From an uncultured Mollicutes bacterium (GTDB lineage: Bacteria > Bacillota_I > Bacilli_A > RFN20 > CAG-826): a stretch of DNA of 64,000 nt. Made by a program: the position numbers and the translations under genes. A model generated the notes under the pieces. The model did no database searches. It had not been told where the DNA came from and worked only from the letters and a program-made list of their open reading frames with translations. Within the stretch, counting starts at the first letter, position 1. Each line of letters begins with the position of its first letter. Shown here one piece after another: positions 1 through 64,000 of the stretch. The stretch covers positions 64,715 through 128,714 of the forward strand of contig UQFY01000003.1 in assembly GCA_900540385.1 (NCBI GenBank), in the 5' to 3' direction.

Positions 1-294
1 GTAAGATGGGGGACTGAAGAAAGCTATTCTTATTGTTTTGATGGCATTCCTTCTAACTCAATAATCGCAATTGGAACGGTGGGAGGTTCTCCAAAAAAAG
101 TAATTGATAGAAAAAGATTTGAAAGTGGACTATTCGAAATGGAGAGAAAATTGAAACCAAAAATCATTTTGGTATACGGTTCCTCGAAATACCACTGTTT
201 TGATGAATTAAGAAAGAAAGGAATAGAAATTGTTCAGTATTCATCCAAAACAGCTTCTTACTATGAAGGGAGAAAAGAATATGAGCAAAAGTAA
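1..294 (+). CDS. C-terminal fragment of a DUF4417-like protein (5' end lies outside the window)
   Basis: Frame 1 is open from base 1 to TAA at 292-294 (VRWGTEESYSYCFDGIPSNSIIAIGTVGGSPKK...ILVYGSSKY). The pattern matches my recollection of DUF4417 proteins in Firmicutes phages and mobile elements. The family call is from memory only. Confidence 0.45.
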   Translation, partial: VRWGTEESYSYCFDGIPSNSIIAIGTVGGSPKKVIDRKRFESGLFEMERKLKPKIILVYGSSKYHCFDELRKKGIEIVQYSSKTASYYEGRKEYEQK

Positions 295-772
295 AAGCGG
301 TTTATTTCATGGCACAAAAGGCAATCCTTCTCCAGGAAGTGTTAATTTAATGGATGAAAATGATAACTTTATGAAGTACATCAGTAATAGTTCTGATATT
401 GATGTTGAAGGTAGAATAGATGTAATCGGACATGGTCGTTCTAATTCCATCGAATGGGCAATAAACGGGAAAAACTATTCGTTGAATCACAGAGAGCTGG
501 CAAAAATGGTAAAATCGAAGGAGAAAATTAAAGGGAAAATCATTAGATTGTTGTCTTGTGATACAGGTGCCGATGAAAATGGGTTCGCGCAAAATTTGGC
601 AAATAAACTAAACATAGTCGTAGAAGCTCCCACGAAACTTGTTTGGGCTTATCCAAACGGAAAATACATCGTAGCTTCTCGAAGCAAAACTAATCCTAAA
701 GTACCGGATTTGAATTGTTTAGGAAGATTCAAAAGATTCTATCCAGGAGGAAATAAGAAATGGAAAAAATAA
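281..772 (+). CDS. Small stand-alone protein with a clan-CD His-Cys dyad resembling the peptidase C80 / MARTX-TcdA/B cysteine protease domain (CPD)
   Basis: ATG at 281 follows an AGGGAG SD with an 8-nt spacer. The TTG at 230 and ATG at 263 lack an SD. Motifs VIGHGRS and, 42 aa later, IRLLSCDTG...NGFAQNL...IVVEAP parallel the CPD pattern VGHGR...IVGCSL...GFGHQF. It overlaps the upstream stop by 14 nt. Confidence 0.5.
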   Translation: MSKSKSGLFHGTKGNPSPGSVNLMDENDNFMKYISNSSDIDVEGRIDVIGHGRSNSIEWAINGKNYSLNHRELAKMVKSKEKIKGKIIRLLSCDTGADENGFAQNLANKLNIVVEAPTKLVWAYPNGKYIVASRSKTNPKVPDLNCLGRFKRFYPGGNKKWKK

Positions 773-1119
773 AATGCGAAAAATGTGGCTCTGAAATGCA
801 AGAATTCGAAACGCAAGCAAGCATGGGGATGAAATGTCCGAAATGCGGTTGGGGTTGGGCTACAACGAACACGAATTCCGTTTTTTACGATGAAACAGAA
901 TACGATTTAAAAATCAGTCCAATTTCTTCTCCTTCCAAAGAAGAAATTTCCATCATTTCAGCCATTTTAAACACCAACTACTTGGTTTCGATAAAATTAA
1001 TAAAAACGGGAGATGCTCATATAACAGGAAAGGCATCCGAAATCATTGACAAAATCAAAAAGCTTAAAGCAAAAAGCATTTCATTTGACATTACGCCAAA
1101 TTTTCCATACCTAAATTAG
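760..1119 (+). CDS. Zn-ribbon protein (CxxC...CxxC) of unknown function
   Basis: A GGAGGA SD sits 8 nt upstream of the ATG. The N-terminus reads CEKCGSEMQEF...MKCPKCGWGW. It overlaps the preceding gene by 13 nt, which suggests translational coupling. Confidence 0.6.
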   Translation: MEKIKCEKCGSEMQEFETQASMGMKCPKCGWGWATTNTNSVFYDETEYDLKISPISSPSKEEISIISAILNTNYLVSIKLIKTGDAHITGKASEIIDKIKKLKAKSISFDITPNFPYLN

Positions 1120-1198
1120 AAGATAGCTTTTTAGCCATTTTCAAAAAGTCGCTGTAATCGTATGGACAACGAATCAATGGCTTTAAAATAAACGATAT

Positions 1199-2620
1199 TT
1201 ACGAGCGGATTCCGTTAGCGTTCCAGATTTGATTAGCGTATTCAGGATGGTCGACGAACGGATTACGGCCATATCCTTGCGAAGCGAGATAGTTATTGAT
1301 TTGTTTTTCCATAGCCGTGACAGGATATTTGGCATTCCATTCAAGGAGTTCTTTTAAAGTTCCCATGGTATGCTCATCTTTATTATCGCTTGGGTTATTC
1401 GAAAGCTCCAAAGGCTTATTGCCTTTGCTACTTCCACCTGTACCACATGTTCCAAAATATGCTGTTGCAGTATAGAACATAATACGGGCAGATTCTCCTC
1501 TTGCTCCTTCATACCCATAAGAGGCAGGATCCCAGGCTCCACCTTGAGTACCATAGAAAGAATTTCCACGTCCAGAATTCTCAGTTGATAAGGTTGGACG
1601 AATAATGAAAGGGTCTGCCGCAGGACCGCCTTTCTTCCCACAACCACGGGAATTTGGCCAGGTATGTTCACGGTTAACCCCACTAGAGGATTTGTTTAAT
1701 ATGCATGCGCCGTTTCCAGTTACGCCTTCTGTTACATTCGTAGCGGCATGATAGAAAGGAACGTAGGTGTTAGAACCTGCTGGATAGGTAGCGGCTTCCT
1801 TACCAATTTCTAAACATGCAGAATAGCTTGTCGTTTTTGTTTTGTAGTTCTTAATGAGTTTTTGCAAAGAAGCACGGAAAGTATTTCCATAGGTGCTAAA
1901 GTCTAAGCCTTTCCAGCCACTATCGTCTGTGGTTGTTCCAAAGGAGCCCCCTCCATTTCCTGTGGAAGAGGAAGAATTACCTTGCTCAATAGAGATTTTA
2001 TCTGGGGTATAGAAATAGACGTATGCATTACCTTTATATTTTTCAGCCGCCCCACCGAAAGCGCCCCTATAGTATTGCAAATAGACATCTTTGGAAGAAA
2101 GAGCTTGGGATTTTCCAGTGGAATCCATGCTGATTTTCCAATCCGTTCCTTCTTTTCCAGAATCGTAGCCAATGCTGTAATGTGTCCCATCAACGTAGCT
2201 ATAAAGATCTTTCCCATCTAAGCTAAATTTGAAGGAATCCCCTACTTTGCTTAATTCCCAAACGGCCGTGTCCGTAATCTTTTGAACATCTTTGTGGGCA
2301 TTTACTTCCGTTAACGTTTCCCCGAGGAGATACCATGGAAGGGTTGAGGATTTAGCCGATGTTGTTAAACCATAAAGGGTATTTCCACTATAAGCGCCAA
2401 TGATGACTTTTTTGGCATTTGATAACTCTTCTAAGCTCGTAATTAAACGATATCCATCGACAAGATTGGAATTTTCTTCATTGCTAGAAGAAGTTTCATT
2501 GTTAGACGAAAGAATTTCCGAGCCTCCATTATTATTAGAAGAATTGTTCGTGCAAGATACGGAAGCAATTCCTAAAAGAGATAAAACAAGTAATGCTCCC
2601 GTTTTTTTGAATTTCATCAT
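1199..2620 (-). CDS. Surface lipoprotein with a C-terminal endonuclease I (EndA-type extracellular nuclease) domain
   Basis: Signal peptide and lipobox LLGIASVSC|T, followed by a Ser/Asn-rich linker. Endonuclease I motifs REHTWPNSRG and NPFVDHPEYANQIW are present. Confidence 0.8.
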   Translation of the reverse strand: MMKFKKTGALLVLSLLGIASVSCTNNSSNNNGGSEILSSNNETSSSNEENSNLVDGYRLITSLEELSNAKKVIIGAYSGNTLYGLTTSAKSSTLPWYLLGETLTEVNAHKDVQKITDTAVWELSKVGDSFKFSLDGKDLYSYVDGTHYSIGYDSGKEGTDWKISMDSTGKSQALSSKDVYLQYYRGAFGGAAEKYKGNAYVYFYTPDKISIEQGNSSSSTGNGGGSFGTTTDDSGWKGLDFSTYGNTFRASLQKLIKNYKTKTTSYSACLEIGKEAATYPAGSNTYVPFYHAATNVTEGVTGNGACILNKSSSGVNREHTWPNSRGCGKKGGPAADPFIIRPTLSTENSGRGNSFYGTQGGAWDPASYGYEGARGESARIMFYTATAYFGTCGTGGSSKGNKPLELSNNPSDNKDEHTMGTLKELLEWNAKYPVTAMEKQINNYLASQGYGRNPFVDHPEYANQIWNANGIRS

Positions 2621-2925
2621 AGTCTATTTTCCTTATATTAACCAAGAAAGTCCTTGGTAAGATAGAATACCCCAATTAGAGAATTACTGGAAGAGCGTTT
2701 ATCCTTCAAAACAAGCGTTCTTGGGATTTTATTAGAGTTAGAAACATAATCCGTATTCTTAAGTTTTTTGCTTGGATTGGTTCAAGAGCAGACAAAAGAA
2801 GAGCCATTCTTATGATAGCTTGATAAAAGAAAAAACCATCGTTTTACGTTTTCCCCCTTTTGATTCTGCGTTTTTATCTATCAACCCATACTAGGGGATG
2901 AGAAGTACTCAAAAAATCATTTTCG

Positions 2926-2983
2926 TTATTCTTCCAAAAAATCAATTATTCTTCCATTTTTTTGAATATTCTTCCAAAAGATT
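2926..2983. repeat. 58-bp iteron block, copy 1 (three ATTCTTCCA motifs spaced exactly 20 bp apart)
   Basis: ttattcttccaaaaaatcaattattcttccatttttttgaatattcttccaaaagatt is identical to 4477-4534. ATTCTTCCA starts at 2928, 2948 and 2968. Confidence 0.95.
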
Positions 2984-3021
2984 CTGGAAGATTGTCAAAA
3001 TATTCCTAAAATACCGCTTTT

Positions 3022-4446
3022 TTAATTATTTGTCGCGAAATAGCGTTTGCCTTTCGTTTTTTTGCCATTCGTTTTAATAAGATTCATTAGTAAGAGTTCG
3101 GAAATTATCAGAGCGGTTGAAGAGTTCTTCATTCCAATCATTCTAGAAATTTCTTCTGTAGAAGCACCTTCTGGATGTGCGACCAAGTAGGACAATATTG
3201 TCTTTTTCTCATTATAGTGTGGCGTTTCTTGGTTTAATTGAGTGAAATTAATTATAAGAATCGTCCTTTTTGGGTTGTTTTCAGTTGTTAGACTTGGTGT
3301 TAAAAAACCATAAGAACGGCACATTTCAAAAATGCTTGGCACGCCAGAGCCTGCTCTGTCGGACACTTGAAGAAATCTGAAATAATTCATGATATTTTTG
3401 TTAAGAGGGTTCGTAACTCCGCCAGAAATGGCTTGTTTAACTCCAACAGGAATATCGCCGGAGTTAAGAAAAGTAATATTTTCATATGTTTTCTTAATAA
3501 CGATTCCAGGTAGCGAAGAAAAATCACAATTTGTGATGGCATTGACTAGTCCCTCTATCACGGAACGTTGAATATCCTTCCCATTGATGTTACTAATTCC
3601 ATCAGTCCTAAAAGGATTCGGCAATTTTTCAATCAGATTTTTACGAACCAAGCAGAAAAAGTTGAATAAATTAGCGTTGAAATTATTTTCATCCGAAACG
3701 ATTCTTCTATCCCATCTTGTTTTTCCAGAGAAGTTTTCTTGGTAATCTAGAAAATAATTCGGGCAAATTTGAGAAATATCACTTTGATTTCCAAAAAATA
3801 GGACGGCACCATTTTTTAGCACCTCTCTTCCGTTGTTTTTTATCAAAACACCCGCTCGCAAAAGAAAATCGTGGTCATTTAGATTTTTAAAAACATTATC
3901 CGGATTGATTTCATTCATTTGTTTCCGAAATTCCTTTATGGATTCTTGATCGAGGTTTGTCTCATCTAAATCAAGGGAGTTTGGAAGCATATCAAAGCCA
4001 ACCCCTTTCTTCTTTATAAGGAGAGAAGCGATCTCATCTTCCGACATCAGGAAGTCTCCTTCCCCGATTCTGATATAAGACTTCGACAAATTTCCATCGA
4101 GGTAAACGGGTTTTGCTTCAAGAGGAGCTTCTTTAACGGCAAAGCGAAGAACCTTTTTCCCATTGAGGTTTATTATTTGTACGTCTTGATCGGAAATACA
4201 GCAATAACTAGCCTTGCTTTTTGAATGGAGGGTGGAAATGAGCGCTTTCTTTTGTTCTTCGGGATTAGAGACGCCAATTATATCGTTTGTTTTTCCTTCT
4301 TTGATGCCTAAATAAATGATCCCGCCTTTTGTATTAGAAAAAGAAGAATACGTTTCATAAAGGCTATCAGGAATCTTTTTGCCTGATTCCTTTAGTTCTA
4401 TTTGAAGGCCTTCTTTTAACGTTTTTAGATAATTCTCATTTTCCAT
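3022..4446 (-). CDS. AlbA_2 (Schlafen-like) / HATPase_c_4 / C-terminal wHTH putative DNA-binding regulator (often annotated 'RecG-like' or 'putative transcriptional regulator')
   Basis: N-terminal LQIELKESGKKIP...NTKGGIIYLGIKE is an AlbA_2 signature. GSGVPSIFEMCRSYGF is an ATPase-like motif. The C-terminal wHTH reads ILSYLVAHPEGASTEEISRMIG. I prefer the start at M8 (4446) because a GAGGAG SD lies 9 nt upstream. The ORF extends to 4467. Confidence 0.75.
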   Translation of the reverse strand: MENENYLKTLKEGLQIELKESGKKIPDSLYETYSSFSNTKGGIIYLGIKEGKTNDIIGVSNPEEQKKALISTLHSKSKASYCCISDQDVQIINLNGKKVLRFAVKEAPLEAKPVYLDGNLSKSYIRIGEGDFLMSEDEIASLLIKKKGVGFDMLPNSLDLDETNLDQESIKEFRKQMNEINPDNVFKNLNDHDFLLRAGVLIKNNGREVLKNGAVLFFGNQSDISQICPNYFLDYQENFSGKTRWDRRIVSDENNFNANLFNFFCLVRKNLIEKLPNPFRTDGISNINGKDIQRSVIEGLVNAITNCDFSSLPGIVIKKTYENITFLNSGDIPVGVKQAISGGVTNPLNKNIMNYFRFLQVSDRAGSGVPSIFEMCRSYGFLTPSLTTENNPKRTILIINFTQLNQETPHYNEKKTILSYLVAHPEGASTEEISRMIGMKNSSTALIISELLLMNLIKTNGKKTKGKRYFATNN

Positions 4447-4468
4447 CGAATCTTTCTCCTCTGCCATA

Positions 4469-4496
4469 AGTATAATTTATTCTTCCAAAAAATCAA
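4469..4496 (-). promoter_or_regulatory. Candidate sigma-A promoter of the AlbA_2 gene, overlapping an iteron
   Basis: On the minus strand: TTGATT (-35, plus 4491-4496), a 16-nt spacer containing TGGAAGAATA, then TATACT (-10, plus 4469-4474). The predicted TSS falls just upstream of the GAGGAG SD. Confidence 0.4.
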
Positions 4497-4534
4497 TTAT
4501 TCTTCCATTTTTTTGAATATTCTTCCAAAAGATT
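4477..4534. repeat. 58-bp iteron block, copy 2 (perfect direct repeat of 2926-2983)
   Basis: All 58 positions are identical to copy 1, which lies 1551 bp away. ATTCTTCCA starts at 4479, 4499 and 4519. Confidence 0.95.
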
Positions 4535-4588
4535 ACAAAAGAATATGTGAATTCACATTAAAAAACACTCTATGGAGAAGAGAAAAAA

Positions 4589-5602
4589 TTATTTGGTTTT
4601 GCTCAAAAAGCTTTGAAGTCTTTCGCTTTGAGGGTGATTGATGACCTTTTTTGGATCCCCGGACTCAACGATAAGACCTTTGTCCATAAAGACGACTTTG
4701 TTGGCCACGTTTTTAGCGAAGTTCATCTCATGGGTGACGACAATCATCGTTTTTCCTTCGCTAGCAAGCTTCTTCATTACGTTTAAAACCTCTTCGACCA
4801 TTTCCGGATCAAGAGCACTTGTTGGCTCATCAAAAAGGATGATTTCAGGGTTGATCGCTAAGGCTCTCGCGATAGCAACACGTTGTTTTTGTCCACCGCT
4901 TAATTCGTTTACACGATAATTCATACGGTCTTGCATGTTCACAAGAGTTAGATATTTAATAGCAACTTCTTTAGCTTCGGCTTGTTTTCGTTTCAATATC
5001 AATTTCTGAGCAAGAATGACGTTATCTAAAACGTTCATGTTGTTAAACAAATTAAAAGATTGGAAGACCATGGTGATCTTGCTTCTTAATTCGTTAAGTT
5101 CTTTGTTATTCGGGATAATTGGATGATCGTTTTTAATAGAAGCTTCGTATTCTTCATTGTTAAGATAATCCAGTTTGTTGATAGGTTTTTTTCTAATCTC
5201 ATTGTATGCTTTTTTAGCTTCTTTGATGAGTTTCTTTAAGCCTTTGTCCGATTTATCTTCAATGTATTTATTTTGATAAATAGCTAAGTTATCTTCCGTT
5301 TCAATCAGCTTTTCTTTGTATTTTTCTTTATCTTCTTTGTATCGAGCGTAATCGATGAAATCATCTTTGCATTTAGAGATGTTGAAATAGGTCTTTCCCT
5401 TGTAAATAAGGCTTCCACGAGTTGGCTCTTCAAGAAGGTTTATGCAGCGAAGAAAAGTAGACTTTCCACTTCCGCTAGGCCCAATAATCGCGATAACATC
5501 CCCTTTATAGACATCTAAAGAGATATCTTTGAGGATTTTGCTCGTATCAAAGAATTTGGCGATATTTTTTATGCTGAGAATTAATTCTTTATTGTTTTCC
5601 AT
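4589..5602 (-). CDS. Polar amino-acid ABC transporter ATP-binding protein (GlnQ/HisP type) with a large charged insertion
   Basis: Walker [11 protein letters not shown]-loop MVFQSFNLF, signature [15 protein letters not shown], Walker [12 protein letters not shown]. About 85 extra Lys/Glu-rich residues lie between Walker A and the Q-loop. Confidence 0.9.
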
Positions 5603-6383
5603 AGGTATATCTCTTTAAGAATCTGAAAGGGTTTAAGGAGAATTTCACTCCGTTTAGTTTTTTCTCGATGATTTTTAAGATGAAGGAAGCAAGCAATGTC
5701 ATAATCAAATAGACAATCGCAAGAATCAAATAAGCCTCCATAAACGCATACGTCGAACCAGCAATAAGGTTCATGCGGTAATAAAGTTCTGTAACCGAAA
5801 TTACATTCAAAACGCTTGAATCCTTGATATTAACGATCAATTCGTTCCCGATAGTTGGCAAAGCGTTCTTTAGGGCTTGGGGCAATATGACGTGAAAGCT
5901 CGTCATAGAAGAGCTTAAGCCAAGGCTTCTAGCCCCTTCGACTTGACCAATATCCACTCCGTTTAAGCCACTACGAATGATTTCACCCATATAGGCGGCC
6001 GTGTTAAAAGTAATGACAATAAGGCCAGCAAACATCCAACCATTGAAGACGTTATTGATTTCGCCCTCAAAATAGATGTTTCCCCAATTGATGCCAATGG
6101 CGGAGCAACCAAACTTAAAAAGTAACGCCTGAACCATCATTGGCGTTCCTCTTAGAAGAACAGAATAAACGTTACAAAAAGCGAGACAGATTCCTTTTAA
6201 GGCCTTCATGATGGCTTTGTCACTACTTTTGATTTTTACATTTTTTCCATAAGCAAGGAAGATGCCAAGAATTAAGCCAAACAACGTTCCTAAAATGGAA
6301 AGGATCAAGGTGGAGAGAGCTCCATAGCCAATCAAGGCAAAGTTCTCTCCCCAAAGTTTGCCTAATTTTTCAAAATCGATCAT
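5589..6383 (-). CDS. Polar amino-acid ABC transporter permease (His/Glu/Gln/Arg family)
   Basis: Multi-TM protein with the EAA-type loop [25 protein letters not shown]. It overlaps both neighbours (4 nt and 14 nt), consistent with one operon. Confidence 0.9.
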
Positions 6384-7264
6384 AACGCACTTTCACTGGA
6401 TCTTGTGGCAGCCCCTGCCATCAAAGAAGAACGTTCTTCGGCACTTAATTTTGCTAAAGAAGCGTTTAATTCTTCCTCTAGCTCGGTGTTTCCTTTCTTA
6501 ATACCAATAGAAACACTTAAACCATTCAAATCATCGCTGGATAAGAAACCTTTATAATCGCAATAAAGGACTCTTAATTCGTTTTTATTGAGGTTGGTCA
6601 TTGCCTCGATTACCGGAAGTTCGGCTGGCATAGCAAAGCTAATTCCACCCAAAACATCGTTGGCAGCCAAAGGATATGTTGTTTGTGCTGGAGAGTGACG
6701 AATTGTTTTATTTTGTTTATTGTGTACAAAATAAGTATCGATAAAGTCATCGCCGACAACGTTTGCCTGGCAAACAAGGGTTTTTCCATCGAATAAATTC
6801 AAAAGTTCATCATAGGACATAGGGTTTTCTTTTGTGCCTAATGTCTCGTCAACATTGCTTTTCTTCACTAAGAAAGCGAGATCGCTTGTTAAATATGGAT
6901 CACTGAAATTGATGGATTCTCTTCTTTCAGGGGTGTCGGTCATGCCTGCGAGAATCATATTAATTTCATTGGTATTTAAGCTTGGAATCAAACTTCCCCA
7001 TTCTAAACGCTTGATAACAACTTCCTTTTTCAAGTCTTGGCTTAAATATTTAGCGATTGCAATATCGTAACCGTCGGCAAATTGATTATCTTTGTCAATG
7101 GGCAAGGTGTATTCGCTACTTTTGCTTGTCGTCCAATTAAAAGGCTGGTAATTACATTCCATGCCAATAACCAAGACATCGTTTGTGACACCAGAGCTAT
7201 TGCAAGAAGTCATCATCGATAAACCCGATAAAGCGATGATTCCTAATAAGATTTTCTTTTTCAT
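6380..7264 (-). CDS. Amino-acid ABC transporter substrate-binding lipoprotein
   Basis: The start MKKKILLGIIALSGLSMMTSC|N at 7264 is preceded by AGGAGG. SBP_bac_3-like motifs are present (YQPFNW, GYDIAIAK, LNTNEINMILAGMT). The ORF track extends to 7321, but that region lacks an SD. Confidence 0.85.
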   Translation of the reverse strand: MKKKILLGIIALSGLSMMTSCNSSGVTNDVLVIGMECNYQPFNWTTSKSSEYTLPIDKDNQFADGYDIAIAKYLSQDLKKEVVIKRLEWGSLIPSLNTNEINMILAGMTDTPERRESINFSDPYLTSDLAFLVKKSNVDETLGTKENPMSYDELLNLFDGKTLVCQANVVGDDFIDTYFVHNKQNKTIRHSPAQTTYPLAANDVLGGISFAMPAELPVIEAMTNLNKNELRVLYCDYKGFLSSDDLNGLSVSIGIKKGNTELEEELNASLAKLSAEERSSLMAGAATRSSESAL

Positions 7265-7280
7265 ACAAATGATACCTCCT

Positions 7281-7492
7281 AAAAAAGAAAGGATTGCATC
7301 GCTCGATGCAATCTTATTCAAATTCGTAAGATATCACATCGATAGCGCCTCTAGATAATCTAGGAGTCTATAAGATGTTCTCTCATAGCCCAATCCAACT
7401 TAATGCCTTAAATTGGTTTCGGCGATTTTACCTTTCATTAGCTTCGTTAGATGCCTCTTCCGCTAATTACTTTTATGAATCGCGCCTCTATC
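7281..7492 (-). promoter_or_regulatory. Candidate lysine riboswitch (L-box) aptamer (7341-7492) with a terminator expression platform (7281-7313)
   Basis: The minus strand reads GAUAGAGGCGCGAUUCAUAAAAGUAAUUAGC...GCUAAUGAAAGGUAAAAUCGCCGAAAC...CCAAUUUAAGGCAUUAAGUUGG...CUAUGAGAGAACAUCUUAUAG...CCUAGAUUAUCUAGAGGCGCUAUC. Conserved L-box blocks are present (AGAGGCGC, AGUA, GAAAGG, CGCCGAA, GAGGCGCUAUC) along with five helices, including P1 GAUAG/CUAUC. A 9-bp hairpin gattgcatc/gatgcaatc and a U-tract follow, ending 17 nt before the ATG. Confidence 0.6.
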
Positions 7493-7650
7493 AATCCGTG
7501 TTGAATTCTAAAACTCAAGTATCTATTGTCAACAATAATTTCATCAATTTTATGATTTTCTTTTTGAAACGAGGTTTCTTCGTATAAATTGGTTCTTAAA
7601 TCCATCGTTTTTAAACAAAGGAGAGAGAGATTATAAAGGTTCAGATTTTT

Positions 7651-8298
7651 TTATTTGGCTAAAGAATAGCTCTCCTCAATGAGAGAGATAATCTCTTCGT
7701 CTTTCATTCTTTCATCAAGAATGATGGTGTACCAATGTTTTTTATTCATATGAAATCCCGGAAAAGTAAGTTCATGATCGATAGAAAGGATTCTCTGTTC
7801 TCCTCCTCTTAAATCTAGAACATCGAAGTTTTGCTTTTCGTTAAGGGAAAGTTTTTTCGCTTCTATTCTCATAAAAAGGCAGTACCATTTCCGATTCTCT
7901 TTTTTTCGAATAACGATAACCTCGGGAGATTTTTCAAACAAATGTTCTATCTTATCCCCATAATGATTGGCTACATATAGGACGATTCGTTCCGTTTGGG
8001 TTTTGATTCTCTTCGTGCAAGAAGAGAGAATCTCTTCCGTTAACGCTTGGTATTCTTCATTTACTCCTCTTGAATAGCCTGGTAGGTCACTTTTAGTATC
8101 CACCAATTCGTATTCCTCTTCTGAATCATCGTCGATTAAGCGGGATTCGAGTGTTTCCCCTCTTAAAATATAGGAAGCGCTAAAAGGAAAGGATGGCAGA
8201 TGTTTCTTTAAAAAGAAGGCATCCCCTCTTCTTATGAAACCGTACTGAATTAATTCTTTTTCATCAATTTCCCTTTTGCTTAAATCTATTTTACGCAT
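7651..8298 (-). CDS. MmcQ/YjbR-family protein with an N-terminal extension
   Basis: The C-terminal region has FPGFHMNKKHWYTIILD, the YjbR family hallmark (pGyHMNKkHW). Confidence 0.65.
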   Translation of the reverse strand: MRKIDLSKREIDEKELIQYGFIRRGDAFFLKKHLPSFPFSASYILRGETLESRLIDDDSEEEYELVDTKSDLPGYSRGVNEEYQALTEEILSSCTKRIKTQTERIVLYVANHYGDKIEHLFEKSPEVIVIRKKENRKWYCLFMRIEAKKLSLNEKQNFDVLDLRGGEQRILSIDHELTFPGFHMNKKHWYTIILDERMKDEEIISLIEESYSLAK

Positions 8299-8409
8299 CG
8301 AAAATCTCGCTCCTTGTTTCTATGATAATAACATTGCTGATATCCTCTTTGTTCTTTTTAAAGCCTCTTCTTCTATTCAAGGATTTTAAGGATGCTATAA
8401 TTCGGGAGT

Positions 8410-9195
8410 ATGAAAGAAATAAGAGTCCAATTAAACAATCAAAAAATAAACAAGAAATTGTTTTCTCAAGCTTTGAAAGCAGTATCTCTTGATAGAGAAG
8501 AAGAAATCTATTACATCGACGGAAATGACAACGATGTCTCTCTTTTTTCTTCCTATTCCGATGAAATCAAATTATTAGAGGATAAAACAAAGTCTTTTCA
8601 ATACGAGATTCTCGATGAAGGAAAGGAAGGAGATAAGATTCTTTTCCATTTGTATTCCTCTTTTCAAAAGAAATTCGTTCTCGTTACATCGAATAACGAT
8701 TCTTTCAATGAGTTTTTCTCTTTGAATGAGAAATATCAAAAAGATTTCGTCTGTTTTCAAAATGATAAATGGCTGGATAGAAAAAATATCCTGATAAATC
8801 CTTTCTATAAAGGAGAGAAGAAAATGGAAGATGTCTTCTACGATAGTACGACACTTGTTTTAGTATCCTCTTCCTTTCTTACTTTATTTAACGAATTTAT
8901 CCTCTCCATCTCGAATTATTTCTTGAAACGTTTTGAAACAAATAGCAAAGCAAAAAACTCTTTTTTCTCAAATTTAAGCAAGAATCTCTTTGCCTGGGGT
9001 TCCTCCAAAGAAGAAAAACCATTGACGTTGTTCGATGATTTGGTTGCTAAGTTTGAGATCGAATATCATCTTGGGCATTTCGCGTTGGTATTAAAAGAAG
9101 GCAATGACGCTTCTTCTTTCATGTTTGCCATCCGTTTCTTTCTTTCTCTTATTTATGATGAGTTGGATTTCGATCCAACAAAAAAGAAGGCTTAA
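8410..9195 (+). CDS. Hypothetical protein
   Basis: 261-aa ORF with coding-like composition and no motif I recognise. TATAAT lies 8 nt upstream of the ATG. Confidence 0.55.
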   Translation: MKEIRVQLNNQKINKKLFSQALKAVSLDREEEIYYIDGNDNDVSLFSSYSDEIKLLEDKTKSFQYEILDEGKEGDKILFHLYSSFQKKFVLVTSNNDSFNEFFSLNEKYQKDFVCFQNDKWLDRKNILINPFYKGEKKMEDVFYDSTTLVLVSSSFLTLFNEFILSISNYFLKRFETNSKAKNSFFSNLSKNLFAWGSSKEEKPLTLFDDLVAKFEIEYHLGHFALVLKEGNDASSFMFAIRFFLSLIYDELDFDPTKKKA

Positions 9196-9198
9196 CCC

Positions 9199-9498
9199 CT
9201 AAAAGGTTAAAACCTGGAAATAGCATAGAAGGAAAACAAGCAATATTTGTAACACGCTTAAAACAATTCCCGAAATCAAATAGAGATAATGATGCAAAAT
9301 ATCTTCCTCTCTGATTTCTTTGAACATATAAGTAATTAACAACGCCGGTCCTCCGAATAAAACGCAAAGAAGGATGACTTGATAATGTTTGAGTCCTTTA
9401 TCATCTCCATTACGGAGCTTTTTCACATAGGAAATACAAGATCCATAACAAATAACGAAGAGGACGATAATAATAGGGAAAAATACAATGAATTTCAT
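9199..9498 (-). CDS. Small integral membrane protein (3 predicted TM segments)
   Basis: Hydrophobic segments FIVFFPIIIVLFVICYG, VILLCVLFGGPALLITYMF and LISGIVLSVLQILLVFLLCYF. No family assignment. Confidence 0.5.
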   Translation of the reverse strand: MKFIVFFPIIIVLFVICYGSCISYVKKLRNGDDKGLKHYQVILLCVLFGGPALLITYMFKEIREEDILHHYLYLISGIVLSVLQILLVFLLCYFQVLTF

Positions 9499-9504
9499 AA
9501 TGGA

Positions 9505-9537
9505 ACAAAATAAAGTGGCCCGAAAGCCACTTTATTA
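9505..9537 (-). terminator. Rho-independent terminator after the sugar ABC operon
   Basis: 8-bp stem aaagtggc/gccacttt (9512-9519 / 9526-9533) with a 6-nt loop. On the minus strand it is followed by ATTTTGTT. Confidence 0.6.
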
Positions 9538-9550
9538 TAGGACTTAAAGC

Positions 9551-11230
9551 TTATTTCTTCTTGAGATATTTCATGCTATCTAAGCAGACAGCAGCCATGA
9601 TGATGATACCTTTGAACAGATATTGGATATTCACATCAAAGCCAAGGAAGGTTAAGCAATAAGTCATGCCTTGGAAGATGATCGTCCCTAACACAACGCC
9701 AGAAATCTTACCAATACCGCCAGAGAAGGAAACTCCGCCGATAACGCAAGCGGCAATGGCGTCTAGTTCAGTTCCATAGCCCGTATTAGGGTTAGCACCT
9801 GCTCCTTGAAGAGCGGTTGCCGCACCACCCAAGCCATATAAAACACCGGCCATAACGAAGACGAGAAGGGTTGTCCAGAAAACCGAAACGCCACTAACAG
9901 CGGCCGCTTCTGAGTTTCCACCGACAGCGTACATATTCTTGCCAAACTTTGTCTTATTCCAAATAAACCAAACAATGGCAATGACGATAATTGCAGCAAT
10001 AATGATATTTAAATAGTTATTGCCTCTTAATTTTTTCGAAATGGATAAGTCGGCATTGAAGGCAGGATAAGAGCCATACCCAATCATGAATAAGCCATAA
10101 ATCAACAATTGAGTTGATAATGTTGTGATGAATGGATGCATCTTGAATTTGGCGGTAAAGAATCCTGCGATTGTAGAGAAGATGGTACAAAGAATAATTG
10201 GAACCAAGAAGGCAAGGATGACTTTAGGCACCACTGGCCAAGAAACGACGTCAATCGTAAAGCCGAAAGCGGATTTATAAACTTCTCGGGCAAGAATCAT
10301 ATTGAAGAATCCTGCGCCCAATCCCGTCATACGGCCTACAGAAAGGTCTGTACCACCAAGCAAGATAAGCCCTGCAACTCCTAGAGCATAGAAGATCTTA
10401 ACCGAGCTTTGTCCAAGAATGGACATGATGTTATTGCTAGTGAAGAGGTTTTTCCCAATTCCTAAACCATAGAAAATAGAGAAAAGGAAGAAAGCCACGA
10501 CAATGAGGTTTAAAGCGTTTCTCAATAACCAGTTAGACAGCTTAAATTCATAGAGGTATGTGCGAAATTTGTTTTCGAGGATGCCCATGATGCTACGATG
10601 GCCGTTTCTTGCTTTGAAGATGAATCCGTCTTTTTCAAGATAGGCGTCGTATTGGCAATTCTTGATGTCTTGAATCTTGCTTTCGTAATCGCTTTTCGCT
10701 TCCTCTAAAGCCGAATGGTAGGATATACGGTTTGCTTTCGTAGCAATCGCGTTTTCCTTTTTCGCTTTCTCTAAGTTCTTTTTTCCGATGGAGGCTTTGG
10801 CGAGTCTTTCAGCGTTTTCGTCTTTGAGTTTTTCTAAAGCAATAGACTGTTGTTTCTTGATTTCTAAGACGTTTGCTAGATAAGCCTCTTTCTCTTTGGA
10901 TTTTCCCTCTTTTGCTAAAGCAGTTTCTTTCTGATAGTAGTCTTTTCCTTCTTTTTTAGCGATCTCAGAAGCTTCTTTGACGATTGTTTTTACTTGCTCT
11001 TTGTTGGCTTCCTTGACCTTTTTCGCCTCTTTGATTAATTTTTTATCTTTGGCGATGATTTTATCCTTCACGTCTTTTTCAAGAACTTTGTTGGCTTTCA
11101 CATCGCGTATCTCTTCTTTTAAAGCGATGATTTTATCTTCTCCTTCTTTTCTTAAGGAAGAGAGATCATCTAGGTATTTTTGATACCTATCATCGTTTTC
11201 AAAAGGATTGATGATTGTTTCGCTTTCCAT
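9551..11230 (-). CDS. Sugar ABC transporter permease (MglC/RbsC, BPD_transp_2 type) with a roughly 200-aa charged N-terminal extension
   Basis: The C-terminal 350 aa are polytopic, with GGTDLSVGRMTGL and a Gly-rich C-terminal core. The N-terminus is Lys/Glu-rich and probably coiled-coil. AAGGAG SD. Confidence 0.85.
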   Translation of the reverse strand: MESETIINPFENDDRYQKYLDDLSSLRKEGEDKIIALKEEIRDVKANKVLEKDVKDKIIAKDKKLIKEAKKVKEANKEQVKTIVKEASEIAKKEGKDYYQKETALAKEGKSKEKEAYLANVLEIKKQQSIALEKLKDENAERLAKASIGKKNLEKAKKENAIATKANRISYHSALEEAKSDYESKIQDIKNCQYDAYLEKDGFIFKARNGHRSIMGILENKFRTYLYEFKLSNWLLRNALNLIVVAFFLFSIFYGLGIGKNLFTSNNIMSILGQSSVKIFYALGVAGLILLGGTDLSVGRMTGLGAGFFNMILAREVYKSAFGFTIDVVSWPVVPKVILAFLVPIILCTIFSTIAGFFTAKFKMHPFITTLSTQLLIYGLFMIGYGSYPAFNADLSISKKLRGNNYLNIIIAAIIVIAIVWFIWNKTKFGKNMYAVGGNSEAAAVSGVSVFWTTLLVFVMAGVLYGLGGAATALQGAGANPNTGYGTELDAIAACVIGGVSFSGGIGKISGVVLGTIIFQGMTYCLTFLGFDVNIQYLFKGIIIMAAVCLDSMKYLKKK

Positions 11231-11242
11231 TTCTGTTCTCCT

Positions 11243-12742
11243 TTATAAGTATTTGGCACACAATCTAAGAAGTTCTTCTTGGTTGGTGTCTTTGGTAATG
11301 ACTTCCCCTGCGAGATGATAATTGCTCATGACAAGGATTCTATTGGTTACGCCTAATATTTCAGGCATTTCCGAAGAAACCATGATGATGGATTTCCCTT
11401 CATTGGCGAGTTTGATCATCAATTCGTAAATTTGATATTTCGCCATGATATCGATGCCTCTTGTTGGCTCGTCCATTAAGAAGACATCTGGGTTTCTTTC
11501 CAGCCATTTTCCAATAATGACTTTCTGTTGGTTGCCACCTGAAAGGGAGGAAATCTTATCATTGCTTGAGTTACATTTAACACTCATTGCAGAGATTTCT
11601 CTTGAAGCCGCATTCCGCATCTTTGCATTGTCGATAATGCCAAATGTTTTGTATTTATCGATGTTTGTAATGCAAGTGTTATAAACGAGGTCTTCTTTGC
11701 CGAACATGCCATTGACCTTTCTTTCTTCTGTAACGAAAGCAAAGTTCTCTTTCATAGCATCCTTCGATGAGTTAAAGAAGATGCGTTTTCCCTTAAAATA
11801 GATTTCCCCATCGGAAATGGTTCTCACACCGAATAGGGCTTCTAAAAGTTCACTTCTTCCTGATCCAACAAGACCATAGATTCCTAATATTTCGCCTTTA
11901 CGAAGATCAAAGGAGATGTTTTTTAAACAAGGTGCGTATTTCGTGCAAAGGTTCTTAACCACCAAGATTGGTTCTCCTGGTTTATTTGTAAGAGGCGGGA
12001 AACGAGAGTCTAAGCTCCTCCCGACCATCGCTTTGACAAGTTCATCAAGATTTGTGTCTTTGACTTTCTTATCAAGGGTCACCATACCATCACGAAGGAT
12101 GACAACATCATCGCAAAGTTCAAAGATTTCATCCATTTTGTGGGAAATGAAAACAAAGCTAACGCCTCTTTCTTTAAGCTTTCGAATGATTGCGAATAAT
12201 TTTTTAACTTCTCTTTCCGATAAGGAGGAAGTAGGTTCATCTAAAATAATGACTTTGGCATCATAAGAAACGGCTTTGGCAATTTCGACCATTTGACGTT
12301 GAGAAACGGACATTTTTCTCATGACTGTCTTTGGAGATACGTTAATCCCTAAGTTAGCAAAGAGTCTGGTACATTTTTGATTCATGAGAGACTCGTTAAC
12401 AAGGATATTTCCATAGGTTGGATATCTTCCTAAAAACATATTGTCTAGGACAGTACGATCAAGACATTGGTTCAATTCTTGGTGAACCATCGCGACTCCT
12501 TTTTCAAGGGCTTCCTTTGGCCCTGAAAAAGAAATGGCGTTACCATCGAGTTTGATCGTTCCTGAATCACGAGAATAAATGCCGAACAAACATTTCATCA
12601 TGGTTGATTTACCTGCACCATTTTCGCCCATTAAACCAAGTATCTCGCCTTCTTTTAAACGAAGGCTGATGTTCTTCAATACTTTGTTTTTGCCGAATGA
12701 TTTTGATAAACCATCTATTTCTAATACATATTTATCAGCCAT
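11243..12742 (-). CDS. Sugar ABC transporter ATP-binding protein with duplicated ABC domains (MglA/RbsA/XylG type)
   Basis: Walker A GENGAGKST, signature VSQRQMVEIAKA, Walker B IILDEPTSSL. The second domain has LSGGNQQKVIIGKWL and FLMDEPTRGID. Confidence 0.9.
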   Translation of the reverse strand: MADKYVLEIDGLSKSFGKNKVLKNISLRLKEGEILGLMGENGAGKSTMMKCLFGIYSRDSGTIKLDGNAISFSGPKEALEKGVAMVHQELNQCLDRTVLDNMFLGRYPTYGNILVNESLMNQKCTRLFANLGINVSPKTVMRKMSVSQRQMVEIAKAVSYDAKVIILDEPTSSLSEREVKKLFAIIRKLKERGVSFVFISHKMDEIFELCDDVVILRDGMVTLDKKVKDTNLDELVKAMVGRSLDSRFPPLTNKPGEPILVVKNLCTKYAPCLKNISFDLRKGEILGIYGLVGSGRSELLEALFGVRTISDGEIYFKGKRIFFNSSKDAMKENFAFVTEERKVNGMFGKEDLVYNTCITNIDKYKTFGIIDNAKMRNAASREISAMSVKCNSSNDKISSLSGGNQQKVIIGKWLERNPDVFLMDEPTRGIDIMAKYQIYELMIKLANEGKSIIMVSSEMPEILGVTNRILVMSNYHLAGEVITKDTNQEELLRLCAKYL

Positions 12743-12765
12743 AATTTCTCTTTTTTCTAATAATG

Positions 12766-12799
12766 AATGAGTCCACAGAAATTCTTCCGTGGACTCATT
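12766..12799 (-). other. Perfect 11-bp intercistronic hairpin between the binding-protein and ATPase genes
   Basis: aatgagtccac (12766-12776) pairs with gtggactcatt (12789-12799), leaving a 12-nt loop. No U-tract follows on the minus strand. Confidence 0.5.
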
Positions 12800-12816
12800 T
12801 TCAACAAATTGTCGCT

Positions 12817-14064
12817 TTATTTCGCAAGGTCTTTGAAATAATTGACAATCATTTCACCTTGTAGTTTTCCACCCTGGATAGCGTCAAATCCGACATAGTA
12901 GATGGATTTGAAACGCTTATCCTTCATGACTTCCGTATCGGTTGTTCCATCCGATTTGGTGCCTTGTCTGTTCCAGAAGATAACTGGTTTGGCGGTTGGA
13001 GAAGCTTCGGTAGCACCAGTTAAGCCAGCGATCTTATCAAGATAAGCTTGGGTTCCGGTTGTCTTAACCATGTTGATGACATAAGCATCATAGTCTTTGG
13101 CTGTATCTAAGAAGCCCATGGTCTTTGTATCGTCAGAGCCATCGCCTTTTGCTTCGGTAACTTCGAAGTTGAATAAGCCTTCATAGTACTTAAATAAAGG
13201 TGCCATGGAAGAGTTCAAGAAGTTATCACTCTCGCTGTAGTAGGATTGCCACACTTTTGCTTTTTTCGTCGTGCCTTTCTTAACGCTCTTTTCGGCTAAG
13301 GTGGTAATGTCTTTTGTCATAAAGCTCTCGACATTATCTTTCGTAACGGCAACGTTATCGACTAATAAGCTATGGGCTGCTTCGCCATAATGAACGGTTG
13401 ATGCAATCTTTCCGTATCCATTGGTAGATTCTTCGGTAAAGCCTTTGGTATAGATATCGGCGCCAGTTAATCCGTCGATGGCGTTTCTAGCAGTCATATA
13501 AATAGAGGCTGCTTGAGCTGGAGCGTTTTGGTTAATTGTCCCCATGATTCTGCCCTCTTTGATATAAGAAAGGGTGGATTGGTTGGAGTCATAACCGAAA
13601 ATTGGCATACCTTCGACCCAGTTAGAGGCACCGATGGCACCTTCTGCCATACCATCGTTATTCGAAACGAAGAAGTCGATGTTTGGATTTGCGTTAAGCC
13701 AGGCTTCGGTGGAGGTTGTTGCTGTTTGTTGATCCCATGTGGCACCAGCTGTGGATTTTTGTTCACCACTGGCAACTTCATTCACTTCGAATGTTGTTTC
13801 ACCCAATTTAAGGGAGCCTTTCACGGCTTTTTCTTTATTGGCGTTGGTATCGTGGGTTGTAGGACGTGTGCCTAAGGCTTCACGAATACCAGCTGTACGA
13901 GCAGCCGAATCATTGTGGTCGATTTGGCCGATTAATAAGGCGTAATTCAAGACCTTATCTTCACTGGCCTTTTCCCAAGACCAGCTTCCAGCACTTTCAC
14001 CACAGGAAGCGAGAATTGTGCCTAAAGCGGATAATGCGAATAATGGAATTAAACGTTTTTTCAT
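12817..14064 (-). CDS. Sugar ABC substrate-binding lipoprotein (periplasmic-binding-protein type I, MglB-like)
   Basis: The start MKKRLIPLFALSALGTILASC|G at 14064 is preceded by a GGAGA SD. PBP-I-like motifs FVSNNDGMAEGAIGA and FGYDSNQ are present. Confidence 0.8.
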   Translation of the reverse strand: MKKRLIPLFALSALGTILASCGESAGSWSWEKASEDKVLNYALLIGQIDHNDSAARTAGIREALGTRPTTHDTNANKEKAVKGSLKLGETTFEVNEVASGEQKSTAGATWDQQTATTSTEAWLNANPNIDFFVSNNDGMAEGAIGASNWVEGMPIFGYDSNQSTLSYIKEGRIMGTINQNAPAQAASIYMTARNAIDGLTGADIYTKGFTEESTNGYGKIASTVHYGEAAHSLLVDNVAVTKDNVESFMTKDITTLAEKSVKKGTTKKAKVWQSYYSESDNFLNSSMAPLFKYYEGLFNFEVTEAKGDGSDDTKTMGFLDTAKDYDAYVINMVKTTGTQAYLDKIAGLTGATEASPTAKPVIFWNRQGTKSDGTTDTEVMKDKRFKSIYYVGFDAIQGGKLQGEMIVNYFKDLAK

Positions 14065-14135
14065 ATTTTCTCCTTTATAATTCCTTGGCGCCACTTCTTA
14101 CGAATATGAGCACCATTTGCATTATGATTTTCTCT

Positions 14136-14149
14136 AGAAAGCGCTTTCA
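14136..14149 (-). promoter_or_regulatory. Candidate catabolite-responsive element (cre) upstream of the binding-protein gene
   Basis: The minus strand TGAAAGCGCTTTCT matches the cre consensus TGWAANCGNTNWCA at 13 of 14 positions. It lies about 70 nt upstream of the 14064 start. Confidence 0.4.
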
Positions 14150-14204
14150 CAAGAATGGAAAAAACTCTAAAGAATTTGTAATAAACTCTACAAATGTAAG
14201 CGCT

Positions 14205-15221
14205 TTAGTTAATTTTATTAGTGATTTTCATGCCTTTTACTTTATAAAAGTTGCCTTTCACGATGATTTCATCGTCAAAAGTAGGCATTTCTAGACCATC
14301 GACAAGGCTGGTATATAAAGAAAAAAGAATTTGGGCTTGGGTGGAGGCGTCATTTAAAACGGTTCCTAGCATATAGCCATCCTCCACCGCCTTCTTCCCT
14401 TCTGTTGTTCCATCTACTCCAACGATAGGGAAAAATTGTTCCAAAAAAGAAACATCTGGGTTCATGAGGCTTTTAAGGTATCGGATAGCGCCTACAGCCA
14501 TGGCGTCGTTATTAGACAAAAGAAGTTCGATGTTATCCCCTTTAAGAATCATCTTGCCTGTTTCATCGTAGCCTTTTCCTTCTTCCCAATCGCAATAAGC
14601 AACTTCGATTAGATCTACGTCAAAGCCAAGTTGGCGTAATTTTTCAATCGAATATTTGCTTCTGTTTAAAGCGTCTTGGTGAGAAAGCTCACCACGGAGA
14701 ATGGCTACTTGAAGTTTTCCATCGTTGTTTTTATCGAATTTAGAGCCTTTAAAAGAAGAGGCGTCTTTAAAGTAATCCGCTGCAATCTCCGCTTGAGCTA
14801 CGCCTTGATATTCCGCATAAGCGCCTACGTAATAGACGTTTTCTTTGACCCAGTCATTGCTTTCCATATCTTGTAAAAGAGGTTCACGATTGAAGAAAAG
14901 AAGAGGGGTGTCTTCTTTTTGGGCTTTTTCGATTAAGACACTCGCCGAAAGTCTGTCGTATATATTTAGCAAAATCGGTTTATGCTCATTCTCATCTAAA
15001 AGATTTACAAATTGATTGTTTTGAAGACTTTGTTTCCTCGAAGCCACATATTTTCTTAAAGAGATTCCTTTTTGGAGAAAAGAATCATTAATTGAGGAGA
15101 CCAATGAATTAATGAATGGATCGTTGTCGGTATAAAGGAATAAATTCGCGTCTTTTCCTTCGTTTTTGCAAGAAGGAAGAAGAAGCAAAGGCAAAAGGCT
15201 TAAAACCTGGTATTTTTTCAT
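14205..15221 (-). CDS. Sugar-binding lipoprotein (PBP type I), probable ligand-sensing partner of the adjacent histidine kinase
   Basis: Lipobox LLLLPSC|K. PBP-I motif LLSNNDAMAVGAIRY. Its start overlaps the kinase stop by 4 nt. The architecture matches XylFII-LytS/YesN-type systems. Confidence 0.75.
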   Translation of the reverse strand: MKKYQVLSLLPLLLLPSCKNEGKDANLFLYTDNDPFINSLVSSINDSFLQKGISLRKYVASRKQSLQNNQFVNLLDENEHKPILLNIYDRLSASVLIEKAQKEDTPLLFFNREPLLQDMESNDWVKENVYYVGAYAEYQGVAQAEIAADYFKDASSFKGSKFDKNNDGKLQVAILRGELSHQDALNRSKYSIEKLRQLGFDVDLIEVAYCDWEEGKGYDETGKMILKGDNIELLLSNNDAMAVGAIRYLKSLMNPDVSFLEQFFPIVGVDGTTEGKKAVEDGYMLGTVLNDASTQAQILFSLYTSLVDGLEMPTFDDEIIVKGNFYKVKGMKITNKIN

Positions 15222-16933
15222 TTTTCTTCTCCTTTCAAAGGAATCATAATATGGACAATTGTCCCTTCATCGAGCTTACTTTCGATACGGATGTCTGCTT
15301 TCGGGCCATAATAAACGCGAAGACGTAGGTAGACATTATGCAAGCCAACCCCTTTGGCTTCCTCTTCGCCTTTCATCGATCTTTCTAATTCTTTTCTTGT
15401 TTCTTCTAGCATTCCATAGCCGTTATCGCAAACGTCTAGGTAAATATAGTCGTCCTTTTTGTAACCTTTTACGAGAATGTTCCCTTTTTCCCCTTCTTTC
15501 AAGCCATGATAAATGGAGTTTTCGATGATTGGTTGAAGAATGAGTTTAACGACATCTGTCTGAAGAATCGTTGGGTCGATATCAAAAGAATAATCGAAAG
15601 CGTCGCCAAAACGTAGTTTTTGAATTAAGAGATAATTCGTCGCATGCTCAACTTCTTTTTGCAGGGTGATGATGTTCTTCCCTTTAGAGATAGAGATTCT
15701 AAAGAAACGTGAAAGAGCCACGATCATCTTTTCCGCTTCAGCATTTTGGTTTTTATCAATCAAAGCAATGATACTATCAAGCGTGTTATACAAGAAATGC
15801 GGGTTGATTTGGTTTTGCAAGGCTCGCAATTCGCTCTTTCTTTGTTCTTCTTGCTCATGAATGAGTTTTTTAGTCAAATCGTTTATGCGTTCAATAAGGG
15901 CTTTAAAAGAATCGTTTAGCTCTACCACTTCCTTAGAGCCTTGAACGTTTATTCTTCTTGAAGGCATATCTTCTAAGGTCACGATTTCACTCATTTCTTT
16001 GCTTAATAAGCGAATTGGTTGAACGGATTGTTGAATAACATAGAAGAAAATAAGGGAGCCAATGGCCAAGAGTGCCCCACCAATCAAAAGAATGGTGACG
16101 CTAAAAGAAACGATTGCTTCTTTTATCCCATCACGGTTTAAAAACACACCCAGTCTCCACGAGGTATTAGAAATAGAAGAAGCAAACACGAAGAAAGAAT
16201 GACCTCCGATTTCATATAGGCCATTTCCTACAACGAATTCTTTTAAAATGCTTGTTTTCTTATCCAAATCATTTGGTAAGGAGGAGTAAACAATTTGATA
16301 GTCTTTATCATAAATAAGGAAGTTTCCTCCTTCGCCTAGAGCCGTTTCACTCAATAAATTGACAATGGAATCAAAAGAAAAATCGATATGAAGCACCGCA
16401 TCACAAGTTTCGTTTCGATCATATGAGGCATAGCGTGAAAGAGAGAAAGAATAAGGATAAAGGGGGTTTTGTTCTTCAGGAAGAGTAAGGATTGGAATTA
16501 AACGATTTTCTTCTGTTTGGAAGGTCTCTTGGAACCATTTTTCTTCTTTGACATTTGCATATTCTTTAACATTACCAGCATAGGCGATTTTCTCGCCGCT
16601 TGAAGCCTTATAGAGAGAAAGAGAAATGACTTCTTCACGAAGAGCGAGGATATTGCTGAAATATTCGTTCATTTTCGTTCCGAATTTTCCCTCATCATCG
16701 ATGGAATTATAGGAATAAATAATCGCGTCTGAATTCCTAAGAATCTGGGAAAAATAGGAATCGTAAGTTCCTAGCAATTGTTCTCCCGTCGTTTGAAGAT
16801 TTTGGTTGGAGGTGGTTAAGACGTTATTGCGATAAAGAAGAATGGCGGTTGTTTCGGTTGTGGCGAGTAAAAGAAAAAGGATGCCCCCTAATATAGATAA
16901 CAATGTCGTATAAAGGGAACGTGGCTTTCTCAT
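15218..16933 (-). CDS. Sensor histidine kinase, YesM/LytS-type (extracellular domain, HAMP, His_kinase, HATPase_c)
   Basis: Two TM segments flank a roughly 250-aa extracytoplasmic domain. LRALQNQINPHFLYNTLDSI is the His_kinase family motif. The ATPase N and G boxes read IIENSIYHG and DNGYGM. Confidence 0.85.
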   Translation of the reverse strand: MRKPRSLYTTLLSILGGILFLLLATTETTAILLYRNNVLTTSNQNLQTTGEQLLGTYDSYFSQILRNSDAIIYSYNSIDDEGKFGTKMNEYFSNILALREEVISLSLYKASSGEKIAYAGNVKEYANVKEEKWFQETFQTEENRLIPILTLPEEQNPLYPYSFSLSRYASYDRNETCDAVLHIDFSFDSIVNLLSETALGEGGNFLIYDKDYQIVYSSLPNDLDKKTSILKEFVVGNGLYEIGGHSFFVFASSISNTSWRLGVFLNRDGIKEAIVSFSVTILLIGGALLAIGSLIFFYVIQQSVQPIRLLSKEMSEIVTLEDMPSRRINVQGSKEVVELNDSFKALIERINDLTKKLIHEQEEQRKSELRALQNQINPHFLYNTLDSIIALIDKNQNAEAEKMIVALSRFFRISISKGKNIITLQKEVEHATNYLLIQKLRFGDAFDYSFDIDPTILQTDVVKLILQPIIENSIYHGLKEGEKGNILVKGYKKDDYIYLDVCDNGYGMLEETRKELERSMKGEEEAKGVGLHNVYLRLRVYYGPKADIRIESKLDEGTIVHIMIPLKGEEK

Positions 16934-18522
16934 TTTTTGCGATACTCCTGAGGTGAGATGCCATAATATTTTTTAAAGCAATGCGAGAAATAGTATGGGT
17001 CTTCATAGCCGATTTCGTGGGCTATTTGCGCTAATTTATTATTCGGATCGAGCAAAAGACGTTGGGCCATTTCCATTCTTTTAGAAGTTAAAAGGCGGGT
17101 AAAAGAAGTTCCTTGTTTTTTTAAGATGGCAAAGACATAAGAATTGGAATAGCCTAATTCTTTGGACAAAGATTCGACGGAAATGTCACTTTCTCGATAA
17201 TGCTCTTCGATATAGTTTTTCATATGAAGATAAGCCGTATCGATCCCTGTTAGACGGGTTCCGTTATTGATTTCGACGATTTTATCGATAAGGGTATTTA
17301 AGAATTCCAGAATGCTTTCCTTCCCTTTTTTGGCATAGAACTCATTGATTAAATCAATGTGAGAATGATAGGTTTCATGGAGTTTATCGATGGAAACACA
17401 TCCCTTTAATATGGAAGCAAGCAAATCGTTCAAAACAAGAAGATAGGAGTCACGAAACTCGATATTGGAGATATTCAAAACGATTTTCTTGACGAGTTCT
17501 TTTGCTTCAGCACTTCTTCCATAAAGAAGAGCGTTCGCGATGTTTTTATAATCACTATCATCCACCTTGCCGATTTTCTTTTCTTTGGATGCAAGATCGC
17601 CATAGAAAAGGACTAGCCCTTTTCCCATGATGGTTCGATATTCAAGTGCCCACCTTGTATGACGAAATAGTTTTCGGTAAGAAATCATTTCTTTGTTTGG
17701 TTCCGATATTTCGCTCACCGCGCAGGAAAAAGGAATAAAGCAGGCATGTTTAAGTTTTGCTAGGATCGTCGAAAGAGGAAGTTCAAGCTCTTCTTCATTG
17801 AACGGCTTATCGGAAAGAAAAAGGACGCCAAGCGAGGTTACTTCCCCGAAAGTAAAGAAACGTATGTCATTATGGAAGAGCTGGCTTAGGTTTTCTTCCA
17901 GATAATAATGGGCCAATTCCAATTCTTCGTATCCTAAAGAATCTTCTTCAGCATCTGGATCAAATAAGGCAAAAGCGATGTATTTGTTTTTTAAATCAAT
18001 GCCATCGTTTTTTAGTTTTTCATCGAACGTCTCGCTGATACCTTTCAATGTGATGAGTTTGAGAAGGTCAGCATTTTGTTCCGCTTTTAAAAGAGCTTCA
18101 TTGTGTTCTTTCGCTTTTTTAATATCCTTGTCAATTTGATTTGTGGTATCCAAACGATCTTTTGCTTTATAAAGAGCTTCTTTTAGCTCCGTATAAGAAA
18201 GAGGCTTCAATAAATAGGCGACCGCATCAAGTTGGATTGCTTGCTTAGCATAATCAAAATCATCAAAACCGCTTAAAAAGATAATTTGAATGAGAGGGTA
18301 ACTCTCTTTCAGGTTCTTGGCCAATTCCAAGCCTGTGACGAAAGGCATTTTAATATCCGTAATAACAATGTCTACGTCCGATAAAGAATCTAAATCTTCA
18401 AGAACGTCATATCCATTTTGATATGAGCCTTTAACTACAAAGTTGTCTTTTTCTTTTTCCAATAAGGAAAGCAATCTTGATCTTGTGGCTTCCTCATCGT
18501 CTGCGATTATGAGTTTGTACAT
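16930..18522 (-). CDS. Response regulator with an AraC-type HTH output (YesN-like)
   Basis: REC domain (LIIADDE...VITDIKMP...LLKP) plus a C-terminal AraC HTH (SYVFAILKKQGTSF...IAHEIGYEDPYYFSHCFKKYYGISPQEYR). Confidence 0.9.
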   Translation of the reverse strand: MYKLIIADDEEATRSRLLSLLEKEKDNFVVKGSYQNGYDVLEDLDSLSDVDIVITDIKMPFVTGLELAKNLKESYPLIQIIFLSGFDDFDYAKQAIQLDAVAYLLKPLSYTELKEALYKAKDRLDTTNQIDKDIKKAKEHNEALLKAEQNADLLKLITLKGISETFDEKLKNDGIDLKNKYIAFALFDPDAEEDSLGYEELELAHYYLEENLSQLFHNDIRFFTFGEVTSLGVLFLSDKPFNEEELELPLSTILAKLKHACFIPFSCAVSEISEPNKEMISYRKLFRHTRWALEYRTIMGKGLVLFYGDLASKEKKIGKVDDSDYKNIANALLYGRSAEAKELVKKIVLNISNIEFRDSYLLVLNDLLASILKGCVSIDKLHETYHSHIDLINEFYAKKGKESILEFLNTLIDKIVEINNGTRLTGIDTAYLHMKNYIEEHYRESDISVESLSKELGYSNSYVFAILKKQGTSFTRLLTSKRMEMAQRLLLDPNNKLAQIAHEIGYEDPYYFSHCFKKYYGISPQEYRKK

Positions 18523-18620
18523 TTTTGAGCCCTAATATAAACATATTACAATATTTTGTTTCTAAAACAAAACCTCCCTTATTGATGACGGAAGGGATAG
18601 ATATCATATGTTTTTAAGAA

Positions 18621-20261
18621 TTATATCCTATTTATTGCACCTATGGATTCTTTGTATTCGTTTCCAAGGAAATCCACTGGTTTGGATTCGATAGAAATGC
18701 AATTAGAAGAATCAAACAATTTGCTTTCTCTCATGAGAACGAATTCTTTTGCTTTATCCATGCCTATTCTTTCCGTAAGAGAGTCGCCACATATCGTTTT
18801 GGGTTTTGGATTAAAGGATTCAAAGTTTTCTAAATCTTCGATGTTTTCAATCTTTTTCTCCGAATAAACGACGTTACAAGTGGTAAATAAGTTCGTTTGG
18901 TTTCCAAGTTTTAAGGAAGGGTTCTCTGAAGTGCAGTAAATCAAATTGTTATAGAAATTCAATTTGCGATCATTATTGACTTCCAGAAGGATAGGAGAAG
19001 AAACGGAAGTAGAAATAATCGTGTTGTTATAGCATTCCATGTTCCCAATATGGTAATTCATGTAGATAATGCCTTTTTTTCCTAAATCATTCACGGAGAC
19101 GTTATAACGCAATATGACTTCATCCGAACTGGTTTTGGAGGCGGAGTTACAATTCAAAAACAAGCCAAACGAATTATCATGAGAATAGTTGTATTGGAAG
19201 AGAACTTTCTTGCTTTGCAAATCAGGGTCAAGCATAGCGCCATCTTGAATATTTCCATTCTCACGAACGCTAGCAAGGTTGTTATATCCTTCGTTTTTCT
19301 CCACAAGAATGTTATCGACATAAGAGGTAACAATGCTATTTCCTGCTTTGCAAGTCGTTGCCGTATCATGAACGAGATTATTTGTTATTTTGCTATCTAA
19401 AGCATTTCGAAGGAAGATGGCGTTCTTTGCAATGTTATTTATTTCGTTATTTTCAAGCGTTAAGTTCGTATGAGCGTATTGACTAAATGTTTCATCATAT
19501 GGCGAGACTTTTTCAATTTTCGCGCCAACGACTTTATACCAGGTTGCAATGCCTACATTCGATACATCTTCGATATGGCAATTACGAACAAGGAAGTCAT
19601 TGCTACGAGCTTTGCCATCCTTGCTCCACAAATGAATTCCTCCCGTGACTTTAGAAGCCATACTCATTCCCATATTTTGAGCATCGCTTGTTCCATATAT
19701 GTCATGAACATAGAGGTTTTCAAGATGGATGGAATCGTATGTCTTGATTTCAGCGGTGTTACTAGATAGTTCCACCAAAACACCCCTACGGTCCCCTTCT
19801 TCTTTTGAAGAATCGAATATTTCAAAGTCACGAAAGGTCAAATAGGAACAGTTTTTGATATAGACGATGCCTGTCCCTAGATGATTGTTACCGTCAATTT
19901 TTGGCAGAGCGCCCTCTCCATAAGAAGAAATCACGATTGGTTTATTCTTCTCTCCATGAAGGTCCTCTAAAGTGATTCCTCCAGAGAAAGAACTGCCTTT
20001 TTTGAAAAGGAGCCTATCCCCTGCTTCAAGATTGATTTTCTTTATATCCTCGAAAGAAGAGAACGGAGATTGTTCACTTCCGTCCCCGTTTTCTTTCGAA
20101 GAATCGAAAAAATAGGTCGATCCGTATTCGATTTGACTCGATTCTTGCATTTCAGAAGAGATGGATTCTTCATTCGTTGAAGAAGTTTTCTCTTCGTTTT
20201 GAGTGCAAGATAAAAGAGTTAATGTAAATAAGGTTAAAGCAAGAGGTAGTCCTTTTTTCAT
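18621..20261 (-). CDS. Lipoprotein with right-handed parallel beta-helix repeats (polysaccharide lyase/hydrolase-like)
   Basis: Lipobox LTLLSC|T. Repeated turn motifs are typical of the pectate-lyase fold (NCHIEDVSNVGI, NNEINNIAKNAIF, NNLVHDTA, YNYSHDN). Confidence 0.7.
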   Translation of the reverse strand: MKKGLPLALTLFTLTLLSCTQNEEKTSSTNEESISSEMQESSQIEYGSTYFFDSSKENGDGSEQSPFSSFEDIKKINLEAGDRLLFKKGSSFSGGITLEDLHGEKNKPIVISSYGEGALPKIDGNNHLGTGIVYIKNCSYLTFRDFEIFDSSKEEGDRRGVLVELSSNTAEIKTYDSIHLENLYVHDIYGTSDAQNMGMSMASKVTGGIHLWSKDGKARSNDFLVRNCHIEDVSNVGIATWYKVVGAKIEKVSPYDETFSQYAHTNLTLENNEINNIAKNAIFLRNALDSKITNNLVHDTATTCKAGNSIVTSYVDNILVEKNEGYNNLASVRENGNIQDGAMLDPDLQSKKVLFQYNYSHDNSFGLFLNCNSASKTSSDEVILRYNVSVNDLGKKGIIYMNYHIGNMECYNNTIISTSVSSPILLEVNNDRKLNFYNNLIYCTSENPSLKLGNQTNLFTTCNVVYSEKKIENIEDLENFESFNPKPKTICGDSLTERIGMDKAKEFVLMRESKLFDSSNCISIESKPVDFLGNEYKESIGAINRI

Positions 20262-20287
20262 GATTCATTTTCCTTTATGAGGCGCGG

Positions 20288-23200
20288 TTATTCTTTCTTT
20301 TTCTTTTGGAATAGTTTCCTAAAAGCAGGAATTTCATCATAAGCGAGAGCGAAAGCAAAGAAAGCAACGCTTAATCCGAAAATAGTATCAACAGTAATGC
20401 TTACACCATTTAAGGCTTTCATCCATGGAGGGGTGACGGTACGGAAAATGGTAGAAACATCAATTCCATTCATGGCATTAGAACGAAGGACGGTATAAAG
20501 AATACGGTGCGCTTCTTCTCTCATCGCATTCGTTAGAGCGCCATAGCCTTCTTTATATTTGTATAAGGCCGATTTATCTGCACTAACGGCATTATCTCCA
20601 TCAGGTAAAGCGCATCCGCCGAGGATTCCGCCAACCATATCCATATAGCCACCTTGCCAATAATCGGATACGGCAAATCCACTCATGCCGAACTCTTTTC
20701 TTAAAACAGAGTTGATGAAGCCTTGTTGGCTCGTCCAAGTGACGCCAATGCGGTTAAATCCTGTCATAACGTTTTCGGCATCCGCTTCTTCGATAGCGAT
20801 TTGGAATGGTTTGAGATAGTTTTCACGGATGGTTTGTTCATTCGCCCAAGTGTTGACGCCTTCACGATTCTTTTCCTGATCGTTTAAGATAGCGTGTTTC
20901 ATATAGACATAGACGCCCATCTTATGAATGCCTTGGACTTCTTTTGCGGCCACCTTTCCAGCAAGAGTGCCATCTTCAGAGGCATATTCAAAAGCACGTC
21001 CATTATAAGAACCACGATGGATGTTGATTCCTAAGCCATATAAGCCAGAATAGCCTGCCCATAGGCAATCTTCACCAACATATTCGCCTAACTCTTCCGC
21101 TAAATCGTTATTTCTTGTAGCCGCTAATAAGGATGGAGTTGGATAAGATATAGGTGAGGCATCCGAATCAGGATCGTCATATAAGAAAGTGAAGCGGTTT
21201 GTGGCAACGGTCGCATTATCTTCATAGCTATAAGAAGTTCCGCCAACTGGGCCTAAAGCACCGTTACCATCGATTGTTTGTGGTTTGCTTATGGTTTCGA
21301 TGCCTGCTGTTTTTCTTAAGCCGTTTGAAAGCAGCATAACCGTGTCTTCAAAGGTTAATTCATTTAATAATTTATCCCATTCAGGATCATCGTATTCCTT
21401 GTAGAAAAGATTGCCTTTTTCATCCATTGACATCATGGAGGCAAGAGTCAAGCCATTATCTTCTCCATACGTAGGATTTGGAATATCATCAGGTTGGATT
21501 GTTTCGGATTTTTTCTTTCCGTCTTGAATCATTCCAGAATTGGTTTTGACTCTGACATTATTAGGGAGTTTGGCGTTATTTTCATTTAAACCAAACTTTA
21601 CCGTGCCATTCCAATTTGAACGAGTGATATAGTTAACGGAATTATCTCCCCTATGTTCGTAAAGGTTCAAATCCGCATTATCGAATTGATTGGTGATTGC
21701 TTCGCCAGTGGCTTTGCTATGGGAATATATGGTGTCAGAGAATTGTTTATTGAACTTATAGGTTAATTGAGCATTTCCATTCTCATCCATTCCTTTGGAG
21801 GTGTCGTAGCCTTTTGCTGCAAGAACATTGTTCAAAGCCTCATGAGCGTTTTTTCCAGTCGCAAAATAATAGTCTCCTTCATCAAGGATGTATGTTTTTG
21901 CTTTATAGGAATCATAGGAAGCTAGTTCTCTTCCCTCAACCGTGACGGTAACCGTTTCCGAAGCTCCTGGTTTTAGTAAAGAAGTTTTTGCATAGTCAAC
22001 GAGTTCAATGGACGCTTTTTCGACGTGATTGTCTTTATCATATTTTGTATATGGCTTTTGAAGAAAGAAATCCACTCCTTCTTTGCCAGAAACATTACCT
22101 GTGTTTGTTACCTTGACAGACAATTCATAGGTATCTTCTTTCGTATTTTCTTTGACTTGGAAATCGGAATAAGAGAAGGTGGTGTAACTTAGGCCATACC
22201 CAAAAGGATAGGCGACTATATCTTTATAAGAGAAATCACCAACGTTATCCGTCTTTAAAACTTTGTCTTCATAACGTGTTTCCGTATAACGGTAGCCATT
22301 ATAAATGCCTTCTTGATAAACGACGTAACGGTTACTTTTTCCACCGTTTGCTGTTGAGATAGGATCGCCTTCATTAGTGTAAGAGCCAAAATTTGCATAC
22401 ACCGGGTTGTAAGCATGTTTTTTCCAATAAGTGTCGGTTAATTTCCCAGATGGATTTGCTTTGCCATTTAGGATTTTAGCAATACCGTCCGTGCAATTGC
22501 TTCCACCGATGCCGACCCAAAGGAGAGAATCGATTCCGTATTCTTCTAAATCAACATAGTCACATTGCACTTGGTTGACGCTATTAAGAAGAACAATGAT
22601 TTTTTGAATGGCTCCTTTATCTTTTAAAGTTTTAAGATTCTTAAGAACGTCAATTTCGGAAGGAGAAAGTTCTAGATAATTTCCATGGGAATAATCTGAA
22701 GTATTTCCACCGGTGTTTTTTAAATCGGTTGCTTCCGTTCCATATCGAGAGAGAACGAAAATGCCTGCTTCAGCTGGGTCGTTCTTGTTATTTCCTATTT
22801 GTGACCATTTTGCATCATTAATCGTATATTTTGCCGCATCAGAAGAGGTGTTCGTTGTATGATCGCCATTGTATTGTTTATTGGTTGAATACCAATCCCA
22901 AAGACCTTGATTTACTTGAAAACCATTCTTTTCAAGGCCTTCTTTTAAAGAAACAAATTCCGAACGTTTTGCAAAAGAAGAACCGCCACCTGAGTAAATA
23001 TAGTTAACACTGGAAGAACTATATAAATTGATTTTTGCTCCAGCCTTCAAAGGCAAAGCGTGGTTATCGTTTTTAAGAAGAACCGCGCCTTCCTGGGTAA
23101 TTCTAGAGGTAGCATCCTTTGCATCGTCTTGCAAATCGGCTATTGAAGAATAATTAGAGAAATAATAGATATTCTCCACTTCATCACCTGAATCCACTTT

Positions 23201-23335
23201 TTCTTGCGTTGTTTGACCTAAAAAAGCGGTTATGGCACCAGAATTATCCATGGCGATTTTTCCGCCAACAGCCATAACGCCAAAAGCAAGAGTCGATATA
23301 TTCGCTACGATTTTTGCGAGTTTTGTTAATTTCAT
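20288..23335 (-). CDS. Glycoside hydrolase family 3 (beta-glucosidase/xylosidase-like) with reversed domain order and TM segments at both termini
   Basis: The GH3 C-terminal-domain motif EGAVLLKNDNHALPL lies near the N-terminus. PFGYGLSYTTFSYSDF and an Fn3-like segment follow. The catalytic barrel with nucleophile motif GFAVSDYW lies near the C-terminus. Hydrophobic segments occur at the N-terminus (ISTLAFGVMAVGG) and C-terminus (IFGLSVAFFAFALAY). Confidence 0.85.
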   Translation of the reverse strand: MKLTKLAKIVANISTLAFGVMAVGGKIAMDNSGAITAFLGQTTQEKVDSGDEVENIYYFSNYSSIADLQDDAKDATSRITQEGAVLLKNDNHALPLKAGAKINLYSSSSVNYIYSGGGSSFAKRSEFVSLKEGLEKNGFQVNQGLWDWYSTNKQYNGDHTTNTSSDAAKYTINDAKWSQIGNNKNDPAEAGIFVLSRYGTEATDLKNTGGNTSDYSHGNYLELSPSEIDVLKNLKTLKDKGAIQKIIVLLNSVNQVQCDYVDLEEYGIDSLLWVGIGGSNCTDGIAKILNGKANPSGKLTDTYWKKHAYNPVYANFGSYTNEGDPISTANGGKSNRYVVYQEGIYNGYRYTETRYEDKVLKTDNVGDFSYKDIVAYPFGYGLSYTTFSYSDFQVKENTKEDTYELSVKVTNTGNVSGKEGVDFFLQKPYTKYDKDNHVEKASIELVDYAKTSLLKPGASETVTVTVEGRELASYDSYKAKTYILDEGDYYFATGKNAHEALNNVLAAKGYDTSKGMDENGNAQLTYKFNKQFSDTIYSHSKATGEAITNQFDNADLNLYEHRGDNSVNYITRSNWNGTVKFGLNENNAKLPNNVRVKTNSGMIQDGKKKSETIQPDDIPNPTYGEDNGLTLASMMSMDEKGNLFYKEYDDPEWDKLLNELTFEDTVMLLSNGLRKTAGIETISKPQTIDGNGALGPVGGTSYSYEDNATVATNRFTFLYDDPDSDASPISYPTPSLLAATRNNDLAEELGEYVGEDCLWAGYSGLYGLGINIHRGSYNGRAFEYASEDGTLAGKVAAKEVQGIHKMGVYVYMKHAILNDQEKNREGVNTWANEQTIRENYLKPFQIAIEEADAENVMTGFNRIGVTWTSQQGFINSVLRKEFGMSGFAVSDYWQGGYMDMVGGILGGCALPDGDNAVSADKSALYKYKEGYGALTNAMREEAHRILYTVLRSNAMNGIDVSTIFRTVTPPWMKALNGVSITVDTIFGLSVAFFAFALAYDEIPAFRKLFQKKKKE

Positions 23336-23346
23336 ATTTTTCTCCT

Positions 23347-23769
23347 TTAGCAGTCTTTGGTGCCTTTTAGATAAATCGACACATTAGAAAAAACGGCCGC
23401 CAATAGATAAAAAACAATGCAGAGAATTACTTTGCTATCAACTAAAGCGATAGCTTCAGGAGTAACCCCGTTATAGAAAACGCCACTAAAATACATATAA
23501 ACATAGAGGACGAATAAAAGAAAGGTGACCAAATTAAGCACCCATAAAGCAATGGATGCATAATTGCTCGTCTTTTTAAAAAGCAATAATCCCGCATAAA
23601 CGGCAATACCAACAAAAGCTGGTATTGTCGCTAATGCGTTACGATATTCCAATAAAGTTCCAGAAAATCCTAAATAAAAGATATTTCCTAGAAGGGCAAG
23701 AAGTATAGAAACAATGGCAAAGTAGAACCCCACTGTCTTATAAAAGGATGCGTTAAGATATTTTTTCAT
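23347..23769 (-). CDS. Four-TM membrane protein of unknown function
   Basis: 140 aa with four hydrophobic helices. It is tightly packed between the GH3 and Big_2 genes. Confidence 0.55.
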   Translation of the reverse strand: MKKYLNASFYKTVGFYFAIVSILLALLGNIFYLGFSGTLLEYRNALATIPAFVGIAVYAGLLLFKKTSNYASIALWVLNLVTFLLFVLYVYMYFSGVFYNGVTPEAIALVDSKVILCIVFYLLAAVFSNVSIYLKGTKDC

Positions 23770-23777
23770 TTTTTCAC

Positions 23778-25748
23778 CTATTTTGCGACTTTTGCGACGG
23801 TGCTCACACCAACGGTGATTTTGTATGAACCAATGGCTTTGAGTTTGAATTGGAATGGCTTTTTAGCAGTCGAATCGAAATCAAAAGTGTAAGTTCCTTC
23901 TGCTTCTTTTGTTAAATCGTCGACGGTTTTTCCTTCTGCAGCTGCCCCCGTAATGGTAACAGATGGAACTTCTTTTCCTACATATGCAAATTTATATGTA
24001 ACGGTTGTTGTTCCGTCATCTTTTGGCGCATAACGTAAATAGGAGAAGGCTTCCTTTCCACCATTATTCGAACTAATTACGAAATCGATGGTTTTTCCAT
24101 CTTGGCTAATCTTACGCTCGGATGTTTTAGATCCATTCCCATCGAAATAGAACCATTTTCCTCTATTTTCAGCTTGAAGGACCGTTGCGTTGTTCCCGGA
24201 AGTTAAATCTGTGCGTGTATCTTCTACCGTGGAATCTATGACAGTAACATCACAAGAAGCGGAGAAGGAGCCAGAGATAGCAGTGATTGTTGCAACGCCT
24301 TTTGATTTGGCGGTTACTTTGCCATTTTCCACTGTTGCTACCGCTTCGTTATTCGAAGACCACTCTATTTGTGGATTTTCTTCTCCTGGAATTCTTGCTG
24401 TTAATGTGAATTCTTTTTCGCCAGCCAAATCAAGAGTCTTTTTCTTTTCGCTTAAGGTGAGACGTTTTACTTCTCCTGTTTTTTCAAAGATAGGAAGAAT
24501 GTGAAATTTCCCTGTGCATTTGAATTTGATTTGAGTTGGTGCACTATCGGCCGGATCAGAGGAGTCAAAGGACAATTCAACTTTATTTAATCCTGCTGGA
24601 TAATCTGTATCAGAACCGCCGTTAATGCTTAATTTTGCTTCCTTTTCAGCATAGAAATAAAGGGTTTCTTTATAGGAATATCCTCCGGTTGCATCTGGTT
24701 GATAGCGTAAATAGAAGAAGTTTGATCCTTTAAGATTTCCTTCAGCATCCCCAACACGCAAGATATTGACATTGATTAATCCGCCTTCAATTGTTGGAGC
24801 CGATTCTATTTGAACGTTTTCTTCGTTTTCACAAAGATAGACCCATTTTGTAGGATTTTTTGCAGCATCGGCTTTCTTGCCGACCATTAATTCTTCAGCC
24901 TCACCTGTTTCTTTAACAATCAAAACACATGTGGCATCAACGCCGTCTGCTGCTGAAGCAAGGTGAATTGTGCTCATGCCGACTTTCTTTGGAGTAACAA
25001 CGCCATTAGCTACTGAAGCAATCGTTTCATCTTCAATGCTATAAGTAGCATCAGCCGATGGGGTTCCTTTTAATTCCAAAGTTAAATTTGTGCCCAATGT
25101 TGCAATCACTTTTTCTTTAGCAAAAGAGAAATCATTGGCACGCACGGTGACAACACAAGAAGCGCTTAAAGTTCCGTTTGTTACGGTGATGGTTGCTTTT
25201 CCGCTCTTATGCCCCGTAACAAGACCGCTTTGAGATACGCTAGCAATATCCTCATGATCAGAAGACCAGGTGATATTCTTGTTATCATCGTTAACGGTCG
25301 CAGACAATTGATAAGTATTTGTCTCAGAAAGAGAAATGGTTATATTGGTTTCATTCAATGTAATCGAATGGCTTGTGACAACCACTTTTATTTCTTTGCT
25401 TTGAAGAATAGTTATGCTCTTATTTTTTCTAGCATTAACGGTTATGGTTGCCTCTCCATCTGCAATAGCCGTAATCACGCCATTACGAACTTTAGCCACG
25501 TTCTTATCAGATGATGTCCAGCTTAATGTATATAAAGAATCATCATTTGTTGTGGCAGTAATCGTTTCTTCTTCCCCAACATTTAAAGTTACTTCTGTTT
25601 TAGAAACGGTGAGCCCTACATCTGTATCTCCAACGTTTTGTTTGGAAGATTCCGTAGATCCTGGGTTGTTTTCTCCACAGGAGGTTAAAATTCCTCCAAA
25701 AGTTAACGCAAATAACGAACTAAGAATAATGACTTTAGTTTTTTTCAT
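23778..25748 (-). CDS. Surface lipoprotein with multiple Big_2 (bacterial Ig-like) domains and two copies of an unassigned roughly 130-aa domain
   Basis: Start MKKTKVIILSSLFALTFGGILTSC|G at 25748. Big_2 signatures recur (WTSSDKNVAKVRNGVITAIADGEATITV, WSSDHEDIASVSQSGLVTGHKSGKATITV, WSSNNEAVATVENGKVTAKSKGVATITA). Confidence 0.8.
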   Translation of the reverse strand: MKKTKVIILSSLFALTFGGILTSCGENNPGSTESSKQNVGDTDVGLTVSKTEVTLNVGEEETITATTNDDSLYTLSWTSSDKNVAKVRNGVITAIADGEATITVNARKNKSITILQSKEIKVVVTSHSITLNETNITISLSETNTYQLSATVNDDNKNITWSSDHEDIASVSQSGLVTGHKSGKATITVTNGTLSASCVVTVRANDFSFAKEKVIATLGTNLTLELKGTPSADATYSIEDETIASVANGVVTPKKVGMSTIHLASAADGVDATCVLIVKETGEAEELMVGKKADAAKNPTKWVYLCENEENVQIESAPTIEGGLINVNILRVGDAEGNLKGSNFFYLRYQPDATGGYSYKETLYFYAEKEAKLSINGGSDTDYPAGLNKVELSFDSSDPADSAPTQIKFKCTGKFHILPIFEKTGEVKRLTLSEKKKTLDLAGEKEFTLTARIPGEENPQIEWSSNNEAVATVENGKVTAKSKGVATITAISGSFSASCDVTVIDSTVEDTRTDLTSGNNATVLQAENRGKWFYFDGNGSKTSERKISQDGKTIDFVISSNNGGKEAFSYLRYAPKDDGTTTVTYKFAYVGKEVPSVTITGAAAEGKTVDDLTKEAEGTYTFDFDSTAKKPFQFKLKAIGSYKITVGVSTVAKVAK

Positions 25749-26054
25749 ATTTTTCGTCTTTCCTGTTTGTTCAAAGAACGATGAAAGCCCTTTCTTCAAA
25801 AAATTTTATTGCGTTGTTTAAAGAATAACTATTGCAATATTTGTTTGCATATATTGCGTTTTTTCTATAGTGTAAAGGATTGAAACGAGTTACTTTTTTA
25901 CCGATTTGTTCGAATATAACGTTCCTATCTCTCTCGGAAATAGTCGATAAATATATAAGAGGATTTTGCTTTCAGGGGGCACCATAAAAAATCAAAGATT
26001 CGTTAAAACGTCCTATTTTGTTGCGATAACTTTGTCATCTAACAAAAATTTTCC

Positions 26055-27227
26055 TTATTTACCGATTTTTCTTTGCTTATTAATCAAATAACTTATTTCT
26101 AACAAAGATATATTTAATATTAGGAATATGCCTAAATAAATCGGCATCATGTAGTAACCAGTTCTTTCTTCAATTAATCCAAATACAGTCGGCATGAATG
26201 TTGAGCCTAGATAAGCACTAGCCATCTGTAGCCCAATGACTGAAGCGGCATATTCATGCCCGAAATTAATCGGTGCCATATGTTGAATTGAAGGATAAAT
26301 CGGTCCCATTCCTAATCCTATTACAATAAATCCAATTATAGGCAAAATGTAATTATCTATATTTATTGATATTAATATTATTCCAATTAATTCAATCCCT
26401 ATTCCAATGCGAATTAGATTTCTATCATTTAATTTGTTCGCGAATATTCCTGACAATAATCTACCTAGCATTAAACCAAGGAAGATTAAAGACCCGCAGG
26501 CAGCGATTATATCTTCTCCTAGATAATCGAATCTATTTTTAAAATATGTCGAAGTCCATAAGAAACAAGTAGCCTCCCCTGCACAATAGGAAAAGAAGGC
26601 AATAAGAGTCAATATAACTGCAGGTATCTTTAAAGTAGAAAATATGCCTTTTGTTTCTTTTTGGATTTCAACATCTTTCTTCTCATTCATTTTCCATAAA
26701 GGAATAGAAAGGATACATATTAATAATATTCCTATTTGGATATAGGCAGTCCATCTATATCCTTGATTCCAATGGGCATATCTAAGGGCAATAGACATGA
26801 TATTAGGGCTAATTACCGCACCGATTCCATAAAAGCAATGAAGGAAATTCATTACCCTAGAAGAATAATTTAATGCTACATAATGATTAAGTGCAGCATC
26901 AATTGATCCAGCACCTAATCCATAAGGAATAGCAAATATAAATAACATCCAGTATTTGCTTGAAAAAGAGAATCCCAATAATCCAATTATTGTTAATAAT
27001 ATCGAGAATATTACTATCCATTTTGTTTGTATTTTCTTTATTAAAGTCGGAGAGATTAATGAAGAAATAATAGTCATTAGGCAGATTGTCATTGAGACAT
27101 AACCCGCAAATGAAGAAGGAACATCAAAAACTATTCTCATGCTAGGCCAGGCTGATCCCAATAAAGAATCAGGTAGTCCTAGGGATATAAATGCAAGATA
27201 TATAACTGCGATTAATAAAGCTGCCAT
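26055..27227 (-). CDS. MFS transporter
   Basis: About 12 TM helices. Visibly more AT-rich than the flanking genes. Confidence 0.8.
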   Translation of the reverse strand: MAALLIAVIYLAFISLGLPDSLLGSAWPSMRIVFDVPSSFAGYVSMTICLMTIISSLISPTLIKKIQTKWIVIFSILLTIIGLLGFSFSSKYWMLFIFAIPYGLGAGSIDAALNHYVALNYSSRVMNFLHCFYGIGAVISPNIMSIALRYAHWNQGYRWTAYIQIGILLICILSIPLWKMNEKKDVEIQKETKGIFSTLKIPAVILTLIAFFSYCAGEATCFLWTSTYFKNRFDYLGEDIIAACGSLIFLGLMLGRLLSGIFANKLNDRNLIRIGIGIELIGIILISINIDNYILPIIGFIVIGLGMGPIYPSIQHMAPINFGHEYAASVIGLQMASAYLGSTFMPTVFGLIEERTGYYMMPIYLGIFLILNISLLEISYLINKQRKIGK

Positions 27228-27498
27228 AAAGTAAGAAGATTATAATCTCTAAATAGATAGTTATATTGGATTATTTTTAATGATTATCTCTATTAATTTA
27301 AAACATTGAATAAACAAGTTTGACGATACAAACTTCAATATTTCTTGTTTGAGTAACAATTCTGCAACGTTAGTCCTGAAAAACGCCTTATATGTAAAAC
27401 TTTTTCAATATTTTGTTTCACATAACAACGGATAAACGCTCCTATCCACAATGAAAAAAGGTCCGACACAATCTCCGCCAGACCATGATTTCTACTGA

Positions 27499-27573
27499 GG
27501 CGGAATACGGGATTTGAACCCGTGAATGGCCGGTTCACAGCCGGTTGTGTTAGACCACTTCACCAATTCCGCC
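27499..27573 (-). tRNA. tRNA-His (anticodon GUG) with genome-encoded G-1; no encoded CCA
   Basis: Cloverleaf by hand: acceptor GCGGAAT/ATTCCGC, an extra 5' G opposite discriminator C, anticodon loop CUGUGAA, and T arm ACGGG-TTCAAAT-CCCGT. Confidence 0.9.
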
Positions 27574-27586
27574 AGCGTTGATAAGT

Positions 27587-28141
27587 TTAGTAAAGTTTAA
27601 GAGGTTTAGCAAGAGAAAGAACGTCTTTTTCTCTAATTAAAAGGGATTTTGCTTTCAACCATATGGGAAGTTCCCTTCTTTTTAAAAGGAGAGGAATATC
27701 TTGATTTGGAAGATTTTCATAAAGCAAAAGAATTTCTTCTAGTGATAAATAAAGGGTTTTCTCGATAAGAGAATCTCCTTCACTAACAAGATGTTTTCCG
27801 ACATATTTTGTTGTTTTTGCCAGAAAATAGTAATTGATGTTTTTCCTCGATAAAAGCGCGTATTCGTCTTTAATAATGCCGATTTCATCGAGTATTTCTA
27901 CCTGATAACCAAGCTCTTCTTCGCATTCCCTCTGGAAGGCAAGGGCTGGGCTTTCTTTAAAATCAATTCCCCCACCTGGTGTTTCATAGTAGGTGTAGTT
28001 TCCAAAGATGTCGTTTCTTTTTATCTGGTGGATAGCAAATAAGCCATCTTCATTTATGACGACACCTCTAGCGATCCTTCTTTCTTTCCAATCTCCTTTT
28101 CTTGGGTATTGGTCATCCTTAAATTCCTTTATAATATCCAT
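27587..28141 (-). CDS. NUDIX hydrolase
   Basis: Nudix box GGGIDFKESPALAFQRECEEELGY. I prefer the ATG at 28141 over the upstream TTG at 28165. Confidence 0.85.
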   Translation of the reverse strand: MDIIKEFKDDQYPRKGDWKERRIARGVVINEDGLFAIHQIKRNDIFGNYTYYETPGGGIDFKESPALAFQRECEEELGYQVEILDEIGIIKDEYALLSRKNINYYFLAKTTKYVGKHLVSEGDSLIEKTLYLSLEEILLLYENLPNQDIPLLLKRRELPIWLKAKSLLIREKDVLSLAKPLKLY

Positions 28142-28164
28142 TGCTAGATTATAAGGCGAAAGCA

Positions 28165-28881
28165 ATGGTCATTAGAAATCGTATCCTCAACTTCATCTAT
28201 AGATTCTTAGCACTTGCTATGGGGATTTTCACATTAGCTTGCATTTTTAATTCCGATTCTATTGATTCCATTGGTTGGAATGCTTGGAGATATTTTGGAA
28301 CATGGGTTACCTCTTATGGGGTTTTTGTTCTCTTTTTGGAAACATTCCTTTCTTTCTTTTGGCTTCTGCATAAGAGCAAACGAGGAATTCCCCAAATATA
28401 TGGTCAGCTTCTTTTCGTTGCCCTAGCTTTAGAAGTAGGCCTAGCCTTAAGCCGCCCGATTTCTTATTTATTTATTAATGGAGGAAATGTTTTAACTCCT
28501 TATTTCTCTAATGATCGCCTACTAACTCAATTATTGACCTATATCTTTTTCCCTATTCTTGTCTTTGGGGATTGGTTTCTTTTTTCTGAAAAAGGAAATT
28601 GGAAATGGCATTGGGTGATTTATTTGATTGCCGTTCCTTCTTTTTATGCCGTTTTCTCTCTTTTAAACCATTACATCCGCACTTCTACGACCTTCGCAAG
28701 TCTTCTTTTTGATAACAATACTTTCTTAAACTTCGCTGTTTTAGGCGAATGGGATGGTTGGGTTGGGGTGATTCTCTCTGTTGGAACCCTTTTCCTTCTT
28801 TATGTTTCCGTTAGTTTCTTTATGGTTTTCCTTTCTTATTTATTAAGTGGCAAATACGCTAGAAGAACTATTTCTTCGTAG
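28165..28881 (+). CDS. Polytopic membrane protein (possibly Pr6Pr/AIG1-like)
   Basis: Six hydrophobic helices and the motif FFPILVFGDWFLF. The family recollection is weak. I prefer the ATG at 28165 over the TTG at 28141. Confidence 0.55.
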   Translation: MVIRNRILNFIYRFLALAMGIFTLACIFNSDSIDSIGWNAWRYFGTWVTSYGVFVLFLETFLSFFWLLHKSKRGIPQIYGQLLFVALALEVGLALSRPISYLFINGGNVLTPYFSNDRLLTQLLTYIFFPILVFGDWFLFSEKGNWKWHWVIYLIAVPSFYAVFSLLNHYIRTSTTFASLLFDNNTFLNFAVLGEWDGWVGVILSVGTLFLLYVSVSFFMVFLSYLLSGKYARRTISS

Positions 28882-29248
28882 GTGTTATCAGTTTCCATCT
28901 CATATCCTCGTGGAAGATTTCTTTGATTTTATTAGGCGTTAAAAGAAAGAAATCGATAAGCCTTTCTTCTTTTATATCGATTGCGAGCGCTACTTTCTTA
29001 AAAATGCCCCCTAGAATGTATTCCTTTACAAGATAAAGAATTTCTTTCTTTGAATCATATGTAGCGTATAACGGATTTCCTAAGATTCTTTTGCATTCTG
29101 CAATTTTCGCAAGATAGTCTTTGGGATAACGCCTTGCAAATTCATCAAGGGTTTTATTCCAAACAACAACATTTATGTTTCCTTTTAAATGAAACATTTG
29201 AATAACTTTCTTTGGGATGTTTCCCAAACGGATTGATTCTTCCATCAT
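28868..29248 (-). CDS. Hypothetical protein
   Basis: The start MMEESIRL at 29248 is preceded by GGAGGAAATA. Its 3' end overlaps the convergent gene by 14 nt. Confidence 0.5.
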   Translation of the reverse strand: MMEESIRLGNIPKKVIQMFHLKGNINVVVWNKTLDEFARRYPKDYLAKIAECKRILGNPLYATYDSKKEILYLVKEYILGGIFKKVALAIDIKEERLIDFFLLTPNKIKEIFHEDMRWKLITPTKK

Positions 29249-29325
29249 TATTTCCTCCACCTTATAAAAGACGGATAAAAGAAGAAAATGCCGAAAATAA
29301 TGAAAATAAGCTATAATCACTACAT

Positions 29326-30030
29326 ATGATGAAGTATGAGAAAAAAGGTGATGTTTCTTACACTCTAGGGACCACTCTCACTTTTGAACTATTGCTAAGA
29401 AAACCAGAAGTAGCCAAACGTATCTATATCTCGGAAAAGCAAAAAAGAGATGAGACATATACTAAATTAGTCGCTTTGGCAAAAAAGAATCATCTTGCAA
29501 TTATTGAAAATAACCAAAAGATTTTCTCTTTATCGGAAAAAGAAAACACTTTTGTAATTGGAGAGTTTCAGAAATTTCACACGGAAAATGTACCATCAGG
29601 AAATCACGTGATCTTAGTGTCTCCATCAAATATGGGCAATTTGGGAACGATTTTCCGTTCTTGTGCGGCCTTTGATATTGATTTCCTAGGAATTATTCGC
29701 CCAGCTGCAGATGCTTTCGATCCAAAATGCATTCGTTCTACGATGGGCGCTATCTTTTCTTTGCCTTTTGCTTATTTTGACTCTTTTGAGGATTATCAAA
29801 AAGTCATGGGAGAAAGACATTTATATCCTTTCATGTTACAAACTGATCATTTTTTGAAAGAGACGAAAAAAGAAAAGCCCTATTCCCTCATTTTTGGAAA
29901 CGAGGCAACAGGACTTCCAGATTCTTTCTTAAAAGTTGGTACGCCAATCAAAATTGAGCAATCTAGCAAGGTTGATTCTTTGAACTTAGATAATGCCGTT
30001 TCAATCGGCATCTATTCCTTTTTAGATTAA
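29326..30030 (+). CDS. TrmH/SpoU-family RNA 2'-O-methyltransferase
   Basis: SpoU motifs NMGNLGTIFRSCAAF, LIFGNEATGLP and IEQSSKVDSLNLDNAVSIGIYSF. Confidence 0.85.
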   Translation: MMKYEKKGDVSYTLGTTLTFELLLRKPEVAKRIYISEKQKRDETYTKLVALAKKNHLAIIENNQKIFSLSEKENTFVIGEFQKFHTENVPSGNHVILVSPSNMGNLGTIFRSCAAFDIDFLGIIRPAADAFDPKCIRSTMGAIFSLPFAYFDSFEDYQKVMGERHLYPFMLQTDHFLKETKKEKPYSLIFGNEATGLPDSFLKVGTPIKIEQSSKVDSLNLDNAVSIGIYSFLD

Positions 30031-30651
30031 TTACTCTTTGAGGTTATGCATCAAAACCGCTAAAGAGGAAGAGAAATTAAAGTTTTCAATGACGACATTA
30101 TTTGGAACAGTCACGTGTGTTGGGGCGAAATTCCAGATGCCTTTTGCACCCGCTTCAACTGCTTTATCCACCGCTTCTTGAGCATGTCCTGCTGGAACGG
30201 TAACAATAACAATCTCTCCACCAAGTTCCGCTAATTTGCTTTTAATATCATTAAGGTGATAGATTGCTTTACCATCGATTTCTTTTCCGATAAGAGAAGA
30301 ATCAACATCAAATCCACCAACAATCGCAAGACCCATATCAGCAAAATTTGGATAATGAAGAAGAGCTTGTCCTAAATGACCACAGCCAATAATGACAGCC
30401 TTCATCTCGCCTTTATAGCCTAAGAATGTTTCTAAAGTATCAACAAGTTTGGCGATATTTCTTCCTTTTTTAGGACGGCCTGGAACAGCGGAAACCGCTT
30501 GAAGGTCTTTACGAATTTGTTCTTCGCTATATCCAAGAACCTTGGCAATTTTTGGTGAGGAAATAGTTTCCTTCCCTTGCGCTTCAAGTTCTTTGAAATA
30601 TTTTAAGTAAATTGGATATCTTTCTAATTGATTTTTGGAATATTTCTTCAT
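30031..30651 (-). CDS. rex: Redox-sensing transcriptional repressor Rex
   Basis: N-terminal wHTH (SSPKIAKVLGYSEEQIRKDL) followed by a Rossmann fold (VIIGCGHLGQALL). Length is typical for the family. Confidence 0.9.
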   Translation of the reverse strand: MKKYSKNQLERYPIYLKYFKELEAQGKETISSPKIAKVLGYSEEQIRKDLQAVSAVPGRPKKGRNIAKLVDTLETFLGYKGEMKAVIIGCGHLGQALLHYPNFADMGLAIVGGFDVDSSLIGKEIDGKAIYHLNDIKSKLAELGGEIVIVTVPAGHAQEAVDKAVEAGAKGIWNFAPTHVTVPNNVVIENFNFSSSLAVLMHNLKE

Positions 30652-30799
30652 AGTTCATAGCCCCTTATCGAAATACCGAATTATTTTAACCTATATTGAA
30701 GCCTTTGCCAACCAATCAGTATCAAAATACCTAAATGCCGAAAAAAATTAAAAAGAGTTGACCCATGTATTCATATTCAACTTGTTTTAGAATATAGGC

Positions 30800-31687
30800 A
30801 TGAAGATAATTTCTACCTCTGATTCTCTTTTTTCTTCCTTTCTCCCAAAAAGAAACGAGAACACTTCGAAATTCGATTATGGGAGAGCCGTTCTTTTAGG
30901 TGGCTCTAAAGATTATGGAGGAGCACCCCTTCTTTCCTTGGCTTCTTTATCGTCTTTAAGATTGGGAGCAGGGTTTGCTACCTTATATGTTCCTGAACCT
31001 CTTTACTCTATCTATGTTGGTAGAGACCCTCAAATAATTGTTCATTCTTTCCCTAGCAAAGATGGCAACCTTCTTTTTGATTCAGGTTATTTAGAAGAAA
31101 TTACAAAGAAAGCCACCGCCATTGCTATTGGGATGGGCGTCACTGGTTTTGAAGAATGCCAAAAGATATTGGAGTATCTCTTAAAGAATTATCATGGTTA
31201 TTTAATTGTTGATGCGGGAGCTTTAAGAGCCTTTGCCAATATTCCAAACGAAAAGTTTAAGAATGTATCCCGTCATTTAATTCTTACTCCACATACGGGT
31301 GAATTCTCTTCTTTAAGTGGTTTCTCCCGCGAAGAAATAGAGAAAGAACCGGTGAAGTGTCTTTTATCCTATTTAGAAGGAAAAGAAATGACCGTTCTTC
31401 TAAAAGGACACGTATCTTACATTTCAGATGGTAAAGAGATGTATTCCTCTTCTTTTGGGAATACGGGGCTTGCTAAAGCCGGATCAGGCGACCTTCTTAG
31501 TGGGATTCTTTGCGGCATTTTTGCTCAAAAGATAGAAAAATCCATTCCTTTGAAAGTTGCCTTCGGATCCTATTTATTAGGAAAAAGCGCAGACCTTCTT
31601 TTAGAAGAAGAATGCGAATATTCCATTATCGCTAACGATATTATTCGAATCTTGCCGAAAGTGATTTCACGTTGTGTAGAGAATTAA
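30800..31687 (+). CDS. nnrD: ADP-dependent NAD(P)H-hydrate dehydratase (YjeF C-terminal / carbohydrate-kinase fold)
   Basis: Motifs GGSKDYGGAPLL, ILTPHTGEFSSL and GNTGLAKAGSGDLLSGIL. Confidence 0.85.
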   Translation: MKIISTSDSLFSSFLPKRNENTSKFDYGRAVLLGGSKDYGGAPLLSLASLSSLRLGAGFATLYVPEPLYSIYVGRDPQIIVHSFPSKDGNLLFDSGYLEEITKKATAIAIGMGVTGFEECQKILEYLLKNYHGYLIVDAGALRAFANIPNEKFKNVSRHLILTPHTGEFSSLSGFSREEIEKEPVKCLLSYLEGKEMTVLLKGHVSYISDGKEMYSSSFGNTGLAKAGSGDLLSGILCGIFAQKIEKSIPLKVAFGSYLLGKSADLLLEEECEYSIIANDIIRILPKVISRCVEN

Positions 31688-32265
31688 CGTTTCTTTCCAA
31701 CGATAAGATAGGATGAATTATCTTCTTCAGCTAGAAGAATATCAAACTGTTTTTGAAAACGTTCGCTCTCTTTTTCTGGAGAAGAAAGAGCACGTGTTGT
31801 TTTATGATCACACTTGTTATGAACGTGAGAAAGCTGTTCACGAGATAAAGAATGGACAATAGCAAACTTCCCTCCTACTTTAAGGTTATTTGCCAAAGAA
31901 GAAGAAAACTTATCAACATCTAAAAAATGAGGGAAAGCGTTATAAATAACAATAACATCAAAAAGCTTTTCAAAAGTCTTGTTTAAGAAATCTCCGACAT
32001 CGAAACTCGCATATCCTTTGCCTTCGTATTTCTTTCTGGCAAGAGCAATCATATTTGAAGAAATATCTAAGCCAAAAACAGGTCCTTCGTTTAAAGAATG
32101 AAGAAGGCCGGTGATTCTTCCCGTTCCACATCCTAAATCCAGAACATAATCGCCTTTTTGGATACCGATTCTCTTTAAAAGAGGGAGGATCTCTTCATCT
32201 TTTTTCTTTTCCATGGCATCCCAAGAATTTGCCATCGTGTCAAAATAGTCTTTTATCGCATTCAT
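31684..32265 (-). CDS. Class I SAM-dependent methyltransferase
   Basis: Motif I VLDLGCGTGRIT, followed by the post-I acidic residue in GLDIS. Confidence 0.8.
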   Translation of the reverse strand: MNAIKDYFDTMANSWDAMEKKKDEEILPLLKRIGIQKGDYVLDLGCGTGRITGLLHSLNEGPVFGLDISSNMIALARKKYEGKGYASFDVGDFLNKTFEKLFDVIVIYNAFPHFLDVDKFSSSLANNLKVGGKFAIVHSLSREQLSHVHNKCDHKTTRALSSPEKESERFQKQFDILLAEEDNSSYLIVGKKR

Positions 32266-32483
32266 AAAATTAAACCAATAGATATTTTAACAAATTTATA
32301 CGATTTTTTCTCATCTTTTAGATAACAATTCTGGATAAAAAACGTCAAATACCCATTATTCCTAATATCCTTTCTTTTTCAACAAGGATATTCAGAAGAT
32401 TAAGAATGAAATAGCCATTCAGTAAGAGGAATGGTTGTTTTTTCCTTTGTAAACGAGTTCTTTTTAGAACGTCTAATCAAGAT

Positions 32484-32972
32484 TTAAGCTGCTTTAAGAG
32501 CCAATATCTCTCGTAAAGCCAAATAATTTGCTTTCGCATTAACAATGTTTTTGACTTGAATCTTTTCTCTTCCCATATGAAAAGTAAGATTTCCGTTAGA
32601 AAAGAATTTGCCTCCATCTTTATAGGAGATGCTTTCTAAAGACGAAAGAGGGATGCGGTGAACTTTTCTTTCTTCGATAAGCAAGAAATCTTCTTCTTTT
32701 GCAATACGGACCTCTTTCTTTTGCAAAGTGGAATACACCGAAAAGGCTAAGCAAAGAAGGAAAAAAATATCAATGAGAAGATAGCAAATTCCATAAGGAG
32801 AAGAAGAATCGTCTTCTTGATTAAAAAAGAGAAAAGCGAAAAGAAGGGAGAGAATAAAGAGGATTCCCGTTATTACATAAGAGATGTATGCTCTTTTCTT
32901 TGAACGTTTTAAGACTACTGCTTTACTCATAGTTCTAGGATTATAGCAACAATATTTCAGGTTAAAAGACAT
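32484..32972 (-). CDS. Membrane protein with two TM helices and a C-terminal PH-like (bPH) region
   Basis: The ATG at 32972 is preceded by an AAGGGGGA SD. The longer ORF starts at a TTG with no SD. The TM pair is YVITGILFILSLLFAFLFF and CYLLIDIFFLLCLAFSVY. Confidence 0.5.
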   Translation of the reverse strand: MSFNLKYCCYNPRTMSKAVVLKRSKKRAYISYVITGILFILSLLFAFLFFNQEDDSSSPYGICYLLIDIFFLLCLAFSVYSTLQKKEVRIAKEEDFLLIEERKVHRIPLSSLESISYKDGGKFFSNGNLTFHMGREKIQVKNIVNAKANYLALREILALKAA

Positions 32973-33488
32973 ATATGTCCCCCTTCTTTTTGCTAAATTT
33001 AATGGGTTGACTTTAAAAAATATTGCTTTTGTTGGCTTACTATCGTTAGATATCAAAACCTCTTTGACCGAAAAAGATATCTCATTCGGTATTCTGATAT
33101 TTTTAAGAAAGCGTTTTCAAAACCCAAAAAAGAAATGAATTTTTCCATTTAAGTAAGCAAAGATTCATTCAAAAAAACAGTCAAATAACAAGGAACGTAT
33201 TCAATTTGAGTAAGGGAAAGAAAATTCATCGTGAAAACAAAAATGAATTTTATACGAAGGAAACGGGAGAAATCGTCTAGACATATTTATGAATTCTCTA
33301 AAAACAACTACGAAACCCCCTATTTTAAAAATGTTGGCGTTCATAACGTTTCATAAGCGAGGAACGTAATTTAATTGGGATTTGTTTTTTTCATTTCCTT
33401 TGCGATAATAGGATTGTCGAAATGAAATGTGGAAATTGAAAGATTCTTTTGTTTTCTTATTTCGTCTTTCAAAAAGGAGGCCTCTTAG

Positions 33489-34142
33489 ATGAAAAGAACA
33501 CATTTATTCTTATTTTTACCAGTTCTACTACTTTCTTCTTGCTCAAATGACTACACGAAAGTTTCAAGCGCATTGGGTTTAGCAGAAGAACAAGAACTCC
33601 TCTTTAATTTTGATGTATACAAATCAAACTCCCAATATGACTATTCTTCAAATGAAGACATTTCCTTCGAAGCTTTAAAAGAAAATGGAACAACTGTTTT
33701 TAAAAATTTAAAAGCCACGTATTCCAAGGAAGACGATAAATTCATTTACACAAATACTAGCGTCTTCTCCTATAAGAAACATTTAAAAAACGAAGGTGAA
33801 CGTTATAAATATTCTTACACTCTTGAGCCTTCCTTTTATTTCACTGGTTTAGTTTTAAACGAAGGAAAGGGCGTAAAAGCGCTCTTCTATTTCCCTTCTT
33901 ATCTTACAAACTGTTTTACGGATTCTCTTCAACCTTCGGAAAAAACGGTAACCTTTTCTGACTTGGTTTCTTTTTATGAACCTCTTTCTAATTATTCTAT
34001 TAATGAAACTAACCAAACCATCAATTTGGAATATTATGTAAGAAAAGATGGATCGAATGTTTATTCGAAAGATACCACCTACACATTAACCCTTTCGATA
34101 AAGGAAGAAAAAATCCACCTCCAAAAACATAAAAACGTTTAA
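33489..34142 (+). CDS. Lipoprotein of unknown function
   Basis: AAGGAGG SD and lipobox VLLLSSC|S. Confidence 0.7.
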   Translation: MKRTHLFLFLPVLLLSSCSNDYTKVSSALGLAEEQELLFNFDVYKSNSQYDYSSNEDISFEALKENGTTVFKNLKATYSKEDDKFIYTNTSVFSYKKHLKNEGERYKYSYTLEPSFYFTGLVLNEGKGVKALFYFPSYLTNCFTDSLQPSEKTVTFSDLVSFYEPLSNYSINETNQTINLEYYVRKDGSNVYSKDTTYTLTLSIKEEKIHLQKHKNV

Positions 34143-34190
34143 GGAATGTGGACTATATTAAAATCGTAAAAGAATACGGAAGTTTTTTGA

Positions 34191-35510
34191 TTAGCCTTCA
34201 ACGACGTAGTTAATTGTTATTGAAGCGTTTTTAGAAGCGTATTTTGTTTCATCGATCAGCTTAAAATAGGAGTTTCCTTCTGGAATTGGATAGGTGTAAA
34301 CACCATTCGTATAGGTTGGAGTAACCGCCACTCCTGCATTGGTTTCAGAAATCACGGAAGAAGAAACATAGCAGCTTAAAACACCATAATATTGATGAGA
34401 ATTAACGTCTTTTTCTGTAACGGCGATGGAAGAGAGTCTGCTTAAAGAATCAACATTATAAAGATATCCAGAGCCTTTATTCGCATTTCTAAATTGAATG
34501 ATCCCCTTATTGTCGTTCGAAACAAATGAAATTTTGAACGAAACGTTATTTTTCATTATTTCCATATCGGCATAACTGGCAGGGAAATCGGAAGGGAAGA
34601 AAGATAGGCTGTTTTCTCCTGGAAGGATAGGTGCGTATTTAGAAATTTGAATAGAGAAATAGCCTTCTGTTGCCATATATTCCACTTTAAGAAGGTTCTT
34701 TTCGCTAACGGCATAGTCCTTTTCTTTATTAACAACGTATCCTGCAGTTGTTAAAGAGGTTTCGTAATTGGCTATATAGGTGTTTCCTTCAATGCTTGTA
34801 TCGTAATATCCACCCACTAAGAAGTAAGTTTCACCCGATGGGTAAGCATCGTATTTTTTGTTTTCCGCTAAGGCAAAAGAAGGCAAAATCGTTTCGTCTA
34901 CTTTGCTTAAATTGAAGAAGCTTGCAATCACCTCATATGGGAAGGTTTCATAAATCGGGGTTCCTTCTTCATACCAAGCAAAAATTTCAAAAGCGTCCTG
35001 ATAATAATCGATTTGTACCATGATTTGGTCATTGGTGTCGGCAATTGGATAATGGTAACAATAATAATCGTCACCATATTCGGTTCTCTTTCCATCGAAA
35101 ACAAAAGAGGCAGAAACAAGTTGCTGGCCATAGCTTTCTGAAAGGTCGCCAGATTTATAGTCATAGACAATAAAGCTCTCCCCTTCTTCATCTGTCCCGC
35201 TCGCTTCAACATATGAGGAAGTAAACCCAATTGGGAATGGCAAACAGGTATATCCATTAAGGTAAGTAGACATCTTTTGTAAGTCCGACTCAGACCATGC
35301 TGTTGGTTTCTCTTCGCTAGAAGAGTTTTCTTCGCTTACTGATTCTTTGCTAGAAGAAGTTTCTTCGCTTACTGATTCATTAACGGAAAAAGTTTCTTCG
35401 CTTTTTAGCGTTTCATTAGAAGAAACACTTGGATTGTTTTCATTTGATGTACAAGAAAAAAGGCTCAAACTAATCGATAGGAGCGCTAATTTCATTATTC
35501 GTTTTTTCAT
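34191..35510 (-). CDS. Lipoprotein of unknown function with a Ser/Glu-rich repeated linker
   Basis: Start MKKRIMKLALLSISLSLFSC|T at 35510. The linker repeats ESVSEE(T/N)SSS. Confidence 0.7.
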   Translation of the reverse strand: MKKRIMKLALLSISLSLFSCTSNENNPSVSSNETLKSEETFSVNESVSEETSSSKESVSEENSSSEEKPTAWSESDLQKMSTYLNGYTCLPFPIGFTSSYVEASGTDEEGESFIVYDYKSGDLSESYGQQLVSASFVFDGKRTEYGDDYYCYHYPIADTNDQIMVQIDYYQDAFEIFAWYEEGTPIYETFPYEVIASFFNLSKVDETILPSFALAENKKYDAYPSGETYFLVGGYYDTSIEGNTYIANYETSLTTAGYVVNKEKDYAVSEKNLLKVEYMATEGYFSIQISKYAPILPGENSLSFFPSDFPASYADMEIMKNNVSFKISFVSNDNKGIIQFRNANKGSGYLYNVDSLSRLSSIAVTEKDVNSHQYYGVLSCYVSSSVISETNAGVAVTPTYTNGVYTYPIPEGNSYFKLIDETKYASKNASITINYVVEG

Positions 35511-35677
35511 TTTCTGACCTTTCAAAATTTATATGCATATCTTAGGACATTTCTTATAAAGAATGAACTTTTCTCTTTAAAAATGCGAGAAACGATCAAA
35601 GCCATCGGATCAAATTGGATTTCTCAAAATGAGGTACAAAAAAGAAGTGACATTGCATCACTTCTATCATTTTTAAG

Positions 35678-35770
35678 TGGCGGAGGCGTCGGGATTCGAA
35701 CTCGAGCTAGGGATGACTCCCTACTAACAGGTTAGCAACCTGCCCCCTTCGGCCTCTTGGGTACGCCTCC
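35678..35770 (-). tRNA. tRNA-Ser (anticodon GCU), class II long variable arm, encoded CCA
   Basis: Acceptor GGAGGCG/CGCCTCC, anticodon stem-loop GCAGG-UUGCUAA-CCUGU, long variable arm, and T loop TTCGAAT with one A-C mismatch in the T stem. Confidence 0.85.
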
Positions 35771-35841
35771 GTGCATGTGTAAATATACACTAAAGAAAAG
35801 AATTTAGCATTAAATATTTAAAGAAATGAATGAAAAATAGC

Positions 35842-38805
35842 TTAGGAGAGCAAAATCGTTTTGATTTCAAATGCTTTAAAATGAAGATCGTTTAAATTCG
35901 TTTCTTCTTTTTCATCCTCTAAGCCATTACATTGGGTGGCCTTTTGGAAACAGGCTGGCAAATTTATCGAACATTTTTGCGGGGCGTTTGTGGAGTTATA
36001 AATACGTATTACAAAGCCTTTCCCATCATAAGAAGGTTTGAAGCAAGATAAGACAATATGAGGATTGCTAATGCAGAAAGCATTTTTTGGCTCCTCTTTC
36101 TCTTTGAAGAAGAAAACGGAGGAAGAAAAGGAGTTTGCTTCTTCGTCTACATCAGAATCTTCCAATCTCTCCTTATGTGGGTAAAGCGCATAATCATATT
36201 CGTATGTTTCTTGATCCATGTGCTCCATCGGATAGGAATTGCTCTTTAAAAGAGTAAGTTCCAAGCTTCCTTCTTTTGCGTAGAAACCATTCCTTACAGG
36301 ACTAAATAAAGCAAATCCACTTCGTTCTTTGGAAAGTTCAATCCATTTATAGGAACAAAGTTCATATTGGGCCTTCTCTATAAAAGAGTCGTTCTTTGTG
36401 GAATGAGATTGATAACCGAATTGGGTGTCTGAGAAAACTTCCTCTGGCATATCTTTCATTGGGAAAACGGCTTTTAGAAGATAATTATCATCTTTCCAAT
36501 CAATCTTATGATGGATACGGATGATACGTGAGTTTTCATCGATCAAAATAGTTTGGTATAAATGAGATTGTTGGAAAACGTAGGTATCGTTAAATTCATA
36601 AAGGGGGCCGTAACGTTTAATGTTTCTTTTCTCTAGACGCATGTATTTTTCTGGTTGGTTACGATAGTTTTCCAAAATATTCCAATTCGCATATTTTGGG
36701 TCACCGGGCTCATAAAAGACACGGAAACGGTTTGCTTCAGAAGAGAAATACTCTTCCCCTGTTTCTTTATCCTTTAGGGAGGAGATAGAACCGTCTTGAG
36801 CAAAAACAATACGGAAATATTTCGTGTCTAGAGTGTCTAAAGAAGGAATGCTCTTCCCTTTATAACGTTCAGCATCCTGGCTTTCTCCATAACTAGGCAA
36901 AGAGAAAATAAGATAGGAGTTGCCTACTTTCTCATAATGAGTCTTTTTTAAGGAGAAATTACGGACATAATAGCCCTTTTTATAGACAGGGGAATAGTTT
37001 TTGTTAGACGCTTTCTCAAGGATATTATCCAAAGATTCGTTGAGGAGAGGGTAACGTTTATCCGTAACCTCATAAACTTCTTTTATGGAAGAACCGGGCA
37101 ATACGTCGTGGAATTGATAAAGAAGAACTTCTTTCCAAATCTCATCAAGTTCTTTGGAGAAGCCTTTGATGTTTAATTCGGAAAGATAAATCTCTGTTTG
37201 ACGAAGCTTTTCTTCTAAATAACGGTTCCAAATTTTATTTCTTGCTTGGGAAGAGAAGGTTCCGCGATGGTTTTCTAAATAGATTTCCCCTTCTTGATGG
37301 GGCAAGGAAGACTGGTATGGCTCTAAGGATTGGAAGAAGGAAAGAGCACTCGTTTCCTTTATTGCAGGCAAAGAAAGACGATGATTCATTCTAGGAAGTC
37401 TTTCACACATATCTTCGCTAGGACCACCTCCACCATCTCCACAGCCATAGAGATAGAGAGCATTCTTCAAGAAAGATTTCTTTTTGCTATTTCTTTCCGT
37501 GTCCATAAGTTCTTTTGGAAGAGCAAAACCGTTATATCCATAAGGATTTTGTGAGAAATGGGTGAGAACACTTTGACCATCTAACCCTTCGAATATAAAA
37601 GAAGAGTAAGGGAAAATGCTCTGCTCATTCATTCTCATCTTTGCGGAATAGAAATAACGTTGATTGGTGTCTTTTAAAATACTAGGCAAAGCAGGGATAA
37701 AGCCAAAATCATCAGGATAGAAACCAATTTGGCTATCATGCCCAAAATAGTCGCGATAAAAATGCTGTCCATATAACATTTGACGGTAAAGTGCTTCCTC
37801 GCCAACATTATTCAAATCATTTTCGACGTAGGCTCCGCCAAGAAGTTCAATTCTTCCTTCTTTTTCGTATTTTTGTATCAAAGAAAAAGTTTCAGGAGAG
37901 AGTTCTTTTATCTGCTCTAATTGCCAAGGTTGTGAGATGGAATAATGAAAAGAAGGATATCTTTCTAAAAGGTATATGGCATTTAAAATGGTACGTAACG
38001 CCTTCTTTTTGCTTTCTTTAAAGCTCCAAAGCCAAGCTAAATCCAAATGGGAATGGCCTAGACAGGTAATCGTAAAATCGGATTTTGAGATAAGAGAAAG
38101 AAGAGATGAGGTGATTTTCTTTGCCTCTTTTTCTTTCTCAGCAAAAGAGAAGAGATATAGGTCTCTTACTTTTTCAAGTCCAAGCAAAATGTCGTTGAAA
38201 TAGGAATCTTCGGGAGAGATAGAGAAAAGATAATTCGACAAGACTTCATAATCATATAAGAGAGAAAGATCGTCTTGATGAATAACAACAAGTGCTGCTT
38301 TGTGGAAGAAACCGGCTTGAGGGAAAAGAGAACGAAAATAGATGTTATCTTGGCATTCTATCCAAAGATCGATTTGATTATTTATAACAAGATTTTTTAA
38401 AGGGTAATGACATTTTAAAGTCGCGTAGTTTCTTTCATCCTCTAAAGAATACGTTCCTAAAGAGAACCCCTTTAAAGGCTGGCCTTGATAATCAAAAAGG
38501 ATTCCCTCCGAACCGGCATCAAAATGAAGATATAAAGAAGAAAAATCGATTCCCGCAGGAAGTTTTCCTTTCAAATGAAAATAACCGTATCGAAAAGGCT
38601 TGTCATTCCATTTTTCATTCTCTTTAATTCTTTTTGTGAAATGATATTTCAATTTCATAAAAGGGACTTCTTCTTGAGAAAGAAAATAACGAACATCAAG
38701 TTTCAGAATTTCCTCAAAAGCATTCTGAAGAAGAGATTGTCCTAAAAAATGTCGAATTAACATTTTTCGTCTTTCTAAATAAGCGGGGTTTCTTTTACGT
38801 TCCAT
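35842..38805 (-). CDS. Glycoside hydrolase family 38 alpha-mannosidase (cytoplasmic)
   Basis: GH38 motifs CLGHSHLDLAWLW, YGCGDGGGGP, HRGTFSSQARNK and QFHDVLPGSSI. No signal peptide. Confidence 0.9.
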   Translation of the reverse strand: MERKRNPAYLERRKMLIRHFLGQSLLQNAFEEILKLDVRYFLSQEEVPFMKLKYHFTKRIKENEKWNDKPFRYGYFHLKGKLPAGIDFSSLYLHFDAGSEGILFDYQGQPLKGFSLGTYSLEDERNYATLKCHYPLKNLVINNQIDLWIECQDNIYFRSLFPQAGFFHKAALVVIHQDDLSLLYDYEVLSNYLFSISPEDSYFNDILLGLEKVRDLYLFSFAEKEKEAKKITSSLLSLISKSDFTITCLGHSHLDLAWLWSFKESKKKALRTILNAIYLLERYPSFHYSISQPWQLEQIKELSPETFSLIQKYEKEGRIELLGGAYVENDLNNVGEEALYRQMLYGQHFYRDYFGHDSQIGFYPDDFGFIPALPSILKDTNQRYFYSAKMRMNEQSIFPYSSFIFEGLDGQSVLTHFSQNPYGYNGFALPKELMDTERNSKKKSFLKNALYLYGCGDGGGGPSEDMCERLPRMNHRLSLPAIKETSALSFFQSLEPYQSSLPHQEGEIYLENHRGTFSSQARNKIWNRYLEEKLRQTEIYLSELNIKGFSKELDEIWKEVLLYQFHDVLPGSSIKEVYEVTDKRYPLLNESLDNILEKASNKNYSPVYKKGYYVRNFSLKKTHYEKVGNSYLIFSLPSYGESQDAERYKGKSIPSLDTLDTKYFRIVFAQDGSISSLKDKETGEEYFSSEANRFRVFYEPGDPKYANWNILENYRNQPEKYMRLEKRNIKRYGPLYEFNDTYVFQQSHLYQTILIDENSRIIRIHHKIDWKDDNYLLKAVFPMKDMPEEVFSDTQFGYQSHSTKNDSFIEKAQYELCSYKWIELSKERSGFALFSPVRNGFYAKEGSLELTLLKSNSYPMEHMDQETYEYDYALYPHKERLEDSDVDEEANSFSSSVFFFKEKEEPKNAFCISNPHIVLSCFKPSYDGKGFVIRIYNSTNAPQKCSINLPACFQKATQCNGLEDEKEETNLNDLHFKAFEIKTILLS

Positions 38806-38893
38806 AAGAAAATTATAGGCAACTAGCTCCTCCTATTGAAAGTGTTTTCAAGTCTCTTTAAAGTAGAAAGAAAGAAGATAAAATAATCGCGTT

Positions 38894-40390
38894 ATGAGCT
38901 TGTGGAAGAAATTTAAACAATTGTTTGATCCAATTGATTTAACGACAGGAGGGATATGGAAAGATATTTTTATCTTTTCCCTTCCGATTATGTTGTCTAC
39001 TTTATTACAGAAAATCTATTCTTTAATTGATACGGTTATTTGTGGACAAACCCTTAATGATGCGGCCGTTGCTGCAGTTACTAACACTACCACAATCGTT
39101 TTCATGATTCTTCAATTCTCGATAGGATGTGCTTCAGGTTTCTCAGTAGTTCTTTCAAAAAAGATTGGCCAACATTCCTTAGAAGGTGCAAGAAGATCAA
39201 TTTGGACTCAGATTGTTCTTTCTATCATTATCACCATTATCTTATCTGTCGTTGGTTGCCTTGTTTTGGATTTTCTTTTGGCTTGGATTGGCATTTATCC
39301 TTCGGCAGCTGATCCTTACATGCAAGCAGAGTACGAAGCGGCTAAAACCTATCTGTTGATTATCGTAGGCGCCTCATTTTCCCAAATTGTCTATAATTTG
39401 GCCGTTACTTGTTTAAGGGCATATGGCGATTCTTTCACGCCTTTCATCTTCTTACTAATCTCCACTGTTTTGAATATTGTTTTAGATTTGGTCTTTATTG
39501 TTGTTTTTAATTGGGGAGTCGCTGGAGCCGCCTGGGCAACCGTTCTTGCCCAAGCTTTAGCGGGATTGGCCTCTTGGTTTTATCTCTTTTATCATTACAA
39601 AGAGCTTCGTTTCCAAAAGGAAGATTTAAAAATCACTTGGAACGATGTCGTTGAACATCTGAAAAATGGTCTTCCTCTTGCTTTCAATTTCTCTATTCTT
39701 TCCATTGGAACCGTCATTATGTCTGGAGCAGTCATTGCTTTCGACCGTCTTCCAAACGGGAATATGAATCCTGCTTTACCAGCTCAACTTGGTTATGGTG
39801 TTGCAGGTAAAATCTTCCAATTGGCGATGGGCTTCCAAGAATCTTTAGGTCTTGCCATGATTTCTTATATGGCTCAAAACTTAGGTGCTGGAAAATATGA
39901 GCGCATCAAGAAAGGCTTCCACGTTTCTATTCTTTATGGAATGATCATTACGGTTTTCATCAACGTCGTTGTTCTTCCACTCACCATCAATGGAGCCTAT
40001 CAATATCTTTTCCTTTCAACTGAAAAAGTAACTGCCGATTCCATCAAATGGGGCAACACCTACCTGTATGTTGCCATCCCATTGATGTTTATCTTAATGT
40101 TTCTTTTCCTTTTCCGAAATTGTTTGGAAGGTCTAGAAAAACCTCTCTTCCCGTTCTTAGCAGGAATTGCAGAACTAGTTGCCCGTGTGCTTATTTGTTC
40201 TTTCTTACCAGCCCTTTTTAATGGCGGACCTATTAATTCCGCAGCCTCCATTTGGGCTTTTATCGGTGCCTCGTTAGGCGATCCTGGCGCTTGGGTTTTA
40301 GCTACTTTGACGATGCTTATCCCGATGTTGCTAGCGATTTATCGTCCAAAGAAAAACGTTATTCAGCAAGAAGAACACGAGATTCTCTAA
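38894..40390 (+). CDS. MATE-family efflux transporter
   Basis: 12 TM helices. The N-terminus is MatE-like (PIMLSTLLQKIYSLIDTVICGQ). Confidence 0.85.
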   Translation: MSLWKKFKQLFDPIDLTTGGIWKDIFIFSLPIMLSTLLQKIYSLIDTVICGQTLNDAAVAAVTNTTTIVFMILQFSIGCASGFSVVLSKKIGQHSLEGARRSIWTQIVLSIIITIILSVVGCLVLDFLLAWIGIYPSAADPYMQAEYEAAKTYLLIIVGASFSQIVYNLAVTCLRAYGDSFTPFIFLLISTVLNIVLDLVFIVVFNWGVAGAAWATVLAQALAGLASWFYLFYHYKELRFQKEDLKITWNDVVEHLKNGLPLAFNFSILSIGTVIMSGAVIAFDRLPNGNMNPALPAQLGYGVAGKIFQLAMGFQESLGLAMISYMAQNLGAGKYERIKKGFHVSILYGMIITVFINVVVLPLTINGAYQYLFLSTEKVTADSIKWGNTYLYVAIPLMFILMFLFLFRNCLEGLEKPLFPFLAGIAELVARVLICSFLPALFNGGPINSAASIWAFIGASLGDPGAWVLATLTMLIPMLLAIYRPKKNVIQQEEHEIL

Positions 40391-43300
40391 CTTTGATGCG
40401 GTTTCTTTTGCAAGAAGAATCTTTAATCGCTCTCGTTAGATAGGCATTCTTCGTTTGAAGAAGGACTTTATAGCCAAAGACAAGGGATACTTGTTTGACT
40501 AGGTCACCGAGATCCATTTCGCCTTGTTCTTTTAATATGTCTGCCGCACAGTTAGCAACCTCTTGATAACAAATATCGCTTAATGTTCTTAGGGATTTAT
40601 TCTCTGGATCTAAACGGTAATTTAAGAAAGATGCTTCTTCAAAATCCTTTGGAACGTAGAATTTTGTTCCATCGTTAATGAAATAAGTCACTCGATCAGC
40701 AATTTCTTGCAAGGCTTTTTCGATTTCTCCGCGGGAAATAGATCCTACGCGTTTCTTACCAACCGCCAAACAATAACGGCGGTTAATCAGTTCAAGAGAA
40801 ATAGGGCCTTCATACTGAATTAAAGAAAGAAGGTATGGAGCAAGGTTTGTTTTATCGCACGCTTCTTCCGATAAGGTGTAAGGAATGGATTTTTTCGTCA
40901 TGGCTTGTTTGATAAAGAGAGGTTTTTTCTTAAAAACGTTATTCTCTTTCCCTTGATTTGGATTCGTAAGGACTTCATTTAAGGCCGTTACAATGTATTG
41001 AACGATTTCTTTACGATGATCAAGGTATTCCACCGCATAAACATGGCAAAGATTCCAGCCAAGACGATGAAGGATGTTAGGCTCATTGATGTTGCGATCA
41101 CGGCATGTCATATTCGCAAAATGCTCATTATCAAGCAAAACACCTAATAGATATTCGTTTGGTTTTTCTTTTAAAGAAATGGCCAAATCAACTTTAAAGG
41201 AAGATTCTCCTAGATTCTCTTCAACGTGATAGCCAAGCTTACGGATATCTTCTGCAAGATACTTTTCAATACCAATCTCTCTTTTTTCTAGATTATTGGC
41301 GTTAAAAGGAAGGTAATCATAGCCAAATTTAGCAAAAGAGAGGAAGTCTTTTAGATATTGAGCACCAGCATTCTTTGCACGTTCCGCTTTAATGTCCGCA
41401 GGATTTAAGGAAGAGAAAACAACCATTTCCTCACGAGCACGGGAAACCGCTACATTTAAACGTCTTTCACCTTTTTTCAAGGAAAGAGGGCCAAAATTCA
41501 AAGAAATGGTTCCGTTTTTATCAGGACCATATGTCGTTGAGAAAAGAATCACGTCTCTTTCGTCGCCTTGAACGTTTTCGAGGTTCTTAATAAAGATCTT
41601 TTCTCCGCCTGGTTCGAGATTTCCGTTTCCAAGTTTGGAGGTTTCTTTATCTAGCATATCTTCGATAACATTTTGTTGAGCTTCGTTAAAAGTGATGACG
41701 CCAATAGAATGCGTACGAAGTTCTTTGTCTTTAAGACGACGAAGAATCTCTTTGACCACTTCTTTCGCTTCCGTGCGGTTAATACCCCTGCCTCTTTCAT
41801 AAACGCCTTTAACATAACGATAACCGACTGCTTTTTCATCGTTTGTAGGCGAAGGGAAGGTGAGCAAGGAATTGTCATAGAATTTGTTATTAGAGAAAGC
41901 GATTAAGGATTCATGGCGAGAACGATAATGCCAAAGAAGTCTTTTACGAGGCAAGCCCAAAACCAAAGCGTCATCCAAAAGAGATTCCAAATCTTCATCT
42001 AAGGAAGAGAAAGCGTTATCGGAGTCATTATTTCCGATTGTTGTGGTAAAGAAAGAGGTTGGAGGCATCTGTTCTTCATCACCTGCAATAACTACGCTAT
42101 CGCCTCTAGCAATCGCTGAGATGGCTTCCGAGGTAGGGATTTGAGAGGCTTCGTCAAAGATTACGACATCAAAATGATAATCGTGAATATCTAAGAATTG
42201 CGAAACGGATATTGGTGACATCATAAAGCATGGAGTTAAGTTCTGAATAATGTCTTTGTAGTTATGGAAAATTTGTCTTAAAGACACACCTCTTCCACCG
42301 TTTTTGCATAACTTGGCCAACTGATTAAAAGAGGTTGATTCAGCAAAATGGAAAGCGTCTCTTGGATAAGAAGAAGAGATTTTTGCCGCCGTAGTAATGG
42401 TAGCCAAATTGGAGAATTCCTGAATATCGTTAGCGTATTGATGAACAAGGTTGTTCATTTCTTTGCTAGAAAGAAGAGCGAGATTGTCCTCTTTCAAACG
42501 ATAGGAAAGAATGGAGTTTGCCAAGGATTTTTCAAAATCGGAGAGAAGAACTTGTTCTTTGATTTTTCCTTTTTTGAAAAATGAGACGTATTCTTTTGGA
42601 AGAAGAGTTTCCAAATCATCTAGCTTCAATAACAAAGATGTCCATTCGGCTAGGCTTCCAATTCTTCCGGAAGCAGAACGGAGTTTGCTATAAAGCACAC
42701 CAAAAAATTTGTTATCATCTGGATAAAGATTGATATCAAAAGAAGCGTTAGCAAGAAGTTCTTCTTTCTTTTTCTCGAATTCATAGAAATCCTTAAGGAA
42801 AGTGTTTTGTATCTTGGAGAACAAGCTTCCTTGGTCTAAATCGGACAAATAGGTAGCGAACGCCTCTTTTTTATTTGGAAGATAATCCAAAGAAAGGATG
42901 TTTTTACTGATCTTCAAAGTCGTTTCGAACTCATGTAAGACTTCCTCTCCATCTGGATAAGTCAAAAATGGGTGCTTCTTTAAGAAGAAACGGACGTATG
43001 GATCGAAGGTAGATAGTTCTTTATTCTGTTCTTGGATATGTTTTAAAAGTTCTAATTCGTCTTTTAAGTTATCGTTTTTTAACGCTTCTTTGTTTTTAAC
43101 GAAAGGCTTCAGCTTTTTCTTTAAAACGGAAAGAGCTTTATGGCAGGCAAAGAAAGACTGAGATTCAGCAAGCAAGAACTCTTTTTCTAATTCTTCACCG
43201 TTTTGGTTTAAGAAAGAATCGTTAAAGGAAACAAGGATTTTTTCCTTGCTTTTTGTAATATCGATGGTGAGATTTAATGCGGAACGAATCTCATCTTCTT

Positions 43301-46190
43301 TTTCAACGAAGTTCTCATCGAGAAAATGTTCAGGCCATTTCTTCTCCCCTTCACGAAGAATCTCGAGGATTTCTACGTAGCGCTTAGCGTTATTGTAAGT
43401 TTCTTCTAATTGTTTCTGACGGTTGAAGACATTGTATAAATCGAGTTTCAGACGTTCTAAAAGTGGAAGAAGATTATCAATTTCTTTCTTCATTGAGTCA
43501 CGGTATTCCATCGAATAGGAACGTTCTTGGAAACCGATGAAAGGAGAAGAAATATAAGAGTCGAAAGAAAGGGATGTTGAAGCAATATCTTTGAGAAGTT
43601 GAAGCGTTTTTTCATATTTGTTTTCGCTAAAATTCGTTAAGAATTCATAGGAAAACGCATACACGTCCCCGCTATCTTCGTTTTCAAGATAGGAAAGAAT
43701 TGCTTGATAAGGAGAATAAAGGAATTCTCTTTTTTCATGCAAGGAAGAGATTTTAGAATTTAATTCCGCTTGTTTCTCTTCGATTTTCTCATTGCATTCG
43801 TTAAATCCATCAGGATTCGCGACAGGTCCCCCTAACGAAAGCAATTTCTGATAGGTTTCTAATACTTGAGACTTTGGTTCTTGGATATTGGCCAACTCTA
43901 GGGTGAATTGCCCTAAAGAAAGATCGTCTAAACGACGCTTAACCACATCAAGAGCTACTTCTTTTTCAGCAACGAAAAGAACTTTCTTGCCATGATAAAG
44001 AAGATTCACGATCATATTGGCAATCGTTTGGGATTTGCCTGTTCCTGGAGGGCCATCCAAAATGAAAGATTCTCCTTTATCTGCGTCATATATGGCCTTA
44101 ATTTGGGAAGAATCCGCGCTTAAAGGGAATATGACTTCATCGTTTTTGATTTCTTTTACAGGTGTTTCTTCTTTAAAAGACAAATCTTTATCCGCGTTTA
44201 CAAAGCTCGAAACAATTTTGTTTGAAAGCATGATGTCTCGATTGTTTTTCAAATCACTCCACATCACGAAATGGGAGAAAGAGAAAAGAGAAAGAATGGA
44301 TGGGTTCTCTAAAAGAAGCCAGTTCTTCATTGGAGTGATAATTCGTCTGATTTCGTTATAAATGAGACGGAGATCAATCTTTCCGTTTTCTTTTTTAGGT
44401 AACTCATTTAAAGAAGAGAAATCCAAATGGAAGTTTTGTTTGAAATATTCAAAAAGGGTTTGGTTTAAGCCGATTTCATCGTAGTCATATTCCAAAACGT
44501 ACGAATTGCCCGTCTTTCTTTTTGGAATACGCACAGGGAGGAGCAATAATGGAGCGTACATCTCCCCTTTGGCGTGGTTTGCACTGATTTCATTGTCGTA
44601 CCAACGAATTAAACCAAGAGTGAGGAAAAGAGGGTTACAGCCACTTTCTTCCAAAGAGGTGTTGGCTTTTCTTGATAAGTTCTTTGCCGCATCAATTTTA
44701 TTGCCCGCCTTGCAAAAGGAAGAGATTTTTCCTTTTCCATATCCTTCATGAATGAGGTTCAAAGACAAGGCGTCTTGAAAAGAAGGAATTTCTCCATCTG
44801 GGAAAAGAATGTTTTGCTCCACTTCTTGAAGAGAGACTTTATCGTTATTAGAAAGGAAATCTAAGAAGCTTTCCGCATCATCGACCATGATTTGCAAAGT
44901 GTTCGCTTTGATTTTTAAGTTCAAGAGTTTATTTGCAAGATTTAAATCCAGAAGCTTGTCTTCCCAATATTCATAACGGTTCTTATTTCGCTTGTTCTCA
45001 TTGGAAAGATAACGTCTTGCGTCCAAATCGACTTCCGAGATTTTTTCATTCTTCTTCTCGTCTATTGAAGGAATCACAATCTTTTTCTCACCGTTTTCTT
45101 CCTTCATGGAGGGAATAGGCCAGATCAATTCATTACGGCAAGAATGGATATCGATAGCATAATGGAAATTCTTTTCCTCTTGGAGGGTTTTATATGCTAA
45201 ATCCTTTGCATCTTGGAAAGAAAGATCGTCTTTGCTGATGGCAGTGCATTCTAAAAGGCAAAGGTGTTCAAAGCCCTTCGATGCGGCATTAATAATGACT
45301 TGACCATTCTCCTCAAGCGGGGAAAGGGACATCTCTTCATCTAGCCAAACACCTAACATACAGTGGTTGGCAAGCAAAATAAGCACAGGGCGAAGGCCAA
45401 TCGCTTCAATAACGGAAGCGAAAAGCAAAGAGAAATCCAAGCAATTACCCATCCTATCCCCTAAAACGTTTTTAGGAAGGCGAACACGTTGGAAGAGTTT
45501 ATCAAAAGAAGCGGGTGAAATGATATAGCGAAGGGAAAGGCTTTTAAGAGTTTGATATACAGAGTCAATATCTTTTAGAACTTCGTTTGGATCATGAGAA
45601 AGATAACCGTCAAAAGAAGCGTCTTCGTATTTCTTTTTACGATAATCCATCGCGGAAGAAACGATTTGCTTTATCCCTTCTTCATTTGGCGTTACAAACG
45701 ATGCAAGCAAGTCACGAATGCGGTAAGAAGAAACGCTTAACTCAATAGGATCAAAACGAAGATCAACGGACGAGGTTGCTAACATCTCCCCTTTCGAATT
45801 GAATAAGGTTGCTCTTAAAGAGCCTGGAAGGCTTTCCGTAAGTTGATAAAGTTTCAAAGGATCAAGAAAAAATTGAAATTGACGGATGAGAGTTCCTCTA
45901 TTTCCTTTTTCGATACAAGAGAGGGGAATATTCGAGATTTCAATCAAGGAAGGAACCACGTCAAAACGAAGGGTCGCATCCTTCACATCTTCTTGCCCTG
46001 AATTCTTGATTAAAATCGATTTTAAGAAACAAAATGGGTTCGTTTCGATACCATGGGTCGCCTCTTTTTGTAAAAGATAAGCTTGATAATTAACGTAGGA
46101 GATATTTTTCTCCGCTTGAATTTCTAAAGAAAGTCCACTCTCTGCCATATGATTCATTATAGCAATCAAGAGGGCTTTTAAGGTATCCAA
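40359..46190 (-). CDS. 1943-aa multidomain protein: transglutaminase-like Cys-protease fold, DUF4011-like region, Upf1-like SF1 helicase (AAA_11/AAA_12) with a long helical insertion, Vsr/DUF559-like restriction-endonuclease fold, DUF3320-like tail
   Basis: TGase-like core GNC(250)LDFS...ANH(276)CMLGVW...LLECT. DUF4011-like region at aa 405-660. Walker A GPPGTGKS (713-720). Motif II VIFDEASQ (1343-1350), then GDEEQMPP, YRSRHESL, QGDERDVILFS and RRLNVAVSRAREE. REase-like GYHVEENLGESSFKVDLAI...GWNLCHVYAVEY (about 1650-1725). DUF3320-like IQYEGPISLELINRRY. The start is uncertain: TTG at 46190, or ATG at 46157 or 46148. Confidence 0.85.
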   Translation of the reverse strand: MDTLKALLIAIMNHMAESGLSLEIQAEKNISYVNYQAYLLQKEATHGIETNPFCFLKSILIKNSGQEDVKDATLRFDVVPSLIEISNIPLSCIEKGNRGTLIRQFQFFLDPLKLYQLTESLPGSLRATLFNSKGEMLATSSVDLRFDPIELSVSSYRIRDLLASFVTPNEEGIKQIVSSAMDYRKKKYEDASFDGYLSHDPNEVLKDIDSVYQTLKSLSLRYIISPASFDKLFQRVRLPKNVLGDRMGNCLDFSLLFASVIEAIGLRPVLILLANHCMLGVWLDEEMSLSPLEENGQVIINAASKGFEHLCLLECTAISKDDLSFQDAKDLAYKTLQEEKNFHYAIDIHSCRNELIWPIPSMKEENGEKKIVIPSIDEKKNEKISEVDLDARRYLSNENKRNKNRYEYWEDKLLDLNLANKLLNLKIKANTLQIMVDDAESFLDFLSNNDKVSLQEVEQNILFPDGEIPSFQDALSLNLIHEGYGKGKISSFCKAGNKIDAAKNLSRKANTSLEESGCNPLFLTLGLIRWYDNEISANHAKGEMYAPLLLLPVRIPKRKTGNSYVLEYDYDEIGLNQTLFEYFKQNFHLDFSSLNELPKKENGKIDLRLIYNEIRRIITPMKNWLLLENPSILSLFSFSHFVMWSDLKNNRDIMLSNKIVSSFVNADKDLSFKEETPVKEIKNDEVIFPLSADSSQIKAIYDADKGESFILDGPPGTGKSQTIANMIVNLLYHGKKVLFVAEKEVALDVVKRRLDDLSLGQFTLELANIQEPKSQVLETYQKLLSLGGPVANPDGFNECNEKIEEKQAELNSKISSLHEKREFLYSPYQAILSYLENEDSGDVYAFSYEFLTNFSENKYEKTLQLLKDIASTSLSFDSYISSPFIGFQERSYSMEYRDSMKKEIDNLLPLLERLKLDLYNVFNRQKQLEETYNNAKRYVEILEILREGEKKWPEHFLDENFVEKEDEIRSALNLTIDITKSKEKILVSFNDSFLNQNGEELEKEFLLAESQSFFACHKALSVLKKKLKPFVKNKEALKNDNLKDELELLKHIQEQNKELSTFDPYVRFFLKKHPFLTYPDGEEVLHEFETTLKISKNILSLDYLPNKKEAFATYLSDLDQGSLFSKIQNTFLKDFYEFEKKKEELLANASFDINLYPDDNKFFGVLYSKLRSASGRIGSLAEWTSLLLKLDDLETLLPKEYVSFFKKGKIKEQVLLSDFEKSLANSILSYRLKEDNLALLSSKEMNNLVHQYANDIQEFSNLATITTAAKISSSYPRDAFHFAESTSFNQLAKLCKNGGRGVSLRQIFHNYKDIIQNLTPCFMMSPISVSQFLDIHDYHFDVVIFDEASQIPTSEAISAIARGDSVVIAGDEEQMPPTSFFTTTIGNNDSDNAFSSLDEDLESLLDDALVLGLPRKRLLWHYRSRHESLIAFSNNKFYDNSLLTFPSPTNDEKAVGYRYVKGVYERGRGINRTEAKEVVKEILRRLKDKELRTHSIGVITFNEAQQNVIEDMLDKETSKLGNGNLEPGGEKIFIKNLENVQGDERDVILFSTTYGPDKNGTISLNFGPLSLKKGERRLNVAVSRAREEMVVFSSLNPADIKAERAKNAGAQYLKDFLSFAKFGYDYLPFNANNLEKREIGIEKYLAEDIRKLGYHVEENLGESSFKVDLAISLKEKPNEYLLGVLLDNEHFANMTCRDRNINEPNILHRLGWNLCHVYAVEYLDHRKEIVQYIVTALNEVLTNPNQGKENNVFKKKPLFIKQAMTKKSIPYTLSEEACDKTNLAPYLLSLIQYEGPISLELINRRYCLAVGKKRVGSISRGEIEKALQEIADRVTYFINDGTKFYVPKDFEEASFLNYRLDPENKSLRTLSDICYQEVANCAADILKEQGEMDLGDLVKQVSLVFGYKVLLQTKNAYLTRAIKDSSCKRNRIKVRESRVLLAE

Positions 46191-46243
46191 AAATCATCTT
46201 TTTTAGAGGGGTGAAAAAAGAAATCAGTCAATGGAAGAAAACG

Positions 46244-46777
46244 TTAATCGAAAACCGTTTTTGTTTTGGAAAAATGGTCTCTAAGAATTTCTTTCTCTTT
46301 TAGCAAAGAGAGGGAATCAAGGAAGGCTTCCCCTTCTTTTGAGAACCAAAAATCAAGGTCATGGTAGAAAGGATCCTCTTCCGTCAAAGAAAGGACGAGG
46401 GGGCACAAAACTCTTTGAATTAGGTTCTTAAGATATTCTGGGTAATTCTCTTTCATCTTCTCAGAATGAAGATAAGAGGAATGAAGGAGGAAATTTAAGA
46501 AATTGACATCATCTTCTTCCCAAGAAAAAGGTTTTTTCTCTTTGACCCATTTTTCCAAATCCGACGTTGTTTGAAGAAAATAAGAAAGAAACTCTTTTTG
46601 ATGTTTTTTTAAAAGAATCGCCTCATCTTTCTTAGAACCATTAAGAAAGGAAATAGCCGCTTCATGAAGTCTTTCTTTCTCTTTTTCATCGAAAGGAATC
46701 ATTTCTAAAGACGAAAACTGTTCATTTAAATAAGAAATGTCACAGATGAGGTCTAATTTAAAATTGGTCAGGTCCAT
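46244..46777 (-). CDS. Hypothetical 177-aa protein, encoded directly upstream of the giant helicase-nuclease gene
   Basis: ORF with a GGAGGG SD and no recognisable motif. It is acidic and probably helical. It lies 53 nt upstream of the 1943-aa ORF. Confidence 0.55.
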   Translation of the reverse strand: MDLTNFKLDLICDISYLNEQFSSLEMIPFDEKEKERLHEAAISFLNGSKKDEAILLKKHQKEFLSYFLQTTSDLEKWVKEKKPFSWEEDDVNFLNFLLHSSYLHSEKMKENYPEYLKNLIQRVLCPLVLSLTEEDPFYHDLDFWFSKEGEAFLDSLSLLKEKEILRDHFSKTKTVFD

Positions 46778-46802
46778 AAAAGAAAACCCTCCGAAGAGGG
46801 CG
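46778..46802 (-). terminator. Hairpin and U-tract immediately after proS; its 3' arm is the SD of the next gene
   Basis: The minus strand reads GCCCTC-TTCG-GAGGGT followed by TTTCTTTT and then the ATG at 46777. Confidence 0.5.
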
Positions 46803-46806
46803 TAAA

Positions 46807-48246
46807 TTAATAAGCGCGAGCGAAATAGGCGATAACCGTAGCCTTATTTCCGGTAACAGGATCGACTTTATCGCTATCGGCAGGAAGTTTCTCAAAGATA
46901 CAACGAGCAGTCGCTCCATTGGTCTTCGCTTTAATGATGTCTTCCGTTTCTGGCCTTCCATCGTAAGCAAATTTAACAAAACCACCTTTTTGGTCAAGGA
47001 TAGCTGTCATTTCTTCGAGGGTGTTGGCTTCAGAAATATGGGCATTGAGATTATCTAATGCTTTTTGATACATACGGTTATGGATATCTTTTAAGATAGC
47101 TGGCATAGAAGAAGCAAGGCCTTCAATCTTCACCGCTTCTTTCTTTCCATCCACACGTGTGGTTAGAAGAGCTTCGCCTCTTTCAAGATCACGAGGTCCA
47201 ACTTCAATACGAAGAGGGACGCCCTTCATTTCATATTGAGCGAATTTCCATCCTGGAGTACGGTTTTCATCGTCATCTAATTTCACGCGAATGCCTTGCG
47301 CTTTGATTTCCTCATAAAGTTTGCGGCACGCTTCCAAAACGCCTGGAGTTTGCATTCTAACAGGAACAATCACAGCTTGAATTGGAGCAACGTATGGTGG
47401 TAAAACCAAACCATTATCATCACCATGAACCATGATAATTGCGCCAAGAAGACGAGTAGAAACGCCCCAGGAAGTTTGATAAGGGGTTTCAAGAGCGTTC
47501 TTTCTTCCTAAGAAAGAGACTTCTGCAGCTTTTGCAAAGCCTTGTCCAAGATAATGGGAAGTTCCGCTTTGAAGCGCTTTGCCATCATGCATTAAAGCTT
47601 CGACGGTATAAGTATCTTTTGCACCGGCAAATCTTTCGTGTTCCGTTTTTTCGCCCATTAAAAATGGGATAGCAAGGAGGTCTTTTCCAAGATCATTATA
47701 GACGTGAAGCATGTCGATGGAATTCTTTTGAGCTTCTTCTTCCGTTTCAAAAAGACAATGTCCTTCTTGCCAAAGAAATTCCGCTCCGCGAAGGAAAGGA
47801 CGGGTTGTCTTTTCCCAACGAACCACAGAGCACCATTGGTTATAACGGATAGGGAGATCACGATAGGAATTGATTCTTTTTTTGAAAAGTTCGGAGAAGA
47901 TTGTTTCGGATGTTGGACGAATGATTAAAGGATCCGTAAGTTGGTTTCCTCCACCAATGGTGGCAACTAAGCATTCTGGAGCAAAGCCTTCCACGTGCTC
48001 TTTTTCTTTGTTGAAAACAGAGGCAGGGATAACCATAGGAAGATAAACATTCTCGGCGCCGTTTTCTTTAAAACGACCATTCAAATAGTTTTGAATTTCT
48101 TCCCACATCGCATAAGAGTAAGGAAGATATTCGATAAATCCTTTAACGGAATAATATTCCATCAAATCTGCTTTACGGCATACATCGGTATACCATTTCG
48201 CAAAGTCAACATCACGCGAAGTGATGGCATCATTTTTCTTTTCCAT
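46807..48246 (-). CDS. proS: Prolyl-tRNA synthetase, archaeal/eukaryotic-like short type (no INS editing domain)
   Basis: Class II motifs FRGAEFLWQEGH and GTSHYLGQGFAKAAEVSF. The C-terminus ends ...YFARAY. The 479-aa length fits this type. Confidence 0.95.
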   Translation of the reverse strand: MEKKNDAITSRDVDFAKWYTDVCRKADLMEYYSVKGFIEYLPYSYAMWEEIQNYLNGRFKENGAENVYLPMVIPASVFNKEKEHVEGFAPECLVATIGGGNQLTDPLIIRPTSETIFSELFKKRINSYRDLPIRYNQWCSVVRWEKTTRPFLRGAEFLWQEGHCLFETEEEAQKNSIDMLHVYNDLGKDLLAIPFLMGEKTEHERFAGAKDTYTVEALMHDGKALQSGTSHYLGQGFAKAAEVSFLGRKNALETPYQTSWGVSTRLLGAIIMVHGDDNGLVLPPYVAPIQAVIVPVRMQTPGVLEACRKLYEEIKAQGIRVKLDDDENRTPGWKFAQYEMKGVPLRIEVGPRDLERGEALLTTRVDGKKEAVKIEGLASSMPAILKDIHNRMYQKALDNLNAHISEANTLEEMTAILDQKGGFVKFAYDGRPETEDIIKAKTNGATARCIFEKLPADSDKVDPVTGNKATVIAYFARAY

Positions 48247-48249
48247 AAT

Positions 48250-50058
48250 TTATTGTCTGTTTCCTTTCATTTCCTTTAGACGGATCTCGTCTTTTTCTTT
48301 AAGCGGTACAAACCCATTTTGATAAGGGCCAAATTGGTCAGAGGCAACATAGTCAATTCCAGAGCCAACTACCAATTCTATCGCATTCCAATCAGCAAGG
48401 TTAGAACCAACGATAATCTTCTTGTATTTAAGGAGTTTTTCTACCAAGGCGTGGAGTTGAGAACGAATGACCATGTCCATATGTTTGCTATCCGTGTCAT
48501 CATTACGGAAATCCACGAAGAAGATATCCATCAGTTTCAAAATGTTTTCATCCGCGTTAATCGCTTTGCCTTGAACGATAAGTCCCAAAGAAAAACCGGA
48601 CTCATGAACGTTTTTAAGCAAGGAGCATAAATTATCCATTCCTATTTGCTTTGAACCAGCCAGGACGTCATTTTCTTTAAGAAGGAACATTAGATTTGCG
48701 TCCTTAGCCCCCTTAAGATTGGAGAAGATTGCTGGTATCGTTTGAAGCTCTCTTACCATAATAGGATAGAAAAGACGCTGAGAACGGAGTGGTCTTTCGG
48801 AAACGAAACGAGAAACAATCGTCTTTGCAAGATAGCCAAAGAGGTTATTTTGGTCTTTGGCACGGATCGCGTAGTTCTTTAGTTCCTCAATAGTTGCAAA
48901 AGAAGTTCTATCCGCATCAGGAACAGGTTTTGATACATATCCAAGCACGGAATGTCTTGATACGCCATAAACCGGTTGGAAGAAATTGTTGATGCGTTTA
49001 TCAAAAATGATTTTCTCGACTTCAGAACGATATTTGGAAACATCGAAATTCACATAATCGTCCACTCCTTTGCGGTAATAGACCAAAGAGGAAGAAGTGT
49101 CATAGGCATTCATCGCCGTTCTTTGAGAATAATCAATGAGCGATTCTGTATCACCAAAAAGATCTTTATTTGCAACAATGCCAGCTTTAACAACATAGAT
49201 AGCGTCGTTCATTTTATTCTTTGTCGTCAAAGCATTCGTAACCCCGTTAATCGTTCTTAAAGCGTAGGCCACCGCTTCTTCATGGTCGTTGATATCGAAG
49301 TTACAAACGAGAAGTTCATTATCTGCCAGTCTCATTAATTGAGCGTTGCCATATATATATCGATCCAAAGCTGTGCGGAACTTATTGCAAACGGTTCTAG
49401 GGACGTTGTTCTCATAGGCATCGCCTTTCTTTTTCTTCAAAGTGAAACAAAATGTTGTTCCTCTAGAAGAGCCGTATTTCTTAATGGAGTTAGCGAATTG
49501 CGTTTCCGTTACAAAAACAGTATTTGGGACATTCCCCTTCTTTCGAATCGCATTTTGAAGGAGATAACTTTCAAGATGAAGCAAGCCACTTGAAGGGTTT
49601 GATTTGGTAATGCGTAAAAAAGAGGAAGTTGTTTTCTTATGGGTTTTTAAGTAAACGTTGGTTTGTAAGAAGTCTGTGGTTTGTTTTCCAGAAAGAATGT
49701 TTTCAATCCAAGTGTGGACCTTCGTTTTTTCTTCATCAGGGAAAGAATCATAGAACTGTTCCATGGTGATACTCTTTTTTTCGCGGAGGTTAGATAAATC
49801 GAAATACGTAACGGAATTATGGACTGAGTCAATGCGATAAGCTCTTGCTCCACTAGATTCATAATTCACCGTGCGAACAAATTTTTTATCGAAGTATCGA
49901 AGGACGAAATAAGTCGTTATCAAAGCAGCAAAGGAAAGAAGGATAATAACAAAAGTGATCCAGCCTATAATCGTTCTCCAATCCGCGGGAGAGAAACGAC
50001 TTACAAAGTCATTTAAGACATTTGTGTTTGTTTTCATTACGAATTCATAATTGAACAT
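48250..50058 (-). CDS. Membrane-anchored protein with degenerate GGDEF-like and EAL-like domains
   Basis: N-terminal TM helix WITFVIILLSFAALITTYFVL. LMRLADNELLVCNF sits where RxGGDEF is expected. FQPVYGVSRHSVLGYVSKP sits where YQPI...EALxR is expected. The EAL-like C-terminus reads IIVGSNLADWNAIELVVGSGIDYVASDQF. Only 3 nt separate it from proS. Confidence 0.55.
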   Translation of the reverse strand: MFNYEFVMKTNTNVLNDFVSRFSPADWRTIIGWITFVIILLSFAALITTYFVLRYFDKKFVRTVNYESSGARAYRIDSVHNSVTYFDLSNLREKKSITMEQFYDSFPDEEKTKVHTWIENILSGKQTTDFLQTNVYLKTHKKTTSSFLRITKSNPSSGLLHLESYLLQNAIRKKGNVPNTVFVTETQFANSIKKYGSSRGTTFCFTLKKKKGDAYENNVPRTVCNKFRTALDRYIYGNAQLMRLADNELLVCNFDINDHEEAVAYALRTINGVTNALTTKNKMNDAIYVVKAGIVANKDLFGDTESLIDYSQRTAMNAYDTSSSLVYYRKGVDDYVNFDVSKYRSEVEKIIFDKRINNFFQPVYGVSRHSVLGYVSKPVPDADRTSFATIEELKNYAIRAKDQNNLFGYLAKTIVSRFVSERPLRSQRLFYPIMVRELQTIPAIFSNLKGAKDANLMFLLKENDVLAGSKQIGMDNLCSLLKNVHESGFSLGLIVQGKAINADENILKLMDIFFVDFRNDDTDSKHMDMVIRSQLHALVEKLLKYKKIIVGSNLADWNAIELVVGSGIDYVASDQFGPYQNGFVPLKEKDEIRLKEMKGNRQ

Positions 50059-50181
50059 ACTTAAAACAGGTCTTTTTCCTTAACCTTAACTATGTTAACA
50101 CGTATAGATGAATTCAAAAAATGGAAATGTTCGCATTTCCTTGTTTGAACCCTCCTAAAGCGATATTATTACTAGCGCTGT

Positions 50182-50272
50182 GGAGAAGTACCCAAGTGGC
50201 CGAAGGGGGCAGTCTCGAAAACTGCTAGTAGGTGTATGCCTAGCAAGGGTTCAAATCCCTTCTTCTCCGCCA
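50182..50272 (+). tRNA. tRNA-Ser (anticodon CGA), class II, encoded CCA
   Basis: Acceptor GGAGAAG/CTTCTCC, anticodon stem-loop GCAGT-CTCGAAA-ACTGC, long variable arm, and T arm AAGGG-TTCAAAT-CCCTT. Confidence 0.9.
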
Positions 50273-50333
50273 GAGTAGTTTTTATCGGCACTTTTTGACA
50301 ACTCGCCCACTCATATGCGTTCTCGACAAGATA

Positions 50334-50428
50334 TTAAAAGGAAGCATATGGGAAAATAAAGTGCCTGGAAATATATAAAAGCAGTCGATTAACGAGCGGT
50401 TCATTCTGAAAGAAATAAACCATTTGAA
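50334..50428 (+). repeat. Imperfect direct repeat A bounding the tRNA-Ser islet
   Basis: ttaaaaggaagcatatgggaaaataaagtgcctggaaatatata...ggttcattctgaaagaaataaaccattt aligns by eye with 51924-52012. The core block gggaaaataaagtg is identical in both copies. Confidence 0.6.
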
Positions 50429-51192
50429 AAGAAAAAGTAAAGAGGACGACAACGGCAAAAATAATAGCCCTTTTTTCTTACATGCGCATGCGTTCTAAAA
50501 CGCTACTAATGTTACTGGAAAAATAATGTTTTTATCGTTTTCTTGATTTTTGCTATATCTAAATCACGCACGTTAAAACCATATTTGTTATTTGAGAGTT
50601 TACTTGTATATAACCAACTTATTTCGTCTACCTTGGATATATAAAAATAAATATATAAAGGTTTATCGTGCCTTTATTTTCCGTTTTTTAAGTCACTTTT
50701 AGCAAAAATGCTTCAAATTCTTTTCTTTCGATTAGGTCTAGGCTTTTAAGCGTTTTTGAAAGAAATTAATTAAAACGGGGTCACATATTTTATAAATGCG
50801 TTTGTAATTGTGACCGTTCCCGAAAACGGGGGCAGAAAGGTAGGCATTAAAAGACCGGTAGAAAATGAGAGAAAGAAAAAGCCTTAAAGCCCCTATCCAA
50901 TTTGGATGGCTTGCAAGAAAAGGTTTTACCTAGTGAAACTCGAAAAAAATAAAAAGATTCCTAGAGCTGGCTATTAAGACTGGCACCCTTATTAAGCTAG
51001 CAATAGAAATCTACCAAGCGATAATAGGCTAACCCATAGAGTCAGAAGCGTCAAGGGGCGAGCGCCCGGCCCCTATGAAAAGGGGGTGTAACGATGGCAC
51101 GGAAAAGCGAAGAACAGCGGCAAAGAGAGATACTTCAAGGGCCTAAAATAGAAAAGAAACCATAATTAATAGATCGTGGTTTTTATTTTATC

Positions 51193-51221
51193 TTGAAAAT
51201 TGCCTTGCATTGCACTACATT
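51193..51221 (+). promoter_or_regulatory. Candidate relBE promoter with a palindromic operator
   Basis: TTGAAA (-35), a 17-nt spacer attgccttgcattgcac containing the palindrome TGCAtTGCA, then TACATT (-10). An AAGGAGG SD follows. Confidence 0.45.
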
Positions 51222-51249
51222 AAGGGTACTAAGAAGGAGGCGGAAGAAA

Positions 51250-51471
51250 ATGAATGTCACAATAAGAATGACCGACGAGCAAAGGAAGATCGCAGACACC
51301 TACGCAAAATGCGAAGGAGTCACGCTCTCTGAGGCGATAAAGAGAGCTTTCTTCGAAGCCATTGAGGAAAAGTACGATTTAGCGGAGGCCGAAGAGGTAT
51401 CCAAAAGAATCAGAAACGGCACCGAGAAAACCTACTCAGTGGATGAAGCCGAGAGGCTCATGGGCTTATGA
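51250..51471 (+). CDS. relB: Type II antitoxin, ribbon-helix-helix RelB/DinJ-like
   Basis: MNVTIRMTDEQRKIADTYAKCEGVTLSEAIKRAFFEAIEE is an RHH-type N-terminus. An AAGGAGG SD lies 9 nt upstream. An ATGA overlap links it to the toxin gene. Confidence 0.8.
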   Translation: MNVTIRMTDEQRKIADTYAKCEGVTLSEAIKRAFFEAIEEKYDLAEAEEVSKRIRNGTEKTYSVDEAERLMGL

Positions 51472-51743
51472 CCGGAGAAGGATATCATTTAAGATATTCG
51501 GAGAAAGCCATCCGGGAGATGAACAAGCTGGATCGCTACACGAGAGTGATAATCGCGAACTGGCTAAGGAGAAACCTCGATGGGATAGACGACCCAAGAA
51601 GAACGGGGAAGCCGCTCAAAGGGGAACTAAACCATTATTGGAGGTATCGCATAGGCGACTACAGGGTAATTGCCGAGATAATCGATCATGAGCTTGTTGT
51701 CGAAATCGTGAAAGTAGGACATAGAAGGGACATCTATCAATGA
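51468..51743 (+). CDS. relE: Type II toxin, RelE/ParE family
   Basis: 91 aa with the typical RelE pattern: LRYSEKAIREMNKLD...GKPLKGELNHYWRYRIGDYRVIAEIIDHELVVEIVKVGHRRDIY. Confidence 0.85.
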   Translation: MTGEGYHLRYSEKAIREMNKLDRYTRVIIANWLRRNLDGIDDPRRTGKPLKGELNHYWRYRIGDYRVIAEIIDHELVVEIVKVGHRRDIYQ

Positions 51744-51748
51744 AAAGG

Positions 51749-51776
51749 CCGGGAACAATCCCGGTTTTCTTTTTTT
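51749..51776 (+). terminator. Rho-independent terminator after relE
   Basis: ccggga-acaa-tcccgg followed by TTTTCTTTTTTT. Confidence 0.75.
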
Positions 51777-51923
51777 CATTTCATCATTCGCCTTCTGACG
51801 TCGGCCACGAATGGGCGCACCCAAGTGTGATGATGGAGGTTTACGTTCATGTGAACTCGAAGTCTATCACAAAGCTCATGGAAAGGAAGTCAACTTGTAC
51901 ACCCAGACAGGTACTTATCACGT

Positions 51924-52012
51924 TTTAAAAAGAACATACGGGAAAATAAAGTGTTTGAAAATATAATTCGCAAATGGATGGTTCGTTTTCAAAAAAAGAT
52001 GAACCATTTTAT
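51924..52012 (+). repeat. Imperfect direct repeat B bounding the tRNA-Ser islet
   Basis: tttaaaaagaacatacgggaaaataaagtgtttgaaaatataat...atggttcgttttcaaaaaaagatgaaccatttt. It includes a 7-bp hairpin atggttc/gaaccat and a T-run. Confidence 0.6.
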
Positions 52013-52171
52013 TTTTATGTTTTTTCGATTTTTGAAAATCACTTCATTTTGTTAACTGGATAAATGTCTTTGCCTTTTATGGGTTTCATTAGAAATCATT
52101 TTGGCAACATGGTGTATGATTAATTTTGATGAAAATCATTTTTGGATAAAATGACTAAGGAGGAATTCAAA

Positions 52172-52693
52172 ATGAACGAGTCAATCAAAACGTTAGAGAC
52201 AAGATGTTCTTGTAAAGCTTATACCGATAAGATGATTCCTGAAGATATCCTTCAAGAGATACTCGAAGCGGGTTTATATGCACCTAGCGGCCTTGGCCAA
52301 CAAAATGCTGCAGCTATTGTTATCACAAACAAAAAGGTTCGTGATGAGTTAGAAGAAGAAAACGCGCGCATCTTAGGAAGAGAGGGAATCCATCCTTTTT
52401 ATGACGCCCCGATTGTCGTTCTTGTTATCGCAAAAGGACCTACAGGCATTTATGATGGCTCTTTGATGATTGGGAATATGCTTAATGCCGCTTCCTCTTT
52501 AGGTGTTGGCGCCTGTTGGATTCACCGTGCAAAGGAAGAGGTTGAAAGAGAGTTTGGGAAGAAACTCTTATTAGAAAATGGTTTCGATCCAAATGAATGG
52601 CAAGGAATTGGAAACGTTACTCTTGGATACGCTGCTCTTCCTCAAAAAGAGAAATTGTCAAGAAAAGAACATCGTATTGTGTACGTTCGTTAA
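52172..52693 (+). CDS. Nitroreductase-family oxidoreductase
   Basis: The ATG at 52172 follows an AGGAGG SD. The N-terminus RCSCKAYTDKMIPEDILQEILEAGLYAPSGLGQQ is typical of the family. Confidence 0.85.
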   Translation: MNESIKTLETRCSCKAYTDKMIPEDILQEILEAGLYAPSGLGQQNAAAIVITNKKVRDELEEENARILGREGIHPFYDAPIVVLVIAKGPTGIYDGSLMIGNMLNAASSLGVGACWIHRAKEEVEREFGKKLLLENGFDPNEWQGIGNVTLGYAALPQKEKLSRKEHRIVYVR

Positions 52694-52758
52694 AAACATC
52701 CCTTAGAAGCGCACTTGTCTAAGGGATTTCTAATAAAATGAGTTTATTCGTTAAACCC

Positions 52759-53811
52759 TTATTTAATTGGGCGCATATAGAAACGTCCTTCAACTTGTTC
52801 AAGCGGAAGTACTTCGATAAAAGCATTAGGATCTTCTTGTTTAATGAGCTTGATTGCAGAATTTAATTCATAAGAAGAGATGACAATATCAAAGATATAA
52901 CGATCGGCGTTAGAATATACGCCTTTCCCTTTAATCATTGTTGCAGCATGAGGAAGGTGAGAAATGATGAATTGGCCTAATTCCTCTTCATTGGTAACGA
53001 TTTGGACTTTTACTTTCTTATTTCTTGTGTGAATTCTATCTACTACAAGAGCAGTAACGAAAAGATAAACAACAGAGAAGACGGCACGTGCAAAATGCTC
53101 ACCAACAATGGCTGTATTGCCCCAACCATCTAATGCACAAGAGAAAATCGTGAATAAGGTAAGGGTTATGCCGTTCATAATAACGGAATACTTGCCAACT
53201 GCCGTTCTTTTCTTTAAAGCGATCCAATAAGCGATAACATCAATTCCGCCCGTAGACAAATCACCCTTAAAGGCGATAGCTGTGCTTAATCCTGTTGTTG
53301 CACCACCAAAAATAACACGAGCAAGAAGACCACCATGGGCACTAACATATTGTCCGATTTGATAGATGACTTCTATTTTTTCTGGATTTAATAGTTCTGT
53401 AAAAATCGAAGTTTCCAAAACATTGATAAGGGTAAGAAGAGTGTAACGTTTACCAATACCAAAGAAAGACAGAATAATAACAGGGATATTGATAACGAAA
53501 TAAAGGACAGAAAACATTAAGTGTTCCACGGAAACATCAAAATGAACTCCGCATAAATTTAAGAAAATAATCAGAGTCTGAGAGATACCCGATACCCCTC
53601 CGGCAACGTATTTATCAATTAGCCAAACACCATCCTTAAGAGTTTGAAGGGAAATGAAGCAGTTAAAGCCAAAAGCGAAAGTGAAGGCGGATAGAGTAGA
53701 AATCAACAAGGCCCAGATGAAATCAAACGTGTGTTTCAAACGAAGATGGTCGTATAACCAATCGTTTACTCTTTCTTTCAAAGTCGAAAATTTATTATGT
53801 ATCTTTTTCAT
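52759..53811 (-). CDS. YitT-family membrane protein (with C-terminal DUF2179)
   Basis: A polytopic N-terminal half is followed by a soluble C-terminal domain (VKVQIVTNEEELGQFI...ATMIKGKGVYS...IEVLPLEQVEGRF). Confidence 0.8.
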   Translation of the reverse strand: MKKIHNKFSTLKERVNDWLYDHLRLKHTFDFIWALLISTLSAFTFAFGFNCFISLQTLKDGVWLIDKYVAGGVSGISQTLIIFLNLCGVHFDVSVEHLMFSVLYFVINIPVIILSFFGIGKRYTLLTLINVLETSIFTELLNPEKIEVIYQIGQYVSAHGGLLARVIFGGATTGLSTAIAFKGDLSTGGIDVIAYWIALKKRTAVGKYSVIMNGITLTLFTIFSCALDGWGNTAIVGEHFARAVFSVVYLFVTALVVDRIHTRNKKVKVQIVTNEEELGQFIISHLPHAATMIKGKGVYSNADRYIFDIVISSYELNSAIKLIKQEDPNAFIEVLPLEQVEGRFYMRPIK

Positions 53812-53987
53812 ATGTCGAAATGATTATATAGGTTGCCCCATCTTAAACAAGTAGAAAAGTGCTTCTTGTTTTCTCTTTCCATTTTTCTAAAGAAAAAAGA
53901 AACATGTTTTATTGCCTATAGCAAGTTGAAATGATAAGATTACATCGCTGTTTATAAAAACAGGCTGCTTTTTGTCGGAGGTTTTCC

Positions 53988-54896
53988 ATGATATTACTTA
54001 AAGCGATTGGTGCATTCTTCGTTAAGATTTGGCGTTGGATCAAGGAAACTGCTTGGGTCCAACCGTTACTTATCGTTGGTGCCATCTTTGCGATTATTTT
54101 CTCCATTCCTTACATCACGAAATGGGCACAGTCCTTCTCTGGTTCAGAAAACGGACAATTCTTCAAACAATACGATGTCTCTATTAATAACGAAGAATTT
54201 ACTTCCGGTAAACGTGTTACCGATGGCGATAATCTTTCCCAAGACTTATATGAAAACACATTAAAAGCATATAACGATGAAGAACACGCTACCAAAGCCG
54301 CTGATTACAAGGACTTCACCGACAAATATGGTGAGAAATTCTTCCTTGTTTTCTACAAGAAAGACAATGCTTCTTCCGATAATATCGAATCTGGCTTACG
54401 TTATTTGAAAAACAACTGGAACGCTTCCCAATACAATCTTTCTGTCAATGATGATAAAGATCTTGCCTTTAACTTAAAAGCTATCGATGCAACCTTCACT
54501 TCCGATAATGATTCCGAATATACCATTACCATTGGTGGACAAAGCGCATTCAATCGTTTCCTTTATACCAATGCCAATTTGTTCAACATCGCTGGTCCAG
54601 TTCTTTCCGAAACTTCTTATCGCACCAGAGCTTCCGTTGCCGAAACTTCTTATGATCAATTTGGTTTAAATAACACCAGCAGTTCTACTGCTAATGTCTT
54701 AAGCGAATTCCCTCTTCCATGTGTTTGCTTAGTCGATTTCACCGATAAAGCGCTCTCTGCTGGACGTGGCGGATTAAGCGAAATTCTCTTCAGCGTTTCT
54801 GGTGACTCTGAATTGGATCGCGCCAAACTTCTTCTAAATATGTGGAACCACACAGACGAATTTAGCACCACAAATCTCTTCACCAAACAAGCCTAA
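53988..54896 (+). CDS. Membrane-anchored extracytoplasmic protein of unknown function
   Basis: GGAGG SD and a single N-terminal TM helix (WVQPLLIVGAIFAIIFSIPYI). There may be a degenerate thioredoxin-like strand, EKFFLVFYKKDNASS, but it lacks CxxC. Confidence 0.55.
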   Translation: MILLKAIGAFFVKIWRWIKETAWVQPLLIVGAIFAIIFSIPYITKWAQSFSGSENGQFFKQYDVSINNEEFTSGKRVTDGDNLSQDLYENTLKAYNDEEHATKAADYKDFTDKYGEKFFLVFYKKDNASSDNIESGLRYLKNNWNASQYNLSVNDDKDLAFNLKAIDATFTSDNDSEYTITIGGQSAFNRFLYTNANLFNIAGPVLSETSYRTRASVAETSYDQFGLNNTSSSTANVLSEFPLPCVCLVDFTDKALSAGRGGLSEILFSVSGDSELDRAKLLLNMWNHTDEFSTTNLFTKQA

Positions 54897-54966
54897 TTAT
54901 TTGAAGACATTTAAAAAGCCGTTAACATCATCGTTAACGGTTTTTCTTTTCCTTATTATTAATAGC

Positions 54967-55440
54967 TTATTTTCTTTTCTTGTAATGTTCTAAAACAACA
55001 GCAGGAACCAAAGAGGAAATATCCACACCGTTCTTTTCGAGTTCATTTACCGAAGAAGAAGAAATAAACGTTTCTTCTTTTCTCGCCATGAAGAAGACCA
55101 TATCAATGTTTGGATTGGCGAATTCATTGGACGCAGCTAATTGAAACTCGTATTCAAAATCTGTTACAGCGCGAAGACCACGAATGATGTGTTTGGCTCC
55201 AACCTTTTCGCAATATTTCACAACAAGACCTGGATCATAATCAATTAAAGCGCCAGGAATGTCCTTTGTAGCTTCCTTCATCATCTCCAGTCTTTCTTCC
55301 ACGGAGAAAGAAGATTTCTTCGCCGGATTCACCGCTAAAAGAAGAACGACTTTGTCAAACACTTGCAAAGATCTTTTTAAAACACCGATGTGACCGTTCG
55401 TAATAGGGTCAAAAGAACCAGGGTATACAGCGATTTTCAT
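54967..55440 (-). CDS. coaD: Phosphopantetheine adenylyltransferase
   Basis: YPGSFDPITNGHIGVLKRS (HxGH-type motif) and ISSSSVNEL. Confidence 0.95.
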   Translation of the reverse strand: MKIAVYPGSFDPITNGHIGVLKRSLQVFDKVVLLLAVNPAKKSSFSVEERLEMMKEATKDIPGALIDYDPGLVVKYCEKVGAKHIIRGLRAVTDFEYEFQLAASNEFANPNIDMVFFMARKEETFISSSSVNELEKNGVDISSLVPAVVLEHYKKRK

Positions 55441-55443
55441 TTC

Positions 55444-55977
55444 TTACCTCCAAAGGATTTTAATTTTATTTCGCCCGTAACGGTAATTTCTTACTTCACG
55501 AAACGGGGTTTCATCTATTTTTATTTCATTTTCATATTCTAAAACAATGACACCATCCTCTTTTAAGATGTTCTTTTCAAGAAGGAGGGAGACTCCTTTT
55601 TGATAGAAATCTATATCCTTATAAGGAGGATCCATAAGAACGATGTCCACTTGAGAAGGAAGATTCAAAAGAGCCTTCTCATAGGACATATTCCAAACGT
55701 GAGCGTTATTCTCTTTTAAAGATGAAAGATTCTTTTGGATGATTTTGCAAGCATCCAAAGATAAATCTACAAAATGAGCGTATTTTGCTCCACGGGAAAG
55801 CATCTCAATCCCTAAAGCACCAGAACCCGCGAACATATCAAGAACAACGGCACCAGGAATCTTTTCTCTTAAAGCGTTTGCTAACGCTTCTCTTACCATG
55901 CTTTTTGTTGGAACGGTAACGAGAGGAGGGACTTCTAAGAGCCTAGAACGATATTTTCCACCTGCTACTTTTAACAT
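55444..55977 (-). CDS. rsmD: 16S rRNA (guanine966-N2)-methyltransferase RsmD
   Basis: VLDMFAGSGALGIEMLSRGA and the DPPY motif (VLMDPPYK). The conserved rsmD-coaD pairing supports the call. Confidence 0.9.
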   Translation of the reverse strand: MLKVAGGKYRSRLLEVPPLVTVPTKSMVREALANALREKIPGAVVLDMFAGSGALGIEMLSRGAKYAHFVDLSLDACKIIQKNLSSLKENNAHVWNMSYEKALLNLPSQVDIVLMDPPYKDIDFYQKGVSLLLEKNILKEDGVIVLEYENEIKIDETPFREVRNYRYGRNKIKILWR

Positions 55978-56352
55978 TCATTTTGCCTCATGAGAAAGAG
56001 TTTTAGACCGAAATGGGCCAAAAAGAATATCATCCATTTGCATATACAAATCGCGAATTGGAACGTAAAGAGAATTATATTCTTGAACAAGAGGATGACT
56101 ATCCAAAGCTAATTTAGCCTCATAAAGAGCTTTTTCGTAGGCTTTTGCTTCAAGAGAATCCTCTTTTGCATAAGAAAGGACTGTCTCATATTCACGTTCT
56201 AGCCTATCTTTCTTTTGGCTAAGCTCAATGACTTCAGGATTAGAAAATAGTTCTTCTTCCAATTGATTGAGGCGAAGAATTCTAGGATCCTCCTTAAGAG
56301 CTTTCGCTAAGGATTCAACGGATTTAATTATCTCTTCATTCATAATCAACAT
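55978..56352 (-). CDS. YlbF/YmcA-family protein
   Basis: A helical protein of about 120 aa in the conserved Firmicutes position upstream of rsmD-coaD. The pattern matches UPF0342/YlbF as I recall it. Confidence 0.6.
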   Translation of the reverse strand: MLIMNEEIIKSVESLAKALKEDPRILRLNQLEEELFSNPEVIELSQKKDRLEREYETVLSYAKEDSLEAKAYEKALYEAKLALDSHPLVQEYNSLYVPIRDLYMQMDDILFGPFRSKTLSHEAK

Positions 56353-56392
56353 TTTAACGATTTTCTATTTTCTATGCTACAATTCCTCATAT

Positions 56393-56944
56393 ATGAATCT
56401 CAAAATTGTTAAAGACACAAATCCTAGAATCCACCAACCTTCTACACCTGTAAGTATGCCTCTTTCTGAAGAGGATCGTGAAATCATTGATAAAATGTTT
56501 GATTACTTAAAAGAAACTCAAGATCCTTCTTTTAGAGAAAAACATCCTGGCGTCCGAGAAGGCGTTGGCTTAGCCGCCCCACAAATTGGGGTCTATAAGA
56601 ACATGCTCGTCATTTATTACCCAGTCGGTGAAAATGAAGAATATGTGCAATATAAACTAATAAATCCAAAAATTGTGGCTAACTCCGTGAAGAAATGTTT
56701 TTTAGAATCCGGAGAAGGCTGTTTATCCGTTGATGGGGAGCATCCTGGGTATGCCTATCGTGATTTTAAAGTCACTGTGAAGGCTTTCGATACTATTCAA
56801 AATAAAGACATAATCATCAACGCAAGAGGTTTCGACGCCATTGTTTTGCAGCATGAGATCGATCACCTTTCTGGCATTTTCTTCTATGATAGGATTGATA
56901 AAAAAGAACCGTTTAAAAAAGTGATGGGTGCAATTGCCATCTAG
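56393..56944 (+). CDS. def: Peptide deformylase
   Basis: Motifs GVGLAAPQIG, EGCLSV and QHEIDHLSG. I prefer the ATG at 56393; the longer ORF runs antisense into ylbF. Confidence 0.95.
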   Translation: MNLKIVKDTNPRIHQPSTPVSMPLSEEDREIIDKMFDYLKETQDPSFREKHPGVREGVGLAAPQIGVYKNMLVIYYPVGENEEYVQYKLINPKIVANSVKKCFLESGEGCLSVDGEHPGYAYRDFKVTVKAFDTIQNKDIIINARGFDAIVLQHEIDHLSGIFFYDRIDKKEPFKKVMGAIAI

Positions 56945-56972
56945 TTTTCTATCTCTTAAAATAAATGAAAAT

Positions 56973-58013
56973 ATGAAGCATAAACAGTTATCTCTTTTTC
57001 TTAGTTTCCTCTTCCTAACTTCTTGTCAGGCTGGGAACGCTTTAGAAAGACCGTATGAGGAATACCGAAACGTCCTTTCTTTTAAAGATGATACATTTAA
57101 CATACTACAGCTTACCGATATCCATTGGACCTATGTGACGAAAATCAAGGAAGCTAAAGATTATTTGCAAGCTCTTTTCCTAGATGCAAAAAAAGAAAAA
57201 AGACACGTTGATTTAGTTACCATAACCGGAGATGTTTTCTTAGAAGCAAATAAATCCATCGTTGAAGAACTCTTTTCCTTCCTTTCTTCATGGGACACCC
57301 CGATTGCTGTCACTTATGGAAATCACGACAAAGAAGGCGAATGGAATCTTGATTGGATGAACAAAATGGTTTCAACAAGCAAAAACTTTATCGCCAAAAC
57401 CCTTTCCGATAATGTTTACGGAGACACCAACTATTACATTGATATCCAAGATGGTGAAAATACACTTTGGCAAGTCTACATGATTGACTCAAATTCTTTA
57501 GCGCCGAAAGATGTCCTGAAATATCAATATGATTGTATCCATGAGAATCAAGTCAAATGGATGAAAGGCATAGCGGATGCTAGTAAGAAAGGTTCTTCTT
57601 ATCTTCCTTCATTAGGTTTTTTCCATATTCCTCCAAAAGAATACAAATTTGCAGAGGAAGCCCTTAAGAAAGACCCAAGCAAGGTTCTTTTAGGGAAGAA
57701 TGACGAAAAAGCATGCCCTACTTTAATTGATTCTTCTTTTTTCAAAACAGCCAAAGAAATCAATATGAAAGGGATGTTCTTTGGGCATGATCATGCGAAC
57801 GATTCCGTAACAAAATATGAGGAAATGATCATGGGCTATGGTGTGAAATCCAATACAGAGCTTTATTACTATAAAGACGAAAAAGGTTTTACTAAAACAG
57901 GCTATGCCTTCTATGAATTAAGAAAAGATCAAAGTTGGAGCATTCAACATACTTATATGGATTATTCCACAAGAGAAGTAAGAAGAAGTTCAATTTGGGA
58001 GTCCACTTTATGA
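56973..58013 (+). CDS. Metallophosphoesterase lipoprotein (calcineurin-like)
   Basis: Lipobox FLFLTSC|Q. Motifs LTDIHW, TGDVF, YGNHD and GHDHAND. Confidence 0.8.
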   Translation: MKHKQLSLFLSFLFLTSCQAGNALERPYEEYRNVLSFKDDTFNILQLTDIHWTYVTKIKEAKDYLQALFLDAKKEKRHVDLVTITGDVFLEANKSIVEELFSFLSSWDTPIAVTYGNHDKEGEWNLDWMNKMVSTSKNFIAKTLSDNVYGDTNYYIDIQDGENTLWQVYMIDSNSLAPKDVLKYQYDCIHENQVKWMKGIADASKKGSSYLPSLGFFHIPPKEYKFAEEALKKDPSKVLLGKNDEKACPTLIDSSFFKTAKEINMKGMFFGHDHANDSVTKYEEMIMGYGVKSNTELYYYKDEKGFTKTGYAFYELRKDQSWSIQHTYMDYSTREVRRSSIWESTL

Positions 58014-58909
58014 AACGAAGCGTTAACATTTGTCTTAAAGTTCTTGAAGTTCTGCTTTTTCTTTTTGCTTCCATCATGTTCTTCCGTGGATTTGCCTTTT
58101 TCGCATCCGATTTAGATAAGTTTTATAATCAAGGAAGAATTTTCCCGATTGAATTGGCTTACTTCACCCCTATTTATCTATTATTCGTTTTGCATTTAAT
58201 CATCTATCCTGAAAACGAAAAACGTTATCGTTTAACCACGTTAGTCAACGGAATTATTTCTGTTTGTTTAGGCCTTTTCATTATCATTATCACAAGTGTT
58301 TATTGGGGCAAAGGAATCTATTTCTTTGGGGATAAGAATTTCTCCGCTCTTTTCCCAGTCGAGCTTTATTTGATTGCGCTCTTATCCATTTTGTTTGGAG
58401 GAAGCCTTCTTTCTTTATGGAAAAGGAAGGATGTACGTGATTATTACCCTTATGAAGGAAAGATGATTCATAAAGTCTTTGGGTCTATTTTCCGTCCTTT
58501 CTACGTTTTAGTTAGCCTTTATTTCTTTGGGGGCTTCATCAATTGTTTAATTTCTGATTCTTTCTATCCTTCTTCTTTACCATATTTCCCTGTTTATATT
58601 TTGATTGTTTGGAACGCCTTGATTTTATTCTTCTATGAATTTTTCGTAAGAAACCATGGGGAAATCTCCTTTCAAATGAATAGAAAAGTCAAGATCATTG
58701 TCGCTTCATGTCACTTTGGGTTCGTTAGCATTCTTACGATAGCCATTTATTCTTTGCTGGCTTATAACCCTTATTTTGCCATTGAAAATTTCCAAGTCCT
58801 TTTACCTTTAGATTTCATGGGTTCTTTGACTCTTTTCCTTTACCTCATCAGCATTCCTTCATTTGGATATGCTCTTTATTTCTTCATCAGGGCGTTAAAA
58901 GAGAAGTGA
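58010..58909 (+). CDS. Polytopic membrane protein of unknown function
   Basis: An ATGA overlap joins it to the upstream stop. About 8 hydrophobic helices. Confidence 0.6.
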   Translation: MKRSVNICLKVLEVLLFLFASIMFFRGFAFFASDLDKFYNQGRIFPIELAYFTPIYLLFVLHLIIYPENEKRYRLTTLVNGIISVCLGLFIIIITSVYWGKGIYFFGDKNFSALFPVELYLIALLSILFGGSLLSLWKRKDVRDYYPYEGKMIHKVFGSIFRPFYVLVSLYFFGGFINCLISDSFYPSSLPYFPVYILIVWNALILFFYEFFVRNHGEISFQMNRKVKIIVASCHFGFVSILTIAIYSLLAYNPYFAIENFQVLLPLDFMGSLTLFLYLISIPSFGYALYFFIRALKEK

Positions 58910-59023
58910 TTCTTTTGGAAAACGCTTTCATAAAATTCCATAGGGAAACGTATCGCTCTTGTGGTATATTTTCTTTAGCGGAAGTACATAAAATTTCGTG
59001 ATTCATTATTGGAGGAGGCCTTT

Positions 59024-60703
59024 ATGATAGGTTTTCAAAATGGTATAAACGTCTTTGCGCTCGGCGGTTTAGGCGAAGTTGGTAAAAACACATACTGCAT
59101 TGAATCGGAGAAAAGCATTATTCTTCTTGATGCTGGCGTTCGTTTCCCCGAAGCGTCCCTTCCAGGCGTTGATTATGTCATTCCTGATTACACGTATTTA
59201 AAAAATAACCGTAATAAAATTAAAGCACTTTTTATCACCCATGGTCATGAAGACCATATCGGTGGTATTCCTTTCTTAATTCGTTCAGTTTATATTCCTG
59301 TGATTTATGCGCCAAAATTAGCGGCTGCTTTAATTCGTCACAAGTTAGAAGAAAACCGTATCAAAGATCAAATCAAAATCGTGGAATACGATTCTGATAC
59401 GATCGTAAAAATTGCTGATGATTTTGTCGTTTCTTTCTTCCGTGTTACGCACTCTATTCCAGATTCTTTTGGTATTTGCGTCGACACAAAAGAAGGGAGA
59501 ATCGTTGATACAGGCGACTTTAAAATCGATTTAACTCCTGTCGGACCTACTTTTGAAATCTCTAAAGTCGCTAAGTTAGGCACCGAAGGCGTTGATCTTT
59601 TATTAGCCGATTCCACAAATGCGGAAATTGAAGGATACACCCCATCGGAAACCCATGTTCGTAAGGGAGTCGAAGAAATTTTCGATAAAGCCCCTGCTAG
59701 AATTATTGTCTCCACCTTCTCAAGTAACATTAACCGTATCCAACAGGTGGTTGAGGTTGCTGTTGAGCATAACCGTAAGATTTGTATTTTAGGACGCTCA
59801 ATGGAAACGGTTGTTGGCATTGCCCGTCAATATGGCTATATCAAAATTCCAGATTCATCCTTAATTAAAGATGATCAGATCCGTAATTATCGCGCGAGTG
59901 AGATTTGTATTCTTTGCACCGGTTCCCAAGGAGAGAGAATGGCTGCTCTTTCCCGTATTGCAAAAGGTGAGCACAAAAACGTTCGTATCGTGCCAGGAGA
60001 TACCATTATCTTCTCCTCTAATCCAATTCCAGGAAACGGCGCTTTAATCGATACATTGGTGAACTTATTGGTCAAAGAAGGGGCGGATGTCAAGCAAAAC
60101 GGTTTGGCTTTCTCTCTTCACTCCTCTGGCCACCCATCCAGACAAGAATTACGCTTAATGCTCCGTTTGACTCAACCAAAATATTTCATGCCAGCGCATG
60201 GTGAATATCGTATGTTAAAACTTCACGGCGAGATTGCCCAGGAAGTTGGTATTCCTAAGGAAAATATCTTTATTTGCGAGAATGGAGATATGCTTCAACT
60301 ACGTAATCACGTCGTTTCTTCTTTGGGAATGCATGTTCCTGCTGATGACGTTTATATCGATGGAACGGATTTAGATGGCCTTTCTAGCGCTGTTATTAAT
60401 GATCGTGAACAATTAAAGAATAACGGTATCGTTTGCGTTCTTATGACCCTAGATTCAAAGAAGAACAGATTAATTGTTCCTCCAATCGTTTATTCTCGTG
60501 GGTTTAACGTTTCCGAAGATACGCACGTTATTCGTCATGCCCAGATGCACGCTCAGGAAGTGGTCAATCAAGTAATGGCTCATAAAGCTTCGTTTGGTGA
60601 AATTAAATCTGCTATTAAAGACGCTCTTTCCCACTATATCTATCGTCGAACAGAAAGAAGCCCGATGATTGTCCCAATCATCATGTCGAGCTCTGAAAAA
60701 TAA
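59024..60703 (+). CDS. rnj: Ribonuclease J
   Basis: GGAGGAGG SD. The metallo-beta-lactamase motif HGHEDHIGG, a beta-CASP region and a C-terminal domain are present. The 559-aa length fits. Confidence 0.95.
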   Translation: MIGFQNGINVFALGGLGEVGKNTYCIESEKSIILLDAGVRFPEASLPGVDYVIPDYTYLKNNRNKIKALFITHGHEDHIGGIPFLIRSVYIPVIYAPKLAAALIRHKLEENRIKDQIKIVEYDSDTIVKIADDFVVSFFRVTHSIPDSFGICVDTKEGRIVDTGDFKIDLTPVGPTFEISKVAKLGTEGVDLLLADSTNAEIEGYTPSETHVRKGVEEIFDKAPARIIVSTFSSNINRIQQVVEVAVEHNRKICILGRSMETVVGIARQYGYIKIPDSSLIKDDQIRNYRASEICILCTGSQGERMAALSRIAKGEHKNVRIVPGDTIIFSSNPIPGNGALIDTLVNLLVKEGADVKQNGLAFSLHSSGHPSRQELRLMLRLTQPKYFMPAHGEYRMLKLHGEIAQEVGIPKENIFICENGDMLQLRNHVVSSLGMHVPADDVYIDGTDLDGLSSAVINDREQLKNNGIVCVLMTLDSKKNRLIVPPIVYSRGFNVSEDTHVIRHAQMHAQEVVNQVMAHKASFGEIKSAIKDALSHYIYRRTERSPMIVPIIMSSSEK

Positions 60704-60704
60704 A

Positions 60705-61253
60705 ATGTTCATCCTCGCTTCCTCTTCACCAAGAAGACAACTTCTTCTCAAGAAATTAGTTTCTGATTTTATTGTTCTTTCACCTAATGTTGATGAAAGA
60801 GCTTTAGATGCTTTATACGATCCTTCCAGATTATCGAAAGAAGAAAGTCTTTTAAAAGCCTACACCATCTTCAAAGACCATCCAAACGATGAGGTTCTTT
60901 CGGCGGATACTATCGTCGTTTTAGAGAATCAAGTCCTAGGGAAGCCAAAAGATAAAGAAGACGCTGTTAGGATGTTATTAAAAGAAAGTGGCAAGAAACA
61001 GGTTGTGCTTACTTCTTATACTTACTTAGGAAAAGGAAAAGAAATCACACGAACCGTTCGCTCATTCGTTTATTTCAATCCTTTGACAGAAGAAGAAATC
61101 AGAACATACGTTGATCGTTTTCTCCCTCTCGATAAAGCAGGATCTTATGGTATACAGGACCCCTTCCCTTTAGTTTCTCGTATTGAAGGGAGTTATGACA
61201 ATATTGTGGGTCTTCCAACGGAAGATATTGCCAAGCACGTGTTTAGAAATTAG
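60705..61253 (+). CDS. maf: Maf-family nucleoside-triphosphate pyrophosphatase
   Basis: MFILASSSPRRQLLL, SADTIV and AGSYGIQD. Confidence 0.9.
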   Translation: MFILASSSPRRQLLLKKLVSDFIVLSPNVDERALDALYDPSRLSKEESLLKAYTIFKDHPNDEVLSADTIVVLENQVLGKPKDKEDAVRMLLKESGKKQVVLTSYTYLGKGKEITRTVRSFVYFNPLTEEEIRTYVDRFLPLDKAGSYGIQDPFPLVSRIEGSYDNIVGLPTEDIAKHVFRN

Positions 61254-62223
61254 CTTCTTCGGAAGCTTTTTTCTTATTTAGGTAATGCAGCAATAGGAAC
61301 ATAAAAATAGAAGCAAGCACAAAAAGAATAGAGCCAACAATATAATCCCAGGTTTGAATTTGATAGACTTTCCCAGCGATTTCTGTCCCTGTGTAATAAG
61401 GGAAGATTGAAGAGTTCACATACATAGAAACAAGAGAGCCCAAAATTAAGCCGAATATGCCAAAGAAAGTCGTCACACGATGTTTGTTAAGAAGATATTT
61501 CATGCTCTTAGAGCCAAAAAAGACACCCCCTAAAGCACCTATAGCGAACAAAAAGAGCATTACGATACCTAAGGTGATTTTTAATGAATTTCCTGAATGC
61601 CATATCGCATCAGAGCCTGTGAAAGTATTCAATAATGGGTAATAAACACCAATAACCATAAGGGACATTGATCCAGAGATTCCTGGAACAACGCATGTGA
61701 AGGCGCCAATAAATCCCCCTACAACAGCTAAAATATAAACCCACCAATAAAGAGTTCCATCTTCTTGGAAGAAACTTAATTGCCATTTAAGCAAAGCAGT
61801 CATAATTCCAAGACCTGCAGCCAAAAGAAGACAGAAAAGAAAGGAAAAAGAGCGAGAAACTCTTTCTTTTGCATTCGTTCCTCTCTTCAATTCTTTTATA
61901 GCGACAGGCAAAGATCCAAAAATCAAACCAGCAAAGAGGCTAGTTAAAGAGAATGGAGCCGCTTTGTAACCACGTTGAATACCAACAAGGGCAAGTAGAG
62001 CGCCAAGCAGAAGCCCTAAAGCATAAGGAAGAAGGAAAAGGAAGCTTTTCTTAAAGTTTTTACGAAGACTAGAGACGGCTCCGACTAAAGAGTCATAACA
62101 TCCTTCCACTACAGCAATTGTTCCAGCCGATAAACCCGCGATTGCAGCTGATATCCCTAAAGAAATTCCTTTAAGAAAATCTAACAAAAAAGATTTAAAA
62201 GAACGTTTTTGTTTTGTTTCCAT
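61243..62223 (-). CDS. DUF368-family membrane protein (PopT-like candidate undecaprenyl-phosphate translocase)
   Basis: Polytopic protein with the duplicated motif G(I/L)SAG...VPGISGS characteristic of DUF368. Confidence 0.8.
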   Translation of the reverse strand: METKQKRSFKSFLLDFLKGISLGISAAIAGLSAGTIAVVEGCYDSLVGAVSSLRKNFKKSFLFLLPYALGLLLGALLALVGIQRGYKAAPFSLTSLFAGLIFGSLPVAIKELKRGTNAKERVSRSFSFLFCLLLAAGLGIMTALLKWQLSFFQEDGTLYWWVYILAVVGGFIGAFTCVVPGISGSMSLMVIGVYYPLLNTFTGSDAIWHSGNSLKITLGIVMLFLFAIGALGGVFFGSKSMKYLLNKHRVTTFFGIFGLILGSLVSMYVNSSIFPYYTGTEIAGKVYQIQTWDYIVGSILFVLASIFMFLLLHYLNKKKASEEANF

Positions 62224-62226
62224 AAT

Positions 62227-62586
62227 CTATTCCTTAAATAAAATTTGATACACGTCCTTCGCGTTTTCTTTAAAAACGATGGTTAATTTATCACTTTTCA
62301 TGATAAAGCCTATCGCACCTGCTTTCTTTAGTTTCTCACGTTCGACCTTTGAATAATCTTTCAAATGAAGAATAATGCGAGAGCCTGATAAAGAATGAGA
62401 AAGAACGTTATCTTTTCCACCGATAGCTTGAAGATTATCATTAATATTCACTACATGGGTCGGCTCTTTTTTCTTTTTGTGGACAATATAAGAAAGAAGA
62501 ATAACAATGCCAGCAAGGCAGATTATGGCGAGAAGGATTACCCACCAAAGGTTTCTTAATAAGAATTCATCATCTAGAAATATCAT
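62227..62586 (-). CDS. Membrane-anchored protein with a PTS EIIB(Glc)-like domain lacking the phospho-cysteine
   Basis: TM helix WWVILLAIICLAGIVILLSYIV. LQAIGGKDNVLSHSLSGSRIILHLKD...LKKAGAIGF...LTIVF parallels the EIIB pattern lGG..NI....hCaTRLR..lkD, but Ser/Gly replaces Cys. Confidence 0.55.
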   Translation of the reverse strand: MIFLDDEFLLRNLWWVILLAIICLAGIVILLSYIVHKKKKEPTHVVNINDNLQAIGGKDNVLSHSLSGSRIILHLKDYSKVEREKLKKAGAIGFIMKSDKLTIVFKENAKDVYQILFKE

Positions 62587-62617
62587 ACTTGCGTTATAAT
62601 AACACCGAGGTAATAAA

Positions 62618-63199
62618 ATGAGCAACGCAATTGAAATCGAAGCAAAAGCTTTAGTCTCTAAAGCGGACTACGAAAAACTAGTTTTAAAATACAAAAACTA
62701 TGGAGCTTACATCCAAGTAAACCACTACATTGATTCCACAGATGGTATTCTTTCGAAAGAAAAATTAGCTTTAAGAATTCGTGAGAGAGATAACCATTTT
62801 GAAATGACCTTAAAAGTTCCACTCTCCCAAGGCTTATTGGAAAAGAACTGCACATGGAATAAAGAAACCTTCGTTAACTTCCGTGATAACGGCATCTTCC
62901 CTGATGGCGATATCAAGAAAATGTTAAACATGTTAGACATCCATACGAAATCCTTAAAAATCATTACTTCCTTAACCACGGAACGTATTGATGCCCCGTA
63001 TGAAAATGGCAAGCTTTCCATCGATAAGAATACTTATTCTGGCATGAACGATTACGAAATCGAATTAGAGCACAACAACGAAGGCGATGCTGAAAAATAT
63101 CTTGAGCAACTACTTAAAGAAAACGGCATTCCTTATGCTTTGAATAAAAAGAGCAAGGTTGTTCGTGCGATGGAAGCCTATCGCGCAAGCAAGAAATAA
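62618..63199 (+). CDS. CYTH-domain protein (triphosphate tunnel metalloenzyme)
   Basis: The N-terminal EIEAK motif (ExExK) and alternating charged beta-strands (ALRIRE, EMTLK, YEIELE). Confidence 0.8.
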   Translation: MSNAIEIEAKALVSKADYEKLVLKYKNYGAYIQVNHYIDSTDGILSKEKLALRIRERDNHFEMTLKVPLSQGLLEKNCTWNKETFVNFRDNGIFPDGDIKKMLNMLDIHTKSLKIITSLTTERIDAPYENGKLSIDKNTYSGMNDYEIELEHNNEGDAEKYLEQLLKENGIPYALNKKSKVVRAMEAYRASKK

Positions 63200-63268
63200 A
63201 CATTCTCTTTCTTGAGGTTACCATTCGGTAACCTTTTTCTTTGCCCTTCTTTTAACTATAATTTCTTT

Positions 63269-64000
63269 ATGGCAAACCCTCTTAGTCACACTTTATCCGC
63301 GGTTCGCATCATCAAAAGAGAACTCGCCAAAATCAAAAAGATATTAAACATCGTTGTTCAGGTGCTTTTCCTTGCTTATTTTCTCTATTTGATTTTTTCG
63401 AATTTAAACTCTTTGAGCTATGTCATCATTTATTCACTTATTCTTTCCGTTTCTTTAGCAAGTATCCTTATTGAACCTGTATATAAAATTGATACGAATG
63501 ACGAAAAAAGCGTGATTCGTAGCAAAAAGAAGCAGAAACGTATCGCTTTGCTCTTCTTAAAAAGCATGAAATATATCTGCAAACTTGTTGCTATTTTGAT
63601 TGCAGTTTATGAAATCTCTTCTCATGGTTCATCGGATTTGTCCATCTTAGCTACCATCGGTTCGGGAATTCTTTTATTAATCCAAGTCTTCGTTGATTCT
63701 ATTGTATTGCTCGTGAATCGTTATGTTGATCTTCTTCAACTAGCCTTAGAAGAAGATGTCCGTTCTAGCAAACTCATACAATTTGTACTCAATTTCAACC
63801 ATAAGGATTACGTAAACGAATTAAAAGAAGATCAAAAGACTTATACGGAGGAAGAGAAACGGATTATTTATCTGCTTGAGAATGCTGATCGTTTGGAAGA
63901 AGAAAAGCAAAGCAAAAAGACAATCAAAGCCGTTCCCGTTAACAAAGAGATTCTTGAATTGTTCTCCAACCTTAAAAAAGACGCGACCCATGTATTAGAA
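63269..64000 (+). CDS. Membrane protein of unknown function, 3' end outside the window
   Basis: The frame is open from the ATG at 63269 to the window end (244 codons). Two hydrophobic pairs are followed by a charged tail. It is absent from the ORF track because it has no stop in the window. Confidence 0.5.
   Translation, partial: MANPLSHTLSAVRIIKRELAKIKKILNIVVQVLFLAYFLYLIFSNLNSLSYVIIYSLILSVSLASILIEPVYKIDTNDEKSVIRSKKKQKRIALLFLKSMKYICKLVAILIAVYEISSHGSSDLSILATIGSGILLLIQVFVDSIVLLVNRYVDLLQLALEEDVRSSKLIQFVLNFNHKDYVNELKEDQKTYTEEEKRIIYLLENADRLEEEKQSKKTIKAVPVNKEILELFSNLKKDATHVLE

Follow-up and report, generated by a model that had tools for sequence, protein, structure and literature searches.

The window, a 64,000-nucleotide stretch of contig UQFY01000003.1 from an uncultured Mollicutes bacterium of the CAG-826 lineage, includes a minus-strand ORF of 481 aa (3022–4467) that combines an SLFN_AlbA_2 domain, a GHKL ATPase (HATPase_c_4) and a C-terminal winged helix: a Schlatpase-HTH gene. 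Its true start is probably the second ATG (M8, 4446–4444), giving a protein of 474 aa, because there is a GAGGAG ribosome-binding site and this position matches the orthologue starts; the annotated ATG is doubtful because the predicted -10 box ends 1 nt before it. The gene lies between two minus-strand copies of a 58-bp block, one upstream (4477–4534) and one downstream (2926–2983) in the same orientation, identical at 58 of 58 bases and 1551 bp apart from start to start. Each block holds three TATTCTTCCA words plus an inverted copy, and ATTCTTCCA begins at 2928, 2948 and 2968 in the one and at 4479, 4499 and 4519 in the other, an exact 20-bp phase; both the identity of the blocks and the spacing of the words had been described in an initial reading of the sequence alone, and both hold. 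On the gene strand the repeats read as 12-bp iterons, TGGAAGAATAWT.

The gene-proximal end of the downstream block (2983) is 38 bp past the stop codon (3022–3024). Between the two is the inverted copy (2984–2994, cTGGAAGATTG), noticed earlier as a degenerate site at 2984–2991 and found here as TGGAAGATTG at 2985–2994, with 8 of 10 positions matching; together with the first iteron of the downstream block it makes a 9-bp/N8/9-bp inverted pair. The upstream block has a weaker counterpart at its distal end (4536–4545, CAAAAGAATA, 7 of 10). Iteron-like sites are not above background inside the coding region. The downstream block is 305 bp ahead of the start (2620) of an Endonuclease_1 lipoprotein gene, the surface-nuclease gene whose distance had been estimated at about 300 bp. 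A further claim, that more ATTCTT sites lie within 2680–2850, could not be upheld: there is one match (up to two mismatches) in the 305 bp from 2621 to 2925, against a window background of 3.3/kb.

Even with up to 12 mismatches allowed, the 58-mer has just two copies in the 1.71-Mb assembly. TATTCTTCCA occurs 27 times genome-wide, six of these at the Schlafen locus, and no 20-bp-phased cluster of it besides the two blocks was found in the genome. Across 78 genomes of the genus the word array is seen only beside these genes, bar one remnant and one solo copy; its absence elsewhere in the genome argues against a regulon. The blocks could in principle belong to a dispersed REP/MITE-type family with no relation to the gene, a result that the sequence-only reading had named as one that would refute it, and this was searched for in the genome and in the 78 genus genomes, with a negative outcome: beyond the two-copy count, the pattern is missing from 69 of the 78 and is otherwise confined to the Schlafen gene, or to a remnant or solo copy that stems from that gene. 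As no supporting evidence was found either, this explanation can effectively be dismissed. Nor is the two-block layout an assembly artefact, since it recurs in independent assemblies of the same species; it is also present in four related genomes of the genus (95–97% protein identity), and the chromosomal context of the locus is the same in at least four independent assemblies.

The assignment of the gene to the AlbA_2/Schlafen type with a winged helix-turn-helix, first made from the sequence alone, is borne out by domain searches and by an AF2 model (pLDDT 88). SLFN_AlbA_2 (PF04326) matches residues 19–139 with 57.9 bits against a Pfam cut-off of 25.3, and Foldseek matches this domain to the N-domains of SLFN14, SLFN11 and SLFN13. 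The GHKL ATPase that follows (PF13749, 29.0 bits, cut-off 26) is matched by Foldseek to histidine-kinase CA domains, and its residues E305, N309, G337, G349, G350, G373 and G375 are invariant. In the model the C-terminus consists of helices 418–430, 437–444 and 448–460 and a beta wing (464–478), matched by Foldseek to the winged helices of MepR, HcaR and NolR; matches to the Csa3/CasR HTH are weak. Helix 448–460 is accordingly modelled as the recognition helix of a MarR/ArsR-like winged helix, with S449 (in K-N-S-S-T), in the first turn at its N-terminus, as the putative specificity residue. The archaeal activator EarA, with its 6-bp TACATA repeats, was presumed to be a possible relative, without any claim of kinship. 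This lead was dropped, as the papers say only “winged HTH.”

The catalytic motif Ex4(E/D)xK, as defined in PMC13056530, is intact (E19-GLQI-E24-L-K26); among 42 sequences E24 and K26 never vary, and conservation of E19 is at least 90%. The protein is a member of the published pSlfn HisKinase-HTH or Schlatpase-HTH class, with which it shares the three-part architecture, the Ex4(E/D)xK residues (E19, E24, K26), the GHKL motifs and a defence-type neighborhood. This class makes up about one-fifth of all pSlfns and is the commonest among prokaryotic Schlafens (Nat Microbiol 2026, PMC13056530), and over 90% of Schlatpase proteins carry an HTH (bioRxiv 10.64898/2026.05.29.728809). According to the available passages of PMC13056530, four other architectures were tested there; the HisKinase fusion was among them, the HisKinase-HTH class was not. 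The passages available from these two papers name no DNA target for the HTH of the class and contain no statement of how the nuclease of a Schlatpase-HTH protein is restrained, in agreement with the earlier remark that the bacterial DNA targets of such proteins are essentially unknown. What the present locus adds to the published descriptions is a proposed target for the HTH, with phased iterons on and after its own gene and a Ser/Thr–T/C rule. The best whole-chain Foldseek match in the PDB is 3LMM (DIP2311 of Corynebacterium diphtheriae; E 2e-18, 13–15% identity), and 2KYY, the N-terminal domain of a “RecG-related” protein, matches the Schlafen N-terminal domain (25% identity). Both entries come from structural genomics, and neither PDB title mentions a function, a ligand or a complex with DNA; a PDB sequence search found no full-length relative. 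The gene is surrounded by defence-type genes, and ABC-3C/Lamassu-like genes adjoin its orthologues in two other genomes (G057 and G008); it is a candidate phage-defence gene, with both the defence role and the RNase activity inferred.

A sigma-70-type promoter is predicted on the minus strand at 4469–4496, with a -35 box TTGATT (4496–4491), a 16-nt spacer and a -10 box TATACT (4474–4469). According to the promoter scan the proximal iteron (iteron 3) is inside this spacer and iteron 2 overlaps the -35 box. The upstream block thus does overlap the promoter of the AlbA_2 gene, as had been suggested, and the predicted sites cover the -35/-10 region of the gene's own promoter, as would be expected of an operator placed there. 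The downstream block had been described as lacking a -10 box, and none was found there by the scan.

All 22 of the orthologous loci examined (37–97% identity) have a phased promoter array. These consist of two to five iterons of the form NNNN-AGAWTAWT at 20-bp phase (21-bp in L083) and end 19–41 bp before the start, with the same iteron/promoter layout, a TATAAT-like box coming after the last iteron. Five of the seven paralogues in this genome have private arrays of different words: GAACCAAT in five copies, ATCTAGAA in seven, TTTGAAGTA in five, GTAGACTAA in four and TGAAGTA in four. Arrays of at least four copies were found in only 13 of 1189 upstream regions genome-wide, and five of these 13 belong to Schlafen paralogues. 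Among Clostridia homologues (~30% identity) no phased arrays were found with the detector used, and one (L086) has a palindrome instead; in this form the array rule therefore does not extend to the whole family.

The iteron word co-varies with the protein. The residue at the position of S449 is Ser at all 11 TGGA loci, Thr at all 10 CG-type loci and Pro at the one TTAG locus, so that a change between T and C at the first position of the iteron goes with a change between Ser and Thr at the start of the recognition helix. Parsimony places three such switches on the tree, at least two of them forced by well-supported branches; the sisters L067 (Ser/TGGA) and L069 (Thr/CGGA), for example, are joined with support of 100/99. 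Since a few T-starting iterons (tgaa) are found in Thr-class arrays (L069, L071, L072), the rule applies per array and not per site.

It is because of the orthologue arrays, the private paralogue arrays and the co-variation of word and helix residue that the arrays are read here as the protein's own operator, and these strongly support the first of two readings offered earlier, that of an operator array for the encoded protein. The link between protein and DNA rests on co-variation and association, with no binding data. We take the protein to be self-repressing, with both binding and the sign of regulation inferred: repression is preferred because the proximal site is between the -35 and -10 boxes, and activation cannot be excluded from sequence. 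The iterons, in 20-bp phase and with one distal inverted copy, would then be private binding sites for the Schlafen winged helix. At the upstream array three protomers, or one HTH from each of three dimers, might sit on roughly one face of the DNA, occupying positions from about -65 to about -14, counted from the predicted start site, and covering the -35 box and the -35/-10 spacer, and the occupied array would shut off the gene's own promoter. For an RNase that may be toxic, such tight and cooperative autorepression would be fitting.

A comparable arrangement is known from iteron plasmids, where a winged-helix protein (RepA of pPS10, RepE of F, pi of R6K) reads direct iterons with a spacing of about two helical turns and represses its own gene through an inverted copy close to the promoter. 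The Schlafen locus resembles these in having a winged-helix protein, direct iterons and an inverted copy near the protein's own promoter; it differs in being chromosomal, in having no Rep domain and no sign of replication, and in being one of many orthogonal paralogue/array pairs. The unit might conceivably be a plasmid-like replicon itself, with the iterons as its origin and the winged-helix protein in the role of a Rep-type initiator, with self-repression by way of the inverted repeat. Replicons of the pPS10, F and R6K type do carry direct iterons and an inverted copy beside the initiator gene, much like the ~20-bp phased iterons and inverted copy beside the winged-helix gene here, and one contig in the Logan collection, of 1581 bp (1551 + 30), has a 30-bp terminal overlap. 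The protein, however, has SLFN_AlbA_2 and GHKL domains in place of any Rep-family domain, the chromosomal context is fixed in the independent assemblies, and eight such genes with eight different arrays would be implausible as replicons in a 1.7-Mb genome; we find this idea scarcely credible.

The downstream array is less widespread than the promoter array. It was found at 11 loci, all within one 13-row clade (support 94/100, below the star threshold of the tree), two members of which (L064 and L068) are without a full second block. In every two-block locus it starts 18–45 bp after the stop codon and consists of that genome's own variant of the motif, with 78–100% identity between upstream and downstream copies, spacers included. 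Lineage-specific spacer changes are common to both blocks in G000, G059 and L059, and in this respect the two copies evolve in concert. As inferred from such comparisons, their near-identity is maintained by gene conversion; alternatively, recombination alone may account for it, with no need of a downstream function. Terminators were scored by folding energies. Strong hairpins of the ordinary terminator kind follow the stop codon in five one-block orthologues, at -14 to -20 kcal/mol, and a weak one is present in a sixth, at -8.4 kcal/mol; none was found by this measure after the stop codon of two-block orthologues, except for the block's own inverted pair. The downstream block thus appears to stand in place of an intrinsic terminator, as a second array without a promoter.

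If the downstream array is bound by the same protein, which is inferred, it could be bridged to the upstream one, drawing the gene into a 1.5-kb loop, or it could act as a protein roadblock that replaces the missing terminator. Looping is compatible with two 58-bp arrays 1551 bp apart, a layout kept in 11 loci; physical bridging is not evidenced by the gene conversion between these arrays, which attests to recombination alone. Lambda CI offers a parallel: it binds cooperatively to the tripartite operators OL and OR, regulates its own gene and bridges the two over a long range. There, too, two arrays of three sites flank the gene of the repressor, with 1.5–2.4 kb between arrays in the two systems. 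Unlike OL and OR, the Schlafen arrays repeat a single word directly, at 20-bp phase, and the downstream one lies clear of any promoter; looping is undemonstrated here, and in place of a CI-type repressor there is a fusion of Schlafen and GHKL domains. The genes downstream of the unit vary between genomes (nuclease, DegV, KAP NTPase, Lgt), and for this reason no dedicated second target is visible.

Comparison of genomes also reveals horizontal transfer, and it is the whole 1.8-kb unit that moves between defence-island contexts. Two flanks travel with it, both on the minus strand. One, “L” (2761–2925), is shared in part (2850–2925) with G057 and G059, at ~95% overall in a 1,826-bp alignment, and in larger part (2795–2925) with a solo block in G057; 2761–2871 is similar to the 5' part of the integrase ORF in G057 and represents a remnant. 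The other, “R” (4535–4675), consists of 54 bp of intergenic sequence and the last 87 bp of an ABC ATPase ORF (4589–5602), and is present in G057 and G059 at 93–95% identity; no orthologue of the ABC ATPase gene itself was found in either. That gene was present only in G000, G080 and G042, and through it no clean empty site could be located. At the G042 locus two unrelated genes, with an 18-bp repeat (TTATTCTTCCAAAAGATT) at their flanks, occupy the place of the AlbA_2 gene between what is left of the arrays. Because homology between genomes runs 40–165 bp past both blocks (G000/G057, L071/L072, L066/L069), the blocks are internal to the transferred DNA and are not its termini.

This bears on the second of the earlier readings, in which the gene is a cassette delimited by recombination sites. 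Blocks acting as attachment sites of a tyrosine recombinase would have as core the last iteron and the inverted copy (ATTCTTCCA-N8-TGGAAGAWT), with the other iterons accessory. Lox/FRT-type cores are inverted arms around a short spacer, which the 9-bp arms and 8-bp spacer resemble; the G057 solo block is 45 bp upstream of a Phage_integrase gene, and the 6.3-kb integrase and ABC-3C island of that genome has at its flanks a 271-bp repeat, which starts with the block; the likeness of 2761–2871 to the 5' region of that integrase gene points the same way, and the G000 and G042 inserts have a common repeat boundary (...AAAGATT|). The idea was followed through G057 and given up there: its integrase is in only one of the 78 genus genomes, G000 has no close homologue (best 29% identity), and the other orthologous loci (at least 37% identity) lack this integrase within 2.5 kb, so that no cognate recombinase travels with the unit outside G057. 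Moreover, the iteron word co-varies with the helix of the Schlafen protein and with no recombinase, one-block orthologues and paralogues have arrays on promoters only, and the homology overruns the blocks. The attachment-site explanation is thus very unlikely. Of the cassette reading more broadly, it stands that the unit moves and that the blocks recombine, as seen in the gene conversion and in the solo L-block-R arrangement of G057; its proposal that the blocks delimit the cassette does not.

Direct repeats around a gene are also the expected trace of a single-crossover insertion or a duplication, and the downstream block may be a non-functional scar of such an event, with only the upstream array a real operator. 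It might have arisen by Campbell-type insertion of a gene-plus-array circle into a solo array, or by tandem duplication followed by deletion, and the identity of the blocks would reflect recent origin or passive gene conversion. The solo L-block-R of G057 is the pop-out or empty-site form this predicts, the G042 replacement between array remnants fits as well, and so does the inclusion of spacers in the up/down identity. The 1581-bp Logan contig is compatible with a circle or tandem copy, but could equally result from a low-coverage graph that lacks one flank edge, and seven samples have an ordinary 1553-bp unitig. A scar would not, however, be expected to yield 11 of 11 two-block loci in a single clade (itself not starred, and with L064 and L068 lacking the full second block), or a layout that is still present at ~59% protein identity, given how readily flanking direct repeats are deleted. 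The downstream block of G008 is ~89% identical to that of G000, against 75% for the coding DNA (our own count), and the blocks are not junctions, given the homology past both. We consider a scar unlikely, although it has to be taken seriously.

The preferred reading is that the locus is a self-contained, self-regulated Schlatpase-HTH gene with private iteron arrays, in which the downstream array is a second dock for the protein and the unit as a whole is mobile; we would put its probability at roughly 70%. A bolder version, which we regard as improbable, is that the arrays form a private dock on the DNA where the Schlafen RNase is kept bound and inactive as an oligomer, possibly handcuffed across its own gene. 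The winged helix, with no other address in the genome, would have control of its own protein as its sole job, and stripping of the protein from DNA or a change of ATP state would free active RNase; phage nucleases, DNA mimics or changes in supercoiling could be the trigger. Synapsis of the arrays by the protein would also explain why they constantly undergo gene conversion and why the 1551-bp segment of gene plus array occasionally pops out.

If the preferred reading, that of a self-regulated gene with private arrays, is correct, this would be the first concrete, testable DNA target for the commonest class of bacterial Schlafens. The locus and its relatives supply the target itself (12-bp iterons at 20-bp phase), its geometry (arrays on the promoter and just past the stop codon) and a rule of one residue and one base, Ser449 with T and Thr with C. 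A family that now goes unannotated, as “transcriptional regulator / RecG-like,” would become a set of orthogonal protein–operator pairs, and the silencing of a toxic immune RNase would become accessible to study.

The two blocks at 2926-2983 and 4477-4534 are identical at 58 of 58 bases and lie 1551 bp apart, and each carries ATTCTTCCA three times at an exact 20-bp spacing (starts at 2928, 2948, and 2968, and at 4479, 4499, and 4519), just as the sequence-only reading had it. Each is followed by an imperfect inverted copy of the iteron: TGGAAGATTG at 2985-2994 (8/10 match) next to the downstream block, between it and the stop codon, and CAAAAGAATA at 4536-4545 (7/10 match) after the upstream, promoter-side block. 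The same reading had allowed that the 58-mer might prove to be a dispersed repeat. The source assembly (1.71 Mb, 38% G+C, 39 contigs, with the window at C3:64715-128714) contains only these two copies with up to 12 mismatches allowed, and the 27 genome-wide occurrences of TATTCTTCCA, six of them in the blocks, include no other 20-bp-phased cluster. The two-block layout is also found in independent same-species assemblies (NCBI and ENA records); the blocks are therefore real, and the dispersed-repeat possibility is excluded. The further ATTCTT-containing sites that had been pointed out in 2680-2850 occur at background frequency. A perfect 14-bp palindrome, ATGTGAATTCACAT, is found at 4545-4558, between the stop codon of an ABC ATPase gene and the upstream block; its palindromic form is lost in three other genomes of the genus (G057, G059, G080).

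The gene between the blocks (3022-4467, minus strand, 481 aa) has SLFN_AlbA_2 (57.9 bits) and HATPase_c_4 (29 bits) matches. An AlphaFold2 model based on 42 aligned sequences has high confidence (pLDDT 88, pTM 0.76) and ends in a winged helix, with helices at residues 418-430, 437-444, and 448-460 and a wing at 464-478. In Foldseek searches the whole chain matched PDB 3LMM, the N-terminal domain SLFN11/13/14 and 2KYY, the middle part histidine-kinase CA domains, and the tail MarR/ArsR-type winged helices. The catalytic motif defined as Ex4(E/D)xK (PMC13056530, consulted in part) is present as E19-x4-E24-x-K26 and conserved across the alignment. With these domain matches, the winged-helix tail, and the intact motif, the protein meets every sequence-level criterion for the "pSlfn HisKinase-HTH" class and is therefore a member of it. 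According to the portions of the sources consulted, this class accounts for 19.2% of prokaryotic Schlafens (PMC13056530) and is named "Schlatpase" with a C-terminal HTH in a 2026 preprint (bioRxiv 10.64898/2026.05.29.728809); those portions yielded no DNA target for the class HTH. The annotated ATG (4467) is only 1 nt past the end of the predicted -10 box, while a second ATG (M8, 4446-4444) comes with a ribosome-binding site, GAGGAG, and coincides with the orthologue start position; the true product is therefore probably 474 aa, the ORF being over-extended by seven codons.

Orthologues in the same genus likewise have phased arrays immediately upstream of the start: four copies of TATTCTTCCA in G008 (79% identity), three or four in G019, G041, and G044 (45-47%), and four of TAATCTTTCG in G015 and G014 (54-58%). 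In a wider set drawn from public genomes (37-97% protein identity), all 22 loci have two to five iterons of the form NNNN-AGAWTAWT in 20-bp phase (21-bp in L083); these stop 19-41 bp short of the gene start, and a TATAAT-like box comes next. A two-iteron pattern is found in nine of 78 genomes of the genus, always at a Schlafen gene of this kind save in two cases, a G042 remnant and a solo copy in G057; a reversed control pattern had no matches. No such phased arrays were found at Clostridia homologues of ~30% identity, which limits the rule, as stated here, to the subfamily. Five of seven paralogues in the window's own genome have distinct private arrays with 10-12-bp phase, and of the 13 upstream regions (among 1189 genome-wide) with arrays of at least four copies, five belong to Schlafen paralogues. 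The genome's largest upstream array, four tandem ~34-bp repeats (TTTGCTTTTTATTTGCATTTTAGACATTTCTTAT), is directly upstream of a gene for a 452-aa P-loop ATPase (C7:67871-69229), AAA_14/DUF4143-like by the look of its sequence; this family, too, may have an operator array of its own. At one locus (L078), a ~32-bp repeat (CGTTTTGTCCGTTTTTCCAACA...) that is unrelated to the iterons there occurs three times, 15-110 bp past the Schlafen stop. No description of the arrays was found in the literature, including what was consulted of two 2026 papers on the family.

The iterons and the protein vary together. Across the 22 loci, two parts are near-invariant: AGAWTAWT, which makes up the 3' two-thirds of the iteron, and the protein's wing (T-N-G-K-K-T-K-G; SNGRKTKG in L073). 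The variation is in the first four iteron bases (TGGA, CGAA, CGGA, CGAG, CGGC, or TTAG). The position of S449, after K-N in the first turn of the recognition helix, is Ser at all 11 TGGA loci, Thr at all 10 CG-type loci, and Pro at the TTAG locus. On the maximum-likelihood tree the TGGA label requires three changes by parsimony, at least two of them forced by well-supported (starred) branches: the G019 clade (Ser) is outside the Thr grade and another Ser clade is nested inside it, and L069 (Thr, CGGA) and L067 (Ser, TGGA) are sisters (support 100/99). In Thr-class arrays a few individual iterons start with T, so the Ser/Thr rule holds per array. The case for binding of the flanking iterons by the encoded winged helix rests most firmly on this co-variation; on this inference from sequence comparison, the arrays are given a probability of about 0.85 of being the protein's own sites.

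A promoter scan predicts a -35 (TTGATT, 4496-4491) and a -10 (TATACT, 4474-4469) with a 16-nt spacer. Iteron 3 occupies the spacer and iteron 2 overlaps the -35, with iteron 1 and the inverted copy farther upstream. Bound iterons would occlude RNA polymerase, from which negative autoregulation is inferred; autorepression through the upstream array is likely. Since the array has no other genomic copy, the winged helix has no visible regulon. The layout resembles that of lambda CI with OL/OR and of iteron-plasmid Rep proteins (direct iterons plus an inverted operator), but the Schlafen protein belongs to neither family; on the inferred regulation, the locus works like an autorepressor.

The downstream block is present at 11 of the 22 loci (the window, L059-L063, L067, L069, and L071-L073), 18-45 bp past the stop, in the same orientation, with an inverted copy and without a -10. 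Because all 11 are inside one 13-row clade (support 94/100, under the tree's star threshold), we read it as having a single origin, apparently retained down to ~59% protein identity. Every downstream block bears its own genome's motif variant, with 78-100% within-genome identity to the upstream block, spacers included. Lineage-specific spacer substitutions are common to both blocks in G000 (the window's genome), G059, and L059, and G057 is a mixture, which indicates that gene conversion has occurred repeatedly and in either direction. Strong hairpin terminators follow five one-block orthologues (-14 to -20 kcal/mol), and a weak one (-8.4) follows a sixth; none was found at two-block loci other than a hairpin open to the inverted pair of the block itself (in L071/L072 it reaches -18.9 kcal/mol and has a T-rich tail). 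The genes beyond differ between genomes (a nuclease in the window, elsewhere DegV, a KAP NTPase, or Lgt), so no dedicated second target is apparent. We take the downstream block to be a second docking array, its role in bridging or as a roadblock being inferred; that it is functional is an inference only slightly favored.

The span 2850-4675, comprising a 76 bp flank (L), block, gene, second block, and a 141 bp flank (R, 4535-4675), is 95% identical to G057 and G059, where neighboring genes are unrelated or merely 72-80% identical. The final 87 bp of the ABC ATPase ORF lie in R, and an orthologue of that gene (E <= 1e-100) was found only in G000, G080, and G042; the unit therefore came to G057 and G059 by horizontal transfer from a G000-like source. 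In three further pairs (L071/L072, L066/L069, L059/L060) the shared DNA is only the gene and 40-165 bp past the blocks; judged by its extent, the blocks lie within the transferred unit and do not form its ends. The 1553-bp Logan contigs correspond to the unitig that two 58-bp repeats should leave between them at k=31. A longer Logan contig (L147, run ERR10200780; 1581 bp, or 1551 + 30) has ends that overlap by 30 bp and contains the gene with only one full block; it may represent a circle or a tandem copy, or else have arisen as a graph artefact (missing flank edge).

A solo L-block-R in G057 adjoins a tyrosine integrase found in no other of the 78 genomes. At that locus (L053, G057:C12, 6251-13087), a 6.3-kb island between copies of a 271-bp direct repeat (block, R, and 69 bp) carries the integrase and ABC-3C/Lamassu-like genes (DUF2326/LmuB-like, CTD11). 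In the window, 2761-2871 (minus strand) encodes 37 residues that match residues 5-41 of the integrase ORF at 62% identity, and looks like a remnant of an integrase-bearing island beside the downstream block. G042 has no Schlafen orthologue; in its position (L056, G042:C11, 6160-11320) are genes for an 847-aa protein without Pfam match and a 670-aa Big_2 protein, two unrelated genes lying between array remnants and 18-bp direct repeats (TTATTCTTCCAAAAGATT). Left of the window, C3:44000-64700 is dense with defence-island-type genes, by eye from translations (several P-loop/AAA-type ATPases, a Fic-like protein, a two-component system), and adjoins a DUF4417/C80-like/Zn-ribbon trio at the window start.

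On the favored reading, the locus is a self-repressing Schlafen-GHKL-winged-helix gene, whose winged helix binds the phased iterons over its own promoter and also the second array past the stop codon. The two arrays interact, by recombination, which has left its mark on them, and by inferred protein-mediated bridging or a roadblock, and the whole unit travels between defence-island contexts.

Follow-up and report, generated by a model that had tools for sequence, protein, structure and literature searches.

A giant transglutaminase-like, helicase and nuclease gene after proS in an uncultured Mollicutes bacterium: a probable divergent member of the ProA/PDC-S37 defence family

Genes and start sites at the locus

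The window is the whole stretch of 64,000 nucleotides analysed here. Its minus strand carries an open reading frame (ORF) at 40359..46190 (-), 1943 aa when counted from TTG, with a 177-aa ORF upstream; both exist as the first-pass annotation described them, in the same orientation. The features of the locus are:

40359..46148 (-), giant gene, ProA-like, with a full-length collinear match to NCBIfam ProA
46156..46164 (-), extended -10 promoter element TGCTATAAT, kept in 9/9 orthologous loci
46244..46777 (-), small ORF of 177 aa, acidic (pI 5.0), all-alpha, a clade-restricted orphan
46786..46801 (-), terminator-like hairpin (GCCCTC-TTCG-GAGGGT plus a T-run) between proS and the small ORF
46807..48246 (-), prolyl-tRNA synthetase gene (proS), the syntenic anchor (Pfam tRNA-synt_2b, HGTP_anticodon, ProRS-C_1)
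48250..50058 (-), 602-aa basic protein of no known family, upstream of proS

Besides TTG 46190, the giant gene has in-frame starts at ATG 46157 (1932 aa) and ATG 46148 ('MAESG'). The 1932-aa form is the one found in public collections. The extended -10 element ends 7 nt before ATG 46148, and its TG-T-A-A-T positions are invariant across the nine orthologous loci; in one subclade a 24-nt insert supplies a Shine-Dalgarno sequence instead. A simple sigma-70 scan did not detect the element, because a -35 box is absent. In the family alignment, most members have their first Met at the position of ATG 46148. Together with the conserved -10 box, this alignment indicates that the product is likely 1929 aa long. 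From this start, 95 nt lie between the giant gene and the small ORF, and not 53 nt as first annotated. Judging from the sequence, the mRNA is probably leaderless. The giant ORF is uninterrupted in 13/13 orthologues examined. Its last 32 nt overlap a convergent MatE gene.

Domain architecture of the giant protein

The giant protein consists of a beta-sandwich plus transglutaminase-like Cys-His module, a DUF4011 region, a split Upf1-like SF1 helicase, a Vsr/MTES_1575 nuclease and a basic tail, in this order:

45753..46133 (-), N-terminal beta-sandwich (Ig-like) domain, ~aa 9-135 from Met at 46157 (AlphaFold, Foldseek)
45123..45716 (-), transglutaminase-like Cys-His core, ~aa 148-345 from Met at 46157
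44445..44957 (-), DUF4011 region (Pfam PF13195, E 1.1e-27, profile positions 1-157 of 158)
43665..44114 (-), helicase RecA1 N-part (AAA_11) with Walker A GPPGTGKSQT (Pfam, PDB sequence matches)
42288..43847 (-), poorly conserved ~520-aa insert between helicase motifs I/Ia and II, overlapping the end of the AAA_11 match
41358..42287 (-), helicase motif II through motif VI, RecA1 C-part and RecA2 (Pfam AAA_12, E 3.6e-20)
40980..41267 (-), Vsr/DUF559-like restriction-endonuclease-fold domain (MTES_1575; Pfam PF18741, E 5.1e-15, profile positions 2-96 of 96)
40359..40967 (-), basic C-terminal tail (pI 9.1), DUF3320-like / predicted wHTH, plus stop codon

The N-terminal module was modelled by AlphaFold with a pLDDT of 90.8. 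Its beta-sandwich (strands E9-135, pLDDT mostly >90) has partial Foldseek matches to the RhoGDI, CARDB and HAP2-D3 beta-sandwiches. The top Foldseek matches of the module are human TG3/TG2, PNGase and bacterial putative Cys proteases, and its arrangement of beta-sandwich and core partly matches that of TG2/TG3. At the sequence level, the Pfam match of the transglutaminase region is weak (DUF553, E 0.018, 14.9 bits vs a cutoff of 20.5). The best two PDB matches of its sequence profile are both named 'Transglutaminase-like domain-containing protein' (E 0.08 and 0.37); these weak matches align on a G-x-C motif. The key residues are C239/D241, H265 and E303 from Met at 46157 (C250, H276 and E314 in TTG numbering). 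In an alignment of 77 family members, taken as phmmer relatives of the N-terminal module, the Cys, the His and E251 each reach at least 93% conservation; among the 13 orthologues, the Cys is retained in 12 and replaced by Ser in the remaining one.

In TTG numbering, the Pfam matches cover residues 412-582 (DUF4011), 693-842 (AAA_11), 1408-1593 (AAA_12) and 1642-1737 (MTES_1575). The Walker A lysine is K708 from Met at 46157 (K719 in TTG numbering), and motif II (DEASQ) is at 1335-1339 from the same Met. The PDB sequence matches are IGHMBP2, Upf1 and Nam7 for the RecA1 N-part, and Upf1 and Sen1 over aa 1329-1586. The insert, described as helical in the first-pass annotation, has a mean identity to the family of just 18%, but is nearly gap-free in the alignment, and is therefore a family feature; between orthologues its identity is 13–89%, each time lower than in the helicase parts on either side. 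The nuclease residues D1657, D1676 and D1687-R1688 (from Met at 46157) are invariant in the family and the orthologues. The Vsr / restriction-endonuclease fold acts on DNA. Apart from the single Cys-to-Ser change, the 13 orthologues maintain the transglutaminase C/H/E as well as the Walker A Lys, the motif II DE, the Arg fingers and the nuclease D/D/DR, and 161 of the 162 columns that are at least 93% identical among the 77 family members match in the window protein, the exception being G1347S. The DUF3320 match of the tail is weak (E 0.007, 16.7 bits vs a cutoff of 25); DUF3320 has been assigned as a wHTH (PMC3710099).

The motif positions given in the first-pass annotation (C250, H276, LLECT with E314, Walker A 713-720, motif II 1343-1350) are correct in TTG numbering. 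Its domain inventory is supported by Pfam for DUF4011, helicase and nuclease, and by AlphaFold, Foldseek and the weak profile for the transglutaminase fold; DUF3320 stays weak. The helicase is split as proposed, by the insert of ~520 aa.

Family assignment, genomic setting and alternative readings

The NCBIfam model 'anti-phage protein ProA' (NF058533) is a curated equivalog of 1903 positions with a cutoff of 1500 bits. It matches the giant protein with E = 0 and 1474 bits (residues 50-1908 vs profile positions 6-1902 of 1903). Every segment matches this profile, from the first 390 aa through to the tail, which aligns at positions 1771-1902 only. The score is 26 bits under the cutoff, and the NCBI pipeline would therefore not assign the ProA name. 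A relative with a 60% identical N-terminal module reaches 1506 bits; the Klebsiella and Bacteroides members score ~2200 bits (bona fide members ~2100-2200). The PADLOC profiles PDC-S37 (E 1.7e-291, aa 404-1936, profile positions 8-1541 of 1550) and Hhe (1e-122) also match. Representative relatives of the N-terminal module number 3647, mostly proteins of ~1900-2000 aa, and the MTES_1575-type architecture (transglutaminase, SF1 helicase, Vsr REase and wHTH) was published in 2013 by Anantharaman, Makarova, Burroughs, Koonin and Aravind (PMC3710099). The giant protein had initially been regarded as undescribed and without assigned function, which these matches contradict; the defence-type logic then seen in its helicase plus nuclease agrees with the PADLOC and NCBIfam defence models that recognise it. 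We consider it probable that the giant gene encodes a divergent member of ProA / PDC-S37, a single-polypeptide family catalogued as anti-phage or anti-mobile-element defence. The anti-phage label of ProA appears to rest on database curation. PDC-S37 is a candidate entry, and no literature mention of it was found.

The giant gene might instead encode a housekeeping genome-maintenance enzyme, acting on the cell's own nucleic acids (R-loops, replication–transcription conflicts, repair nicking) and not in immunity. It follows proS in every contig with at least 76% identical ProRS, while the giant protein itself has diverged to ~40-65% identity in the relatives where measured. On sequence comparison, this clade of uncultured Bacilli with small genomes has the gene fixed after proS and inherits it vertically; such stable synteny is atypical for defence genes. 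Its neighbours are all housekeeping genes (Rex, SpoU, CoaD, RsmD, YlbF, Def, RNase J, ProRS), and no defence island, integrase or mobile-element gene is found near it in the window. The 602-aa protein, which has one N-terminal hydrophobic segment resembling a transmembrane helix, accompanies proS in all related contigs read, even where the giant gene is lacking. The intact catalytic residues and ORFs are consistent with purifying selection. Elsewhere, one relative directly follows gidA-gidB-parA-parB close to the presumed origin, phage genomes almost never carry the family, and a large DUF4011 gene with an adjoining small hypothetical gene is core to every P. aeruginosa isolate (PMC10250203).

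However, in the next-closest lineages sampled, three with ProRS 68-71% identical, the slot after proS carries other variable genes and no giant gene, which is therefore dispensable at that scale. The family is also frequent on plasmids: 581 plasmid records contain a match, of which Klebsiella contributes 244, and 221 of all 581 are predicted to be conjugative. The Klebsiella copy examined is IS-flanked on a conjugative plasmid, near an AbiJ-NTD4 gene. Another relative sits between Schlafen-AlbA_2, Fic and AbiEii genes, and a further one directly precedes JetABC/Wadjet. The defence neighbourhood that the first-pass annotation proposed to look for exists for members of the family but not for the housekeeping-flanked window locus, and synteny without a link to variable regions holds within the clade but not across the wider family. 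The family is also included in two independent curated defence resources (PADLOC, NCBIfam). A housekeeping role is therefore considered unlikely.

The small ORF had been proposed as a partner of the giant gene. Its acidic product might be a brake (inhibitor/antitoxin-like), an adaptor or a sensor for the giant enzyme. It is a real gene, conserved as coding sequence in the orthologues and always directly upstream of the giant gene on the same strand. AlphaFold predicts a confident bundle of nine helices (pLDDT 88.8), with no PDB fold match (best E 0.7) and no Pfam, NCBIfam or PADLOC family. In more distant orthologues its identity is 35-46% vs ~65% for the giant gene, a faster evolution compatible with an inhibitor or adaptor role. 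At locus L027, a homologue (hhalign 99.9%) still adjoins the giant gene, despite a 441-aa gene inserted between proS and the small ORF. Because the block keeps its synteny as a unit, adjacency alone is weak evidence. In most orthologues the small ORF has a 1-3 nt gap or overlap with the proS stop and lies ~100 nt from the giant gene, as a proS-operon gene would, and the conserved extended -10 promoter separates the two genes. In the window, the 3' arm of the hairpin (GGAGGG) lies 9 nt upstream of its ATG; the hairpin has no room at L003, L004, L005, L009 and L014, because the small ORF there lies at most 3 nt past proS or overlaps it. The small-ORF family comprises just 29 clusters among 5.8 billion proteins, all in this clade, and the small ORF is missing upstream of ProA homologues on Klebsiella plasmids, in Bacteroides, and in several closer relatives (loci L019, L025, L026 and L028). 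The 'S' in the PADLOC name PDC-S37 presumably denotes a single-gene candidate. Most ProA loci lack the small ORF. The small ORF is a clade-specific addition whose partnership with the giant gene is not established, and a two-gene module seems rather improbable.

An RNA surveillance role, with a motor tracking RNA like eukaryotic Upf1, Mov10 and ZNFX1 and an RNA- or translation-directed output, is very unlikely: the nearest solved helicases (Upf1, IGHMBP2, Nam7, Sen1) are RNA or RNA/DNA helicases and some family members have an added HEPN RNase domain (PMC3710099), but the effector fold here is Vsr/DUF559-type, the tail is basic and wHTH-like, no HEPN or other RNase domain was detected in the giant protein (Pfam, NCBIfam), and Hhe defence needs its Vsr-type nuclease (bioRxiv 10.1101/2022.06.16.496414).

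For a ProA / PDC-S37 defence protein, the following mechanism seems most likely, in which the nucleic-acid substrate (DNA or RNA), the trigger and what the transglutaminase-like module does are all inferred. The Upf1-like SF1B motor would load on single-stranded or branched nucleic acid of an invading replicon and translocate with ATP. This might position the Vsr-like nuclease, or license it, so that DNA is nicked or cut, and the basic wHTH tail may help to hold the DNA. The transglutaminase-like module retains an intact Cys-His-(Glu/Asp) centre; it would most likely be an active peptidase/amidase-type switch or second effector, which senses or processes a phage protein or itself, and a passive scaffold is less likely.

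Comparison with known systems

Among proteins of solved structure, the best sequence matches over both RecA halves are the eukaryotic Upf1, IGHMBP2 and Sen1 (E 3e-9 to 1e-4). However, they have no nuclease or transglutaminase-like module, carry other accessory domains and have an RNA-centred biology. Mokosh also contains a Upf1-like/COG1112 helicase, but the window protein lacks a PLD nuclease and an MkoB-type partner, and nothing outside its helicase matches; the PADLOC MkoA and MkoC profiles match only the helicase C-half (residues 1334–1606, ~1e-31). The likeness to Mokosh is one of shared superfamily and shared logic only.

Hhe, reportedly the helicase plus Vsr endonuclease single-gene defence of E. 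coli from the 2020 work of Gao et al., shares DUF4011, the SF1 helicase with a large insert and the Vsr-type nuclease, in the same order. The window protein scores 600 bits against the NCBIfam Hhe model, whose cutoff is 2000, and the Hhe profile does not match the first 390 or the last 213 residues (the NCBIfam Hhe alignment ends at residue 1756). Since the profile is silent on the first 390 aa, the beta-sandwich/transglutaminase-like module sets ProA-type proteins apart from Hhe; the tail also appears to distinguish them. Hhe protects against lambda, T3, T7 and PhiV-1, and its nuclease mutant E1731A is inactive (bioRxiv 10.1101/2022.06.16.496414); phage genes of DNA metabolism trigger it (bioRxiv 10.1101/2024.10.10.617714).

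The MTES_1575-type proteins have the same domain string as the window protein, but MTES_1575 itself also bears a HEPN RNase (PMC3710099), which was not detected here. The PDC-S37 profile aligns from residue 404 on, leaving the N-terminal transglutaminase-like module outside. Unlike the Klebsiella and Bacteroides members of ProA (NF058533), to which it is ~30% identical, the window protein belongs to a low-GC, fast-diverged branch; its gene lies on the chromosome in a syntenic position behind proS, with a small clade-specific gene in front of it, and its mRNA is probably leaderless. With ProA it shares the length class, a collinear end-to-end match and the same domain series.

Domain architecture and family assignment of the giant protein

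The minus strand carries a single unbroken ORF (40359..46190) of 1943 aa counted from a TTG codon, preceded in the same orientation by a small ORF of 177 aa (46244..46777), both as described in the first-pass annotation. Four Pfam domains were identified in the giant protein.

Pfam domains of the giant protein (residues in TTG numbering)
412-582, DUF4011, E 1.1e-27
693-842, AAA_11, E 3.1e-19
1408-1593, AAA_12, E 3.6e-20
1642-1737, restriction endonuclease domain MTES_1575, E 5.1e-15

The profile searches thus confirmed these four families; DUF3320 (E 0.007) and the transglutaminase (TGase)-type match stayed below the Pfam threshold. The residues quoted in the first-pass annotation were all found at those positions (C250, H276, LLECT, Walker A at 713-720, and motif II at 1343-1350); its account of the protein, in both Pfam domains and motif positions, is therefore accurate. 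The helicase motifs are intact (GPPGTGKSQT, DEASQ, Q1363, R1412, and R1565/R1566), as are those of the Vsr-like nuclease (D1657, D1676, and D1687-R1688, numbered from the Met at 46157). The window protein keeps 161 of the 162 columns that are highly conserved in an alignment of 77 family proteins. The catalytic residues are kept across 13 orthologues, all with intact ORFs, and the Cys is replaced by Ser in one of them. The domain order and the intact, conserved catalytic motifs are established here.

The TTG codon at 46190 was rejected as the start in favour of the ATG at 46148. An extended -10 box (TGnTAnAnT; TGCTATAAT in the window, 46164-46156, minus strand) is invariant in nine orthologous loci, and only seven nucleotides separate it from this ATG, which aligns with the first Met of most members of the family alignment. 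Because of the promoter spacing and the Met alignment, the likely product is 1929 aa, with a spacer of 95 nt to the small ORF. From the promoter-to-ATG distance, the mRNA is predicted to be probably leaderless. In a sister subclade, a 24-nt insertion at the same site supplies a Shine-Dalgarno sequence (L003, L004, L005, and L009, versus the leaderless-type loci L002, L006, L014, and L017). With this difference between subclades, one gene seems to have switched naturally between a leaderless and a leadered form. At its other end, the giant gene shares its last 32 nt with the 3' end of a convergent MatE gene (40359-40390); an overlap of equal length is seen in all full-length orthologous loci (e.g. 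15768-15799 in L001, L002, L004, and L009).

The family identity of the protein is also established. The NCBIfam equivalog model for the 'anti-phage protein ProA' (NF058533) matches residues 50-1908 at profile positions 6-1902 of 1903, full-length and collinear, with E = 0. The score of 1474 bits is lower than the curated equivalog cutoff of 1500, and the protein is therefore classed as a ProA-family homologue, not as a certified equivalog. A relative whose N-terminal module is 60% identical (P0004) scores 1506 bits; members from a Klebsiella plasmid and from Bacteroides, and the relative P0043, reach 2225, 2197, and 2097 bits, respectively. Judged by sequence, the window protein belongs to a diverged low-GC branch and lies at the margin of the ProA model. 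In a segment-wise scan, four separate segments each matched ProA, in order, and both residues 1-390 and the C-terminal tail (last 213 residues) matched ProA only. Therefore, the ProA-type proteins consist of an Hhe-like core, an N-terminal module, and a C-terminal tail, Hhe being a single-gene defence system with a helicase and a Vsr endonuclease. In PADLOC-DB, the defence candidate PDC-S37 aligned with residues 404-1936 (E 1.7e-291, 968.7 bits, profile positions 8-1541 of 1550), and Hhe also matched (E 1e-122).

The N-terminal module is common. Its apparent rarity in a word-indexed search (404 aa, three matches) was rejected, as an exhaustive phmmer search with the module identified 3647 representative proteins at E ≤ 1e-3, including 1718 at E ≤ 1e-10. 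Most of these relatives have 1900-2000 aa, with the module at the N-terminus. An architecture of this kind was already described in 2013, with a wHTH region that overlaps DUF3320 (PMC3710099). The proposal of an undescribed module was thus not borne out, given that description and the existing ProA, PDC-S37, and Hhe-related entries. These comparisons indicate that the window protein is a divergent member of a populous, catalogued family, and not a new module. The anti-phage label of the family comes from curated databases only.

The transglutaminase-like N-terminal module

The AlphaFold2 model of residues 12-404, based on a 51-sequence alignment, had a mean pLDDT of 90.8 and a pTM of 0.87. The modelled N-terminus consists of a β-sandwich (~9-135) followed by an α/β core (~148-345). 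In the Foldseek search against the PDB, human transglutaminases 3 and 2 ranked top (E 1e-4, probability 0.87-0.97), and they share with the window protein the order of β-sandwich and core. The other PDB matches were putative bacterial cysteine proteases (3isr and 3kd4) and PNGase (3esw/2f4m); a viral structure library returned only uncharacterised proteins and partial β-sandwich matches. When a core-only sequence profile was compared with PDB sequences, the best two matches were both named 'Transglutaminase-like domain-containing protein'. These matches were weak (E 0.08 and 0.37), and both aligned exactly at the G-x-C-x-D/E...helix motif. The Cys-to-His spacing is a constant 28 residues in nearly all relatives, and C239, E251, and H265 (numbered from the Met at 46157) are at least 93% conserved across the family and present in the window protein.

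The confident model, the TGase fold matches, the profile matches, the constant spacing, and the conserved C/E/H residues support the TGase-like assignment made from the sequence alone, with catalysis only predicted. Pfam did not add to this, as its sole TGase-type match, DUF553 (E 0.018), scored 14.9 bits against a gathering score of 20.5. The TGase-like fold serves as a DNA-binding domain in Rad4/XPC, and a non-catalytic role of the module is therefore thinkable; the conserved Cys and His argue for the predicted catalysis.

Genomic neighbourhood, distribution and the small ORF

The window neighbours of the giant gene are housekeeping genes typical of Bacillota, including those for ProRS, Rex, SpoU, NAD(P)HX dehydratase, CoaD, RsmD, YlbF, Def, RNase J, and YitT, together with a lysine riboswitch. 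Near the giant gene in the window, neither an integrase nor a transposase nor any recognised defence gene was found. All contigs spanning the region, found via the giant protein or the small ORF, have the same block order: a ~600-aa protein, ProRS, the small ORF, the giant gene, and the convergent MatE gene. The giant gene is fixed and vertically inherited within the clade. This synteny speaks for a rival explanation, that the giant protein is a housekeeping genome-maintenance enzyme.

Relatives were also sampled by ProRS, which avoids the bias of searching with the giant gene.

Genes after proS in the five loci sampled by ProRS
L027, ProRS 81% identity: 441-aa gene, small-ORF homologue, giant gene
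L028, ProRS 76% identity: giant gene directly, without the small ORF
L029, ProRS 71% identity: 113-aa ORF and HD-domain gene; giant gene absent
L030, ProRS 70% identity: 477-aa ORF and TetR gene; giant gene absent
L031, ProRS 68% identity: Fic gene and ATPase_2/DUF234 gene; giant gene absent

The pair of the ~600-aa gene and the ProRS gene is retained in all five loci. Since the slot downstream of proS differs in gene content between lineages, it may be a small variable hotspot. More distant giants (~40% identical) were found in several settings: directly after proS without the small ORF; after proS and then directly followed by JetA-JetB-JetC of the Wadjet anti-plasmid system (L026, 11915-17214); after gidAB-parAB; and among Schlafen-AlbA_2, Fic, XRE, and AbiEii genes. 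PLSDB contains 581 plasmid records with a match, 244 of them from Klebsiella and 221 predicted to be conjugative. The plasmid copy inspected has IS elements on both sides and an AbiJ-NTD4 gene next to it. A single near-full-length homologue was found among phage genomes, on an unannotated 11-kb faecal contig; the ProA family is essentially missing from phage genomes and is not phage-borne. A megablast search of complete E. coli genomes with the Klebsiella ProA gene gave no match. At the larger scale, the giant gene behaves as an accessory, mobile, and defence-associated gene in a variable slot. Synteny with no link to variable regions thus holds within the clade; it fails in the wider family, with its plasmids, defence neighbours, and proS slots lacking the gene.

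Several further features of these loci were recorded. Genes with a Fic domain were seen repeatedly, no more than a few kb from proS or from the giant gene (3674-5947 in L027, 16372-17418 in L028, 9699-10595 in L031, and 14025-15071 in L019). The gene for a basic 602-aa protein (48250-50058, minus strand; pI 9.2) lies a few nt before proS or overlaps it by a few nt; the two genes are paired in every related contig examined, even in lineages without the giant gene. This protein has one N-terminal hydrophobic segment resembling a transmembrane helix, and no family was found for it in Pfam, NCBIfam, or PADLOC. The RNA features of the window are as follows.

RNA features of the window
7335-7498, minus strand, lysine riboswitch
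27497-27573, minus strand, tRNA-His
35678-35770, minus strand, tRNA-Ser(GCT)
50182-50272, plus strand, tRNA-Ser(CGA)

The block from GH38 to the 602-aa protein lies between the two tRNA-Ser genes, and no integrase gene turned up in the scanned neighbours. An island between these two genes was rejected, as the interval contains proS and the block recurs in relatives with no sign of an integrase or of repeats. No Pfam family was assigned to five ORFs of 150-444 aa (28141-28881, 28868-29320, 32484-33056, 33489-34142, and 34191-35525); in the stretches 33489-35525 and 28141-29320, conservation between L001 and L002 is lower than in the rest of the block. The PLSDB record 'plasmid 29' of Bacteroides finegoldii (L012, NZ_OY725931.1) has rpsA, glutamine synthetase III, and bglX surrounding ProA, and probably represents a piece of chromosome; directly downstream of ProA, the other strand encodes a member of the reverse-transcriptase family. 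Public MAG contigs with 64-99% identity to the locus, and with ~36-38% GC where computed (L001, CAVGNR010000007.1; L004-L006; L008-L010), bear the titles Escherichia coli, Bacteroides uniformis, Alistipes communis, Faecalibacterium prausnitzii, etc., and these organism labels are evidently wrong. Relatives found through ProRS come from MAGs named 'Bacilli bacterium' or 'Mollicutes bacterium', on contigs of up to 1.6 Mb.

The small ORF encodes an acidic protein (pI 5.0) with the conserved motifs DFKIDIIxEISYLNE, WEEDDVNFLNF, and DxFYxDxSYWF. Its model is a predicted nine-helix bundle (pLDDT 88.8). The fold search against the PDB gave no significant match (best E 0.7), nor could the protein be placed in a Pfam, NCBIfam, or PADLOC family. 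The small ORF abuts or overlaps the proS stop codon in most orthologues. Between proS and the small ORF, the window contains a terminator-like hairpin, the 3' arm of which also serves as the Shine-Dalgarno sequence of the small ORF.

A second rival explanation is that the giant gene and the small ORF form a two-gene module, as the first-pass annotation had suggested. The small ORF still adjoins the giant gene on its upstream side in L027, although an additional gene lies between the small ORF and proS there. However, the extended -10 promoter between the two genes is conserved, and the small-ORF family comprises only 29 clusters among 5.8 billion proteins, all within the clade; it was absent from all other ProA loci inspected. 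The role of this ORF as a small partner was not supported, also considering its abutment on proS in most orthologues. No conserved partner gene was found beside the ProA homologues in Klebsiella plasmids, Bacteroides, or the loci L019, L025, L026, and L028, and PADLOC gave no match for other genes inserted near related giants. A functional partnership between the small ORF and the giant gene is thus possible but unsupported.

Proposed mechanism and comparison with known systems

In the proposed mechanism, the SF1B motor would translocate along nucleic-acid intermediates of invading replicons, driven by ATP. Translocation would license the Vsr-like domain to nick or cleave DNA, the basic wHTH tail would bind DNA, and the Cys-His module may be an enzymatic switch or a second effector. 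Within the clade, which comprises uncultured Bacilli with small genomes, the ProA-type enzyme might have been domesticated into a vertically inherited, proS-linked 'core immunity' or genome-maintenance gene with a new dedicated partner, the acidic all-helical orphan encoded upstream, which we consider quite unlikely. Under such domestication, the orphan protein could be a brake, a DNA mimic, or a sensor adaptor, and the locus would add a second component to a system that otherwise consists of one gene.

The 220-kDa 'protease–helicase–nuclease' fusion looks novel from the raw sequence, yet it represents a divergent branch of a catalogued family, and the main value of this result is negative. 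The clade-specific orphan gene and the predicted leaderless transcript are of further modest interest. The fixation of a defence-type gene beside an essential tRNA-synthetase gene, over substantial divergence, bears on the origin of 'core' immune genes. A parallel is the core DUF4011 gene of P. aeruginosa, which flanks the defence hotspot cDHS1 (PMC10250203); the cDHS1 layout resembles the proS-linked giant gene with Wadjet in L026.

The SF1B class of the helicase is indicated by AAA_11 and AAA_12 (Pfam) and by a partial match to TIGR00376 (IGHMBP2 family, NCBIfam). The closest solved helicases, by phmmer against the PDB, are Upf1, IGHMBP2, Nam7, and Sen1, and RNA surveillance by the giant protein is the remaining rival explanation. 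Mokosh systems combine a COG1112 helicase with a PLD-family nuclease (MkoA and MkoB, or the fused MkoC). The match of the window protein to MkoA/MkoC is limited to the C-terminal half of the helicase (residues 1334–1606); it has no PLD domain by Pfam, and its nuclease is MTES_1575/Vsr-like. Hhe acts as a single-gene defence against lambda, T3, T7, and PhiV-1, and requires the Vsr-type nuclease residue E1731 (bioRxiv 10.1101/2022.06.16.496414). It is activated by phage DNA-metabolism functions, and its co-expression with a trigger gene is toxic (bioRxiv 10.1101/2024.10.10.617714). The window protein scores 600.5 bits with the Hhe model (NCBIfam NF042953) against a cutoff of 2000; the alignment starts around residue 490, and the profile does not match residues 1-390 or the last 213 residues. 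The β-sandwich/TGase-like module with its conserved Cys and His sets the ProA-type proteins apart from Hhe, and the role of this module is of modest residual interest.
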